Assembly (NCBI GenBank): GCA_951406725.2
Contig: OX597817.1
Location: forward strand, 111,042,001 to 111,106,000
Reading direction: 5' to 3'
Origin: Octopus vulgaris
Taxonomy: Eukaryota
Length of the DNA: 64,000 nucleotides
Each line of letters begins with the position of its first letter. Within the stretch, counting starts at the first letter, position 1. The translations under genes were made by a program, and so were the position numbers. The notes under the pieces are model-generated. The model had not been told where the DNA came from and did not search any database. It saw nothing but the letters and a program-made list of their open reading frames with translations. Shown piece after piece: positions 1-64,000 of the stretch.

Positions 1-44
1 AACTCCTGCTAAGACTATTGGCTCCTTTGGTTATTAAGGCTTTT

Positions 45-51
45 CTCTCTG

Positions 52-111
<60 letters not shown>

Positions 112-131
112 CCTCTCTCCCCCCTCTCTCT
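45..131. repeat. (CT)n/(GA)n microsatellite
   Basis: Long nearly pure CT dinucleotide run; GAGA-type tract just upstream of a candidate 5' exon. Confidence 0.95.
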
Positions 132-687
132 GCCATCTTTTGTTTGTTCTGTACCTTTTAGTACCAACTCCTTTACTTTGGCTGTTGTTTACTGTTTGGC
201 TTCCTACCTGTCCTTAGGTACCCCACTCCCTAATCATCCATGAACTCTTGTTACTTTTTGTTTCTTTTCTTCTTGAGAGGTGGGATGTTCTTGGTATTTA
301 TTTTGTTTATTATTATTATTATTTTTTTTTACTTTCTCCTTGACCACCCAAAGGAGTAAGGGAGAGAGAGGTGATATTTTCTGAATTCTTTTTGGTGTAT
401 GCCTAAGGAATGAGTAAGATGGACAAAATATACACATATTACTGTTAGGAGGGGATAGGAGAGAAGAACAATAAAACAATGTTAGTTCATTTGTCTTCCT
501 GTGGAAAGTAGTGAAGATCTGAGACCTGACCTGCCAGGCTTTCAGTGTTCCAAGGTGACAGGGGTTCTTTATCAGAGGAAGAAATAAACTTTTTTTTCTC
601 AAGTAAGAGATTGTTAAAGTATTACTTCCTTCACTTGTGTCTAATCCTCATAGGATTATCTCAATTGTTTGTTAAAACTCAAATCAG
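132..687 (+). other. Candidate non-coding first (5'UTR) exon of a plus-strand host gene
   Basis: SINE-free, pyrimidine-tract-rich sequence ending in a good donor AATCAG|GTGAGA (GT at 688). No phase-0 ORF reaches the donor (TAA at 673-675). Start is arbitrary. Confidence 0.35.
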
Positions 688-3010
688 GTGAGAAATTCTA
701 AATCATTCTTGTTTATTTCTTTTAGTAGGTAAACATTAGCTTTATAACAAAATAGTATTCATGTTATCAGTTTTTTTCTCTCTTCGTTGCTTTTTTTAAC
801 CCTCCTTTTTAATTGCTAGTTTTATTCAAGTTGAAACCCATTACAAAAAAGCATCCCATTTAAGTTGACATGAACACACTGGTTAAGTATGATTGTTTTT
901 CAGATTTTATTTCTGTAGATCCATTCACATATGACTATAGAGACCAATATGGGATTCACAAGTCCAATCATAGACTAAGCATTTGTTGTCCCATGAGAAA
1001 ATGTGTTGGTTGCTTCATTCTACATTCATGTTTGTGTGGGCTGTCAGCGTTGGACTCCATCATATGTAATCTCTCTTCATTTGCATTATTTCCTAATGAT
1101 TTCCACTTACATGTATATATGTGCATGTGTGTTTATACATATGTGTAATGATGGTGATGTGTGTGTGTTCATACATGTTTACACATATTTGTATACCTAA
1201 TTATACACTTGTATATACATGCACATTCACACATGTATTTACAACTCATGTCAGCATGTAAACCTGCATTAACAATTACAGAAATGCAGATGAATTATAG
1301 TACCAATTAAATACTGTAGCAGTAGTAGTAGCAGCAGCAGTAATAGTTTTTTTTTAATAACCACTTTAATTTTATTAATTGTGCAGTACATAAAAGAATG
1401 ACATGAGTTTGAAGGACTATTACTTAATTTTAAGAAATGGAAGAAGCAGATGTGTATGTGTATATATATATATATATATATGGGTTTCTAGCACATATTT
1501 GCAGTATCAACAAGTGAATGTGGGATTATCACATGCTTACTCACTAATGCATATAACTGTATACAAAATATTTATGCAGATGTATGGGAATGTCACCTTA
1601 TCTCACTTGTGGCAGTATGAAAAATGAACATTAAAGAAAGTTAGAAAACACTTTCATCTTTGTAGGAAAGAGTCAGGAGGTGGTGGGTTCAAATTGTTTC
1701 CAGAATTACAGATGATTAGATCACTTAAAATATAAGTTTTTTCCTATTCAATTTCTTTGGCTTAACATTCCAGAAGCAGGAAAATTTGGTTTTAGTATTT
1801 GTTACTTGATATTATCATCATATGTATTGCTTTCAAATTCATTACCTTAAGCTGGAATAGATAGATTTGTTCAAGTTTATAATACAGCTTATAATACAGC
1901 AACTTTTTAGCAGTTTGTATCACTTTTTTCTGAATCACACATATCTAAAATAGTGCAATTTTCTTCCCTGTACAAATTACCCAATCGTTTTCATTATCAT
2001 TTGTTATTTTCATTCCCCGGAGCACACTCAGCCTTCTTTTGAGTTAACATTTTATTTGAAATAGACCCCACTTAGCTCATTACTCTGCAGTTATTTTAAA
2101 TTCTTTGTAATTTGTCACTGGAGTTTTAGATTATATGCATTACAATATTTATTTTGGCTCTGTGATCTGAGATTGAATCCTGCCAAGATCATCATTGCTT
2201 TCCATTCATTTGAAGTTGATAAAAAACAGAATCAATTTAAGGTGGTAGATTAATGGGATTGTAAGAATTCTAGACTTGATACCGTGTGGTGTTTGTTTCA
2301 GCTCATTGTGTTCTAAGTTAAAATCTTGCCATGGCTTACATGGGTGGTACACTTAATCACTCCCCCATTTTAACACCCCCCCCCCCACCACCAAGCATCT
2401 AAGGTACTTTTAATAGAATCCATTCTGTTGCAAGCATTTGGACTAGGTCACTGGATTGAGGATATTTTCCTTGTTTCTCTCACAAGTCTTGGAGGCACTA
2501 AAAATACTTCCTTCCCTTCTGACTGAAAGGTAATAAAAGTCACCACACACATTCTCAATGTCATTATTTAGTGAGTTTTCTGCTAAATAGCTAGTATTAA
2601 TTTTTTTCGTGGAAAAATCTGTACTTGATCTGAAAAATGTAGGTTAAAATATATTTTTGTATTCTGAAAATGTCATTTTTGAAAATTATTACATCATTAT
2701 ATTTGAATAGATATTGTTACATCAATTATGATTGCATGGTTTGATGTTTGAGCTAATGTAAAATGTGCATAATTTACATAATACTTAACATTCAATACTG
2801 CTGACAAGGTTGAATATCTGGTACAAAGACTATAAATTTAACACTTAGGTAACCTTCTCCACATATACACATACACTGGAATCATCTCCAGCTGATATGC
2901 TATTTATACATACATTGTTTATTCATTTCAATACTATTTATTTTTCATATTTTCTTTTATAATAATTGCATATAGCTTTTATCATTATAATGGTCAATGC
3001 ACATGCACAC

Positions 3011-3012
<2 letters not shown>

Positions 3013-3060
<48 letters not shown>
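3013..3060. repeat. (CA)n microsatellite
   Basis: Pure AC run; source of the spurious poly-HT ORF 2966-3196. Confidence 0.95.
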
Positions 3061-3062
<2 letters not shown>

Positions 3063-3360
3063 TTTTGGCTTTTGTGCTGCTCCGATTTGACAAATTCATT
3101 ATTTTCACCTTTCACAAATCTCAAATATCCTTTGGATCCGTACATTGTGTAGTGGTAGATAAATGGATGAAAAACAAATCTCTCTCAAGGTGCTAACCTA
3201 TCACAAATAACATTTATCTATTCTCTAATCAACTTAGTCTGTGCCATGTAAACTATGGTTTTTCTGCCTGGAGGCATAAAGAAATGCTAGCAAAGAATGT
3301 GAATATTTGTTGGTAGTCCAATACCTTATTCACTGGGTTCAACTGTTGTAAGCTACTATA

Positions 3361-3715
3361 TTGTTGTTTAGCCCCCTGTCAATCCTGGTCATTAAAATCA
3401 GTGACTACATTGTCCAATGTGTTAATTTTTGCTAAGATGGTAGGGTGATTTGGCTGGTTGTTTGTGTTCACATCTCCTTCATCAGCTTGTTACTCAAAGT
3501 ATCATTATCGTTTAACTTCAAGACAGTCAGCCTTGACTTGACTGATGTGATCAGAGAGCATCCCAGCCATGACCATCCTGTCATTTTCTTATAAGTAGAG
3601 AACCTTGAACCTCATTATCCAAAGTCCTTTTCTAAAATGAAGAGTAGAATTTGAGCAAATTTGACTGTTATTTCTACCAGGTCAAACTGTCACATAGAGG
3701 TTCCTTCATTGGTTC
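3361..3715 (-). mobile_element. Old abundant SINE-like family with (CAA)n tail; two partial copies
   Basis: Motifs ttgttgtttagcccc...cagccatgaccatc...tgttatttctaccaggtc...tagaggttccttcattgg. Related copies at about 22005-22215, 25270-25420, 25970-26195, 26470-26645, 30110-30300, 30660-31040, 33000-33370, 34620-34815, 39540-39720, 40800-40980, 44380-44560, 55210-55650, 59030-59200 and 61190-61390. Confidence 0.7.
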
Positions 3716-3850
3716 CTACAAAATGCATAAAATCTTCTGGTGACAATCACTATTATTCATCAGAGTTAAGTGGAGAAGTTTGGTTTGCTTGAAAGTTATA
3801 TAAACTTATTATATATTGAATATGGTTTTTCTTTTATAGTAGACGAGACA

Positions 3851-3930
3851 CAAGGGTGTCCATAAATTATCTTTACAACTTCCACGTTTATGAACTTCAA
3901 ATTGTAGAAGTAATTTATTGCCCCCTCCTC
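3851..3930. mobile_element. Tiny Tc1/mariner-type MITE relic
   Basis: agggtgtccataaattatctttacaa (3853-3878) pairs imperfectly with ttgtagaagtaatttattgccccct (3902-3926). Ends resemble CAGGGTGTCC-type Tc1/mariner TIRs. Confidence 0.55.
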
Positions 3931-4914
3931 TGTTTTGAGAAAAAATGTTCATAGCAAGGTAAGATTAGTTGAATACATGAGAAACCTTAATTATTACCAA
4001 TTTTATCTTGTGTTGTCATTGGTCAACATACAAACTCACTTCTTTTTATAAGTATATAGACATTTGTTGAATACATCTCATTTTATATAACATATGTGTG
4101 TTAAATATGTCTGTAAGAAACTAAGAGTGCTATGTAAAACATGCCATACAAATTCGAAACCTTCACCCCCACCTCTTTCTTACTAAATAAATAACATGAA
4201 TTTTGGAACTCCATTCTTTTTGAGGAAAAGCACATTGGGGAGAAGTTGTTAAAATTAAGAATAGTAAGTCTCGTGTACTAAAACAATTTGTTTTCTTTGT
4301 GTTGTCAAATCCACTATCCTTCACTCGCTGCTCTTGTGGAAACAGAAATATTTTCTTTAGTTTTTTTTTCCCTCCCCTTAAATTTTTCTCATCAGCTGCA
4401 ATAGAAAAGAAAATTCCCCATTTGACAAGAAAATCCAATACAAACTGTAAATTATTCTACTATGTATATGGTCCATTTATTTTTCAGGAAGAAATAAAAA
4501 TTCAAAAAGGGTTAGGTTTTTTTCCTCTTCTTTTTCCTTTTTCCTGTTCTATTGTTTTAGTGAATTTGCAGTCATAGTATTTCTGCTTCTCTTAGTCTTT
4601 CTTTCTGCCTTCTTTAACAAGGAATACTTTGGAGGTGATTTTTTTTACTTATTTATATTTGTTTTTGTTTAATTTATTTATGTTTTTTTTTTTTTAGGTT
4701 GGGGTTTAAATTCATGTCTAAAGGTTTTTTTAAAATTTTGTATAAGTATTGGTATCGCTGTATAGTTAAAAAGCTCACTTCACAACCATGTGGTTCTGAT
4801 TTCAATGCTACTGCAAGAAATCATGGCCTCATATCTTTTAGTGTAGCCTCAGGTTGACCAATGCTTTCTCAGTAGAATTTTGTGGATAAGTAGAAACGTG
4901 TTGTGTGTGTGTGT

Positions 4915-5157
4915 GAAGGTGCATAGCTTAGTGGTCAGAGTATTTGGCTCATGATCATAAGGTTGTGAGTTTGATACTTGGTAGCACATTGTGTCCTTGA
5001 GCGAGACTCTTTATTTCATATTGCTCCAGACTACTCAGTTGGCAAATATTGGTTGTACCTGTATTGCAAAGATCTAGACTTTTCACATTCTGTTTCACGG
5101 AACCTCTCTGAGTACTTTCTAAAGGGAGCGCCTGTCTGAGAAATACTCAGCCACTAG
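4915..5157 (+). mobile_element. tRNA-derived SINE, 3'-interrupted
   Basis: A-box tagcttagtggtcag, B-box-like gagtttgatac, body tgtgtccttgagc...ttgctccag. Related to copies at 15831, 52330 and 59785. Breaks off at actcagccact, just before the foldback region. Confidence 0.75.
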
Positions 5158-5395
5158 CGGTTGGAATAACTATCTAAGGGATAAGAATATACTTTATCAC
5201 TACCAGTATAAATTACTTCTGTTAACCCTGGGCATGGATATGCAAGCATAATATGCTCATAGGATATAGGTAATAACAAAATAAACAAGAGTTTATCAGG
5301 AATCAAATTTAAAATAAGCAGAAAATGGAGAAAACTTCTGATCAACAAACAAACTGACTACTATAGGTTATTATTTTTTAACACTAAACTTTAAC

Positions 5396-5516
5396 ATTGC
5401 TAACAGCTATTTCTACTAACTATGTCAGTTGGTGCTGCCAAAGAAAATTATGAGAATAATATTCGTCATCTTTTATAGCACATCTGATCTGGTACATGGA
5501 GCTTCATCAGGGTGAC
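5396..5516 (-). ncRNA. Degenerate type I hammerhead ribozyme motif (left arm copy)
   Basis: Minus strand reads gtcacc-CTGATGA-agctcc...gttagta-GAAA-tagctg-TT-agcaat; more decayed than the right copy. Confidence 0.55.
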
Positions 5517-6231
5517 TACAAATACATAAAATAAAGAAAGAAAAGAGAAAAGAACAGGGCCTCGAGATGAAAGAAGGCTTAATAAATTAGAATCATACCA
5601 TTTTGCAGTGTGAAGCTTGAAGTCAATGAGCAAATGAATAAACCAGAAAAATAATTGGTCGGTTAATCTTTTTTTAGGGGTACCGGGGTGTATAAATAAT
5701 AAGAAAATAAAACTAGTACTTAAGTATAACTGGAATCGCCAGTAAGTCTAGAAAAAGAATAGTACTTATGATTTCGTAAATAGTGATAATTAATATTTAA
5801 CCAAAAACATACCCATAAAGTTGTTACTTCATGGGTATCTTGGCCTTTGGTCAATTCCATTATGGACAACAGGTGGTTGGTCCCTAGAATATATCAGTAA
5901 GTACACTATTGTAACATCTTTATGGGTATGTTTTTGGATAAATATTAATTAGCACTATTTATGAAATTATAAGTACTATTCTTTTTCTAGATCTATTGGC
6001 GATTCCAGTTATACTTAAGTACTAGTTTTATTTTCTTATTATTTATACACCCCAGTACCCCTAAAGAAAGATTAACCCACTAATTATTTTTCTAGTTTAT
6101 TCATTTGCTCATCGACTTCAAGCTTTACACTGCAAAATGGTAGGATTCTAATTTATTAAGCCTTCTTTCCTCATCTCGGGGCCCTGCTCTTTCCTCTTCT
6201 CTCTTCTCTTCTTTTATTTTATGCATTTGTA

Positions 6232-6352
6232 GTCACTCTGATGAAGCTACATGTATCAGATCAGTTGTGCTATAAAAGATGACGAATATTATTCTCATAA
6301 TTTTCTTTGGCAGCATCAACTGACATAGGTAGCAGAAACAGCTGTTAGCAAT
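6232..6352 (+). ncRNA. Type I hammerhead ribozyme motif with extended stem II (Penelope-type)
   Basis: gtcact-CTGATGA(6238-6244)-a-gctac...gtagc-a-GAAA(6335-6338)-palindromic cagctg-TT-agcaat. Stem II is extended by atgt/acat, tcagttg/caactga and tgc/gca. Predicted cleavage triplet GUU at 6344-6346. Confidence 0.7.
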
Positions 6353-6449
6353 GTTAAAGTTTTGTATCAAAAAATAATAACCTATGGTAGTCAGTTTGTT
6401 TGTTGATCAAATGTTTTCTCCATTTTCTGCTTATTTGATATATATATAT

Positions 6450-6578
6450 ATCTGTAAATATAATATGTGACAATTATTCTGTAGCCATGATATGTCACAT
6501 ATATTTACAGATAAATTCCTCTATTTACGTAATATCGAGGTCTCTTTCATTCTTTTGTGTCTTACCATTTCTATCAAT
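6450..6578. mobile_element. Short inverted fragment of a second (TA)n-embedded repeat (possibly Penelope-type)
   Basis: atctgtaaatataatatgtgaca (6450-6472) is inverted against tgtcacatatatttacagat (6493-6512), with (TA)n on both sides. Confidence 0.5.
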
Positions 6579-7439
6579 ATGTATATATATATATATATAT
6601 AATGTACTACTGTTCCATGATGGTAAGATGGCCAAAAAAGTATTCCATCTGATTAGAGATAGATATATATTATGATTTCACTTAGGTATAGTGATGCTAA
6701 TCACCAGTTGTTAGAACTCAATGTAAATATATTTTAGAATAAAGTATAATTTATGTGGAGTAACTTTACATTAAGGAATGGGATGTACAATTTCCTGTAA
6801 TTCAGACTGCCTCATGGTTCCAGTAGACACAATGGAAATGCTGTTTAATGTCCGCCTTTCATGCTGTCATATATATATATATATATATACATACTGTTTT
6901 TAGTCAGACAAAATACTTCATGGGTATTAGTGATATCTTGTACATTCTAAGTTTAAACACAACTAGTGTTTACTTTGCCTTTCATTGCTCTTAGGTTAAT
7001 AAAACAAGTACCTGTCAAATAGTGCTATAGTATTTCATTTGATTAGATACACCTTTCTAGAAACTTGTGACCTCACCTGATCAAAACAAATCAAATTATC
7101 ATAATTCTAAAGAAATTCACAAGTTATTTTAATATATGTTGAACATGAATGTTGATTGAAAATTATGAAAGTATGTATAGGGGGTTACTATAAACGTTTC
7201 TATTGGCTATCTAGAAATAGTTTTATTGTACAGGTTATTATGATATTTGAGGTTCTGTTTGCTGTGTGTGTGTGTAATCAATATTTTTATGGGCTAATTG
7301 TATTGTAGGAAGTTAACTCATAACAATCTATATTTGCATATCACAGTTTCAATTCTCATTTGTAGCAAATTCATTCTTCTTGTAATATTGTGCTAAAGAA
7401 AGGCATGAACATGATATAATTTTCTGTTTGTTCATATAT

Positions 7440-7882
7440 TCATTTACTGGTTTCTGTCATTGAACAGTGGTTATCCTGGAGTGACCCACTTCAAGTGTTT
7501 TACTGATCATTTTGGCCCTAGTAATTACCCTAGTTTGATACTTATTTTATCGATTCCTGTTTGCTGAATAGTTAAGCTACATTTTAGACATAAAGGGCCA
7601 CAATTCAACACATCAGTTTACAATGATAAAATGCTAAGCATAAACATTGACATGAATACTGTCATTTGCACACATGTGCATGTGCATGCATGCATGCACA
7701 CACACACACACACACTCACAAATACAGGCTTCAACACAATTTCTGTCTTTCTAATAGCACTCACAAAGCATTAGTCAACCCAAGGCTATAATAGAAGATG
7801 CTTATCTAAGGTGCCATGCAGTGGGATTGAACCCAGAGCAATGTGGTTCTGAAGCAAACTTCTTAACCACGCACACAGCCAT
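7440..7882 (-). mobile_element. tRNA-derived SINE with internal (CA)n
   Basis: Minus strand ggctgtgtgcgtggttaagaagtttgctt...gggttcaatcccactgcatggcacctt. Family also at 4750-4900(+), 17110-17455(-), 22850-23000(+), 24770-25155(-), 28290-28460(+), 28885-29258(-), 53615-53770(-) and 54340-54490(-). Confidence 0.8.
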
Positions 7883-8170
7883 TCAAAAAATTGTTTTCTT
7901 TTTTAAATCAGATTAGTAGAAAAGGGTTCATTTTCTGTTTTTTTTTTTTTAAGGCAGTTTAATACAAAGACAAAAACAAGAAAGTATTATTTTATTATTT
8001 AAATAAAAGCCCTATACTATTTAAGATTCCGGAAATAATAACTTTCTCTCATTTACATGAAATCTCAGCTTGATGCATAAGAAAGTAGTGTCAAGATAAT
8101 GGCTAAAGCAAGAGACATCTTATTTAGTCATTCATTTTATTCTATGATTATTTTCATTTTCAAGAAGGTT

Positions 8171-8192
8171 CACGTGTCTAATAAATCACGTG
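8171..8192. promoter_or_regulatory. Tandem canonical E-boxes (CACGTG x2)
   Basis: CACGTG at 8171-8176 and 8187-8192 in unique, CpG-poor intronic DNA; function not demonstrated. Confidence 0.3.
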
Positions 8193-8934
8193 GTTTATGT
8201 TTATGACAGGTTTATATAAAAATCAAAGTTTATTCATATATTCTTGTCAAGCGACTCTATTACCCATAATGAAGAGGTGGTGCAAATGTACTAAATGGAG
8301 ATTATGTTCACATAAAGTGACTACACCACAAAGAAGGCTTGCACATAATTGCCATGCCTAATGTTGTGACTTTTGTCTATTTTTCAAGTCTGAGATTATT
8401 AAATGGCTTTATGTTAATCTTTTAACTTGTGTGTTATCCGTATGTGTAATATGTTAATAGAAGTAACTGTTTTATAATCGTTACAGTATTTTAAAAAATA
8501 CATCTAGACCTGTTAGAAAACTATTTGCTTTGTGATTATTGGATTATTTTCATGATTAAATTTTGATAGTTCCTGGTGGCTTTTTTTTCTCTTCAGTTAT
8601 TTCAAATTAATCCTTAGGTCTTAAGTCAATTTTGATAGTTTATGCACTTGATGATTAATATATAAAAAATTAAGGTGTTCTGAAGATATTCGATGCAAGC
8701 TTAGGCTTTCAGCTATGATTGGCATGCAAATCTCTTGGTAAAACTGTCTCTCTATGAGTTTCTTTTATCTTTTATCTCTTGGATAGCAGGCTTTCTGTCA
8801 GATTGCATCATTGCAGCAGGTGCTGGTGAAGATCTCTTGGACACCTCATATTCTTTTAACTTTGCTCCAAGGTTTGGTTTTTTTTCTCCTATATGAGAGT
8901 GATATATTTGCTTTCACTTCCAACAGTGTCTACT

Positions 8935-9790
8935 TCTATGTAGATGGTACCATTCTTCATTCCTCCTTAACCTTATGCATCTGAAAATCATCCACATGTA
9001 GCTTAGTCACTGCAAATCAAATCTGCATTGACTACTCATAGAGTGAACTCATTGACTACTACATAAAGTGAACTCAGAAGCATCATACTATGTGGTCATA
9101 CCAATCTTACCTCCTTTCAACAGCATAAAAACACACTCACTTTATACAGTGAGAAAACATTATTGCACCCCATCTCACCCACTAAACATATACAGTACAC
9201 AACTAGAACTCTCATGAGCACATAAATGCTTGGCCTCACAATCTCTAAGGATCTTTCCTAGCAAATGAATGCCCTAACATAGTTAATCACAACTGTATCA
9301 CCAAGACTTGCTTTCCTCTTCAGGGTCAGAAAATGCTACTACTTGCTACAAGTTCCAGATAAAATTCACAAAGTACTCATCCCACCTCTAGGATATGCTG
9401 CTACATAGTCACAGATGTGTTAAACTATATTGAAAAAAAAGCAGCTCAGCTGATTGCATGAAGTTACTCACCAATACAGTTCAATGTTTGACCAACAGTC
9501 CTTCTGTATCCTCTTTTTTACTATTTCTGTCATTACTGCAGTGGCCTCTTCTCCATGGATCTGGTTGATCTCATGCCACCTCCAATTTTATTACATATAT
9601 TATGTCCATATCTCAGGTCCCACACTAACAACCACTATTTCCAAACCTTTCTCCCCAGAAAGTTGCTCCTTTGGAGTTTCATCCTTCTGTACATCCTCTC
9701 ACTGCTAACTTGCAGTTGCCTGAGAGGAACATTAACCATATCATTCTCATGGATCTTGAAAGGCTTATAAAAACTCTGAGTACAGCCCTA
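8935..9790 (+). mobile_element. Highly degraded CR1/L2-group LINE RT C-terminal fragment
   Basis: Stitched frames give YFCHYCSGLFSMDLVDLMPPP...YFQTFLPR, resembling the FYRYY.G.CS.EL..L.PP...SF.PRT thumb region. Contains a ~24-bp local duplication at 9026-9074. Confidence 0.55.
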
Positions 9791-10385
9791 TCCTTTGGAT
9801 TAGACCAATAATATTAAAAAAATAGAAATGAATGTAATTGAGTTTAAAAAGACTACATGAGAACATTTCACTAGAATCCTCCTTTTGCTCTTGTCTCTTT
9901 CCATTGCAATACAAATATAGTAACAGTTGTGACTGGACTAGTGTGGAAGATTAAAAATAGACAGACAAGTAATGTATAATTAATCAGGTAGAGTTCAGAA
10001 CTGTTGTTATAGCTTTAAATATAATAGAAAATATACTATCACAGTCTAATCACATTAAGTAATATCAGTTTTGGTATCTTGTAAAATTTGAAGATAAAAA
10101 GAAGGAAAATGGAAAGATAAAATTATATATATCTGATTAAAAATTTTTTTGAAATTTTTATGCAATTAGTTTCTCTGAGAATTGCGTTAATTACACACAT
10201 TATGAAAATGAACTATATAAAACATTACCACATGTATTGGTAAAGTACTGGTAACTGTCATTTGGAAATGTATGACTACTTAATTTACTTTCCATTGAAA
10301 GTTGACTACCTAGTCTGTATCATTGATGCCATTTCTCATCAATGCTGTTGTTTCTCTTATTAAAACAACCATTCACGAGTATACT

Positions 10386-10611
10386 ATCTCTTTACTACCC
10401 ACAAGGGGCTAAACACAGAGAGGACAAACAAGGACAGACAAACGGATTAAGTCAATTATATCGACCCCAGTGCGTAACTGGTACTTATTTAATCGACCCT
10501 GAAAGGATGAAAGGCAAAGTCGACCTCGGCGAAATTTGAACTCAGAGCGTAGCAGCAGACGAAATACCACTAAGCATTTCGCCCGGCGTGCTAACGTTTC
10601 TGCCAGCTCGC
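10386..10611 (-). mobile_element. Young full-length tRNA-derived SINE with TSD
   Basis: CpG-rich copy: gcgagctggcagaaacgttagcacgccgggcg...gagttcaaatttcgccgaggtcgactttgcctttcatcc. Flanked by direct repeat CGAGTATACT at 10376-10385 and 10612-10621. Confidence 0.9.
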
Positions 10612-12771
10612 CGAGTATACTGCTTTATGAAATATTAATATTGAAATGTTTTAAGACATTATAATGCCTTGAGTCCTTTTAACTTGGTGACTGTTTTGTA
10701 ATGCAACCTCTTGCAGAGCTCCATATCAAAGCTGTTTCAGCCATGACCCAAAGCATTGATATTTTTCATGCCTCTGTGGTGTTTACATGAACTAATACTT
10801 ACAGTTATGTTTGAAGTGGTTTTGCACAATACTTGTATTTCATTCTCCTGCAAAAAAAAAAAACTACTCCTTTCTGGAAGTGCAATGATATGTACAAAGA
10901 CTTTTTTTGTTTTTCCTAATTGCCAACTTGTTCCAGAAATGTTCATGATATAACTTGCAGTCACAAATTCATAATTATCACACCATTTCTCGTAGCATCA
11001 GTGTAGAAATCTGGACTTAAAGCAAGTTTTGTGCTAGCCATCTTAGTATTTTATGCTGAACCATCCTTTCATATGAAATGAAAGCAAGAAAATAACAATT
11101 AATGCACTGAGCAGTAAACTTAGCCCTGTTCTAACAGAATTAATTTCACACCTTCAGTCACCTTTTTAAAATTGTTTTCTCTTGTTAGATTGTGTTTATT
11201 AATGATGTTTCTTCCTGTCTTCCACACCATCTGCAAATGAACAATAAATACTGTAATTATCACGTTTTTACTTCCTTTGCCAAAACTATATAGTTCACAA
11301 TATGCAAAAATACAAGGAAATTTATAGTTCTAAGACCTATTCCTATTAAATTTCTTACAAAACATATGCATACATATTTATACACCCATGTGCATATGTA
11401 ATTTGTGAGGTCTTCTATCATGTAGTATCAAATCATTTGTATCATAAAACAAACAACTGGGTGTTGTCACAAACTGGGTTTCCATTTTGTGATTTTTATC
11501 TTGACAATCAGGTCTCAGCTATTTGCCCTGGCATTCCTTTTGTTGAAGTCCTGAAAACCTTTTGTAGTCTTACTCTATGACCATATTATCTAAATAAATT
11601 CTTTTGTGTGTGTGTGGGTGTGGTGGTGGGTGGGTGGTAATTTTGTCCAAAGTTTTGTGTTGCAAAATCTAACTCAGTATTTTGCATGTGCAATTTTATA
11701 TATTGTTTCTTGATAAAATGATAAGTGTTGTTTTCTTAGGACACAGCATTTGATTAGTAGCTGTTGATTTTGTTGTTGAATTTTATTTTCTTCTTGTTTG
11801 CTTTTCTCATATGCTATGGTTTTATTAAGAAAAATTAAGCTTGAATTTTATGGGAGTTTGACAGTTAATTTGTAGTAAGATTTTTTTATGGTGGAGGGGA
11901 GCTTTTCTCTGTAAGGTATTATTATCTGTTAAGTAAAAAAAAAATGCTTAAGCATGCTAAGTAGGCTTTGACAACAGAGTATTCAATGTTGAAAGGCATG
12001 ATTTTTACTAAGCAATATTAGCACTAGATATGATCCTTAGAATATGACACCTAAAGACTGAGAAGTTTAGAAGTCATGTAATTTTTTGATAGTACCTTTT
12101 GGAACAGAATTTCTGAACAGAAAGCAGATTGTATACTACTTGAAATGTGTTGTAGTAGTAGTAGTAGTAATAGCAGCAGCTCTAGTAGTTGTTGTTGTAT
12201 TATGACAGGCAGTTCTGCTCAAGTACAGTTACTAGAAGTAGTTCAAAACTAATCCACACATCTAGTGCATCTTATTATACACCGATGTATTTGGACTGGT
12301 GCCTTCATCTTGTTACAGTAACAACATTTTTATTGTACCTTTCACAGGTGCTTGTCGTAACTGGTAATTTTCCTGGAATTTCAACTCTATATTATATTCA
12401 TAGGCATAAATTGTTCTCATTCCATTGTCTATACTAGCAATATAATTAATTTTGTGTTAATTATTTTCCCACTTATGATGCCACTTGGTTTTTTCTGCTT
12501 GAACTAAAGTAAATATAAACTGACTGACCCAGGGAATGAGCATACACCCACAATATAACATTTGACATTTGACACTTGAAATCACTCTCCTATTGTCCTT
12601 AAAAATTATCCCTGGTAATTAGACAATGGATGGAGGATAATCTACCAAACACCCAAGGTTCAGTTCAAATACTGAGAATATTACCAAGTATGAAAATATG
12701 ACAGGCACCTGAAGAAGGCTGTTGATAATAGCAACCAAGAAAAAAACTGTCTGAAAAAAAAAAAAAATAAT

Positions 12772-13430
12772 AATCCTTTCTACTATAGATACAAGGCCTG
12801 AAATTTTGGTGGACGGTCAGTTACATTGACCCCAGTGTTTCACTAGTACTTATTTTATTGACTGTAAAAGGATGAAAGGCAAAGTTGACCTCAGTGGAAT
12901 TTGAACTGAGAACTTAAAGATGAACAAAATGCCACTATACCATAATAACAATAATGATGATGATGATGATCCTTTCTACTAAATAGGCACATGGACTGAA
13001 ATTTAGTGAGAGAGGGCTAGTTAATTTCATTGTACCCAGTGCTTAATTGGGATCGATAAAAGGATGCAAGACAGGATACTCAGTGGTACTTGAACTCAGA
13101 ATGTAAGGCCAAAAGAAATGCTGATAAGTATTTTGTCAGACACACTAATAATTCTGCCGGCTCATTGCCTTATAATAATAATAATAATGATGATGATGGT
13201 GGTGGTTTCAAAGTGGTTTTTTGCCACAAGGTCAGCCATTTTGGGGGATGGAATGAGTCAATTACATGGACTACAGTGTTGAACTGGTACTTATATTATC
13301 AACCCCGAAGGATGAAAGGTATAGTTGACTATACCTTGGTGGAACTTGAACTCATGACATCGCGACAGGTGGAATACTGCTAAGCATTGCGTCTGGCATG
13401 CTAACGATCCTGTCAGCTCGCCACCTTCAA
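12772..13430 (-). mobile_element. Tandem array of three SINE copies separated by (TAA)/(TGA) tracts
   Basis: Repeated aaggcctgaaattt...aaggatgaaaggcaaagttgacc...tttgaact blocks, all in the same orientation. Confidence 0.85.
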
Positions 13431-13443
13431 TAATGATAATAAT

Positions 13444-14235
13444 AGGGCTTCATTGTAGCTGCTCAGGATCAGTGTCTACCCACCAGAAACTACCAAGCAA
13501 GCATTCTTAAAAATGGTGCCAATCCTGCTTGCAGATTTTGTGGTACAGCCAGGGAAATAATTGACCACTCATCTCTGGATGCTCTATGCTTGCCTCAAAT
13601 GAATATTTGATGCCATGATAGTGTTGGTCGGTATTTGCACTGGTTCATATGTTGTTAGTCTGGACACCCATATGAGAAGAATTGGTGGGAACATAAGCCT
13701 GCCAACGTAGTAGAAAATAATATCACTTTAGTATCAAAACTGATCATGCTTTACAGACCAGTAGATCAGATATTGTGTTAAAAAACCATGCTGACAAAAC
13801 ATGTCTGCTCATAGAGAAGGTAAGAAAATATGAAACAGAGGTCTCAAAAATCTGGTATCTAAGAGCAACAACTGTACCTGTGATTATCATGGCTTTGGGG
13901 ACAACCCAAATGGCACTCTTAAACACTATAGCTAGGTACTAGGTTAATCCCAAGGCATCATAACTATACAAAAATTATTCTCATAGGTACGGCCTACATC
14001 CTAAGAAAGTTATTCTCAACTTGAAAATACCTGATTCTCTTAAAACTCTTTCAAAACTGAAGTATTAAAATTTAACAGTATCCTAATTCTCAGAGCGGAT
14101 GCCTTACCATACAATCACTGCTAATCATAAATGACACCCATATTAAAATGTCCAATTTGCTGTTACTTGTGGTCTCTGGGTGAGACTTGAAACTGCTCAT
14201 ATGAAACAAAGCAACAGTAACATGAACAAAAACAA
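13444..14235 (+). mobile_element. Degraded 5'-truncated R4/Dong-like RLE non-LTR retrotransposon
   Basis: Starts GFIVAAQDQCLPTRNYQASILKNGANPACRFCG, matching the 49524-50531 ORF. Shares the 3' motif ggtctctgggtgagacttg, and has (TAA)-like tracts on both sides. Confidence 0.85.
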
Positions 14236-14249
14236 CAATGATAATAATA

Positions 14250-14630
14250 ATGGTTTCAAATTTTTGGGGAAAGGGCTAGTCAATTACATAGACTCTAGTG
14301 CTTGGCTGGCTCTTATTTTATTGACCCTAAAAGAATAAAAGGTAAAGTTGACCTTGGTGAAATTTGAACTCAGAACATAAAGTCACTAAGCATTTTGTCT
14401 TGTATGCTAACGATTCTGCTAGCTCACTGCCTAATAATGATAATAATAATTTAGACACAAGGGTAGTAATTTTGAGGGGCAGAGGAAGCTAATTACATTG
14501 ACTTCTGTACTGAACTAGTACATATTTTATTGACCCCAAAAGGATGAACAGTAAAGCTGACATCAGTGGGATTTGAACTTTAAACATGCAGATCAGGAAG
14601 AAATGTTGCTAGGCATGATAACAGTTCTGC
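14250..14630 (-). mobile_element. Two further tandem SINE copies with (TAA)n linkers
   Basis: Same SINE core as 12772-13430, continuing the array past the Dong-like insert. Confidence 0.85.
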
Positions 14631-15568
14631 TTTAATAATGATAATGATAATAATAATAATAACAACAACTCTTCACCTCAGAATTTTAGACAATTGCACA
14701 TTTCAGTTTCAACTCAGTCTCTACTGGTTATGTGAGCACACAGTATTGTGGCTATTTCAATGTTTCATTCATTTACCATTCTTCTGGTTTTAATATGTTT
14801 GTTAGATTTATTTATGGTGCAAGAGAAACAGGTTAAATTAGTTCAACCAGTATGTACTAAGTTTGATTTCTCAGAATTTATTATAAAGGGATGCGAAAGC
14901 AACACAAAGCTTGGACCAGAGGAGGGATTGATTTTAAAGCTATGTTAGTGTATATATATTTTTTTGGTGAAGCATAGAAGTAAATGTTTGTCTTGATTAG
15001 ATGATGAGAGAGTAAAATTATTTTTGTACTGTGAGAGTATTATAGAGTGTTGTTAAAAGTGTTTCCAAATGGTTGGACATATTGCCAGAGTGGTTTGTAC
15101 TGGAATAGAATGTGGTTTATGAATTGTAACCTTTGCATATTGAGGTAGGCTTTGAATAGTGGAAATACAATGAACTTCTCAATAGAAGTGTAAAGGTTTG
15201 TAAGTGAAGAATTGGTATGAAACAAATGTGCTTAAATATAACTGATATTTTTTACTATGATAATAATTGGTAATAGAAACTTAGATTTAACGTCTACCTT
15301 TTCTAATTTTTCTGTGTAAAAATGTGATTAGTATTATAAAAACAGATTACATATTTATTTCAGAATCCTGTTTGCTTGTTCTGCTTTCCACTTTTACCAA
15401 ATATAGGATAAAGTAGTGTTTTCACCAAAGGCCATTTACTGCTTCTCTCTTTTCATGCAATTTAAAATGAAATTTTTTTAATTTATATCTTTTTACTTAG
15501 GAATCTTCATTAATTATTTCATTAGTTGGTTTTCACAATTTTATCTATTTTTTTGTTTTTGTTTCCAG

Positions 15569-15613
15569 AAAGGAATATATGCTGTAAAGGGTGAAGACAG
15601 TCAAGACATTAAG
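15569..15613 (+). CDS. Candidate 45-nt internal exon (KGIYAVKGEDSQDIK if coding; could be UTR)
   Basis: Strong acceptor tttttttgtttttgtttccag| and perfect donor AAG|GTGAGT. Length is divisible by 3, and only the phase-0 frame lacks stops. Confidence 0.6.
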
Positions 15614-15830
15614 GTGAGTTTGGCAATATTTCTAAAAATTTCAATCCTGGAACCCTTTAAAATTGAAAAATTCAGTTCTCAATAATTTTGACTTGCACAT
15701 TTATTTGACATATTGAATGAATATATTAACGTATTGAATGAATATATTAACTTATAAATCATTGACTATATTAATTGTGAATTGACAATCTTGAAAAAAA
15801 ATATTAAAGAAAACTATGATAAATAATATG

Positions 15831-16108
15831 TGGAGGTGCATGGCTTAGTGGTTAGGGTATCAGCATCATGATCGTAAGATTGTGGTTTTGATTCCTGGAC
15901 TGAGCGACACATTGTGTTCTTGAGCAAAACACTTCATTTCACGTTGCTCCAGTCCACTCGGCTGGCAAAAATGAGTAACGCTGTGATGGACTGGCGTCCT
16001 GTCCAGCTGGGGAATACATAGGCAATTGAAACCGGGAACACATAGGCCATTGAAACCGGGAAACTGGGCCCATGAACCTGGCTAGGCTTTAAAAGGGCAC
16101 ATTTATTT
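15831..16108 (+). mobile_element. tRNA-derived SINE
   Basis: ggaggtgcatggcttagtggttaggg...gattcctgg head and tgtgttcttgagcaaaacacttcatttcacgttgctccag body, with an internal ~23-bp duplication at 16016-16062. Confidence 0.85.
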
Positions 16109-16410
16109 GTGGAGGCACATGGCCTAGTGGTTAGAGCAGCAGACTCGCGGTCGAGGGATCGCGGGTTCGAATCTCAGACCAGGCGATGTGTGTGTTTATG
16201 AGCGAAACAACTAAACTCCACGCAGTTCCTGCAGAAAGTAATGGCGAACTTCTGCTGACTCTTTCACCACAACTTTCTCTCACTCATTCCTCATGCATCT
16301 TGCAGCTCACCTGCGATGTACTGGCGTCCCATCCAGGTGGGGAACCTATATGCCAAGGAAACCAGGAAACCAGCCCTTATGAGCCAGGCATGGCTCAAGA
16401 AGGAATAACA
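16109..16410 (+). mobile_element. Nested young tRNA-derived SINE with ~37-bp TSD
   Basis: Head ggaggcacatggcctagtggttagagcagcagactcgcggtcgagggatcgcgggttcgaatc. Flanked by atga(a/g)cctggctaggctttaaaa..g..catttattt at 16072-16108 and 16411-16448. Confidence 0.85.
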
Positions 16411-19400
16411 ATGAGCCTGGCTAGGCTTTAAAAAGGACGCATTTATTTTTATTTATGATATATAATATGCTCCATTACAAACTAAACTCTTGTAAGAAAA
16501 CATGAAAACACATCCTGAAAGCACAGATTTTTCTATTTTGGCAATATGTGCTTTCATTTGCTTTAAGTTCTAAATAGATAAATATTCTTAGTAACATTTG
16601 CTTAGAAGTATATTTTAGGTTACCATTTAATAGATTCATGGAAATATACAAAAATATCGTACTGTATATCTAATGCAAGTACACAAAAGCCATTGGCTAT
16701 TGAAATGGCAACTGTGCAAGTAATGAAGCTAAGATGAGAGAGAGAGAGAGAGAGAGAGAGAAAGAAAGTAACTGCTCCTAGCGATTAGCAGATTCTTTCT
16801 CTAATGATTTCCCTCTGTTTACAAGAGTTAGTTTAGACAAGGTGTTTGTAAGAAGTGCAAAGCTGATGAATGCAAAGGATCTACTTTAGTGAGGGTATAA
16901 GTTGACTACAATTTTTTTTTAAACATACCATGTTGTGTGGATGATTCATTAGCAATGATCAGATGAAGATATTGGGCATCAAAGATATTCATTTATCTGT
17001 ATGGAAGAAGAGATCTCTTTTACTACAGCCTCAAGTTGACCAGTATCTTGTGAGTAAAATTTAATTGGTGAAAATTGTGTGGAAGCCCATTGAGTATATA
17101 TATATATATTCTTTTATTCTGTTACTTGTTTCAGTCATTTGACTGTGGCCATGCTGGAGCACCGCCTTTAGTTGAGCAAATCGACCCCAGGACTTATTCT
17201 TTGTAAGCCTAGTACTTATTCTATCAGTCTCTTTTGCCGAACCGCTAAGTTACGGGGATGTAAACACACCAGCATCAGTTGTCAAGTGATGCTGGAGGAA
17301 CAAACACAGACACACATACATATATACATATATATGACAGGCTTCTTTCAGTTTCCATCTACCAAATCCACTCACAAGGCTTTGGTCGCAGTGGGAATGA
17401 ACCTGGAACCATGTGGTTGGTAAGCAAGCTACTTACCACACAGCCACTCTTGCACTATATACATATATGTGTGTAGTTGTTTGAGGTTTAAGTTTTTCCT
17501 TTGCTGGATTCATTAACAAAATAACAAGGTTCTTTTGTTTGAGTCAGAACAGTTCCTGGAATTTGAGAACATGTCAGTGAGTTAGTATGTGCATGTGTAT
17601 AGTTGTAGGTGCATATGTGGATAAACTTGCACTCATGTAATGGGTGTGTATCTCACTTTAGCATACAAATGTGTATGTAAGCCCTATGAGTATGTGATTG
17701 TGTACATATTTTTATTCTGGGTAATTCAAATGAAGAATCCTTGCAATATTTCACAATTTCTGCATGTGTGTATGCATGCAGGTTTTTTTTTTTGCCTCTA
17801 TTGGTGAAGGATGCTGAATGAAATTCATTGAGTTACAGATGCCCAGTTGTCCCTATTGCCATCAAACATGCAGTGAACCAGTGATTGATCCATTAGAAAC
17901 TTGTAATCAACAAATCTATTGTCCACAAGTTGCAATACAAAATAAAATGAACAGACATAAGAACAACAAATAAGTTAACAATAGATTGTTGCATATGGAA
18001 AGATGCTGTTTTAGAGAATGGACTAATCCATTCTAGCATGTAGAAAGAATGTTATAACAATGACATGTGTGTGCAAGGAATATTTTTCAGTAGTATCTAA
18101 TATGTATTTGAAATCACTACCTATATTATGTACAAAATATGATCTCATATATGAACTTTAGCTGAATAAACAAAGTGTTAGGTTCCTATTAATATTCATA
18201 GTCAAAATTTAATAATTGTTGAAAAGAGTTCAGGAAATATAAATAGTGTAGTTTCATAGTGATACCTATTGTGTAAATAGCTGTCATCAACTTGGGCAGA
18301 AGATTGGCCGAATCAGTAGGGTGATAGGCAAAATATTTTGTAATATTTAGTTGTGTAGCTTTATACTCTGAGTTCAAATTCAAGGTTGACTATGCTTTTG
18401 TCAATAAAATATGTACTAGATGAGTATAGGGATTGAATCTAATGAATTCTATTTATTCTTCAAATTTGAGACCTTGTGCCTATGTTAGAAATCAATAATT
18501 TGATAAGCTGGGTTATATTACACATGAAAGCTGACACTTTATACAGATGTATAATATCAGCAGATTAAATTAATGGTAGGACAGAAAAGGAGACACCGAA
18601 CATATGTGAGAACCAAGATCAGAAATAAATCTGCTATTAAAAAGGGAAAAGAAGAAAACTTTATTTCCCTTCTCCAACTCAGACAATTTTGATGCTTGCA
18701 TTTTGAATAAGTTTGTGTATATGGTATTGTGATCAGCAATCAAAATAGCTGCATATTAATAATGTGGAAAACAACTGACTGAGATAATGATATCTTGTCA
18801 AGCTCTATAAATAGATTTCCCAAACTGGTTTTAATCGTGTTTGTTACAGTTGGTGTGTTTATAGCAAATTTTCTACTGTCCACGTACTTTATCATCCTAA
18901 TGTTTATATATTTGCATATAAACATTATATGTTTGTCCATACACATTTGTACACATACATACATATATGAGATAAACACGTATTGTGCTTTAGTACCGTG
19001 AGATCACTTGATTGCTTGATGTACATGTCAACGGGTTTAACAGTAATATGATAATTTTAGGCAGTACAAATGATCTGGTCATCTATTATGCTTCTCAAGG
19101 AAGGATTTACGCATGTGTAGACATCTCAAAATTATGTCTTTTTAATGTTTTTTTTTTTGTTTTTTTTTTAATATTATGATACAGTTTTTCTGTAAGGCAC
19201 AGGTTACAGATCATCGACGTGTTCTTAAATGCCTTTACCTTATCTAACTGCTTATAAGTCATGTTTTTGTCTCATGATTAAAAAAATTTCTTTTAAAGTT
19301 TTATTGTGTTTCCCAGGTGACAATGATGGAACAGGTTGTTGTGCTCTGTAATCCCTATATATTCTATCATCTTATTACTTTCAAATCAGTTGACAGGTAC

Positions 19401-19561
19401 TGACCACTGACAAAACTAAACTGCAGTTTAGAAATGTAACTGCTGTTGATTTCATGCAAATTAGCATATATAAGGTTCTAGATACTTCCAACATAAAGTT
19501 CTGATGATTACTTTTTTGTACTACACTATAAAAACAAAATCCCTTCCTGGTTCTCTCTCTC

Positions 19562-19592
<31 letters not shown>

Positions 19593-20220
19593 ATATGTTT
19601 GTTTGCTTGCATGTATACATGTGTACATACAAAGAGAGAGATATAGGTAGATAGATAAACAGATAGACAGGATACAATAAACTTTAATAAAATCAACATG
19701 TTTTCTAGTAAGTACATTACCTTAGCCTCGCAACAGCAGTGTATCATAGTTAATAAGTAATTTTCCCTTGTATTTCAATCAGCAGAAGGCTGGATTGGTT
19801 TAAAATATTGCTTCTTCGAAAAAGAAGTGATATATCAAAGTTTGTTTTGCACTGTTTTATCATTAAAGCCTTTCAATATATTTTGCATGTTATTTAAGTA
19901 ATACTCTGGAGAAAGGTTGTTTGCTATTTCTTAAACTTACTATTTCTTACCCGTGTTTAAACTTGCATTTACCTAAAAAGGAATGCAAGAAATAGAACAT
20001 CATTTTTTTCAGTGCCTATCTCTAGCAAAAGTGTAGAATAACCAATGCTAAAATAGGACAATTGATTGATGTCCTTATCTTTAAAGATCACTATTAGTTT
20101 AAAAGTTCTGTGTATTCCCCACTATTGTATTTTCCTGAAGGAAATCACCTTTATTGACCTAAAAACCATCAGAGTGTAATGTGAGCGAGTGCTAATAAAA
20201 TCCTATCATTTGAGCACATT

Positions 20221-20387
20221 GGTTTCAAATTTTGGCACAAGGCCAGCAATTTTCAGGGGAGGAGATTAGTCGATTAAGTTACCATCAGTGTTCAACTTGT
20301 ACTCTATCAACCCCCAAAAGGATGGAAAAAGGCAAAGTCAGCCCTGGCAGAATTTGAACTAATGATTCTGCCAACTTACCACCTTTA
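20221..20387 (-). mobile_element. Internally deleted SINE with 16-bp TSD
   Basis: Same family as the array SINEs; TSD ATCATTTGAGCACATT at 20205-20220 and 20388-20403. Confidence 0.85.
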
Positions 20388-22514
20388 ATCATTTGAGCAC
20401 ATTAGATACTGTTATCATTTAGTAAAGACCTGATTTGTGTATTTGCAATATTGAAGCATTTCTTGTGTGCTTATAGTCATTGAGGACCTATGAAAATAAG
20501 TCAAATAATAATTCAGAATTAATGTGTACCAACATAAGTTAAGTCATAATCCTTCAGTCAGAGTGTGGGACTAGTTGTTTACAAATATGAATTTGTATTA
20601 GGGAAATCCAATAACTCTTCTTTGTCATAGCACTTGTCTCCTTACAACTATTTCCAACAAACAACTTATGAGTCTTTTTATCTTATTAAGTTTTGCTGTC
20701 TTTTACTTTAGAACTTTAAATGAAATATTTCTTTTGTGAAATCAAACTTTTTTCATCACTGCTATTTATTTGTTTTGTTTTAGTTTTGTCATTTCTCTAA
20801 AGTGCACCTCAGTTGAAATCAAGATCTTAAATTGCCAAAATTATATTCAACATTTGTAGTTGTGGAAATAATATAAAATACACAACATTTATTATAGTCC
20901 AAGTAAAGTTAAAGAGAGAACAATGAGGGCTATTTAGATGTATGTTTACTCAAATGATTGAGGAAGAAAAGAAATTTAACTGCCATGCTACTTAATGAGG
21001 ATAGAAACATGACTATACACCAGCAAAGAAAATGATAATAATAAAAGTGTTTACATATGGGTATATAACTTATTGTAGACGTGTGTACATTTCTATGCAT
21101 TGTTTTACATGGGTGTTTATATATATATAAACACACACACACATACACATACATATACATATATACATACATACATATATAAATAATATATGTATGTATG
21201 TTTGTATGTATATATGTATGTATAATGTTACCTCCATCCCCGATCCCTGGTCTCATTGTTGCTATGACATCTGTTTTCTATGCTGGTCTGGTTTAGCCGA
21301 GTCTGTATAATCTGTATTCTCCATTTTCCATTCAACTCCATTCTTAGCTGAATTCAGACCTGACTTATATAAACAAAAAAGTTTTCTTTTTTGAAGTATA
21401 TTAACACTACTACATCATCGCATTATTAATAATAAAAATCCACTGTGCAAACATTTTCTCAATAATGTAGCAATATTAGTTGGTGATCTTTATATTTCTT
21501 TCATAGAATATTCTAAATAACTTAATAGATTTAGAAAATTTAAATGCAAATTACATCTGGTCTTTATTTGTTCGGAAACAGGAAGCATGGCAAATATATT
21601 TCAAAAAGGATTAGCTTCAGTTAGCCATTGGTTAAATCCAAACTGTGATAACATCTAGTTGAAATGTTAAATGCTAATAAGTGCAATGGAGAGTAGAATG
21701 ACAATGATAATACTCTGTTGCTGAGGTGATAAGGTGTGTTTTCTTTCATGGTTATACTCTGTTATAGAGTTAAGATTATTTCCTTCAGTTTGCATGACTT
21801 TAGGAAGTTAGGTACTAAGTGCAAGAGATCTTAGTGTTAGTTCAATGCTAGGATTACAAGAGTATTTTTACATTTTCAGCTCAATTAAAGATCCTTGAGA
21901 ATCTATAACAGATATTTTGATTACTTTTTGAGGATTAATGGCCAGGATTAAAATAGAAACATTCATTGCCCCAAACAGTATTTTATGCTTCTGAGAATAA
22001 TAGTGATTTGTTATTGTTTAGATGGAAATCAGGTCTGACTGAGCAGACATATAGCCAAAGACATTCCAACTATGACCATCTTGTTTTTTTTCTTTTCAAA
22101 GCATTGTGTACTCTGGATCAAACATATCTTGCTTTAATGATGATAACATTGAGAGAAATGTGATTTCTATTTCTAGCAGATCAAGCAGTCACATAGAGGC
22201 TCCTTCATTGTTTTAACAGTGGTTTGTTCCACCCTAATCAATTGACTAATTTGAATTTTTTGTGTGTATTTCTTCATATATATATTTCTTGATACATCAT
22301 CAACATTGTGATGTCGTAATAATGATGATGATAATAATCACCACCACCAACATCATTTGCAATAAAACTAACAAGCACAGTCCATGCAATCATTTGACCC
22401 ACTAGAAAAATTAAAGCCAAAGTCCTTTGAACCTATAATCTTCATTTAAAAAAAAAACAACAAAGAAACAAAAATGACACATTGTACAATGAAGTCTTAG
22501 ATATACTGTACTTG

Positions 22515-22760
22515 AATCATCAACATCATCATCCTTTAACGTCTGCTTTCCATGCTGGCATGGGTTGGACGATTTTACCAGAACTGGCAAGCTGGAGAGT
22601 TGCACCAGGTTCCTGTCTGATTTGACTTGGTACCTACAGCTGGATGCCCTTCCTAATACCAACCACTTTACAGTGTGTGTTGGATACTTTTGGCATGAGC
22701 ACTTTTACATGGTACCAGCATAAGTACTTTTTACATGACACTGGCAGAAGACTCTTGCAG
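22515..22760 (-). mobile_element. RTE-type 3' tail fragment with (ATG)n tail
   Basis: catcatcatcctttaacgtctgctttccatgctggcatgggttggacg motif. Also at 29805-29960, 36510-36580, 41220-41600, 57530-57725(+) and 58780-58866(+). Confidence 0.7.
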
Positions 22761-23170
22761 GCCAATCCTCTTCATCAGGGAGGGTGGCCTTAATTCTACT
22801 GCTGTGGAGGACAGGTCGTATTTTTTTTATACACATAGATATACTATTCAGGAATGGTGAAGTGGTTGAAAAGTTTATTCCCCAATCATGAAGTTCTCAA
22901 TTTGATTCTGCTGCATAGTATTTTATGCAAGGGTCTTTTACCATTGTTTTGGGTCTATCTAAGCCTTGTGAGTGAAACTGGGTTACCAGAAAATGGATTG
23001 TACCTGTAATCAAAAATTCAGTTTTGTCACATATTGTTGTGCTGAACTTGAATGGAATTCTCAGTGTCTGTGGAATACTCAACCACTTATATGTTAATAT
23101 AACTCGTAGGTAGTTCCATTGATTGAATATATGAATGTTCATTGTTGAAGGTTCCGTAAGGGAAAAAAAA

Positions 23171-24245
23171 TCATCATCATTTAACGTTCATTGTCCATGT
23201 TGGCATGAGCTGGATGGTAAGCTGGAAGTCTGCACTTCCTAATACCAACCACTCTGAGAGTGTAATGGGTGCTTTTATGTGCCACCGGCATGGGTGCCAT
23301 TTGCATGACACCAGTATTTGCCACAACTGTGATTTTGTTCAGTTTGATGAGTCTTTTTCTCAAACATGACATAATGCCAAAGGTCTCAGTCATTGCCTCT
23401 ATGAGGTTAAATGCTTGGAAAGAACTCAGCCACTTTGCCTCTGTGAGGCCCAATGCTCAGAAGGTGCTCTTTCCGGTTACGTGACACCAGCATCAGCCAT
23501 GACTACGATTTTACTTTGCTTGATGGGTCTTCTCAAGCACAACATATCGCCAAAGGTCTCGATCACTAGTCATTGCTTCTGTGAGGCTCAAAATTCAAAG
23601 ATCATGCCTCATCACTTCATCCCATGTCTTCCAGGTCTACCACAGATTCCCTCCACAGTTAGAGATCAGCACTTCTTTACACAGCTGTCCTCATCCATAT
23701 GCATCATATGACCATACCAGTGCAGTTGTCTCTCTTGTACACCACATCTGATGCCTCTTATGCCTAACTTTTCTCTCAAGATGCTTACACCTTGTCGAAT
23801 ATGCACACTGACATTTCACATCCAGCAAAGCATACGGGTTTCACTTCTTTCAAGCCTATGCATGTCCTCAGCTGTCACAGCTCATGTTTCACTGCCATGT
23901 AGTATAGCTGTTCACACACAGACATTATACAATCTGCCTTTCACCCTAAGAGAGAAGCCCTTTGTTGCCAGCAGAGGTAGGAGCTCTCTGAACTTTGCCC
24001 AACCTAATCTTATTCTCACAACTATGCTCTTGGAGCATCTACCTCTACTACTAACTTAGTCACCTAGATAACAGAAGCTATCTACTCCTCATAGTTTGCT
24101 ACCCTGGCAGTTGATGGAGCCTATTTTCCATGTTTATTGTACCTGTGTATCTTCCACATACAAAAGCTAATTTCCTTGTTAACCTTCCTCTGATATTGCT
24201 GCACCTTTTGTGCATCCAAAGCTTACACCTTTTGGTGTATGTAGT
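23171..24245 (-). mobile_element. 5'-truncated RTE-clade LINE (RT C-terminus plus 3'UTR)
   Basis: Minus strand encodes CKLWMHKRCSNIRGRL...VDSFCYLGD...RIRLGWAKFRELLPLL...LRVKGRLY...LHGSET...QERQLHWYGHMMHM with stops. Ends in an (ATG)n tail, and the 3'UTR has an internal ~100-bp duplication. Confidence 0.88.
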
Positions 24246-25639
24246 AGTTGGGTGATTGTTGGTGGCAGGGAAGTAGGGATGAAGATATGCAAGTCTTCAG
24301 GTACTGAAATGAAGCAGAGCTCTTAAGGGGTTTCTGGTATTGAGGATAGATTTCTGGTATATGTGGTGGGGGTGGGAGTGTGTGGGCACATCGCAGAGAA
24401 GCGATAGCCATTCTTAATAGAGAACAATGATGAAAACATGAAATGGAGATAAAACTAAGGTTTCAGGGAACAGTACATGTTAGTATTATGGGTTAGATGA
24501 ATGATTGAATGAAGTGATTAAAATGATAGAATATCTTTTTAGCTTAGCTCTGCATATGGTGAGTGTCAACAACAAAAACAGTGAAGTGAGCAGCATAAAG
24601 GTGTGAGAGAAAACCATGTGCTAAAGGTCCCTGAGGAAAAATACAGGAGGGAACACTCTATATTAGTATACTCAATATAAGATGATGTGGACCTTATGCT
24701 CAATAACTAATATTCATTTCTTTTTCTGTAGACACCAACCAAAATTTCATCTTGCTCTAAATGTGTATGTATGTGTGTATTGTTCATCTACTTTTTTCAG
24801 TAATTGGACTGTGGTCATACCAGGGCATCATCTTGAAGGCTTTAGTCAAACATATCAACTCCAGTACTTATTTTGAAGTCTGATAGTTACTATATAGGTC
24901 TCTTTTGCTGAACCACTTAGTTACAGTGACATAAGCAAATCAACACCAGTTGTCAAGTAGTAGTGGAGGTCACATGCACACATAGTAACACACACATGCA
25001 CGATGGATTTCCACACAGTTTCTGTCTACCAAATCCTCTCACAAGATATTTATTGGCTTGGGGCTATAGTAGAAAACACTTGCCTAAAGTGCCATGTAGT
25101 GGAACTGAACTTGAAACCACATAGTTTCTTAACAGCACAGCCATGTCTGTGCCCACATATAAATATTTCAGAACCAAAGTGACATATTACAAAGTTCATT
25201 CCCTGCCATTTACCATCTAACAATTTGTCATTCCCAAATTCCTTGTTTTACTAGAGATAAGACCATCTCAACCAGCTAGATATAGCAACCAAATCTTCCT
25301 CTAAGGAAGGTCACATTGGATAATGTAGTTCTAAGTATATTGTCTGCATAAAAGAATAGCTGGTCATGGTTGGAATGTTATTGATCGCCACTCTACTCAG
25401 TTAAATTTGGGGGTTAAACAACCACACCAGTAACCACAGAAGCTTGCTTAAGCATTTTACCAATAAAATCTACTTCCTATTTGTACCCTAAACAATCTGT
25501 ACTTTATTCATAATTGGAAGTGGCTTTACTCTAAATAATATCCTGCTGTCTTAGTCACAATACATTAAGTATGAAGCCTCTGCAAATAATATTTAGAAAG
25601 ATTTCTTAGTCATTGTACATTTTGACTGAGGACTTTCTG

Positions 25640-25962
25640 GGGACACAAGCTCACAAACCAATGCGGGAGATTGTACATCATCTGAGGTCCACAGATCCTT
25701 GGTGGCCTACAAAGGTAGTATTTGGCTGCATAAATTGTGATCAGAATCTTAAACGGTTGCAATGTAAATTGTCTAATTAATCAGCTACATATAATTTTTC
25801 CATTACATACATCTTTCAACTGAGAGATAAAACTAGTGAAACAAGTTTGGTGTTAATAAAATTAACTTTTGGAGTAAACAGGTCTTTCAAAAGTGTGGGG
25901 CCCATGAGAAAATTCATATTAACAAAAGGGGTCCTTGATAGTGTAAAAGTTGAGAACTCTGG
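25640..25962. mobile_element. Old hAT (Charlie-like) MITE relic
   Basis: Right end ggggtccttgatagtgtaaaagttgagaactctg resembles ...AAAGGTTGAGAACCACTG hAT termini; left end is decayed. Confidence 0.4.
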
Positions 25963-26713
25963 TTATATATGATCACTCAGCCTGTGAGAAATAGCAGAAA
26001 AATTATCTCAAATCACACTCTGCCATTTACAAAATGCTTTAAAATGAATATAAAATAAATAAATAAAAACAGCAAAACAGAAGAAAATCATTGAGCAGTG
26101 TAGTCTTAGATTTACAAAAGACAGGCTCGTCACAGCTGGAATGTCTTTGATCATATGTTTATTCAGTCAGAACTGACCTGAGGATAAACAACAATTATAA
26201 GGATCTGAGCTATGCTGAAAAGCTCATTCACCAGCAGGAAATTGTTTCCATGTTATTTATGATTTTATTAACTTAGTTTTAGGACAGAACAAAATCAATT
26301 TAATTTTCATGCCTCAGCCAAATAGTCAGTAACCAGTTGATTGTTTTTTATGGACTCTGTCACATAAAATAGGAGCTATCTCTGTAGTATTTATTTACCA
26401 TATTGATTGCAGAAATTAATTCTGGCAAATAAGCTATCTTGATATTTTCTAAGACCATTGTCATTACATGTTTGCTTGACCTGTTAGAAATAATTGCCAA
26501 ATCACACTGTACTATTCTAAGAAAAATGGAAGGAGATTTCAGACAACAATTCTAGGTATTTCTAAAAAAATTATATGGTCACATCAGAAATGCTTCTGAC
26601 CATAGGTTTGTTTGATCAGGGTTTCAGCTGTTGTTAAACAGCAAGCCTATAATTTAATTATTGCAAATTTGCACTTGCAACATTTACCTATGAAAATATT
26701 CTATGTGACAGAT

Positions 26714-26862
26714 CAGTGCTATCATAAGGCATAGGTGCATTGGCTAGTTGCCTAAGGGGTAAGGATCACAGGGATGGAGACCTATATATGCTGTGGCTTG
26801 CTGTCAATAAATACTATATTGCATTGTTTTGCCCAAGGGGTTTAGAATGCTAAGATTACTCT
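26714..26862. mobile_element. Possible old non-autonomous DNA transposon
   Basis: cagtgctatcataaggcatagg...tgcccaagggg...aatgctaagattactct loosely resembles CAGGGCCGTCTTAA-ended MITEs. Confidence 0.3.
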
Positions 26863-28509
26863 AAATCATATATTTCCTTCTGGTAGAAGCTCTCATTTTT
26901 CAGATGGCCAATCTGTGTATATATGTAACATAAGGTCCAGAATCTAATCTGGTAGTGGCTGGCATTGGCAAAAGTTAAGTCATAAAAGTTTGCCACCACT
27001 TTTTGTAATTATTTTCATTATGATTACAACCTGCAACCAAATCTTCCTCAAAATAATGTAGCCTTAGGTATACAAAAATGATGAGACAGCCATGGTCTCT
27101 GATCATGTCTGCTTGGAGAAGGCTGATTTGGTTCTAATTAGAACTACATTATGTTGTATGCTAATTTTTCCAGCATGTGCAATACACTAGAAAACTTAGC
27201 AAGGTAATTCTCTTCCACTAGATTTCCAGTTAATACTGACATTGCTGCTATATTATATTATAGTGTCACTCCATCAATGAAATGTTTATTGGGTCATATA
27301 TCCCATCACTGACATTACATTGCTTCCAGAAACGGCTCTTAAAATTCATTAACTCAGTTTAACTATAAATGATTACCATGTAAGTATATTGTATAATTGA
27401 CAAATGTTTCATTAACTTGATTTCCTAAGCTCACATTCTTCTATGTATTAACTTGGAGAAACTTAGTTTCATTTGACTTAGATACTCTGCAAAATTTTTC
27501 AGCTGTATGCAATGATTTCATGGATAACAAGACATGCTAACATGATATTAGGTGCAGTGTTTTATGCATAATGTTAAATAAACATTTACCGTTTGTTCTT
27601 ATATAATAAAAATGCCTTTGATTTAATGTTTTCTGTACCTTTGTCAACAGTAAAATAAACTTTATTTTAATGTTTGTCTAGGCTGCTGTACTAGTATTTT
27701 AATAGCACATGTCCAACTTTTCAATGAGTCTTAACTCTTTAGCCTTTCACAAATAAGCTTGGCAAAGATTTGTCATAGTGCATAAAAGCAATTCATTACT
27801 GAATCCATTTATCCTGTGTGCATGTACGTGTGTGTGCACATACTTTTTCTTTTAATATGTGTAGATATCTAAAATAAAAAAAATAGCAATGCAAAAGTTA
27901 ATTTCCAATTTTATAGCTGATATGACAGAGAAGAAGCATATGTAAAGCTTGATCCATTTTTAATTCGTTTACCAATACACTGTTTCAGATTCTCAACATT
28001 TATATAATTTATTGAATTTTCCCCCTAAATATCTGTCAAAAGATCTGACAGTAATATGAATGTCTTTTCAGTATTGTGTAACCATGCCCTATCAAACTAT
28101 ACTCAGCTGTTCTGAAAAACTCGTCACACATAAAAGTGTTATATTTCTGTTATGTCATTATGAGAATGAATGTATTCAGCAGAATACAATTAAGAAAATA
28201 TTTTAATTTATGCAAATAGACAGCATTGTTGTTTGTAGACACTTAAACAAATGTTTAACATATCTCTACTGTAAAATGTTTAAACACATGGCACAAACAT
28301 GGCTGTGTAGTTAGTTAAGCAGTTCACTTCACAACAACATAGTTGCGGGTTCAATCTTACTATGTAGCATCTTGGGTGATTCTCTTCTGTCATAATCTTG
28401 GACTGACCAATACTTTGTGAATAGAATATAAAAGATGGAAACTGTGAAGAAGCCCTGTGTGTGCTTGTATGTGTGCATATGCTCACATGCATAGATATAT
28501 TGATAATTG

Positions 28510-28850
28510 TGTAGGTGCTCCCATTCTTACCAGATAACATCTTGATAGATCAATCATTTTTCATTAACTCTTTTGATTCTGTCTTGATATTTACCTCTAC
28601 TGTATCCAACATCTCAGTTTTCTTGACATCTCTACCCATATCAACAATATCTACATGTCCACTTCAAAGTTAAATATTACAATACCCAGAACCACAGCCT
28701 CAAATCCATGGGAGCCAGTCTCCCATTGATATTTACTTTAAATGTTGATCAATCAACTTTCCATATGAGGAGTAAATAAGTGTTTGCCTTTTGTATTCAT
28801 TAAGTACCTGACATTGAAGATAACAACACTCTTGTAGATGTAACAGTATT
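28510..28850 (+). mobile_element. Degraded Penelope-like RT fragment
   Basis: FINSFDSVLIFTSTVSNISV / (frameshift) FLDISTHINNIYMSTS resembles the PLE RT motif F.N.FHP.LKFT..S...L.FLDI.......TS. Confidence 0.45.
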
Positions 28851-31299
28851 TTTAGATGATTATTTCAAATATGTTTTTTGTTTTATCTTTTACTTGTTTC
28901 AGTCATTAGACTGCAGCCATTCTGGGGCACTGCTTTGAAGAAGTCAAATGAACTGACCCCAGCACATTTTTTTTATAAAGCTTAGTACTTATTCTATCTG
29001 TCTCTGTTGCTGAACCACTAAGTTACAGTGGACATAGCCACACCAACACCAGTTGTCAAGTGGTAGTGGGGACAGACAGACACACACTCATATACGATGG
29101 TTTCTTTCAGTTTCCATCTACCAAATCCACTTACAAGGCTTTGGCTGGCTTGAGGCTATAGTTGAAGACACTTGCCCAAGGTGCCACACAGTGGGACTGA
29201 ACCCGGAACCATTTGGTAGAGAAGTAAACTTCCTATCATACAGCCACACTGTGCCTATGTTTTATCTACTTTTTTTCTTTTTTCTTCTTCGGGTGTTGAT
29301 ATAGATTTATCTGTTCTTCCAAATTTTACATTCACATGTAGTCTTAAATGTATTGTTTGTAAAATCAACTATTACATCATGAAATTAAACCAGCAATGTA
29401 TCTGAATGGATCAAGACAAGCAGTAATATACCTAGTTTAAGACTACACAATTCCTATGCTGTACCTTGAGCACTTATTATATGATCTGAATTCAACACCA
29501 TCATAATTAAATAATCAAACCCAAGAACTTGTTTCAAAATTAGAATTTTGAACCAAACCAAATTTTTTTAAGTAAAAAAGGAACAAATTCAATCCTGTTT
29601 TTTTTTAAAATTGACTACACATTTTAGTATTTCTCTCTTTATAACCTACAATAACACAAAGAACACCCTCTTGCATTTGTTTGGTAATATGCTGTAAAGA
29701 GGGACAACAAACTCTTACTTAAATGTTACACAGCTTTTCTTAACCTTTTTTTACCTATGAGAAAACTGAGATAAACTCCATATCTCAGATAACCACTATA
29801 TCGGCATCATCACCATTTAACATCTGTATTTCCATGCTGGTATAAGCTGGCTGTTTCAACAGAAACTAATGAGCCAAAGTATTGTGCAAAGCTCCAGTGT
29901 TTGCTTTGGCATGGTTTTTGTGGTTGGATGACCTTCCTAATGCCAACCACTTTATAGAATACATTGAGTACATCACAATTATTATTTATCATTAAATGTT
30001 TGCTTGTCCTCTTGTTAGTTAGTCAACCACTGTAGAAAATACATGATTGTGGGTTCTGATGCAACACAGCACACAGAGAGCATATTGTCAAGTTGGGGTA
30101 ATCTCTAAACATTTGTTTGACCTACTAGAAATAACACTGCAATTTTGTTCAAAACCACAACCACATTAAGAAATAAAAAGCTAAGAATACATTGAATAAC
30201 AAAGATCTAGACACTCCAAAAAGATAGGTTGGGCATGACCAGAAAGCCATTGGCCATGCATCTACTTGACCAAGGTTGGCCTAGGGCTAAACAGTAACAA
30301 CATAATTTACTTGGTACTGAACTTGAGTGCATTCTATTCTGTTTAAGACCCTTAGGACCAGCAACTGAAATAGAATATTCTTTCTCGTGTAACATTGAAA
30401 CAATTATCATTAATTTATTATTGAAGGCAGACTCATTCTCATTTACTGGAGTTATTAATTGAAAAAGGAAGCTGCAAAACTGCTGCAATTAATTGTTTAA
30501 AAGTGAAATAGAATAAGCTGGTAGTTAGAGAGTTCAGGGATGGTTTTGGTTATTTGCTAGGCTAGAATATCTTAGAAATGCATTAACTGTGTTTTGAAAG
30601 TTAAAACTGAAATCCTGTTCTTCATCCTTTTATTCATTTACCCTATTCCCATGAGCTAATGAGGGAGTCTTTAAGAGTTCCGTAACTTGCTATAATAAGC
30701 TGATAAAATTTTACTAAAATCATTTACTATAATATAAAAAAAAAAGAAAATGGAAATATGTATTGGATGAATTAGTACTGGCTAGGTACTAATAATAAAG
30801 ACATGATTCTCATGCTTAAAATATTTTCCTCCATTGGAGGTCTGGTTGTTAAGGGCTGGCATAGGGTTAAACATCAACAGTAATTAGCTGCCATATATCA
30901 GTCAAACCACATTCTACTGTTTTATAACACAAAGGACACATTAGATATGTTCTTAGCTTCATTATATATCAAGACAGGATGTCTCTGGTTTGAACATTTT
31001 TGATGATAGGGCTGCTTAATCAGAGGTAGAGCTAAGCAACAAAACTCTCACAATGTCAATTTCTGCAACATCCTCAGTCTCCAACATACTATCCCTACCA
31101 CAACTTCTCACTTCTTCTCTTGCTTGTAAATTTCACTATTTGATTCAGTGATACCTGTATGGTATCTTGAACTGTAAATTGTTACTATTGCTGTTAAGCC
31201 CCAAGTCAGATTTAATTGAATGTGCACCTTTGGCCAATATCATTCCAGCCATGAGCATCCCATATTTTTGTAAATTAGGGATCACAAATTCCAATATAT

Positions 31300-31300
31300 A

Positions 31301-31361
<61 letters not shown>

Positions 31362-31380
31362 GTGTATGTATATATATATA
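31300..31380. repeat. Compound (TG)n/(TA)n microsatellite
   Basis: Direct inspection; truncates the STPR-like relic. Confidence 0.95.
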
Positions 31381-31381
31381 C

Positions 31382-31684
31382 ATTTCGCTTGTCTTGAGAC
31401 TCCATTTGATGTGCTGCAGCATGCATTTCCTGATTTTGGTAAAGTTTCATCTCTCTTCTGTATTGAGACTTTGTCTAATACGCTGCAGCATACCTTTGCT
31501 GATCTTGTGAAAGTTTCATCTCCCTTCTCTCTTGAGACTCCATTTAGCGTGCTGCAGCATGTGTTTGCTGATTTTGAGAAAGTCTCATTTCCTTTCTCTC
31601 CTGAGACTCTTGCCTTCAGTTTTCTAAAATCCTCCTTGCTTTATAGTTGTTTCTGGAGAGATTACATCTTTTCTTTGGTGGCAT
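31382..31684 (-). pseudogene. Helitron-like N-terminal STPR (23-aa repeat) coding relic
   Basis: ATG at 31684 reads MPPKKRCNLSRNNYKARRILEN*RQESQERKEMRLSQNQQTHAAAR*MESQERREMKLSQDQQRYAAAY*TKSQYRREMKLYQNQEMHAAAHQMESQDKRN. 69-bp period (units at 31393, 31462, 31531, 31600); three in-frame stops. Confidence 0.75.
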
Positions 31685-31997
31685 TGTAAACAAAAAATTA
31701 TACATGAATCTCTATTTTGGTAAGCAGTTATATGTATGTAGTATAAACAATATTACAGTCTTGTCAAAAGTGAAAGAATAAAAGTAAAACAATATTATAC
31801 TGGCGAAAAAAAAAGGAAGTCAAAAGTGTTTGTGTTACATAATATTGACCATGTGCATAGTTAGTGTTCCTGTCAATACCTGCACTCTGTTAGTAGCAAG
31901 AATGGATGTCTTTTAGACTTAGGCTACCAACATCATTTTCACCCTTACTGCCAGAAAGCGGCTTAAATCTTATCTCATTGTTTCATTGGAGATATTT

Positions 31998-32469
31998 TTG
32001 TGTCCTCACTACCATCAAAAACCACCACTACAATTGTGTCCTCACTACCATCAAAAACCACCACTACAATTGTGTCCTCACTACCATCAAAAACCACCAC
32101 TACAATTGTGTCCTCACTACCATCAAAAACTACCACTACAATTGTGTCCTCACTACCATCAAAAACCACCACTACAATTGTGTCCTCACTACCATCAAAA
32201 ACCACCACTGCAATTGTGTCCTCACTACCATCAAAAACCACCACTACAATTGTGTCCTCACTACCATCAAAAACCACCACTACAATTGTGTCCTCATTAC
32301 CATCAAAAACCACCACTACAATTGTGTCCTCACTACCATCAAAAACCACCACTGCAATTGTGTCCTCACTACCATCAAAAACCACCACTACAATTGTGTC
32401 CTCACTACCATCAAAAACCACCACTACAATTGTGTCCTCACTACCATCAAAAACCACCACTACAATTGT
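31998..32469. repeat. 36-bp minisatellite, 13 near-identical copies
   Basis: Unit ttgtgtcctcactaccatcaaaaaccaccactacaa, head to tail with no spacers; single-base variants in units 4, 6, 9 and 10. Confidence 0.97.
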
Positions 32470-33664
32470 TACATCTATATTTTCTCTTCTAAAATTGCCT
32501 TTCTTTTTGTTTTTTTCAAATACTTTCTTTATAATTATCATAAATAACCTGGAAGGGACAGATGAAATTAGTAGAGTGATGTGGAATGTAGTTATCGCTG
32601 ATGAAAGTGAAAAAAGAGGATTGATGAAAGCTGGGATTTGATATTTATTTTGCTTCTCTGTTTGTAATTTCCTCCATTACAGTGATCATAATAAAAACCT
32701 TAAATCTAGTTAGTCATGGGAGTTGAGTAAATTATTGGTTCCCTTAATAACCAATCCCTAGCTGTATCCATATTCTAAACGCTTCCTGTATTTAAAATCA
32801 TATAGTTAGTTGTGTGTGTGTGTGTGTTGCACTTACCATTTTATGATATTTTGATACCTAATCTTTGTGGAAAGGTATCCCTTAGACATTTAGCTTGCTT
32901 TTCATCAGAAATATGCACTCTAACTTCTGAATCACTCCCTTGATTCAACACATTTCCTAAACTGTATGATATATGAGCCTGTGATGATATCCCTACATTA
33001 TCAGTTGACCTGCTAGAAATAGCATCCAAATCATTCACAATTCATATTCTATTAACTCAAAACTAGATGGACTCTGGATAATGTAGTCAAAAATATGATA
33101 TCTAAAATTAGTTGGGATAGTCATTGCTTGAATGCCTTTAATCAAAGGTCTGCTATAGTAGGTCTACTCTCAAGCTAAACAACAACACCAGAAGTTCATA
33201 TAATTTCCTGTGTACTATTCTATGCCAGGTCTGATATCGCTATTCCCTCAAATGCCATCTTAAAATTAGAGACACTGGACAATGTATACACAAAATAATG
33301 AGTTGGGCATAGTTGGAATATCTTTAATCATATATTTTAATCATAAGTCTGCTCAATGTGGGTTAGCCTGTGGTTCACCAATGCTGACACATAGAGGGTT
33401 TTAGCTGTTGGAAAAGAAACAAAAAGTAATTAAAGTGACATTTAAGTAATAAATTTTGGTAAAAGTTTACATTATATAAACTACTAGTCCAAACATCCTA
33501 ATTGAGGTTATAACTTTTAGTTATGTTTATTATATTGTAACTAATCCCACAACCAACATTAAACAGCTGCAAAAATGAATTTCAGTTCTACAAAAAAATT
33601 CTTTTATGAAAATTTTTTTTGTATATATTAAATATGTATTATCTAACACACACATATACATACA

Positions 33665-34105
33665 CGAGGGGTGTTCATTAAAAATTTCTCCTGACCCACT
33701 TCCTGAGGACTGGGATAAATGAAACCTGGCATAATTATTAATCCTTCTCTACATAGCCACCTCTAATGGTGACACACTTCTCCCATCAATTTATGCAGAT
33801 ATGAAGACCTCATCTGTAGAAGTCGGTAGATTACATCTGGAGCCAAAACTTTACCTCAGAAATAAGTTCATCATCATCCGAAAAGTGTTTCCCCATCAAA
33901 AAAGACTTCATGGTTGGAAAAAGGTGGAAGTCAGATGGTGCAAGGTTGGGAGAGCAAGGAGGATGAGGAAGGATTTCATAGCCACAGGAGAGTGCTTTCA
34001 TCTGCGCAACATGTGCATTGTGAAATGGGGGTGTTATCTTGGAGGAGGCAGACTCCTTTGGTCAGCATGCCACACTTCTCTGCTTTGATGTCATTCATGA
34101 TATTT
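33665..34105 (-). mobile_element. mariner (DD34D) transposase C-terminal relic with one terminus
   Basis: Minus strand: LTKGVCLLQDN...CGYEILPHPPCSPNLAPSDFHLFPTMKSFLMGKHFSDDDEL...WEKCVTIRGGYVEK. Terminus CGAGGGGTGTTCA at 33665. Confidence 0.9.
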
Positions 34106-35294
34106 TAAAAAGCAGAAAATGAGACAGATTGTCATTACTGGAATACATTTGGTCATAGGGTAGATCTGCTCAATTATGACTGACTGGGGCTAAACAACAA
34201 CAATCGTTTGAAACAAACTACTCACATTATTCATCACCTATTTGAGGTGGGTGGGGACTGTATTTTTTGCTCCAGTCATGTAATTATTGGTATTGTCATC
34301 CAAATTTAGATAATATATTTTCCCAATAAATTGTTATATTTAGAAATAGCATTCCCAATATATCCATCCACATTTAGAAATGATATTCTCTATATGTCTA
34401 TTACAAAGCTGAGCAAATTTTTCTTTTCATAGTTATTTTAATTTCAGAATCACTTTTATATCACAAATGTGAACATTAATAGTGGATGTCATGTTAGCTT
34501 TTTATATAATATGACCTGATCTAAGAGTTACTAATCAGTAAAAGATTTAAATATTCTAATCAAATTACCAATAATTTACTGCACTGTTTGTTGTATGGGA
34601 ATTAATTGAAATTCTTTTACAATATTTTGGTGTTTAGCTTAAAAACTACTCTGAATGAGCAGACATTATTCAAGACTTTCCAAGAATGACCAACATATTT
34701 TCTTTTCTGGAACGGTGTATATATTTACTATCCAAGTTGTCCTTCCTTTTTAGTTATTCAAAGAGATTTGGCTGATATTTCTCACAGACTAAGCAGCCAT
34801 GTAGAGACTCTTCTAATGTGTTTATTTGATGTTCTTTTACTTATTTTCATCATGTCCATATATTTTATCCATTCTTTGCATTTAATAGTCACATGTGACT
34901 TCTGTTCAGTGGTAACACACAGGCAAGAGACCAGTTCAAAGAGGAACTAATTGACAAGACTAGTGAATTTTCAGTAAATTGTCTGTTCATGCTAGCAGTG
35001 TGAAATACTTTGACATTTCCTTTAGTCTGACTCCCTCATTTTACTTCTCTCAGTTCACTACTTTAACAGGAAATATTTGAGATATATTCTTGTATCTATC
35101 TAATCAGTTATCTTCAATCAGACAGATAATGAGAGATTTCTTTAGGGAGTAAATATCTGTCTGATTTGGAATTGTTATTAGATTGCCATCTTATTAAAGA
35201 TGTCTTTACACACAAAAGTAAAGGGAGCAGAAGTTGAAGCAAAGTTCAAACTTAAGTATAACTGACTCATCCACTGTTTTTCATACCCCCTTAC

Positions 35295-35338
<44 letters not shown>

Positions 35339-35339
35339 A

Positions 35340-36170
35340 AGAGTGCATAAGATATTTGAGGACAGATTTATGTTTATAAAAAAATATATATATAATAACA
35401 GATAATTTTATTTATCAGAAAATGCTATAAGGATGAAGATAAACCTTCTTTTCTATAATGTTATTCAATAAAGCCACCTTCAGCTTCAATAACTGCTTCT
35501 ATACAAAATCTAAATCGTCTACATGTTCAAATCAAGTGGTCTTGGTTCATTTTGGCCATTATTCTAACTATGGCAGCTTTCAAAGAATCTTTGGTGTTAT
35601 GGGCATGTTCATTGACCTCTCTCTCAACAACGCTCCACACATAATAGTCCAATGGATTGAGATCTAGAGAAAGAGGAACCCAAATGTTATGTGATCACGA
35701 AAATTTTCAGCCATCCATTCCTCTGTTACTAGAGCCATGTGTGATGGTGCAATCTTACTGAAATACATATGGCCTTCCATTGCATACACTGTCTATCCTC
35801 AGCTTAACAACTGTTTCCAGAACCTCACTGTAGACAGCAGAGTTAACTCTAAGGCCTTGTGGAAAGGAGTAAGAAGGCATCATATGTCCTTCATTGCTAA
35901 CAACTCTTGGAACTTCAGAAGGGACTGCACATAACCGTCTGTCATTTCTTTCGTTAACTTTTTGATCTTGGTCAAACTTTTTCTCATCTGAGAAAAACCA
36001 AATCAAATTTTCTGCTGGATTTTTCAGTTTGTTTAAGAGCCTTTTAGATCTCATGTAGTGATTTTCTTTGGCTTTTTCTGACATAATTGACCTTTTCTCA
36101 TCATATAAGACTTGTGTCTGATGTCTTCATGGATAGCATTTCTGATGTTCCTTCTGTCACATGGAGAACT
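35340..36170 (-). mobile_element. maT/DD37D-like (IS630-Tc1-mariner) transposase relic
   Basis: ORF 35755-36084 contains WFFSDEKKF...NERNDR...RPYVFQ*D, continuing in another frame as LDLNPLDYYVWSVVE...IEAVIEAEGGFIE. Internal deletion and stops; adjoins (TA)n. Confidence 0.85.
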
Positions 36171-37532
36171 TAGAGATAATATTGACATATAAAATAAAAA
36201 TTTAGTTTTATGTTATTTACTGTAAGGAGGATTAAATACTTAACTATAAATAATTATATATTTAGTTGAAGGGTTCCAAAAGGGGTCTCAGGGAGTAGCG
36301 TCCCTGCCTTCCTGAGCTAGTTTTCCACTACATTTCTTAAAAATCATGGTGGAGGCTTTGGTCTCGGGTCTACTCATGTTTAGAAACTGAGGTTTAGGGT
36401 GAGCAAGGGAATGCTCCCCGTAGAAAATCAAGCTCCAAAAAAGCCTCATAATAGCAAAGGAGAATGGGCACCAGCCAGCCCAAACTTTTATATAATATAT
36501 ATATATATATCATCATCATCGTCGTTGTTTAACATCTGCTTTCCATGGTGGCATGGGTTGGACAGTTTGACTGAGGGCATTTTAGTTTTGGATACATACA
36601 TTGTATCAGACTGGATTAAAATTACAAACCGTTATTTCTAAAAGAAGAGAATTAATCTTCTTTCTTATCCATCAAGCCCCATATTTATTGGATTCGGATA
36701 TCAAACTGATTGAAATGTAAATAAATAGATTAAAGATAAAGTTAATAGGTCTAGAAATTATAATCTTAATATCTAATCTTATCTAGTGTTTTATAATTTT
36801 TATATTTGTTTCCCTGTTATACATGGTTTAAATATCAGATTACCTTTCTAAGTTTCTTTTGGTTGGAATAATTTTTATTCACCATCATCATCACCATCAT
36901 CCACTTTCCATGCTGGCATATTGTTCTGAGATTATTTAATAATTTAAAATTTATTTTTAAGAAAAAAGTTTTCACGTGTAATATGTAGCTGTTCATAATC
37001 GCAGTGATTTTTTTTTTTGTGCTGTTTACAAAACGTGCAAATTATTCAAAATAAGTCATTTCTGAAGATTTACTACAACTGGTCTTGTCTGGCTTAATTA
37101 AAGTCATGCTAACCGTTCCATTGTTCATATCAGTTTATACTACATGAAAGCTTCCATTTTTATTTGTTATGCCTAACTGAAAATAGGTTAATGTGTTATT
37201 ATGTTGCTTTTGAAAAGTGAGTTTTCTAAATTTAAATGGAGGTTTGATGTTAAACCAGTCATTATAGTTTCCAAGATGATTATTATTATTATATAAATGG
37301 AAAGATTATTTATCCATATGAAACCAATTAATAAGAGTTATTAATGAAAGTCACCTCTAGCATTTAGCAGTTAATATTTTTGACTGCCTGATATGATTCC
37401 CTATTGAATACAATATGGAAGAGTGAGAACAGTCAATTCTTTTATGGTTGGCTGGGTATATCATAAGGCAAGGAAACAAGATGATATTTGCTTGTCTTGG
37501 CAGATAACCACAAATCTCAGTTTTATTATTAA

Positions 37533-37752
37533 CCCTTTCCTTACCAATCTGACTGAAACTGGCTCCGGCTCCGAGTACAAATGTCATGTTTACATAAGTT
37601 TTGAATTAAAATTTTCCACTGAACCTAAGTCACAATTTATGTTCCTAACATTAACTGAATGATGACTAAGTTATTTTACTAAATTCTTTGTTATATTTAA
37701 AGTAATTGAAAGGAACATAGAGCATCTTAAAATAAATACAGTAATGAAAGGG
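37533..37752 (+). mobile_element. piggyBac-type MITE (220 bp)
   Basis: TTAA TSDs at 37529-37532 and 37753-37756; TIRs CCCTTTCCTTAC / GTAATGAAAGGG. Confidence 0.9.
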
Positions 37753-38081
37753 TTAAGGATAGGGGAAAAAAAGTAAGGTTTGATGGTCCTGCTGGAATAA
37801 AAGGTGTCTGATATGAGTGGAATTCCAAAATGAGGAAATTCCTTTTGTAGATTGTGTTTATATTTGGATGCTGAGTTCTATAAAGCGCTAATATTTTGAT
37901 TAGTTATTGCTTTATGAGGGGAGGTCAGTAAAGAGACTAGTAACTTCTACCATTCAGCATTATTATGTAATAAAATAGACCCATTCTATAGTTGAAAGTA
38001 TTAGGTTTGGTAATAATGTTTGTGTGTGTGCATGCATGAATGTGGGCATGTACATGTATGCACGTGTGCATGTGCATGCAA

Positions 38082-38114
<33 letters not shown>

Positions 38115-39079
38115 CAGAAGCAGACAGTCACAGATGTTTGTTGAATGAGCTTTAGTATTGCTATCATATGAGATTATAGCTATATAATTAGCAAAGGTGG
38201 TACTTTCATACAGAGTTAACTGCTCAGAATCAAATACTTTTTGATACTAACTTGTTTCAAACCACCTCAAGTTCTTTGATACAAAATCTCCTGTTTAAAA
38301 GCGTTCATGTTTAAATAAAAACCTTCCACCATAATTTCATGGCAGAATGTTTCACGAACTTATGTTCTAAGTACCTGCTTAATAACAGCAAGTTTATTTT
38401 ACTAAATCTCCCAAATTCCTGAATAATTTCAAAGTTAATTGAAACATCACAAGTGTGCTGAATATGACTAAAGTCTTTTATTTGATAATGACACATTGTT
38501 TATAGAGTTTGTTGTTTGATGAGATAAAAACACTGCTATTTATGCTTAACGAAATGGTGTGTTATGAGAAGGGAAATTTAACATTTCAGATGGCAAACAG
38601 GATTTAAAATGATACAATTTTTTCCTGGTGGCATGCTTGCCAGCAGTCTCAAAAGTCCTTCAAGAAGCATATGAGCATTGTCCTTACTTTTCTGAATAAG
38701 CCATTACAAAATTTTCCTTAAAATGGTATAACAAATATCCCTATCTTTTTTTTTTTATGAACTGACTGTAGACTATTATTAGTCTCTTTACTTATGCTCT
38801 GAGGGTGAAAAATTGATTCCATTTAGGAAATCATTTGTTCCAACAATCCAGGTATTTGAATTGGCAGAAATATTTAATTTAAGGTAGTATAAGATATTCA
38901 GATATAGACGACAGCTTCTAAACTTTGCTTAAGATGTGAATGACTTCTACACTGTGGGTAGAATTCATTGTGGATGAGTGCTACACTGTATCTAGCTCAT
39001 ATTATATGTTTATGTATAAGCTTTATCTAGAAGACTTGGAGAGCTAGTCAAACAACATTTTTCAGATATATATTAAAAG

Positions 39080-39420
39080 ATATTGTTATACTTGGGGATG
39101 GTCTCATATTTTGCCAATTAAACATATACACTATATGTTTGCTCTTTATCTTAGCTTTATTATTATTATTTTTATTTCTTTGTCAAAGCTCTTTTGTCAC
39201 ACATCCTGTAACCTTTTCAGCAGCTCTTTATCCTGCACATCTGGTGAAGTGGACTAAGCAAAATAAAAGGAGACACTTGATATAAAGAGTGTTTAAGAGA
39301 TCTCAGGATGTGTGACAAAAATTCTTTGGCAAAGAAACAAAAATAAAGCTGAAGGAAAGACCAAACATTGTGCATATATTTAATCGACAAAATATGACCA
39401 TCCCCAAATATAACAATATA
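39080..39420. repeat. Imperfect inverted repeat (~120-130-bp arms, ~95-nt spacer)
   Basis: tattgttatacttggggatggtc...ttttgtcacacatcctg (39081-39208) mirrored by caggatgtgtgacaaaa...gaccatccccaaatataacaata (39304-39418). Confidence 0.85.
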
Positions 39421-41251
39421 TGTTTCAACACATGCTTTCGTATCAAGGATCTTGTAAAACAAATACATAAATGCAAATTAAAAGAGCTAAATGAAAGCAA
39501 AAACAAAAAATGTCATATTCTCATTTTATTGAATCTCCTGTTGTTTTTATTGTTTATTTCCTGGTCAGCTTCAATCCAGCTGACCTATGATCAAAAGTTT
39601 TCTACCTATAACCATCTTGTCTTTTTGTTTGTTTATTGTTTTTCTGTTTTTAAGACAGATGGGGAATGATTTAAGAGAGATTTGGCTCCTATTTGAGCAT
39701 ATGAAGGCTTCCTTATTGACTCTGTATATATATATGGTGTTTCCATAAAGTTACTTTCAATATATAGTTTTGTGTATAATGCTAATGTTCAGCACTGATT
39801 GTCTGTGTTTAAACATACACAAAATGTTCAAATGAATTAAGGTATCAAGCTATCTACTGCTAGCATTCCATCTTATTTCTGGCAGAATGCTTTGTCTCAG
39901 TCAGATTAACTGTTGAGAAGTAGGTACTATATAATCTGACTATGTTACCTGTGATAGTCTGGGTAACTATTCAGGGAAGAGATTTATTCCCCCATCTCTT
40001 TCACACCAAGAAACAGGAGCTAAGTACTAACTCATATGAGACACTGACTTTTTGGAGATGTACAGATAGGCATGTGTATGCATGCACACACACATTTACA
40101 TAGCTATAAAATGTTCTAGAAAAGATAACTACTTTGGCAAACATAATAGGGAACGAGAAATTTTAAATAAATATTCCCAAGTTTTCTAATATTTATAGAA
40201 TGTCAAGTAGAACCATTATATTTATTTTTGTTAATGTTTCTTTCTCCAAACTGATAATATAACTTTCCTTTCCTTTCTCAGGAATCTCTCTGTGATATAA
40301 CTTAGAATTAATGGGATACACTTGTGCAAAAAACACAAGATATAGTTTCCATGAATAGACAAAAATATCCATGAATAATCCACTGAAAGAATAAAGATTT
40401 AGCTAAATATTTGTGTTCTGTTTCTGCTCAGGTACTATTTATCTACAGTTTGGAGCATAGTATAGAAATACTAGTGAAAGCTGGAACATAATTTAGAAAA
40501 ATCAGTAAAAGATGAATGTCTGAACACATTTCTAATAGTAAATTCCATGCATCAACAGAGGAATCCTCTCCTTCATTGGTCCTTGGACTGAAAAATAACA
40601 TTCTTCTCTTGCCAAATATTACTGAATTTTTATCCTTCCCAACATTAACCTAAAGACAAAATAGTTTGCATTCACATACTGCTTTCTCTGTCATGGTGTT
40701 AGCTATTCAAAAAAGTTTAAAACTACCTACATTTTATTTGCCTAATTTTTTTCTGTCATTCTTGACTCTCACTTCTATGAGAAACACTATTCTACATGAT
40801 CATCCAACTTTCAACAAACAGCAGTCGTATATCCCTTAAATCGTAAATTACCAGTCTGAAAACTATGAAAACAAATCGGTTAATTGTAAGGACAATGTCT
40901 GACAAGATAGAATGGTCATGGTTTAAATATTTTTGATCAAAAGTCATTCAGACCCCTTTGGAACTGAGCAATAACAGCAACTTTGAAGTTGCTCAACAGA
41001 TAACAAATTTAGTATATCAAGTGATCATAAAAGTTTTTTTCTTTCTTTTAATGAAAAAGAAAGTCAGTTTTACTTTAGTTAAAGTTGATGCAGATTCAGT
41101 TTTGGTTCAGCTTCAAGTAAAATTTGCTACAGTTGTTAGAATTTGTGGTAAGTGCAAAACTGTGAAGGCATAAAAAATTTAAACTTTCACAAAACATTTT
41201 GTTATCCAGTATTTAATCATCATCATCCTTTTCATCATCATCATTGTTTAA

Positions 41252-41471
41252 CCCTTTTGTTACCGTATTTCTGTTGAGGTGCTCTGTGTTTCTTTCAATT
41301 ACTTTAAATATACCAAAGAATTTAGTAAAATAACTTAGTTATCATTCAGTTAGTGTTAGGAACATAAACTGCGTCTAAGGAATGGTGGAAGATTTTAATT
41401 CAAAACTTATAAAAACAAGACATCTGTACTCAGAGCCAGAGCCGGTTTCAGCTGGGTTGGTAACGAAAGGG
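41252..41471 (-). mobile_element. piggyBac-type MITE, second copy, nested in an RTE-tail repeat
   Basis: TTAA at 41248-41251 and 41472-41475; TIRs CCCTTTTGTTAC / GTAACGAAAGGG; reverse complement of 37533-37752. Confidence 0.9.
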
Positions 41472-41627
41472 TTAACATGCATTTTCCATGTTGGCATTGG
41501 TAGGACAGTCTGATAGGAGCTGATGAGTTAGAGGACTGTGCCAAGCGCCAATGTCTGCTTTGGCATGGTTTCATTGAACGTATACCTTTCCTAATGCCAA
41601 ATAGTAATGACCATGATGATAACAATG

Positions 41628-43017
41628 ATTTCAAATTTTGGCACAAGGGCAACAATTTCAGGGCAGGATTAAGTTGATTAAATTGACCCCAGTGTTCAAC
41701 TGGTACTTATTTTATCAACTCCGAAAGGATGAAAAGCAAAACGAACCTTGGAGTAATTTTAACTCTGAATGCAGAGACGGATGAAATGCTGCTAAGCATT
41801 TTACCCGGCATGCTAACAATTCTGCCAGCTCACTGCCTTAATAATAGTAATAACAATAATAGTAATGGTTTCAAATTTTGGCACAAGGCCAGCAGTTTCA
41901 GGGTAGGGAGTAAGTTGGTTACATCAACACCAGAGTTCAACTGGTACTTATTTTATCAACTCTGAAAGGACAAAAGGCAAAGTTGACCCTAGTGGTATTT
42001 CAAGACAGACAAAATACCACTAAGTGTTTCACCCGGCATGCTAATGATTCTGCCAGTTTGATGCCTTAATAATAATAATAATAGTCCTTCCTACTCAAGG
42101 CACAAGGCCTGAAATTTTTGTGGGGAGGGGGACTAGTCGATTACTTCAACTCCAGTACTTGGCTGGTATTTCATTTATCAACTCTGAAAGGATGAAAGGC
42201 AAAGTCAACCTTGGCGGAATTTGAACCCAGTATGAAATGGCAGACGAAATGCCACTAAACGTTTCACCCAGTGTGCTAACAATACTACCAGACTGCCGCC
42301 TTCATAATAATAATGATGATGATGATGATGATTATAATATTCTGACTTAGGCACATGGGCAACAGTTTTAAGGGAAGTGTGTTCGTCAGTACCATTGTCT
42401 TATTTATCCTTTTATCATACTTTAATTTTGTATTTCTATTTGGCCATGTTTTCTTTAGCTTTCATTTAGACTTTTTGTTACTACATTCTATCTTAAAGTT
42501 TCTTTTTTTTTTAAATGATATATTTCATTTTAGTTTCTTTTGAAATGTTCATTATCCCTCTCCCCATTTCCACCTCTGTGACTCCCCTCCCTCTTTTTCA
42601 TGTATAATTGTTTTGTTTATTATAGGTTGTTTCAATTTTTTTTTTTTTTGTTTTACTTCATCTATGTGAAGTTATACTTATATGTGAGTTGTAGTTTAAA
42701 GATGTCACTAGAGAAAGAGCAAATTATCTCCAGCTGTTCACTCTACTACTTCGAATAATAATAATAATAATGATAATCATTTCTAACATAGGCAAGCACA
42801 AAGCCTCAAATTTAGCTGGGGAGTAAAGTCTATCATATCAGCCCCAGTACTTTACTGATACTTATTTTACTCACCCTGTAAAAAAAACTGCATAGTTGAC
42901 CTGGGTGGAATTTGAATGTAAAGGAATACAACAACAACAACAACAACAACAACAATGATGATAATGATGATGATACTGCTACTAATAATAATAATGATAA
43001 TACTACTACTAATAATG

Positions 43018-43049
<32 letters not shown>

Positions 43050-43261
43050 TTCAAATTTTGGTACAAGGCCAACAGATTTGGGGAAGGGTAAGTCGATTAC
43101 ATCGGCCCCAGTGTTCAACTTGTACTTATTTTATCAGCTCCAAAAGAATGAAAGGTGTAGTTGGCCCTGGCAGTTTGAACTCTTAGATGGAGGAAATATC
43201 TCCAAGCATTTTGCCCAGCATTGTAATGATTCTACCAGTTCACCATTTAATAATAATAATG

Positions 43262-43301
<40 letters not shown>

Positions 43302-43800
43302 GCCCTGAAATTTTGTGGGAAGGGCTAAGTCAATCACTTTGACACCCCCCCCCCACCATTACTCCACTGGTACTTAATTTATCAACCTCAAAAGGATGAA
43401 AGACAAATTTGACCTCAAATGATCATAATAATGATGATGATGATCCTTTCTGTTATAGGAACAAGGCCAGAAATTTTGGTGGGCAAGAGTCTGGTCATTT
43501 ACATCAACTCTAGTACTTATTTTATCGACTTTGAAAGGATAAAAGATAAAGTTGAGCTCAGTGGAATTTGAACTTAGAGCGTAATGAGTCAGAAGAAGTG
43601 CTGATAAGCATTTTGTCTGACACAGTAATGATTCTGCCGGTTCCCTAATGTAATAATAATTCTTTCTCCTACTGTAATTCCAGGCAGGAGGAGGTTAATT
43701 GGTTACATTGAGTGAAGGTTCAACAGTTATTTATTTTATTGATCTGAAAAGAGGAAGGGCAAAGTCAATCTTGGTGGAATTTGAACTCAGAACATAATGA
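41628..43800 (-). mobile_element. Large head-to-tail SINE array (about 8 full or partial copies) with (TAA)n, (CAA)n and (TGA)n linkers
   Basis: Recurrent ttcaaattttggcacaagg...ctggtacttattttatc...gaaaggatgaaaggcaaagt blocks, all in the same orientation; an AT-rich gap at about 42400-42750. Confidence 0.88.
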
Positions 43801-44599
43801 GTCTGTTTTATTCCTATTTTGATGCTTCAATTTGTAGATGTTTACAGCTTTGTTTCGTTATATTAAAGATTTCATATCTTCAATTTTGTTCCATAGTTAA
43901 GGTTGTTTATTGCCTAATACTCAAATACACATATAAAGTTAGGTAGGAACAAACTTAGTAATATTATTGATAGTTATTTCTAACTTATTATTGATAGTTA
44001 TTTCTAAGCCTATAATATGGTTAATGGGAGGAGTACTGTTGATTTAATTTCTCCAAATCCCAACCTAAAACATATTTTATCTGCTGTGGATTGCCAGGCT
44101 ATGCTTGTCACTTTGCAATAAATTTATTGGAAAGCAGCACCTTCTTTTCCATCTTCCCTTTCCTCTACACGTAGAAATTTAAAAAGTACTTGAAGAATTT
44201 TAAAAAGTGTCTATTCTCAGTCCTTTCAGTTACGTTTATCCTTTCTGCCCTAACCAACAGACAGGGGAAAACTGTCTGTCCTTTCTTCCTGAAAGAAGAC
44301 AGCTGGTTCATCTCTCAGGAGGGATTCCACTGAAGAAGATAAAAGAAATGTTATTGTTACTACTAACATTTGAGACTTTATGTGGCCATTCAACCTGCTA
44401 GAAATAAAAGAAAAAATCTTTAAAATCTCTCCCCATTTTAAAAAGAACACCTTGGATAATCTGGTCCTGGATTTCAGAACACTGGGAAGTCATGGGATGG
44501 TCACAGCTGGAATATCTTTGATTATAGGTCTACTCAATCAGGATTGGCCTGGAGCTAAAAATGGAAAAATAATTGTTACAACAATATATTTAATCCCAA

Positions 44600-45741
44600 A
44601 ATAACATTATTACTGCTTTATTTATAAATTTTCTGACAATGGAGACAGCATAGTAAAAAAATGTCATTCCTATACTGAAGTTTAGCTGAAATGTATTTCA
44701 TGTATGTTTATTCTGGAGTAATAGAGGGAAGTCCTTGTTTTGGCATATAGAGTGAATGAGTGGGAGTGTGTGTGTATGAGAGAGAGAGAGAGAGAATGAC
44801 ATTAACTCAGAACTAGAGTAGGGGGGAAAAAACAGAAAGAGAAAGTTACATCCTTTAAAGAGAGAGCTTTTAGGGAATTCATTTTATACTTAGAGTTATG
44901 TATTATTCTATACATTTAAGTACATACATCTGTGTTTGTATATATAGTAATTTATACACATCATGTATGTGTGGGTATATAAGCATATTCATGTGTATGT
45001 GTGTAGGCAACTATATGGGGATTGGCCTGCTAGAAAGAAGATCAATAGGGTCGCCTTGTGGCAGTTTTGTCTAGGAAAGACTAAGTGTGCTGCTACTCAG
45101 TATTTTCCTTGGGCTCTTATTTCAGTTAATAATCTCTTGTGCTGGGGAATCAGGAACTGGGAGGGAGAATAGCTGTCACACATGTACCTCTTTTTCCTTT
45201 ACTGTTACTTTTGTAGTGGAGAAAAAGAAAATGTATATATGCATTTAATATATGTATGTCTGTGTATATGTAGCTATATATGGCTTTAAGTGACTTTTTT
45301 TAACAGCTTCTTTTAGTTAATAGCAGTAAGGTGTAATCAAGTGAGCTATTTTCCTCATATATTTTCATTGTAGATAAAAATATACCTTTGAGGAATAAGT
45401 AATTTTTTTTTTGTCTGTATATATATATGTGTGTGTGTGTGTGTGTCTTTTCTATTATCCTTTTCTGCTTCCTTAGCCTGTGGGTCCTTGGCATGGAACA
45501 AACTACTAGTGTAACTTTACAGCCTATCTCCCAGTGGAATGTTTGTTGTGTGTGTGTGTGTGTGTGTGTATCACAAGTTATGAATACTGATGATAATAAT
45601 ATGGGTATGGCAGCAGATTCGATGGTGGGTAGTGGGGAGTAAAGAACAAGGAAGAGAGGTGGAAGGTATAGAAGACAGAGAATAGAAGAGATAGACTGAA
45701 GTTAGTTTTGATGTGGCACATAGCAGCTGCATATATATATC

Positions 45742-45772
<31 letters not shown>

Positions 45773-47072
45773 ATGTATGTATACACACATGCATACATAT
45801 TTTGATTGTATGTATATATGTATGAAAAATTGTTTTCTAGACTGATATATATATATATTAGTGCGTCTGTTTGTGTGTATGTGTGTGTGTGTGTACACAC
45901 ACACATATATATATATATACAGTGGGCCATTTTTTGTATAGCTATCTTTGTAAAGAATGGCAAACCTCAGCTACTTTTGATTTAGGAATGGAATTATAAC
46001 AAGCCATATGATGCCATGCCATGTTGTGCCGGTTACTTTCAAATCCTTTTCTTTTTTTTTTGTTTGTTTTTCTTTTGTTTTGTTTTACACCATGGTTCAG
46101 GGTGTATGTTAACCAGGGCATGCTAAACAAGTTTATTGAAAAGAGCATTTTTATAGCAGTCCAGTCAGTGTTGCTATAGTAAACAGTTGTAGCAGTTCAG
46201 GTATGAGCTACGTAATTACAGCAGCAGTAATAATAATAGTAGTAGTAAAAGTAGTAGTAATATTGACAACAGCAGCAGCAGCTGTTGTAGTTGAGTGGGG
46301 AAGAAAGAAAAAAGAGTCCTAACTACCTGTTCTTCAAGTTGACATCAAACAGTCCATTCATTTCATAGAGTGACAGTCTGCCTGTATGACATTCCTCTAG
46401 CGATTCTACCAGCTGCATTTATTTGCTATCTTTATTCCTTTCCTTTTTTCCTTCATTGGTGTTGTCATCGTGTCCATTCTTCAATGGAAATGAAGCATAC
46501 TGGAAGTACCGGGGGAATTGTTTTATTACCGTGTTGGAACTAGTTTATTTGAAAATGGAAGTCACCTTTATTTAAAACCAAAACTACACAAGGAGGGAAA
46601 TAACAGCTTCAGTACAAACCACCCAAGCATTTAAACCGGACTGAAGGGTGCAACAGCCATATGTGTATGAAATTTACATAAATGCATCTGCCTATCATTT
46701 TTCTTTATTTACTCTGGATTTAATTGACAGCATTCTTTTACAAAATGATGTATATATTGAAAAGAAATTCATAACTTGATTCATACTTTTTAAAATTATA
46801 TTTATTTATATTCTGGGGGTGAAAAAAATTCACTGAGTGAAAACTTCAAAAAGAAAAAAGATCAAAAAAAGAAAGAACAGAAAATGGATACTAAACTAAG
46901 TTCATTTTTAGTTTCTTTAGTAACTTTCAATTTTCTGATTGATTCTGTATCTTGATAAACAACTTCTGCCTATCCTGGGTCATCACTTGGGAGGAGACGT
47001 AGTCAGATTTGTCGTGTCTGGCTGGATTTTTACCTAGTCTTCAGTGGCCTGTGTAAAGGACATGGTCATGCT
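44600..47072 (+). promoter_or_regulatory. Candidate alternative promoter and long 5'UTR
   Basis: ~2.5 kb with no recognisable SINE, rich in GA, TG and AGC/AGT tracts, leading into an ATG-initiated exon. Confidence 0.35.
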
Positions 47073-47159
47073 ATGTTTGACTTGGACTACCTTCTAGAAC
47101 CAGGAATCTTTTTGCTGGGGATGGGGTTTGCATGTTATCTCTTCATTCAGGCTAGCCAG
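47073..47159 (+). CDS. Candidate first coding exon, hydrophobic signal-anchor N-terminus MFDLDYLLEPGIFLLGMGFACYLFIQASQ
   Basis: ATG at 47073, 29 codons, ending at perfect donor CAG|GTGAGT (GT at 47160, phase 0); ~16-residue uncharged hydrophobic stretch. Confidence 0.65.
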
Positions 47160-47329
47160 GTGAGTAAATGTGTTGGGCACCTATTAAATTTCCTCTTTAT
47201 TTTTGAGTCCTTCTTTTTAAAATTGTTCTATCACTTTACATCTATGAACAGACACAAAGATCATATGCATCCACCCTCTAAAACATTTCCTGTATGTGTT
47301 TGTTTGTATGTGTGGGTGTATGTCTGTCT

Positions 47330-47350
47330 TTGTGTGTGTGTGTGTGTGTG

Positions 47351-47392
<42 letters not shown>

Positions 47393-47406
47393 CTGCGTGT
47401 GTGTGT
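47330..47406. repeat. (TG)n microsatellite
   Basis: Direct inspection; lies just downstream of the 47160 donor. Confidence 0.95.
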
Positions 47407-48242
47407 AACAAATTAAACACTGCAATTTCATTTGAGTATGTAAATGGATCACAAACAAAACTAAATAGATGTGAAACACATTCACTAAATATTACTAGTG
47501 TCCAGTTGTATACCTGCATGTCATTTAATTACATAGTGACAAATGAACACACACTCGTATACACATACAGCAGAGTTTAGCAACATGCTACCACGTCTAT
47601 ATTCGGCACATTGATATTTATGCATGTAAACGACAACACTTGCACACTACGTGTGTGTGTAAATAAATTAATATAAAGGCTGATCCAGTAGCCTGTTACT
47701 CTGATTTGGCCTAAATAAACTACTATATTTTACTATGATATTGAGTACTTTTTCTCCCCTTTGTCAAAGCTTATGTGGGTGTATACAAACACACACACAC
47801 ATACATACATATACTTACTATATGTATGTATGCGTATATATTCCAATTATTTTCACATCTTTAGATAAACCTGAAATGTATGTTGTTGAGATATTTATTT
47901 AATATATATGACACCAACAAACATATCAACAGCTTCTTTGTAGTAATTCCATTCTAATAAGGCAGATGAAATGTATGAGATTCACTTTTTCGAACTTTAT
48001 CAAATTTTTTAGTACTTCTTAGGCATCTATAAAGTTATTATTTGTTTGTGATAACTTTATTCTGTGATTTCACTCATTGCCTTAATAATATATTTAATGT
48101 TGCTTAACACTTGTTGACTTGTAATTTCAGTTGGAATTTTGGATTTTAGATTTGGAAAGTTTTAGTTTAAATTTCAAGGAATGTTTTTTTTTAAATGTCT
48201 GTCTGTCTGTCTCTCTCTCTCACACACACACACAGACAGAAA

Positions 48243-48462
48243 TATTAGCATGCTGGACGAAATGATTAGCGGTATTTTGTCTGCCGTTATGTTCTGAGTT
48301 CAAATTCTGCCGAGGTCGACTTTGCCTTTCATCTTTCGGGGTCGATAAATTAAGTACCAGTTATGCACTGGGGGTTGATGTAATAGACTTAATCCCTTTG
48401 TCTGTCCTTATTTGACCTCTCTATGTTTAGCCCCTTGTGGGCAATAAAGAAAAAAAAAAAAA
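48243..48462 (+). mobile_element. tRNA-derived SINE with poly(A) end
   Basis: Same subfamily as 10386-10611 (tail tttgtctgtcctt...tttagccccttgtggg), ending in an A-run. Confidence 0.88.
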
Positions 48463-48714
48463 GCAGGAACATTTTATCTCTGCCTCTAATGTTTGTGTGT
48501 GCACGCATTTTGAGTGACTTAATAATTATGTTTTGAATTTACCTTAACCCCAGTGCTCCCCAAACTAATTGTGTCATTTAATCCCAGCACTCAGGACTTT
48601 GGTTTTGTGCTGAAACAAAGACACTAATTGTTTCTTGTTTTGCATTTCATCTTTGTACTGTCCCCATCAATATCAGGGCACTTGTGGTCAGTAAAAGAAA
48701 CTTTCATTTTTATC

Positions 48715-49325
48715 GTGTCTTAATGTTTTGAGTTCAAATTCCACTGAGGTTGACTTTGCCTTCCATCCTTTCAAGGTTGATAAAATAAGTACCAGTTGAG
48801 TACTGTGATCAATATAATCAACTTAATAACTCTTTCCCCTGAAACTGCTGGCCTTGTGCTAAAATTTGAAACCGTTATTATTGCTCTGCATGCACTCATA
48901 TTAATTCAGTCACTTACTGAAATCCACGACCATCTCTTCTTTCCAATAATTTATGTCCTTGTGGCAGAAGTTAGATACCATTTTATGTTTGTGTTACCCT
49001 TCAGGCTTTGTACTAATAGTGAAAAGGATTATTATTATTATTCAATCAAGTACTGGGTGGGGGTTTATGGTATTGAATAATCCCCTCCCCTTTATAATTA
49101 CTGTCCTTGTGCTGATATCAGAATCATTAGCACACTGGCCAAAATGCTTAGTGGTATTTTGTCTGTCTTCATGTTCTGAGTTCGAATTCCGCCAGGGTTG
49201 GCTTTGCCTTTCATTCTTTCAGGGTTGATGAAATAAGACCCAGTTATGCACTGGGGCCAATGTAATCGGCTCATCCCCTCCCCTAAAATGGCTGCCTTTG
49301 TGACAAAATTTGAAACCATTATTAT
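48715..49325 (+). mobile_element. SINE copies with (ATT)n tails
   Basis: gagttcaaattcc...gactttgcc...ataagtaccag...ccttgtg..aaaatttgaaacc-attatt. Confidence 0.85.
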
Positions 49326-49334
49326 TATCACCAC

Positions 49335-51105
49335 TATTTTATGTTTAACTTTTGCTTTGCATTTGCACAAGTTGGCTCCAAGTCTCACCCAGAGACCTCA
49401 AGAGACAGCAAGTTCATGTTGGTGTTATGCCTAGGGTGCCATATATTTAATGTTGTATGCAGTGTTTTTCTAGAGAATGTTTAAGAAACCATAAGAAAAT
49501 TGTGCTTGTTTTAAAATTTGAGATTACATAGTATTTTGCGTAGGATGTGGGCAGTTCCCATGAGCACTATCTTTTGAATTTCTACCATTTTGAGGGTTTC
49601 CTGGTATCTGAGCTAGGTAGCAACCAGCCCCTTCTGCTATCAGTCCTAGGGCATCTATGACAACAGGTATTGTTTTAGTCTTCAAGTTCCACATTTTGCT
49701 AATTTCTATTTCAAGATCTTTATATTTGCTCAGTTTTTGGTAGGTCTTGACAGATACGTTTATATTGATTGGGACAGTCATATCAATGAGGAGGCAAGAT
49801 TTTTGTCTGAAGTCTTTCAATATGATGTCTGGCCTATTTGCATCTATCTTTCTGCCATTTTGAATCGTGAAGTTCCAGAGGAGTGAGATGTGATCATTTT
49901 CAAGCACTGGAGGTGGTTTGTGTTCCCACCAGTTTTTATCATGGGGCAAGTCCAGGCTTTTGCAAATTACCCAGTGAATATATTCTGCAGCTCTGTCATG
50001 CTTGTTGAGATACTCTGTAGGCACAAGAAAACTACACATGGAGACAACATGATCAATGGTCTCATTTTGTTGTTGACATGCACGACATATTGTGGAGCAG
50101 CCGTTCTTTAATATGTTGGCCTGGTAGTTCCTTGTAGGTAGGCATTGATCTTGGGCTGCTATGATAAACCCTTCTGTTTCTGATTTTAAGCTAGAAGCCA
50201 TTAGCCATTGATGGGTAAGGGCTTTGTCAACATCGGCATTATTTGCTCTCTTTGGGCATTTGCCATTAAGAGGTTTTTCTTGCCATTTATCAGTCAGAAT
50301 ATCTAAGGCAGCTGTTTTAGCACGGGTTTTCATGCGCTTATCTTTTTCTGCACTTGTTTCTTGTATGTCTAATTCTGGAATTTGTTGTATTTGGAATTCA
50401 CTTAGATATTCCTTTGCCTGTTTTGTTACTGAGTATGATGCTTTCTTGTTTTCATGTTTTGAGACAAGTTTTAACATCCAGTCCTCTGAGTTTTTCAGGT
50501 AGGTGACTAGGCCAACTGTGGCAATCTTCATTGTTATTGCCAGTTGTAAAAGTCCATGGCCTCCCTCTTTTCTTGGCCGATAAAGTCAGTTTCTATCTGC
50601 CTTAAGGTGGTGCATTCTATGCATTGTCAACAGTTTGCGTATTTTTCTATCAAGATTACATATTTCAGTAATTGACCAGTTAATGATATTGAAACTGTAA
50701 GTCATGACATGTATGGCTAAAGCATTGATTGCTTTGATCCTGTTTCTTGCATTCAACTCTGTCTTCAGTATTTCTCTCACCCTTCTATAACATTCTCTTC
50801 TGATCCTTTCCCTCATCACTGCATATTTGATTCCGTCCCCTTCAATTACCCCTAGGTATTTGTAGCTCTCCGCTGGTTCTAACTCTTTTATGAGATTCTG
50901 CTGGTCAAGGTTAACATTAGATGTTTCTCTCAATTTTCCTTTGACAAGGGTAGCTTTTGCACATTTATCGAGGCCAAATTGCATCCTGATGTCATCACTG
51001 AATTGTTTAACAATTGTTAGTAAGCCCTTGAGTTGTTGGTCATTTTTTGGAAATAGCTTTAAATCGTCCATGTAAATGAGATGATTTATATTTTTATCAA
51101 ACATT
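49335..51105 (-). mobile_element. 5'-truncated R4/Dong-like non-LTR retrotransposon (RT + CCHC + restriction-like endonuclease), frameshifted
   Basis: ORF 50586-51104 has HLIYMDDLKL, FGLDKCA and YKYLG. ORF 49524-50531 has the CRACQQQNETIDHVVSMC zinc knuckle, KHD, NRPDI...LIDMTVP...KLSKYKDL. The 5' junction sits in (TAA)n at 51106-51140. Confidence 0.93.
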
Positions 51106-51108
51106 TTA

Positions 51109-51139
<31 letters not shown>

Positions 51140-51141
<2 letters not shown>

Positions 51142-51610
51142 GGTGGCAAGCTGGCAGAATCATTAGCGCACCGGGTGAAATGCTTAGTGGTATTTTGTCT
51201 GCTGCTACATTCTGAGTTCAAATTCTGCCAAGGTCCACTTTGCCTTTCATCCTTTCAGGGTCGATAAATTAAGTACCAGTCAAGTACTGGGATCGTTGTG
51301 ATTGACTATCCTCCTCTCATCAAATCCCTGATCTTATGCCTATAGTAGAAAGGATTATTATTACTATTATTACTATTAAGGTGGCAAGCTGGCAGAATCG
51401 TTAGCATGCTGGACGAAATGCTTAGTGGTATTTCAACTGTCTTTACTTTCTGAGTTGAAATTCTGCTGGGGTCAGTTTTGTCTTTCATCCTTTCAGGATC
51501 AATTAAATAAGTACCAGTTACGCACTGGAGTTGATGTAATCGACTTAATCCCCTCCACCAAGCTACCCTTGTGGCAAAAATTTGAAATCATTGTTATTAT
51601 TGTTTATTAT
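51140..51610 (+). mobile_element. Two tandem full-length SINEs with (ATT)n linkers
   Basis: ggtggcaagctggcagaatc.ttagc heads at about 51141 and 51380. Confidence 0.9.
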
Positions 51611-51917
51611 TATTTGTAGTAATAGTAGGAGTAGTAGGAGGAGAGGAAGGAGGAAGCAGAGGACTTACTCTGGTTTAACATATTCATTCATGTATCTGTT
51701 CACATCAGTATGCATATAGATGTAGGAGCATGTGCATAGATTCCCACACATGCATATTTAATTAAACCTGCAATCACAGATTACTTGTTGTTGCTAAAAC
51801 GAAACTATCTACATTATAATCTTTTATACTCATTACAAAATGTTTAATATATTTTAAACTAATGCATCTGATTGTTGTTTACACACCCGTCTTTGTCTTT
51901 TGTTTTTTTGTAAATTC

Positions 51918-51960
<43 letters not shown>

Positions 51961-54823
51961 GATATATAAATATTTTCCAAATTCTTTCATTTTAGTGTAA
52001 AAAGTTTATTAATGTAATAAGTTTATTTTTCTTTGGTTTTCTCTTAGCAAAATAAGAAATATAGTTATTTCAAGAAATTAATCCATACAGAGGAATACCA
52101 TAATCTTTTAACAGATTGCCATGAAGAGTTTGTATAGTTAGAGAAAATTGATATTTTTATTATATAGTTTATATACTGTGGGCTATTTTGTGTTTTAGTA
52201 CCTGCTTTTGAGTTTGAGTGTGTTCTCTATTTCTTAATATGTGTTTAAGCACATTTATGAACCACTTTTTCCCTCGCAATCAGTCATTTAATATAGTCAG
52301 TTCTGAATTTAGACTTGGTCAGGTCCTAAAGCATGTGACCTAATGGTTTGGGTGTTGAGCTCATGATTATAAGGTTGTGGGTTTGATTCCTGAACTATTC
52401 AATGTGTTTTACTCTTGAGCAAGACACTTCATTTCATGTTGTTCGATTCTACTCAGCTAAAGTTGAATACCAGCCTTTTCTTTCTCCAGCTGTTACATCC
52501 TTGATGCTCTGCTGAGTTAAAATGTGGGAAGGCTGAAATGTTGCTAATATCTATTTGCAGCTGCGTAGGCACTTAAAACAATTACAAAAATTAGGGTGCA
52601 TATTGCCATGTCATACTTATGGGAGATGACTGTAGTTATGATTTTAGGTCTTAAGCTATTTAAAGTTTGTTAAAATATTACACCAAAAATTTTCATAGAA
52701 ATTGAAAGCATGATTTTTAAAAAAATCATTTTGAGGTCCCATGTAGTGTCACTTAAGCAATCCAGTCTTACAAAGTGATCTCTCTTCAAGCTGTGCCCTT
52801 AGAAAGATTTGAACTGTGCACTTCGCCATGTAGTGTCTCTTAAGCAATCCAGTGACTTTAGGAGTTGAAATGGGCACTTCATTATAAAAATCCACTTGTC
52901 AGTTTGCTATGTTCTGTTCGGAGATGAAAGTATTTTAAGTTTGGAGAGGAAAGTATTTTAATTTTGGTTAACTTGGTCATTTTATGAGAATTGTTTAGCC
53001 ATTCAGAGACAAAAAAAAAAGAAGAAAAGAAATCTGTCAGCCCATTAGTTGTGCAGTACCTTATTCACTTGGCTACCTGCACTCCCAATGTTCTTAATTT
53101 ATCTCTGTCAACCAGCCCTGTCAAGTATGGACTTGTAGATTTATTCATTTATTTAACCTTGGTTTTTGCAAGTATTGTTTCCTTTTTATATCTGTATGTG
53201 TTCAACAGAAGAGGTGAACTCATAGCTGTTTTAGGATCTTCTGCATTAAAGGACCAAGATATTAGGGATATTAATCTCTCTGCCATCCTTTTCAACTTTC
53301 ATAAAAAATTGTAGCTGTTATGCACTTGGGTGGACTTAATCAGTTATGCATGTACTTTATGCTCCTCTTTCAAAGGCTTTTCTCATTTTGATGATGGCTT
53401 AGTCTGGGAGTAACTGCAATACTTTTGACCTTTTTTGCAGAATGTTAGTGACTAATAACAGAAAGCGGGGAAGAAGCCACAATATAGGTTATCCTCAGAT
53501 CAGAGACTTGGTCTAAATGCTTGCTAAAGAATGGACTCCACTAAAGTACTCAAGGGACAGGTGGCAGTATTAAACTGATTGATAGATTAAGTCTACCATC
53601 CATGAACAGTTACTACCACACAGTTTCTATCTCACCAATTTTACTTACAAGGCTTTGGTTGACCCAAGGCGATAGTATAAGACAGTTACCACATTGTGAA
53701 GTTGAACTCAGAATTATGTTATTTTGAAGTGAAATTCTTAACCACTCAGCAATACCAGTCATTACACCACAGATGTAGCAGATTCTTTTTGCAGTCACTC
53801 CTGAAAAAAAAAGGAGGAGATAGTTTGATCAGTGGTTTGGAAATTATCAGGGAGTTAGGTTTGTTTAGCCATGTTGAACTTCAAGATAAGCTTTTGAATA
53901 CATATCACTATGGAGGAACGTTCTTCTAATGTCTTAATACATAGGGTACATATTGTCAGGTGTCCTTAGCTGTAGAATCATTAGTGCATTGTACAAGGTG
54001 CTTAGTGGCATTTTAGGAGACTTTAGATTCAAATATAGATTCAAATATAGTTTGCCTTTTGTCCTTTAGGGATCAATAAAATTAAGTACCAGTCAAATAC
54101 TGGAGTTGATGTAATCAACTAACCCAACTCTCCCTAAAATTGCTAGCTCTTTGCTAAAATTTGAAACTATCATTACATAATTCATTAATAGAAAACTTTT
54201 TGAGGTCCTCCATTTACTAACAGGAGGGAAAAATTTATTCTCTCACAGAAGAGGTCCTGTACTCTTGAGTCAGAATGAACTTCACTAAAGGCACTCAAGT
54301 GCCATTGGTGGTATTAAATGTACCACCCCCAAAACAATAATGGCTTTCACACAGTCTCTGTCTGCAAAATTTCACTCACAAGGCTTTGGTGATAAAAGAT
54401 ACTTGCTCAAGGTACAATGTGTTGAGGTTGAGTGCAGAATCACAGAGTTACAAAGCTAACTTCTTAACTATACAGCTTTGTATGTGCCTGTCATTAGACA
54501 CACACATATCCTATTCCATCATCAATTTTATTATCTGCATTTTTCACCAGCATCATCTTTAATTTCTCCATCATCATTATTATAGTTGTCATCATCATTA
54601 TCATTGATGTCATCATCATTATCCTTGCTGTTTTCATCATTACCCTTCTTGTCATCATCATTATCCTTGTTTTCTTCTTTGTGTAAAATATGTTGGAAAA
54701 TACTTGCTCGGGAGTTTTGGAAATATTTCTCAACCAGAACAATCAAAATATTTCATGAAATTTGGTTTGTGTGGGAGGTGGTGAGAAGGAATTTATTTAC
54801 ATCTGGTTGCTGCTGTCTTTCAG

Positions 54824-54913
54824 TTGCCTCATTTGCTGGGAATATTTTTCAAAATAGGAAGTGATCCAAGGAAAGGAAGCAATACTCTTTTGAATAACAC
54901 TTCTTGTAATAAT
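54824..54913 (+). CDS. Possible 90-nt internal exon (LPHLLGIFFKIGSDPRKGSNTLLNNTSCNN)
   Basis: Acceptor tgctgtctttcag| and donor AAT|GTAAGT at 54914; phase-0 frame is open. Could instead be the end of a non-coding first exon. Confidence 0.3.
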
Positions 54914-56324
54914 GTAAGTATGAAGCAGAATGTGTGGAATTAAAAAAATGTTTTAAAAAATCCAATATTAATTTGATGACACTAATGAAATAGATGAAAA
55001 TGAAATGTGTGACTCACAAGAGGGACATCTGCAAGGGAAAGAGAATAGATTTTCTGCTAATGAATTATGTGATAATGAACCTTTTTTTTGTTTTTCTTTT
55101 TCTTTATAAAGGATGTCTGGTAACATTTAATTATCTGTATTGAAAGACCACTACACAGCTGGAAAAGTACACATATTTATATGCATGCAAGAACAAAAAA
55201 GCCTCTATCAGGTTGTTCAAACTGCTAGAAAGAGCAGCTAAACCTCCCTTAATATGCTACCGTCTTCAAAAAATGACACTCGATTACCTTCAAAGGGGGG
55301 AGGGGAAACACTGGATGATCGTGGCTAGAATACTTTTAATCATAGATCTGCTAACCAGTGTGGTGCTAAACAAACAACAACAATATTCAAAAACAATGAG
55401 ATAGCCTCTACATCGAGTATAGGTAACATTTTAAAGAAGGTTCCATGTGTTGTGTATGACTGCTCTGCATGATCACGCAACATGCTAGAAATAACAGTAA
55501 ATCTTGCTCAAATCACACCCTACTATCTTACAATAGAAAGGACATGTTAGATGGGGTAGTCCTAGTTATTTGAGAACAAGATAGGGTGGCCAAGCTTAAA
55601 ATATCTTGATCATAGCTCTGCTCATTCAGAGCTGGCATGGAGATAATCAACACTAAAAAGTAACCTACCACCTGGTAGATAAAACAACACTCTCTAACAT
55701 CTTACAAGGCATTTTGCCCAGTTGTAGACCATTTACATATTTTGATATACAGTTTGCTGTATAACTGTAGTGTGGAATTTTAAATATATTCCATCCATTA
55801 TCTAGCCTGTCTCTGTATGCTTGTGGGTACTGGTATACCAGATAAACATAGCTATTACTCTCCTGCACTTCTAGCAATGTGCAACCCAACAGAATGTTTT
55901 TGGTTTATCAGATGTTTATTACTTAAACAAAAGTCAGCTCTGATCATGCAGTCAGCTGAATGAATAGTTACAGTCCACATATCCATAGCTTTAAAATTGT
56001 TGTTATTCTTTGCAATTTCTAAATTCTAAGACTTGTCAGATATGAAGTAGTTGAAGGTGATGATGCACATTGTAACACCAAAGAATAGTAACACCAAACA
56101 ATAACATCAAAGAATATATAACTAATATACATTCAATGATATAAATTGACCACACTCATACAGAAGATAATAAATACATGTTTGTGATTTTATCAAGCCC
56201 CAAGGCCTTTAAGGTTTTTTGTAATATTCCTGTTGCTTTGGTAATTGATGAAATGAAGTCAAGATTATGCTTAACATTGAAAGCTCACATCCTGCACTTT
56301 GTATTTCTATCATGACTGTTTAGA

Positions 56325-56735
56325 AAAAAAGCTTACTTCCCAACCATTTGGTTCTGCCCTCAGTCCCACTGCATGGTATCTTTTCCTATACCTTTGAGCC
56401 TTGTATATCGATTAGATAGACAGAAACTGAAAGAAGCTCATCATACATATGTAGCTATATGAATGTGTGCATATTTGTGTGCATTTGAGTTGTTGTCCCC
56501 TTGTCTTGCCATCACATGATTGTTAATCAGTGTCACTGTCATACAGCTGGTGTCTTCCATTACCAGTCTTCCATGAAAACATATCCATGAGAAAATATTA
56601 CCTTACTTGAAAACAGGAGAGTTGGTAACAGGAAGGACATCCAGGCATAGAAAACCTGCCATAAGAAATTCCATATTACTCATGTGAGCATTGGAAAGCA
56701 GACATTAAAATGATGATGATGGTGATGATGATGAT
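56325..56735 (+). mobile_element. tRNA-derived SINE ending in the RTE-like 3' tail
   Basis: Head agcttacttcccaaccat...cagtcccactgcatgg; tail ggaaagcagacattaaaatgatgatgatg matches the RTE 3' end at 23171-23200. Confidence 0.75.
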
Positions 56736-56943
56736 CTTAGTGTGGTTTTGATAACTCCTTTTAGAAAAATAAAAGCCATTTTGCTTATTGAGTGTAGGCA
56801 ATTCGGTTGAAAGTGTTTGTTTGTGCTTCTATTCTCTCTACACATGAACAACAACAAAAACCCCTTCAAAACTTCTAAAAATACTAGTGCTCTCTCTCTC
56901 TCCCTCTCTCAGATACACATATGCATGCACACATGTGCGCGCA

Positions 56944-56988
<45 letters not shown>

Positions 56989-57034
56989 GCACACACACAC
57001 ACACACACATGTGCATTGCAAAAATTGAATTCTG

Positions 57035-57510
57035 AAGATTAGGCATCTTTGTCAGGGACAGAAATTACTCCAGCCCTGATCAGCCCTTTGTAATGAACAA
57101 GCGTGGCTGTTATTGGATCATGACTTACAAATGTGGGGAAGTGCTACTGCTCCATGTAAAAAACAATATAGATTCCATTCATAAAAAGACTATATGGCTG
57201 ATTAGCAAAAAATTAATCAATAGCATTCTACTACAACTAGCCCACCACGGACATGTTGTTTCTTCTTTCATATGTCTGATGCTACTACAATATCCTCTAA
57301 TCTTCCAAACTAGCTGACTGTATATTCTTCAACCAAAGTCCAGTTGTCAGATCCATCTCTCCTTTCTTCAGCTCTGCCTTTTTGTATCACTCTACTGAGT
57401 CTTCTATATGCTTTATCCAGTCTTTTCTCAAAATGCTCCTCCCCCTTGGGCACTTGCACTTTTCCTGCAGATGACCAAAACTTCTGACAATTTGCTGTGC
57501 TTGAGAAGGT
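57035..57510 (+). mobile_element. Degraded CR1/L2-group LINE RT fragment
   Basis: QMWGSA...NIDSIHKKTIWLISKKLINSILLQLAHHGHVVSS resembles IWGGA...LD.IQKRA.RLI...LQPLAHRR.V.SL; same type as 8935-9790. Confidence 0.55.
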
Positions 57511-59784
57511 TAAGTGAAATTGTAGTCATGGGCAGTGCTGGTGACATAAAAAGCACTATGCCACTGATACGTAAAAGACACCCAGTACACTCTGTAAAAT
57601 GATTGGCAGGGACATCCAGCTGTTAAAACCAAGCCAAAAAAGATGACTGGAGCCTGGTGCTCTCTGGCTTTCCAACTCCAGCCAAACCATCTAACACATG
57701 TCAGCATGGAAAACAGATCTTAAATGAGGAGGAGGAGGGGACTTTTGATATTCATACTGAATATCAACCACATCAGTCTCACCAGTCCCGAAGAACCTAT
57801 CAAGATCATGTGAACTGATCCTCCTCTGACTAAATTTTTTTTAAATGCTTTTGTTAAATATGTGTTGTATTTTTGTTGGTGATTATGGTCTTCAATTCTG
57901 TAAACTATAATTCTCAGTGAAGTGGTATAATTAGACATTTTTGAAATGTCTAAAATTATTTTTTTGTTCATTGATGTCTAAATGTGTTGTGGCAATGATG
58001 GGCAAGAGGTGATCAGAAGACAGGTGTGAGGGTGGGGTGGAGGAGTTTGTTTGCCATGTGATTGTAGTAGTTAGGTTTGTGGAGCAGAAGGTGAGTTTGT
58101 TATTGTAGTTATCTTGGTGAAATAAAGGGAATTTATTTGGGATGCTATTGTGTCATCTCTCATCATCAGAATTTTATTTTACTATATGTGCTGTATGCTT
58201 TGAACTCTCTGTAATTTAAGTGTTAGAGTTTGCTAAGCTGTTATGACAGAAGTGTGTAAATTCATGAAATAGTTTATGAAGGTGATGGTGATAAGTGTAT
58301 TATGTTAAAGTATTCCATGTTGCTAGTTTTTATCTTGAACACTTAGATTTCTAGCATGATACTATACTGTAAATGAGTTCAAACATTGCTTTGTAATTAT
58401 ATACTAGGTACATAATTTTATGAGGCCCCACTATGGTTTGACCTGTCCTGCTTTACCAGAGCAGTAATCCAGAATTTAATTTGTTCTGTAAGAGTTTCTT
58501 GTTCTGTAAGAGTTTCTTGCATTACTGTGATGGGAATATTTTATGTGATGAAAGTTCAATTCACAAAATTTTTGATGCCATCTGTGCTGTACTGTAATTT
58601 TAGATTTTTGTGTGTTATGATTATATAGTGAGAATTAGCCTTTCTCGATCCCTGTTTCTTTGGCATTTTATAGGCAAAAGGGCAACAACACTTATGACTT
58701 TTTTCAGGTGGTATGTATGAAGACTGGTGGGAGTAAGGAGAAAGATTTTGTTTGACTAAAAGCTCAGTCCAAATTTTTCTTCCAGCTTCACAGATCCCAG
58801 TTGAACCGTCCAACCCATGGTAGCATGGAGAACGGATGCTAAATGATGATGATGATGATGATGATGTTACTCCACTACATGTTGATAAAAAGATGTAAAT
58901 TTTGAATTATGTTGTAGTCTAATGGTTGTTTAGTCGTCATATTGTCGTGAATAAAATTGGATTGTTAAGAGCCTTAAATTTTAATAGGAATACAACAAAG
59001 ATATTTCTGGTATCACATCATCTTACTTAGCTCTGAGTCAATTGTGATCCAACACACCTATGATGAAAACGAAACTGCAACCATGACCACTCCATATCCT
59101 ATTTTCATCCTCCTATATATCTGGGATAACACTATCAAATCTGTTCTTAACTTTTTAAGATAGTAGGGATAGTGTGAGTGAAATTTGACTGCTGTTTGAA
59201 GGTAAAAATTTAGGGAAAAATTATTACTTACCTTGATTTATTAATCAAACTTGAATATTACAAAATTCTAAATAACTCAACCAGTAGTATGGATTCTCTT
59301 AAGCCTTAAATTATATTTTCTAAAATCCATGGGGTTCCTGGATCTTGCTTGTGGTGCACCATTGTACTATAGTGTACTATTTTAAAACCGCTGGTGTAGA
59401 CGTCTGCGCGTTGACTCACATTTTCCTGTTTTGTTGTGATTTGAGTCATGTGTAGGTGTGCTTTGTGCTGGGACGATCCTTGACTTTTGATAACTGAATT
59501 GTCTGTTTTTTGTAGAGTCATTCACTTTTGTAACTTTTTCACATGTGGTGCTTGTTTCCTGAATTGGCTTTTTATCATTTAACCTGTTTTCCATTTGTGA
59601 CCTTTGCAGGCATATATTTTCTGATTTGAATTCGTCAAAATGTATTTTGATTTTTAAACAATTGAAGAATAGTTTAAAAGAGATTTGAGTAATATTGCCA
59701 GTAGTTTATGCAACCAATTAGAAACTTGCTTTGTGAATTCATAGATCTATTTTATCATCATCATTTTACATCTCCTTTCCATTA

Positions 59785-60157
59785 GTGGAGGCGCAATGGT
59801 CCAGTGGTTAGGGCAAGGACTCGTGGTCATAGGATCATAGGACTGGGTGTTGTGAATGTTTACTGAGCAAAAACACCTAAAGCTCCACGAGGCTCCAGCA
59901 GGGGGGTGGGGTGCAAGTCCTGCTGTACTCTTTCACCACAACTTTCTCTCACTCTTTCTTCCTGTTTTTGTTTTGACTGTATTTCAAAGGGCCACCCGTG
60001 TCACACTCTGTGTCATGCTAAATCTCCCTGAGAACTACGTTAAGGGTACATGTGTCTGTGGAGTGCTCAGCCACTTGCACGTTAATTTCACAAGCTGGCT
60101 GTTGTTCCATTGATTGGATGAACTGGAACCCTCGTCTTCGTAACCGACAGAGTGCCA
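59785..60157 (+). mobile_element. Near full-length tRNA-derived SINE with 10-bp TSD
   Basis: Head gtggaggcgcaatggtccagtggttaggg; TSD CTTTCCATTA at 59775-59784 and 60158-60167. Confidence 0.88.
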
Positions 60158-61869
60158 CTTTCCATTAAGACATAGATTGGATACAATTTGAATAAGTTCT
60201 TGTTTTGAGTTACTGCCTTCCGAGACATGATGAAGACTTGTGTTACTTGTAGGTTCTATATTTGGTATGGCTTATAGCTGGATGTCCTTCCTGGCATGAA
60301 CCATGTTACAGAGTGTATTGGGTGCATTTTGTCATGGCACTAGCACTAGAAAGGTTGTCATGTTCTTGATGAGATGAGGCTAAAGGGTCCTCTTGAGCAT
60401 GTATTGTCTTCATTTTACCTGCCACTTTACAATGTACTGGGGTACATTCTATTGTGGCTCCAGTACTCTGAAGTTACCTCATACCACATAAGACAAATGA
60501 GTCCTCATTGCACTATATTATCTCCATTTGTTCAAAGTAATATAACCAACAGTGTAGGTAGGAAAGAGAGTAATGATGTAGAAAGTATCTGTTGTGATCT
60601 ATAGAGCATCTAGAGGTCTGTGCTAATTGTCAAATATAAACTCTTTTGAAAGAATAAGAACTGACTATTAATTTCCTTTTATTTTGAATCAAAAGACCAG
60701 TGTTTCCACTTAACTGTGATTTCATGTTTCATTAAACTATTACTGTTAATGTGGATTGGCAGAACTGCCTACATCAACTTCACCTTTCATTCTTCTAGAG
60801 TTGATAAAATACCAGTCAATTCATACCCACCCCCACCAAATTCCTAACCTTGTGTCCGTATTAGAAATGATTATTATAACTTATTGACAAATGAAGTTAT
60901 GATAGTTTGTCAGCAAATGGAATTTGTGGTTCAGTCCTTTCTTTCTCTGGTTAGAAATACTTCACTTAGGCTACCAATCAATACATTTCAAAAACATTAA
61001 ATATTACATTTCCCTTCTCCTGTAACTTTTGATTCATCATTAAAAAATACTCTTCTCCCCTTATCGTGGTTGTTATCATCATCATAATCATTGCAGTTGT
61101 AATATTATTTCCTGTTTGTCATCATCTGTTTCATCATTCAGCAATTAATATAAAGTATGGACTATTAATGTTTTCTATGAGCCAATGAAGAAGTCTGTGT
61201 TACTGAGACGAAGAAATAGCAACCAACTCTCATTTGTATCATGCTCTGCCATTTATCTAAAAAAAAGTGGTGGAGAAGGACTCTTTGGACTATGTGATCA
61301 TAGATACATTGTGTTGGAAGAAAAGAACAGACTGTTTCTTGCTAGATTAACTTTGAGCAGAAGTTTAATTGATCAGGGCTGAACAACAACAAGAACATGT
61401 CCCAAAGGAGCAGACCTTGATTTGGGTTCTGTTTGAAACTATTTTATCTCCCTGACATTCATAATTTTCTTTGATGAATAAGAACATCATAAATCCCTTT
61501 TTTCTTTCCTTTAAAATCTCAGGTGCCAGAATGGGTTTCTCAGTTTCCAAAAGGCTGACTTCTGTATGTTTTTGACTTGTAAGTTGATAAAGACCATGAA
61601 AAAATACATGTATTATTTCTCTTCATTAAACATTTAAGTTACTGTTTGTATGTAAGAAATCTGTATTATAAAACCAGCCTATCATCTATTCATTACCATA
61701 TCATTTAGAATACTGTAAAAAGTAGTTGTGGATGATAGGAAAGACATTAGAACACTAGGTTTTGATACTGTTGTTTCCCTAGTCAGATTTTGTTAAGACT
61801 CAGTTTTGTCTAACATCTTTTTTGTATTTATGAAAGGGTGTTGATAAAATAAGTGTATGAAGGCTTGGC

Positions 61870-62210
61870 TACATAGAGCAATAATTCTGCCAGAGGTTCT
61901 ATATAGTAGCAGGTGGAAATGGCAGCAAAGGTAGCCAGGAAATGGATATGAAAAGGAAATTCCTTTGTGAAACAAATCCCAACTACTTCAAAATACTGTG
62001 GCACTACTTCAGTTTTACTTGGCAGGTCACCATTTGTACTTACCAGCCGTTCAGCATACAAAAGCTACAATGATATGGACACTGGAACAAGGAAAATAGA
62101 AAAAGGGCCAGCCCAAGAATGTCTGGCATCACACATTCAAGTGAAATCTCAAATGCACAAAGACTAGTTGAACAGGAGTAGAAAGAACTTCAGCAGATTG
62201 ATTGTACATG
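61870..62210 (+). mobile_element. Old RTE-like LINE C-terminal relic
   Basis: TMIWTLEQGK*KKGQPKNVWHHTF resembles the RTE terminal motif ALTWTPEGKRKRGRPK.TWRRT. Confidence 0.5.
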
Positions 62211-63464
62211 AAGAGGACCTAACTCTAAGTAATACACTGATTTATATAATTGGTGAGAGTAATTAGAATAACAATTATTGTCTGTTTTTGCCTCACCATA
62301 AAATTCTATGAAAATAGGCATTTTGTTACCCCATTTAATCCAAAATTATTTATGTTTAGAAGATTAGATAATACAACATCAGTAATTGCTCCACTATCAT
62401 CCAATTTAGCATCTCATATATATTAAGGTCAATTAAATTCACTCGTGTTCCCAAGCTTTTGTTTCTCAGCAAGAAATCACCATCCTCACTGTCATTATTA
62501 GGTCAGTAGTGTGGCAATACATACCTTTACATTTTGGGTTAATAAAATAACGTAACAGTTAAGAACTTGAGTCAATTTAAATTACTACACTCTGTCCTCA
62601 AAATCTGTGAGAAACTGAGTTTAAAACCTATAAATGTCAGCTTTTCCTTTCACTGTTAAAGCAAGTTCTAGTCAAATACTGGGATTGATTACATTTACTT
62701 ACCTTTACTATACAATGAATGATCATGTGCCAAATTTATGTGTTATATTCTGGAGGAATAATGTAGGGATAATGTATAATTATCAGAAATTCTTGACCTG
62801 GAAGTGCTACTGAGAGGCAATACTGGTTTGAGATAAACTTTACAGGCATGGAATTGCCATGAATAAGCCTGTCCAAGATACATACAGAGCAACAAAATCA
62901 TTCCGCATGCACTCATTCTTTGTTCTAGCATTACCGTTTTATGGAGTTATGTTCATCAACTGGTGTTGTGTATAGGAAAGATTTAGTTATCAACTGAATC
63001 TATTGAGAAAATTGCTCCACCACCTCTTTCCTTTAACTGTCAGAGGTGGGCAGTTTTTCTCTGGTAGCAAATGTGAAATAGGTGCTGAAAGCACTTTCCT
63101 CTTCAACCCTTAAATTTAGAAAAAAATGTGAGGGTAGAGAAGAAAGTGCTATATTGCAGCAAATTTATTAAAAGGTGAGTTTCTGGTGAGAATGGCATGA
63201 GTGAATGGGTGTAATTTCAGCATGCATCGATTGGTTAAAGAATGTCATTTTGAAAGTTGATAGTTGAGGTTATCTTGACTCTGAGGAGTTATTTGATTGG
63301 CCCTAGTTGCCTCTTTTTTCTATTGGCTATAACATTTTTATCCTGTGTCTACTATTTTTATCTCATTCCATTTTTTTCATCCTATTTTCATGTAAACCAC
63401 CATATTTGTCTTTTTAATGTCTCATCCAACTGGCTTCCTCAAGACATATGATACCTCCAATCCC

Positions 63465-64000
63465 TGTGGGGTTGATAAAATAAGGTACCAGTCATGTAAT
63501 AGATTCAATCTAATAGACTAACCCCCTTCTTCAAAATTTCAGGCCCTTTGCTTTATGCTAGAAACAATTATTTTCATCATTATCATCATCATCAAGACAG
63601 CAAGTTTGCAGATGCATTAGCATTCCAACAAAATGCTTAGTGGCATTTCGTCTGTTTTTACATCCTGAGTTCAAATTCTGCCTAGGTTGGCTTTGCATTT
63701 TATCTTTTCAAGATTAAAAGAATATCTACCAGTTGAGTACTGATGGGGAGGAGGTGGTCGATGTAATCAACTTGCCCCTCCTTCAGAATTACTGAACTTA
63801 ATATTATTAAGGTGGCAATCTAGCAGGATTGTTAGCACACCGGACAAAATGCTTAGCGACATTTCATCCGTCTTTACGTTCTGAGTTCAAATTCCACTGA
63901 GGTCGACTTTGCCTTTCATTCTTTTGAGGTCAATGAAATAAGTATCAGATATGCACTGGGATCAATGTAATTTAACTTACTCCTATCTCCCAAATTTCAG
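63465..64000 (+). mobile_element. Tandem SINE array (three copies, last truncated by window end)
   Basis: Same SINE core with ATT/ATC linkers. Confidence 0.85.

Follow-up and report, generated by a model that had tools for sequence, protein, structure and literature searches.

The analysed window, a 64,000-nucleotide stretch of Octopus vulgaris DNA, contains an inverted repeat whose left arm (5312-5827) and right arm (5911-6436) were identical in 482 of 526 alignment columns (91.6%). The arms differed by 34 substitutions, 24 of which were transitions, and by 10 gap columns, and the spacer separating them measured 83 nt. These exact coordinates and column counts bear out an earlier note on this DNA, which had described arms of ~520 bp at ~90% identity around an 83-nt spacer. 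The foldback was by a wide margin the strongest of the 89 inverted pairs recovered at E<1e-5 in the 64-kb window, and no further copies of the arm were found there. On the plus strand, the foldback was predicted to fold into one duplex with an energy of −759.3 kcal/mol. The features of the locus and its flanks are collected in Table 1.

Table 1. Features of the foldback locus in window coordinates; the direction in which the copies are taken to be 5'-truncated rests on the strand of the hammerhead-like motif.
Feature	Positions	Strand	Evidence
tRNA-derived SINE lacking its 3' part, at the left end of the element	4912-5154	+	tRNA-like match at 4919-4988, below gathering score
Putative 3' extension confined to the left copy (no counterpart at the right)	5155-5311	-	collinear family contigs
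Left arm, putative 5'-truncated copy, 3' end leftward	5312-5827	-	alignment, contig depth
Decayed hammerhead-like motif of the left arm	5401-5513	-	CUGAUGA (5510-5504) and GAAA (5413-5410) kept
Spacer, putative additional 5' sequence of the right copy	5828-5910	+	collinear contigs
Right arm, putative 5'-truncated copy, 3' end rightward, adjoining an (AT)n run	5911-6436	+	alignment, contigs
U-rich tract 5' of the hammerhead-like core	6187-6231	+	seen in the sequence
Type I hammerhead-like motif	6236-6348	+	only match of the relaxed descriptor in the window
(AT)n run and an AT-rich repeat of very high copy number that includes a 70-nt hairpin (6446-6516)	6437-6620

Extent and decay of the two copies

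The contigs of four out of 24 public runs (X1, X8, X13 and X18) were aligned to positions 4500-7500 at 80% likeness. The summed contig depth, which shows a dispersed family and is not a copy number, was 1,843-14,208 over the arms in X1 versus 54-84 over the unique flank, and the same shape was obtained for X8 and X13. Multi-copy depth together with divergent collinear contigs indicated a dispersed family in all four runs, and the family pieces were mostly ~83-90% alike among the matches listed. The family sequence continued beyond the outer end of the left arm: the summed X1 depth across 5207-5307 was 21,569, and position 5312 was crossed by collinear contigs from X13 (5155-5473), X1 (5206-5439) and X18 (5155-5316). 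Collinear contigs also covered the spacer together with the right arm (X1 5853-6092 and 5857-6156, X13 5841-6084, X8 5846-6037), and local alignment showed that the start of the spacer resembles the start of the arm, as a degenerate direct repeat ~85 nt apart.

Judged from the sequence, the locus consists of a left copy (~5155-5827) on the minus strand and a right copy (5828-6436) on the plus strand, with their 3' ends directed outward. Their ends are unequal, the left copy being ~155 nt longer at its 3' end and the right copy 83 nt longer at its 5' end. The span of 5312..6436 assigned in the earlier note was exact for the arms, but too narrow for the element, as the left copy reaches ~5155 and the spacer is itself family sequence. 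The left junction at ~5155 was also present in a run labelled organism D (4947-5297, 6 differences). A second peak of depth was observed at 5311 (44,058 in X1 and 59,220 in X13), exactly the position at which the right copy ends; the peak at 5290-5340 could represent a conserved terminal block or one at which reverse transcription starts. Just upstream of the CUGAUGA core (5511-5542), the depth dropped ~13-fold over a span of 30 nt. Most family copies may begin just 5' of the core, a reading of the drop that is confounded by the U-rich tract.

Seventeen of the 19 family-variant rows listed in the arms, from a table with 281 further rows, were used for a tally, leaving out rows 6184 and 6186, which were single contigs in a skipped repeat. 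Five rows were non-majority letters shared by both arms, five were departures of the left arm only, five were departures of the right arm only and two were minority family letters. The arms were 93% alike when compared ungapped and closer to each other than to most family pieces. This pattern fits a single template copied twice, after which the two arms would have decayed neutrally and symmetrically.

The SINE at the left end has further copies in the window at 15829, 52341 and 59977, and homology with them stops at ~5158; its missing remainder was looked for to the right of the element and was not found there. At the opposite end, the adjoining AT-rich repeat may have clipped the end of the right copy. 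No target-site duplication was found, the longest word common to both flanks being 6 nt and composed of A and T only. A joint in X13 (4542-6790), which skips the element together with the flanking repeats, was considered as an empty site and was not trusted, with only 24 letters on its short side.

The hammerhead-like motif

The letters CTGATGA...GAAA, on which the claim of two opposed hammerheads had been based, are present in each arm, with CTGATGA at 6238-6244 on the plus strand and at 5504-5510 on the minus strand and GAAA 90 nt downstream. The fold topology was, however, recovered in the right arm only, and the left arm gave no match to the relaxed descriptor, even when no helix I was required. 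At the sequence level, the locus holds a single hammerhead candidate, not two. In the right motif, the 5' half comprises CUGAUGA (6238-6244) followed by an extra A (6245), with a helix I of 2 bp. Helix II is an imperfect hairpin of 88 nt (6246-6333) closed by the G10.1-C11.1 pair, and the 3' half comprises a second extra A (6334), GAAA (6335-6338) and a palindromic helix III, CAGCUG (6339-6344). The predicted cut falls after GUU, at 6346/6347. In the left motif, the closing pair of helix I, the base of helix II (U at the C position) and the palindrome of helix III are all broken, and the letter at 5511 differs from that of the family majority.

The energy of the helix II segment was −23.6 kcal/mol (z −2.9) in the right arm versus −14.4 kcal/mol (z −0.4) in the left arm. 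Among the 64 combinations of the six arm-variant letters in helix II, the best fold (−24.6 kcal/mol, z −3.5) included the family letter at 6265, and the median helix II z of the 32 combinations with that letter was −1.6; the combination made up purely of left-arm letters had a z of −0.1. The as-found descriptor had no matches in 60 shuffled windows and the relaxed descriptor had 0.15 per shuffled window; with the real 5' half held constant, 16 of 20,000 draws of random window sequence supplied the rest of the motif and none of 20,000 did so with a 6-nt palindrome, all of these null rates being optimistic for a descriptor that was fitted after the motif had been seen. Approximately 2% of the 20,000 draws overlapped the locus and were skipped, while still being counted in the denominator. 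The Rfam search returned no hammerhead match at 4000-8000 or at 6200-6400; this result was uninformative, as the textbook minimal hammerhead of a control (L011) was missed as well.

The motif was compared with the minimal and palindromic-helix-III type I hammerheads of metazoan Penelope-like elements (PLEs), as they are given in the accessible part of Cervera and De la Pena 2014 (PMC4209133). It shares with them the U-rich 5' flank (Fig. S3 consensus) and the CUGANGA-H core, and the same consensus fits in the G10.1-C11.1 pair, the palindromic helix III, the NUH triplet with H=U and the AU-rich 3' flank. The published descriptor also allows helix II to be preceded and followed by at most one extra base each, and the right motif has both. 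The descriptor in that part of the source specifies a helix II stem of 3-7 bp with a loop of 3-10 nt, in contrast to the 88 nt observed here. It further specifies a helix I of at least 3 bp; the right arm has 2 bp, and in the left arm the first pair is broken. The same source gives 2 bp for helix I in D. virilis. In some PLEs, an intron ends next to helix I, and an AG lies 6 nt 5' of the core in both arms; an intron end was nevertheless rejected here, because 98% of the family depth differs at 5516, which abolishes the AG.

The two halves of the motif were represented very differently in the family. The summed depth peaked at the CUGAUGA half (41,925 at 5511), where 99% of it carried the letter that closes helix I, whereas the GAAA half was shallow (627 at 5409; bin mean of 2,776 at 6318-6418). 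Most of the core-bearing contigs are therefore not collinear to this GAAA. Several contigs matched on either side of 5354-5471 but not that stretch itself, and others were collinear through the whole motif (X1 5284-5608, X13 5292-5557, X8 6088-6418, X18 6228-6367). The simplest reading of these sequences would be that many related subfamilies share the 5' half and that one of them has the long helix II.

A stronger version of this reading is only a tentative possibility: a PLE subfamily would have a working type I hammerhead in which helix II is the 88-nt hairpin and helix III a dimer-pairing palindrome of 8-10 nt, and the locus would be a dead head-to-head pair of that subfamily. If so, descriptors with a loop II of ≤10 nt, or with core halves 7-17 or 35-50 nt apart, would miss long-arm hammerheads, which may then be present in some of the PLEs that have been scored as ribozyme-less or 'half-core'. 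The 'HHR_half_core' Naiad elements, including Naiad_Ovul and Naiad_Esco, resemble the motif in having CUGANGA with a distant GAAA and a preference for (TA)n, according to the accessible part of Craig et al. 2021 (PMC8557442); their halves lie 35-50 nt apart versus 90 nt here, and no sequence match to them was found in that material. A long-helix-II motif, provided that it is conserved and cleaves, would broaden the hammerhead descriptor and make the question of 'half-core' PLEs testable.

At 821-975 of L011, a low-GC metagenome contig, two minimal hammerhead motifs form a small pair joined head to head; the core of one is intact and that of the other is mutated. The pair has the 5' context of the family majority; L011 was retrieved with that motif, which makes it an analogue and not an independent proof. 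Related, tandem-looking copies lie at ~880-1080 of L061, which has the same sample accession. None of the 98 metagenome loci from the 17-nt motif scan aligned to the arms at E<0.01.

Origin of the inverted pair

The locus is probably a dead insertion, namely a head-to-head pair of 5'-truncated copies of the 3' end of a PLE, derived from one template, with a buried core and a passive role. Two 5'-truncated copies of the element's 3' end (its pseudo-LTR region) would have been made from that template and joined head to head, and the left (~5155-5827) and right (5828-6436) copies would then have decayed independently. A type I hammerhead-like motif whose helix II is long would have belonged to the terminal repeat, and the right copy is the only one in which this motif can still be recognised. 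Membership of the PLEs is the best reading of the dispersal, the outward 3' ends, the unequal ends and the match of the motif to the PLE hammerhead consensus. These features uphold the inverted-pair origin suggested in the earlier note, with the exception of its coding side, as no PLE ORF could be linked to the family.

The comparison with EN+ PLEs pointed in the same direction. The inverted pseudo-LTR pairs in the accessible part of Craig et al. 2021 (PMC8557442) are likewise head-to-head, 5'-truncated copies with outward 3' ends, an extension at one end and one end at (AT)n. According to the parts consulted of PMC8557442 and PMC8969392, EN+ PLEs are found 5'-truncated, with an inverted and likewise truncated copy joined at that end and with an extension at one end, and some clades have a (TA)n bias. 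Here, an inverted truncated copy adjoins at the 5' end and both 3' ends face outward; the one-sided extension is ~155 nt versus the usual 30-40 of EN+ PLEs, and the right end was possibly clipped. Hammerhead pairs on opposite strands, 100-700 bp apart, are reported in the accessible part of PMC4209133, and inverted PLE stubs with opposed hammerheads had already been described; here, unlike in those pairs, the fold survives in a single copy. Recently active Penelope families are reported for O. vulgaris in the available part of PMC13282606.

The protein searches did not supply the link to reverse transcriptase and GIY-YIG that the earlier note had anticipated. The six frames of the arm matched no Pfam family, although a 3'-end fragment need not hold an ORF; one arm frame had no match among 1.84 billion proteins, and two frame segments had none in a 5.8-billion set. 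A likeness by eye between the antisense frames and the C-terminus of GIY-YIG was dropped as unsupported, as was an almost open frame that starts at the ATG of position 6251. T-rich strands have few stops by chance. None of six arm motifs was present in the supplement of Craig et al. (PMC8557442), a text in which matches may be concealed by line breaks. The arm also bore no resemblance to the portion of the Naiad_Obim 3' end with which it was compared (PMC8557442).

The missing protein link leaves room for a rather doubtful alternative, in which the repeat is not a PLE but, for example, a foldback/TIR DNA element or an unclassified repeat, present as an inverted pair or duplicated locally in inverted orientation, and the likeness to a hammerhead is partial or accidental. 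The lack of an Rfam hammerhead adds to its case, as do the 34 occurrences of CTGANGA on both strands of the window, the rate of the relaxed descriptor in shuffled windows and the poor representation of the GAAA half in the family contigs. The Rfam result loses its force with the control hammerhead that was missed too, and the depth peak on the CUGAUGA half and the low chance rate for the 3' half speak against an accidental likeness. TIRs flank an internal region, whereas here the spacer continues one copy in the 5' direction and the ends are unequal, and no target-site duplication was found; a TIR or foldback DNA transposon was rejected on its unequal termini and on the same missing duplication. 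Animal non-LTR retrozymes, as described in the accessible part of 10.64898/2026.07.22.740005, are tandem arrays of head-to-tail units, every one of which carries a type I hammerhead; a retrozyme was rejected because the two copies lie head to head here and the window has no third copy.

The arm-spacer-arm foldback could instead replicate as a non-autonomous unit and so disperse 500-bp hairpins ready-made, an account that we consider improbable. It would explain why the inner-arm depth, summed over both arms, was 1.9-2.7x the depth of the spacer bins in the three DNA-type runs, but a gradient of 5' truncation yields the same ratio. Record 21 of X18 (5661-5850, from another locus, with 15 differences and the family letter at 5685) follows the window for 23 nt beyond the central junction, which is less than the 31 letters required for bridging. 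Conversely, at least one of the listed contigs exits the spacer into sequence unlike the left arm (record 14 of X13, or record 7 of X1 and record 28 of X8), and this exit holds whichever way the coordinates are read. The junction evidence rests on the 32 contig pieces listed, in addition to which 21,620 exist.

Read-through transcripts and the surrounding window

Under the preferred reading of a dead PLE pair, the orientation of the copies has consequences for any RNA read through the locus. Both motifs point outward: a plus-strand transcript makes the left, antisense arm first and the intact right motif second, and a minus-strand transcript makes the antisense of the right arm first and the broken left motif second. 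When plus-strand prefixes ending at 6300, 6360 and 6440 were folded, the inter-arm duplex took in all of the core bases made by then (7 of 7 and later 11 of 11), and 351 of 377 adenosines were paired. The hammerhead fold (−21.9 kcal/mol) was 10.6 kcal/mol above the best fold of the isolated right segment, in a model that leaves tertiary contacts outside. If the region were transcribed through, the antisense arm would emerge first, and pairing of the sense arm with it would give a duplex of ~500 bp in which the core is buried. In that case the locus would serve as a passive ADAR/dsRNA substrate, with neither cleavage nor a switch. In any PLE insertion of the head-to-head type, transcription reaches the antisense arm ahead of the ribozyme, and this common architecture should silence its own ribozyme instead of working as a switch.

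Long duplexes formed by inverted repeats are the usual substrates of ADAR. The predicted folding supports the earlier proposal of a long duplex in read-through RNA that would suit ADAR. Hyper-edited inverted repeats, including those of a lizard Penelope, resemble the locus in having a long, near-perfect duplex from neighbouring inverted copies, as set out in the accessible part of Porath et al. 2017 (PMC5625713). The same part reports the lizard Penelope repeats to be heavily hyper-edited and hyper-edited inverted-repeat loci to be common in octopus (4.4 per 1,000 loci). By this analogy, a passive edited duplex at the locus would be plausible and ordinary. A>G plus T>C changes were found at 69 of 181 variant places in X18, 85 of 234 in X1, 82 of 241 in X8 and 81 of 236 in X13; X18 is an RNA run by guess and its contigs come largely from other loci, so these counts say nothing on editing here.

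The earlier note had gone further and proposed a folding- or editing-dependent switch in the host pre-mRNA, in which the ribozyme would cut unless masked; this reading is very improbable. The right motif does keep all of its core bases, exon-like plus-strand segments (15569-15613 and 47045-47159) make a host transcript on that strand possible, and the left junction recurs in the organism D run. The antisense precedes the sense, however, with a duplex of about −759 kcal/mol set against a hammerhead fold of −21.9 kcal/mol. Each RNA contains a single sense motif, the left one having decayed, so that no dimer can form in cis. In the accessible part of PMC4209133, a single copy of a minimal hammerhead showed no cleavage in vitro, and the PLE hammerhead of the anole cleaved only with the element's protein (PMC11167929); PLE hammerheads with a short helix III are reported to need dimers or protein (PMC4209133, in its accessible part, and PMC11167929). 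If editing were so dense that it opened 500 bp, it would probably change the five core adenosines as well. The arms decay symmetrically, and no host gene was found. On the folding model, a regulatory switch is unlikely because the antisense-first duplex forms, one sense motif is present per RNA and the editing would alter core adenosines. Within a literature search that left most subscription papers outside, we found no work joining hammerhead ribozyme, A-to-I editing, antisense, retrotransposon and intron, and, among the papers listed, no description of an octopus hammerhead. A chimeric foldback created by assembly is scarcely credible: none of the 32 contig pieces listed has 31 letters to the left and 31 to the right of the central junction, but an artefact predicts near-identical arms and is argued against because private changes occur on both arms, which differ at 34 positions and 10 gap columns. 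The locus is probably ordinary retroelement debris and at most a passive dsRNA substrate, and the long-helix-II variant is the one lead that it offers.

The intronic placement given in the earlier note was examined with crude exon scans of the window, in which no flanking exon was identified. The two exon-like plus-strand segments have strong acceptor and donor signals, and a donor-like site lies near 690; exons there would suggest that the element lies within a long intron whose transcript has the intact motif in the sense direction. Neither the best exon candidate nor 864-1145 had homologs. When the 53 ORFs of the window were compared with Pfam, only a LINE reverse transcriptase exceeded the cut-off; it belongs to a stop-interrupted LINE remnant on the minus strand (49524-51110, RVT_1, E 6.9e-07). 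Several broken, coding-looking frames on the minus strand at 8700-9800 had no Pfam match. A second and older self-complementary stretch lies at 39080-39419 (70% over ~350 columns). The segments 37529-37756 and 41248-41475 form an inverted pair of 228 nt, 85.5% alike and 3.5 kb apart, and could be the ends of a DNA transposon. A tandem array of a 36-nt unit, with ~15 copies at 98% identity and open in several frames, occupies 31998-32540.
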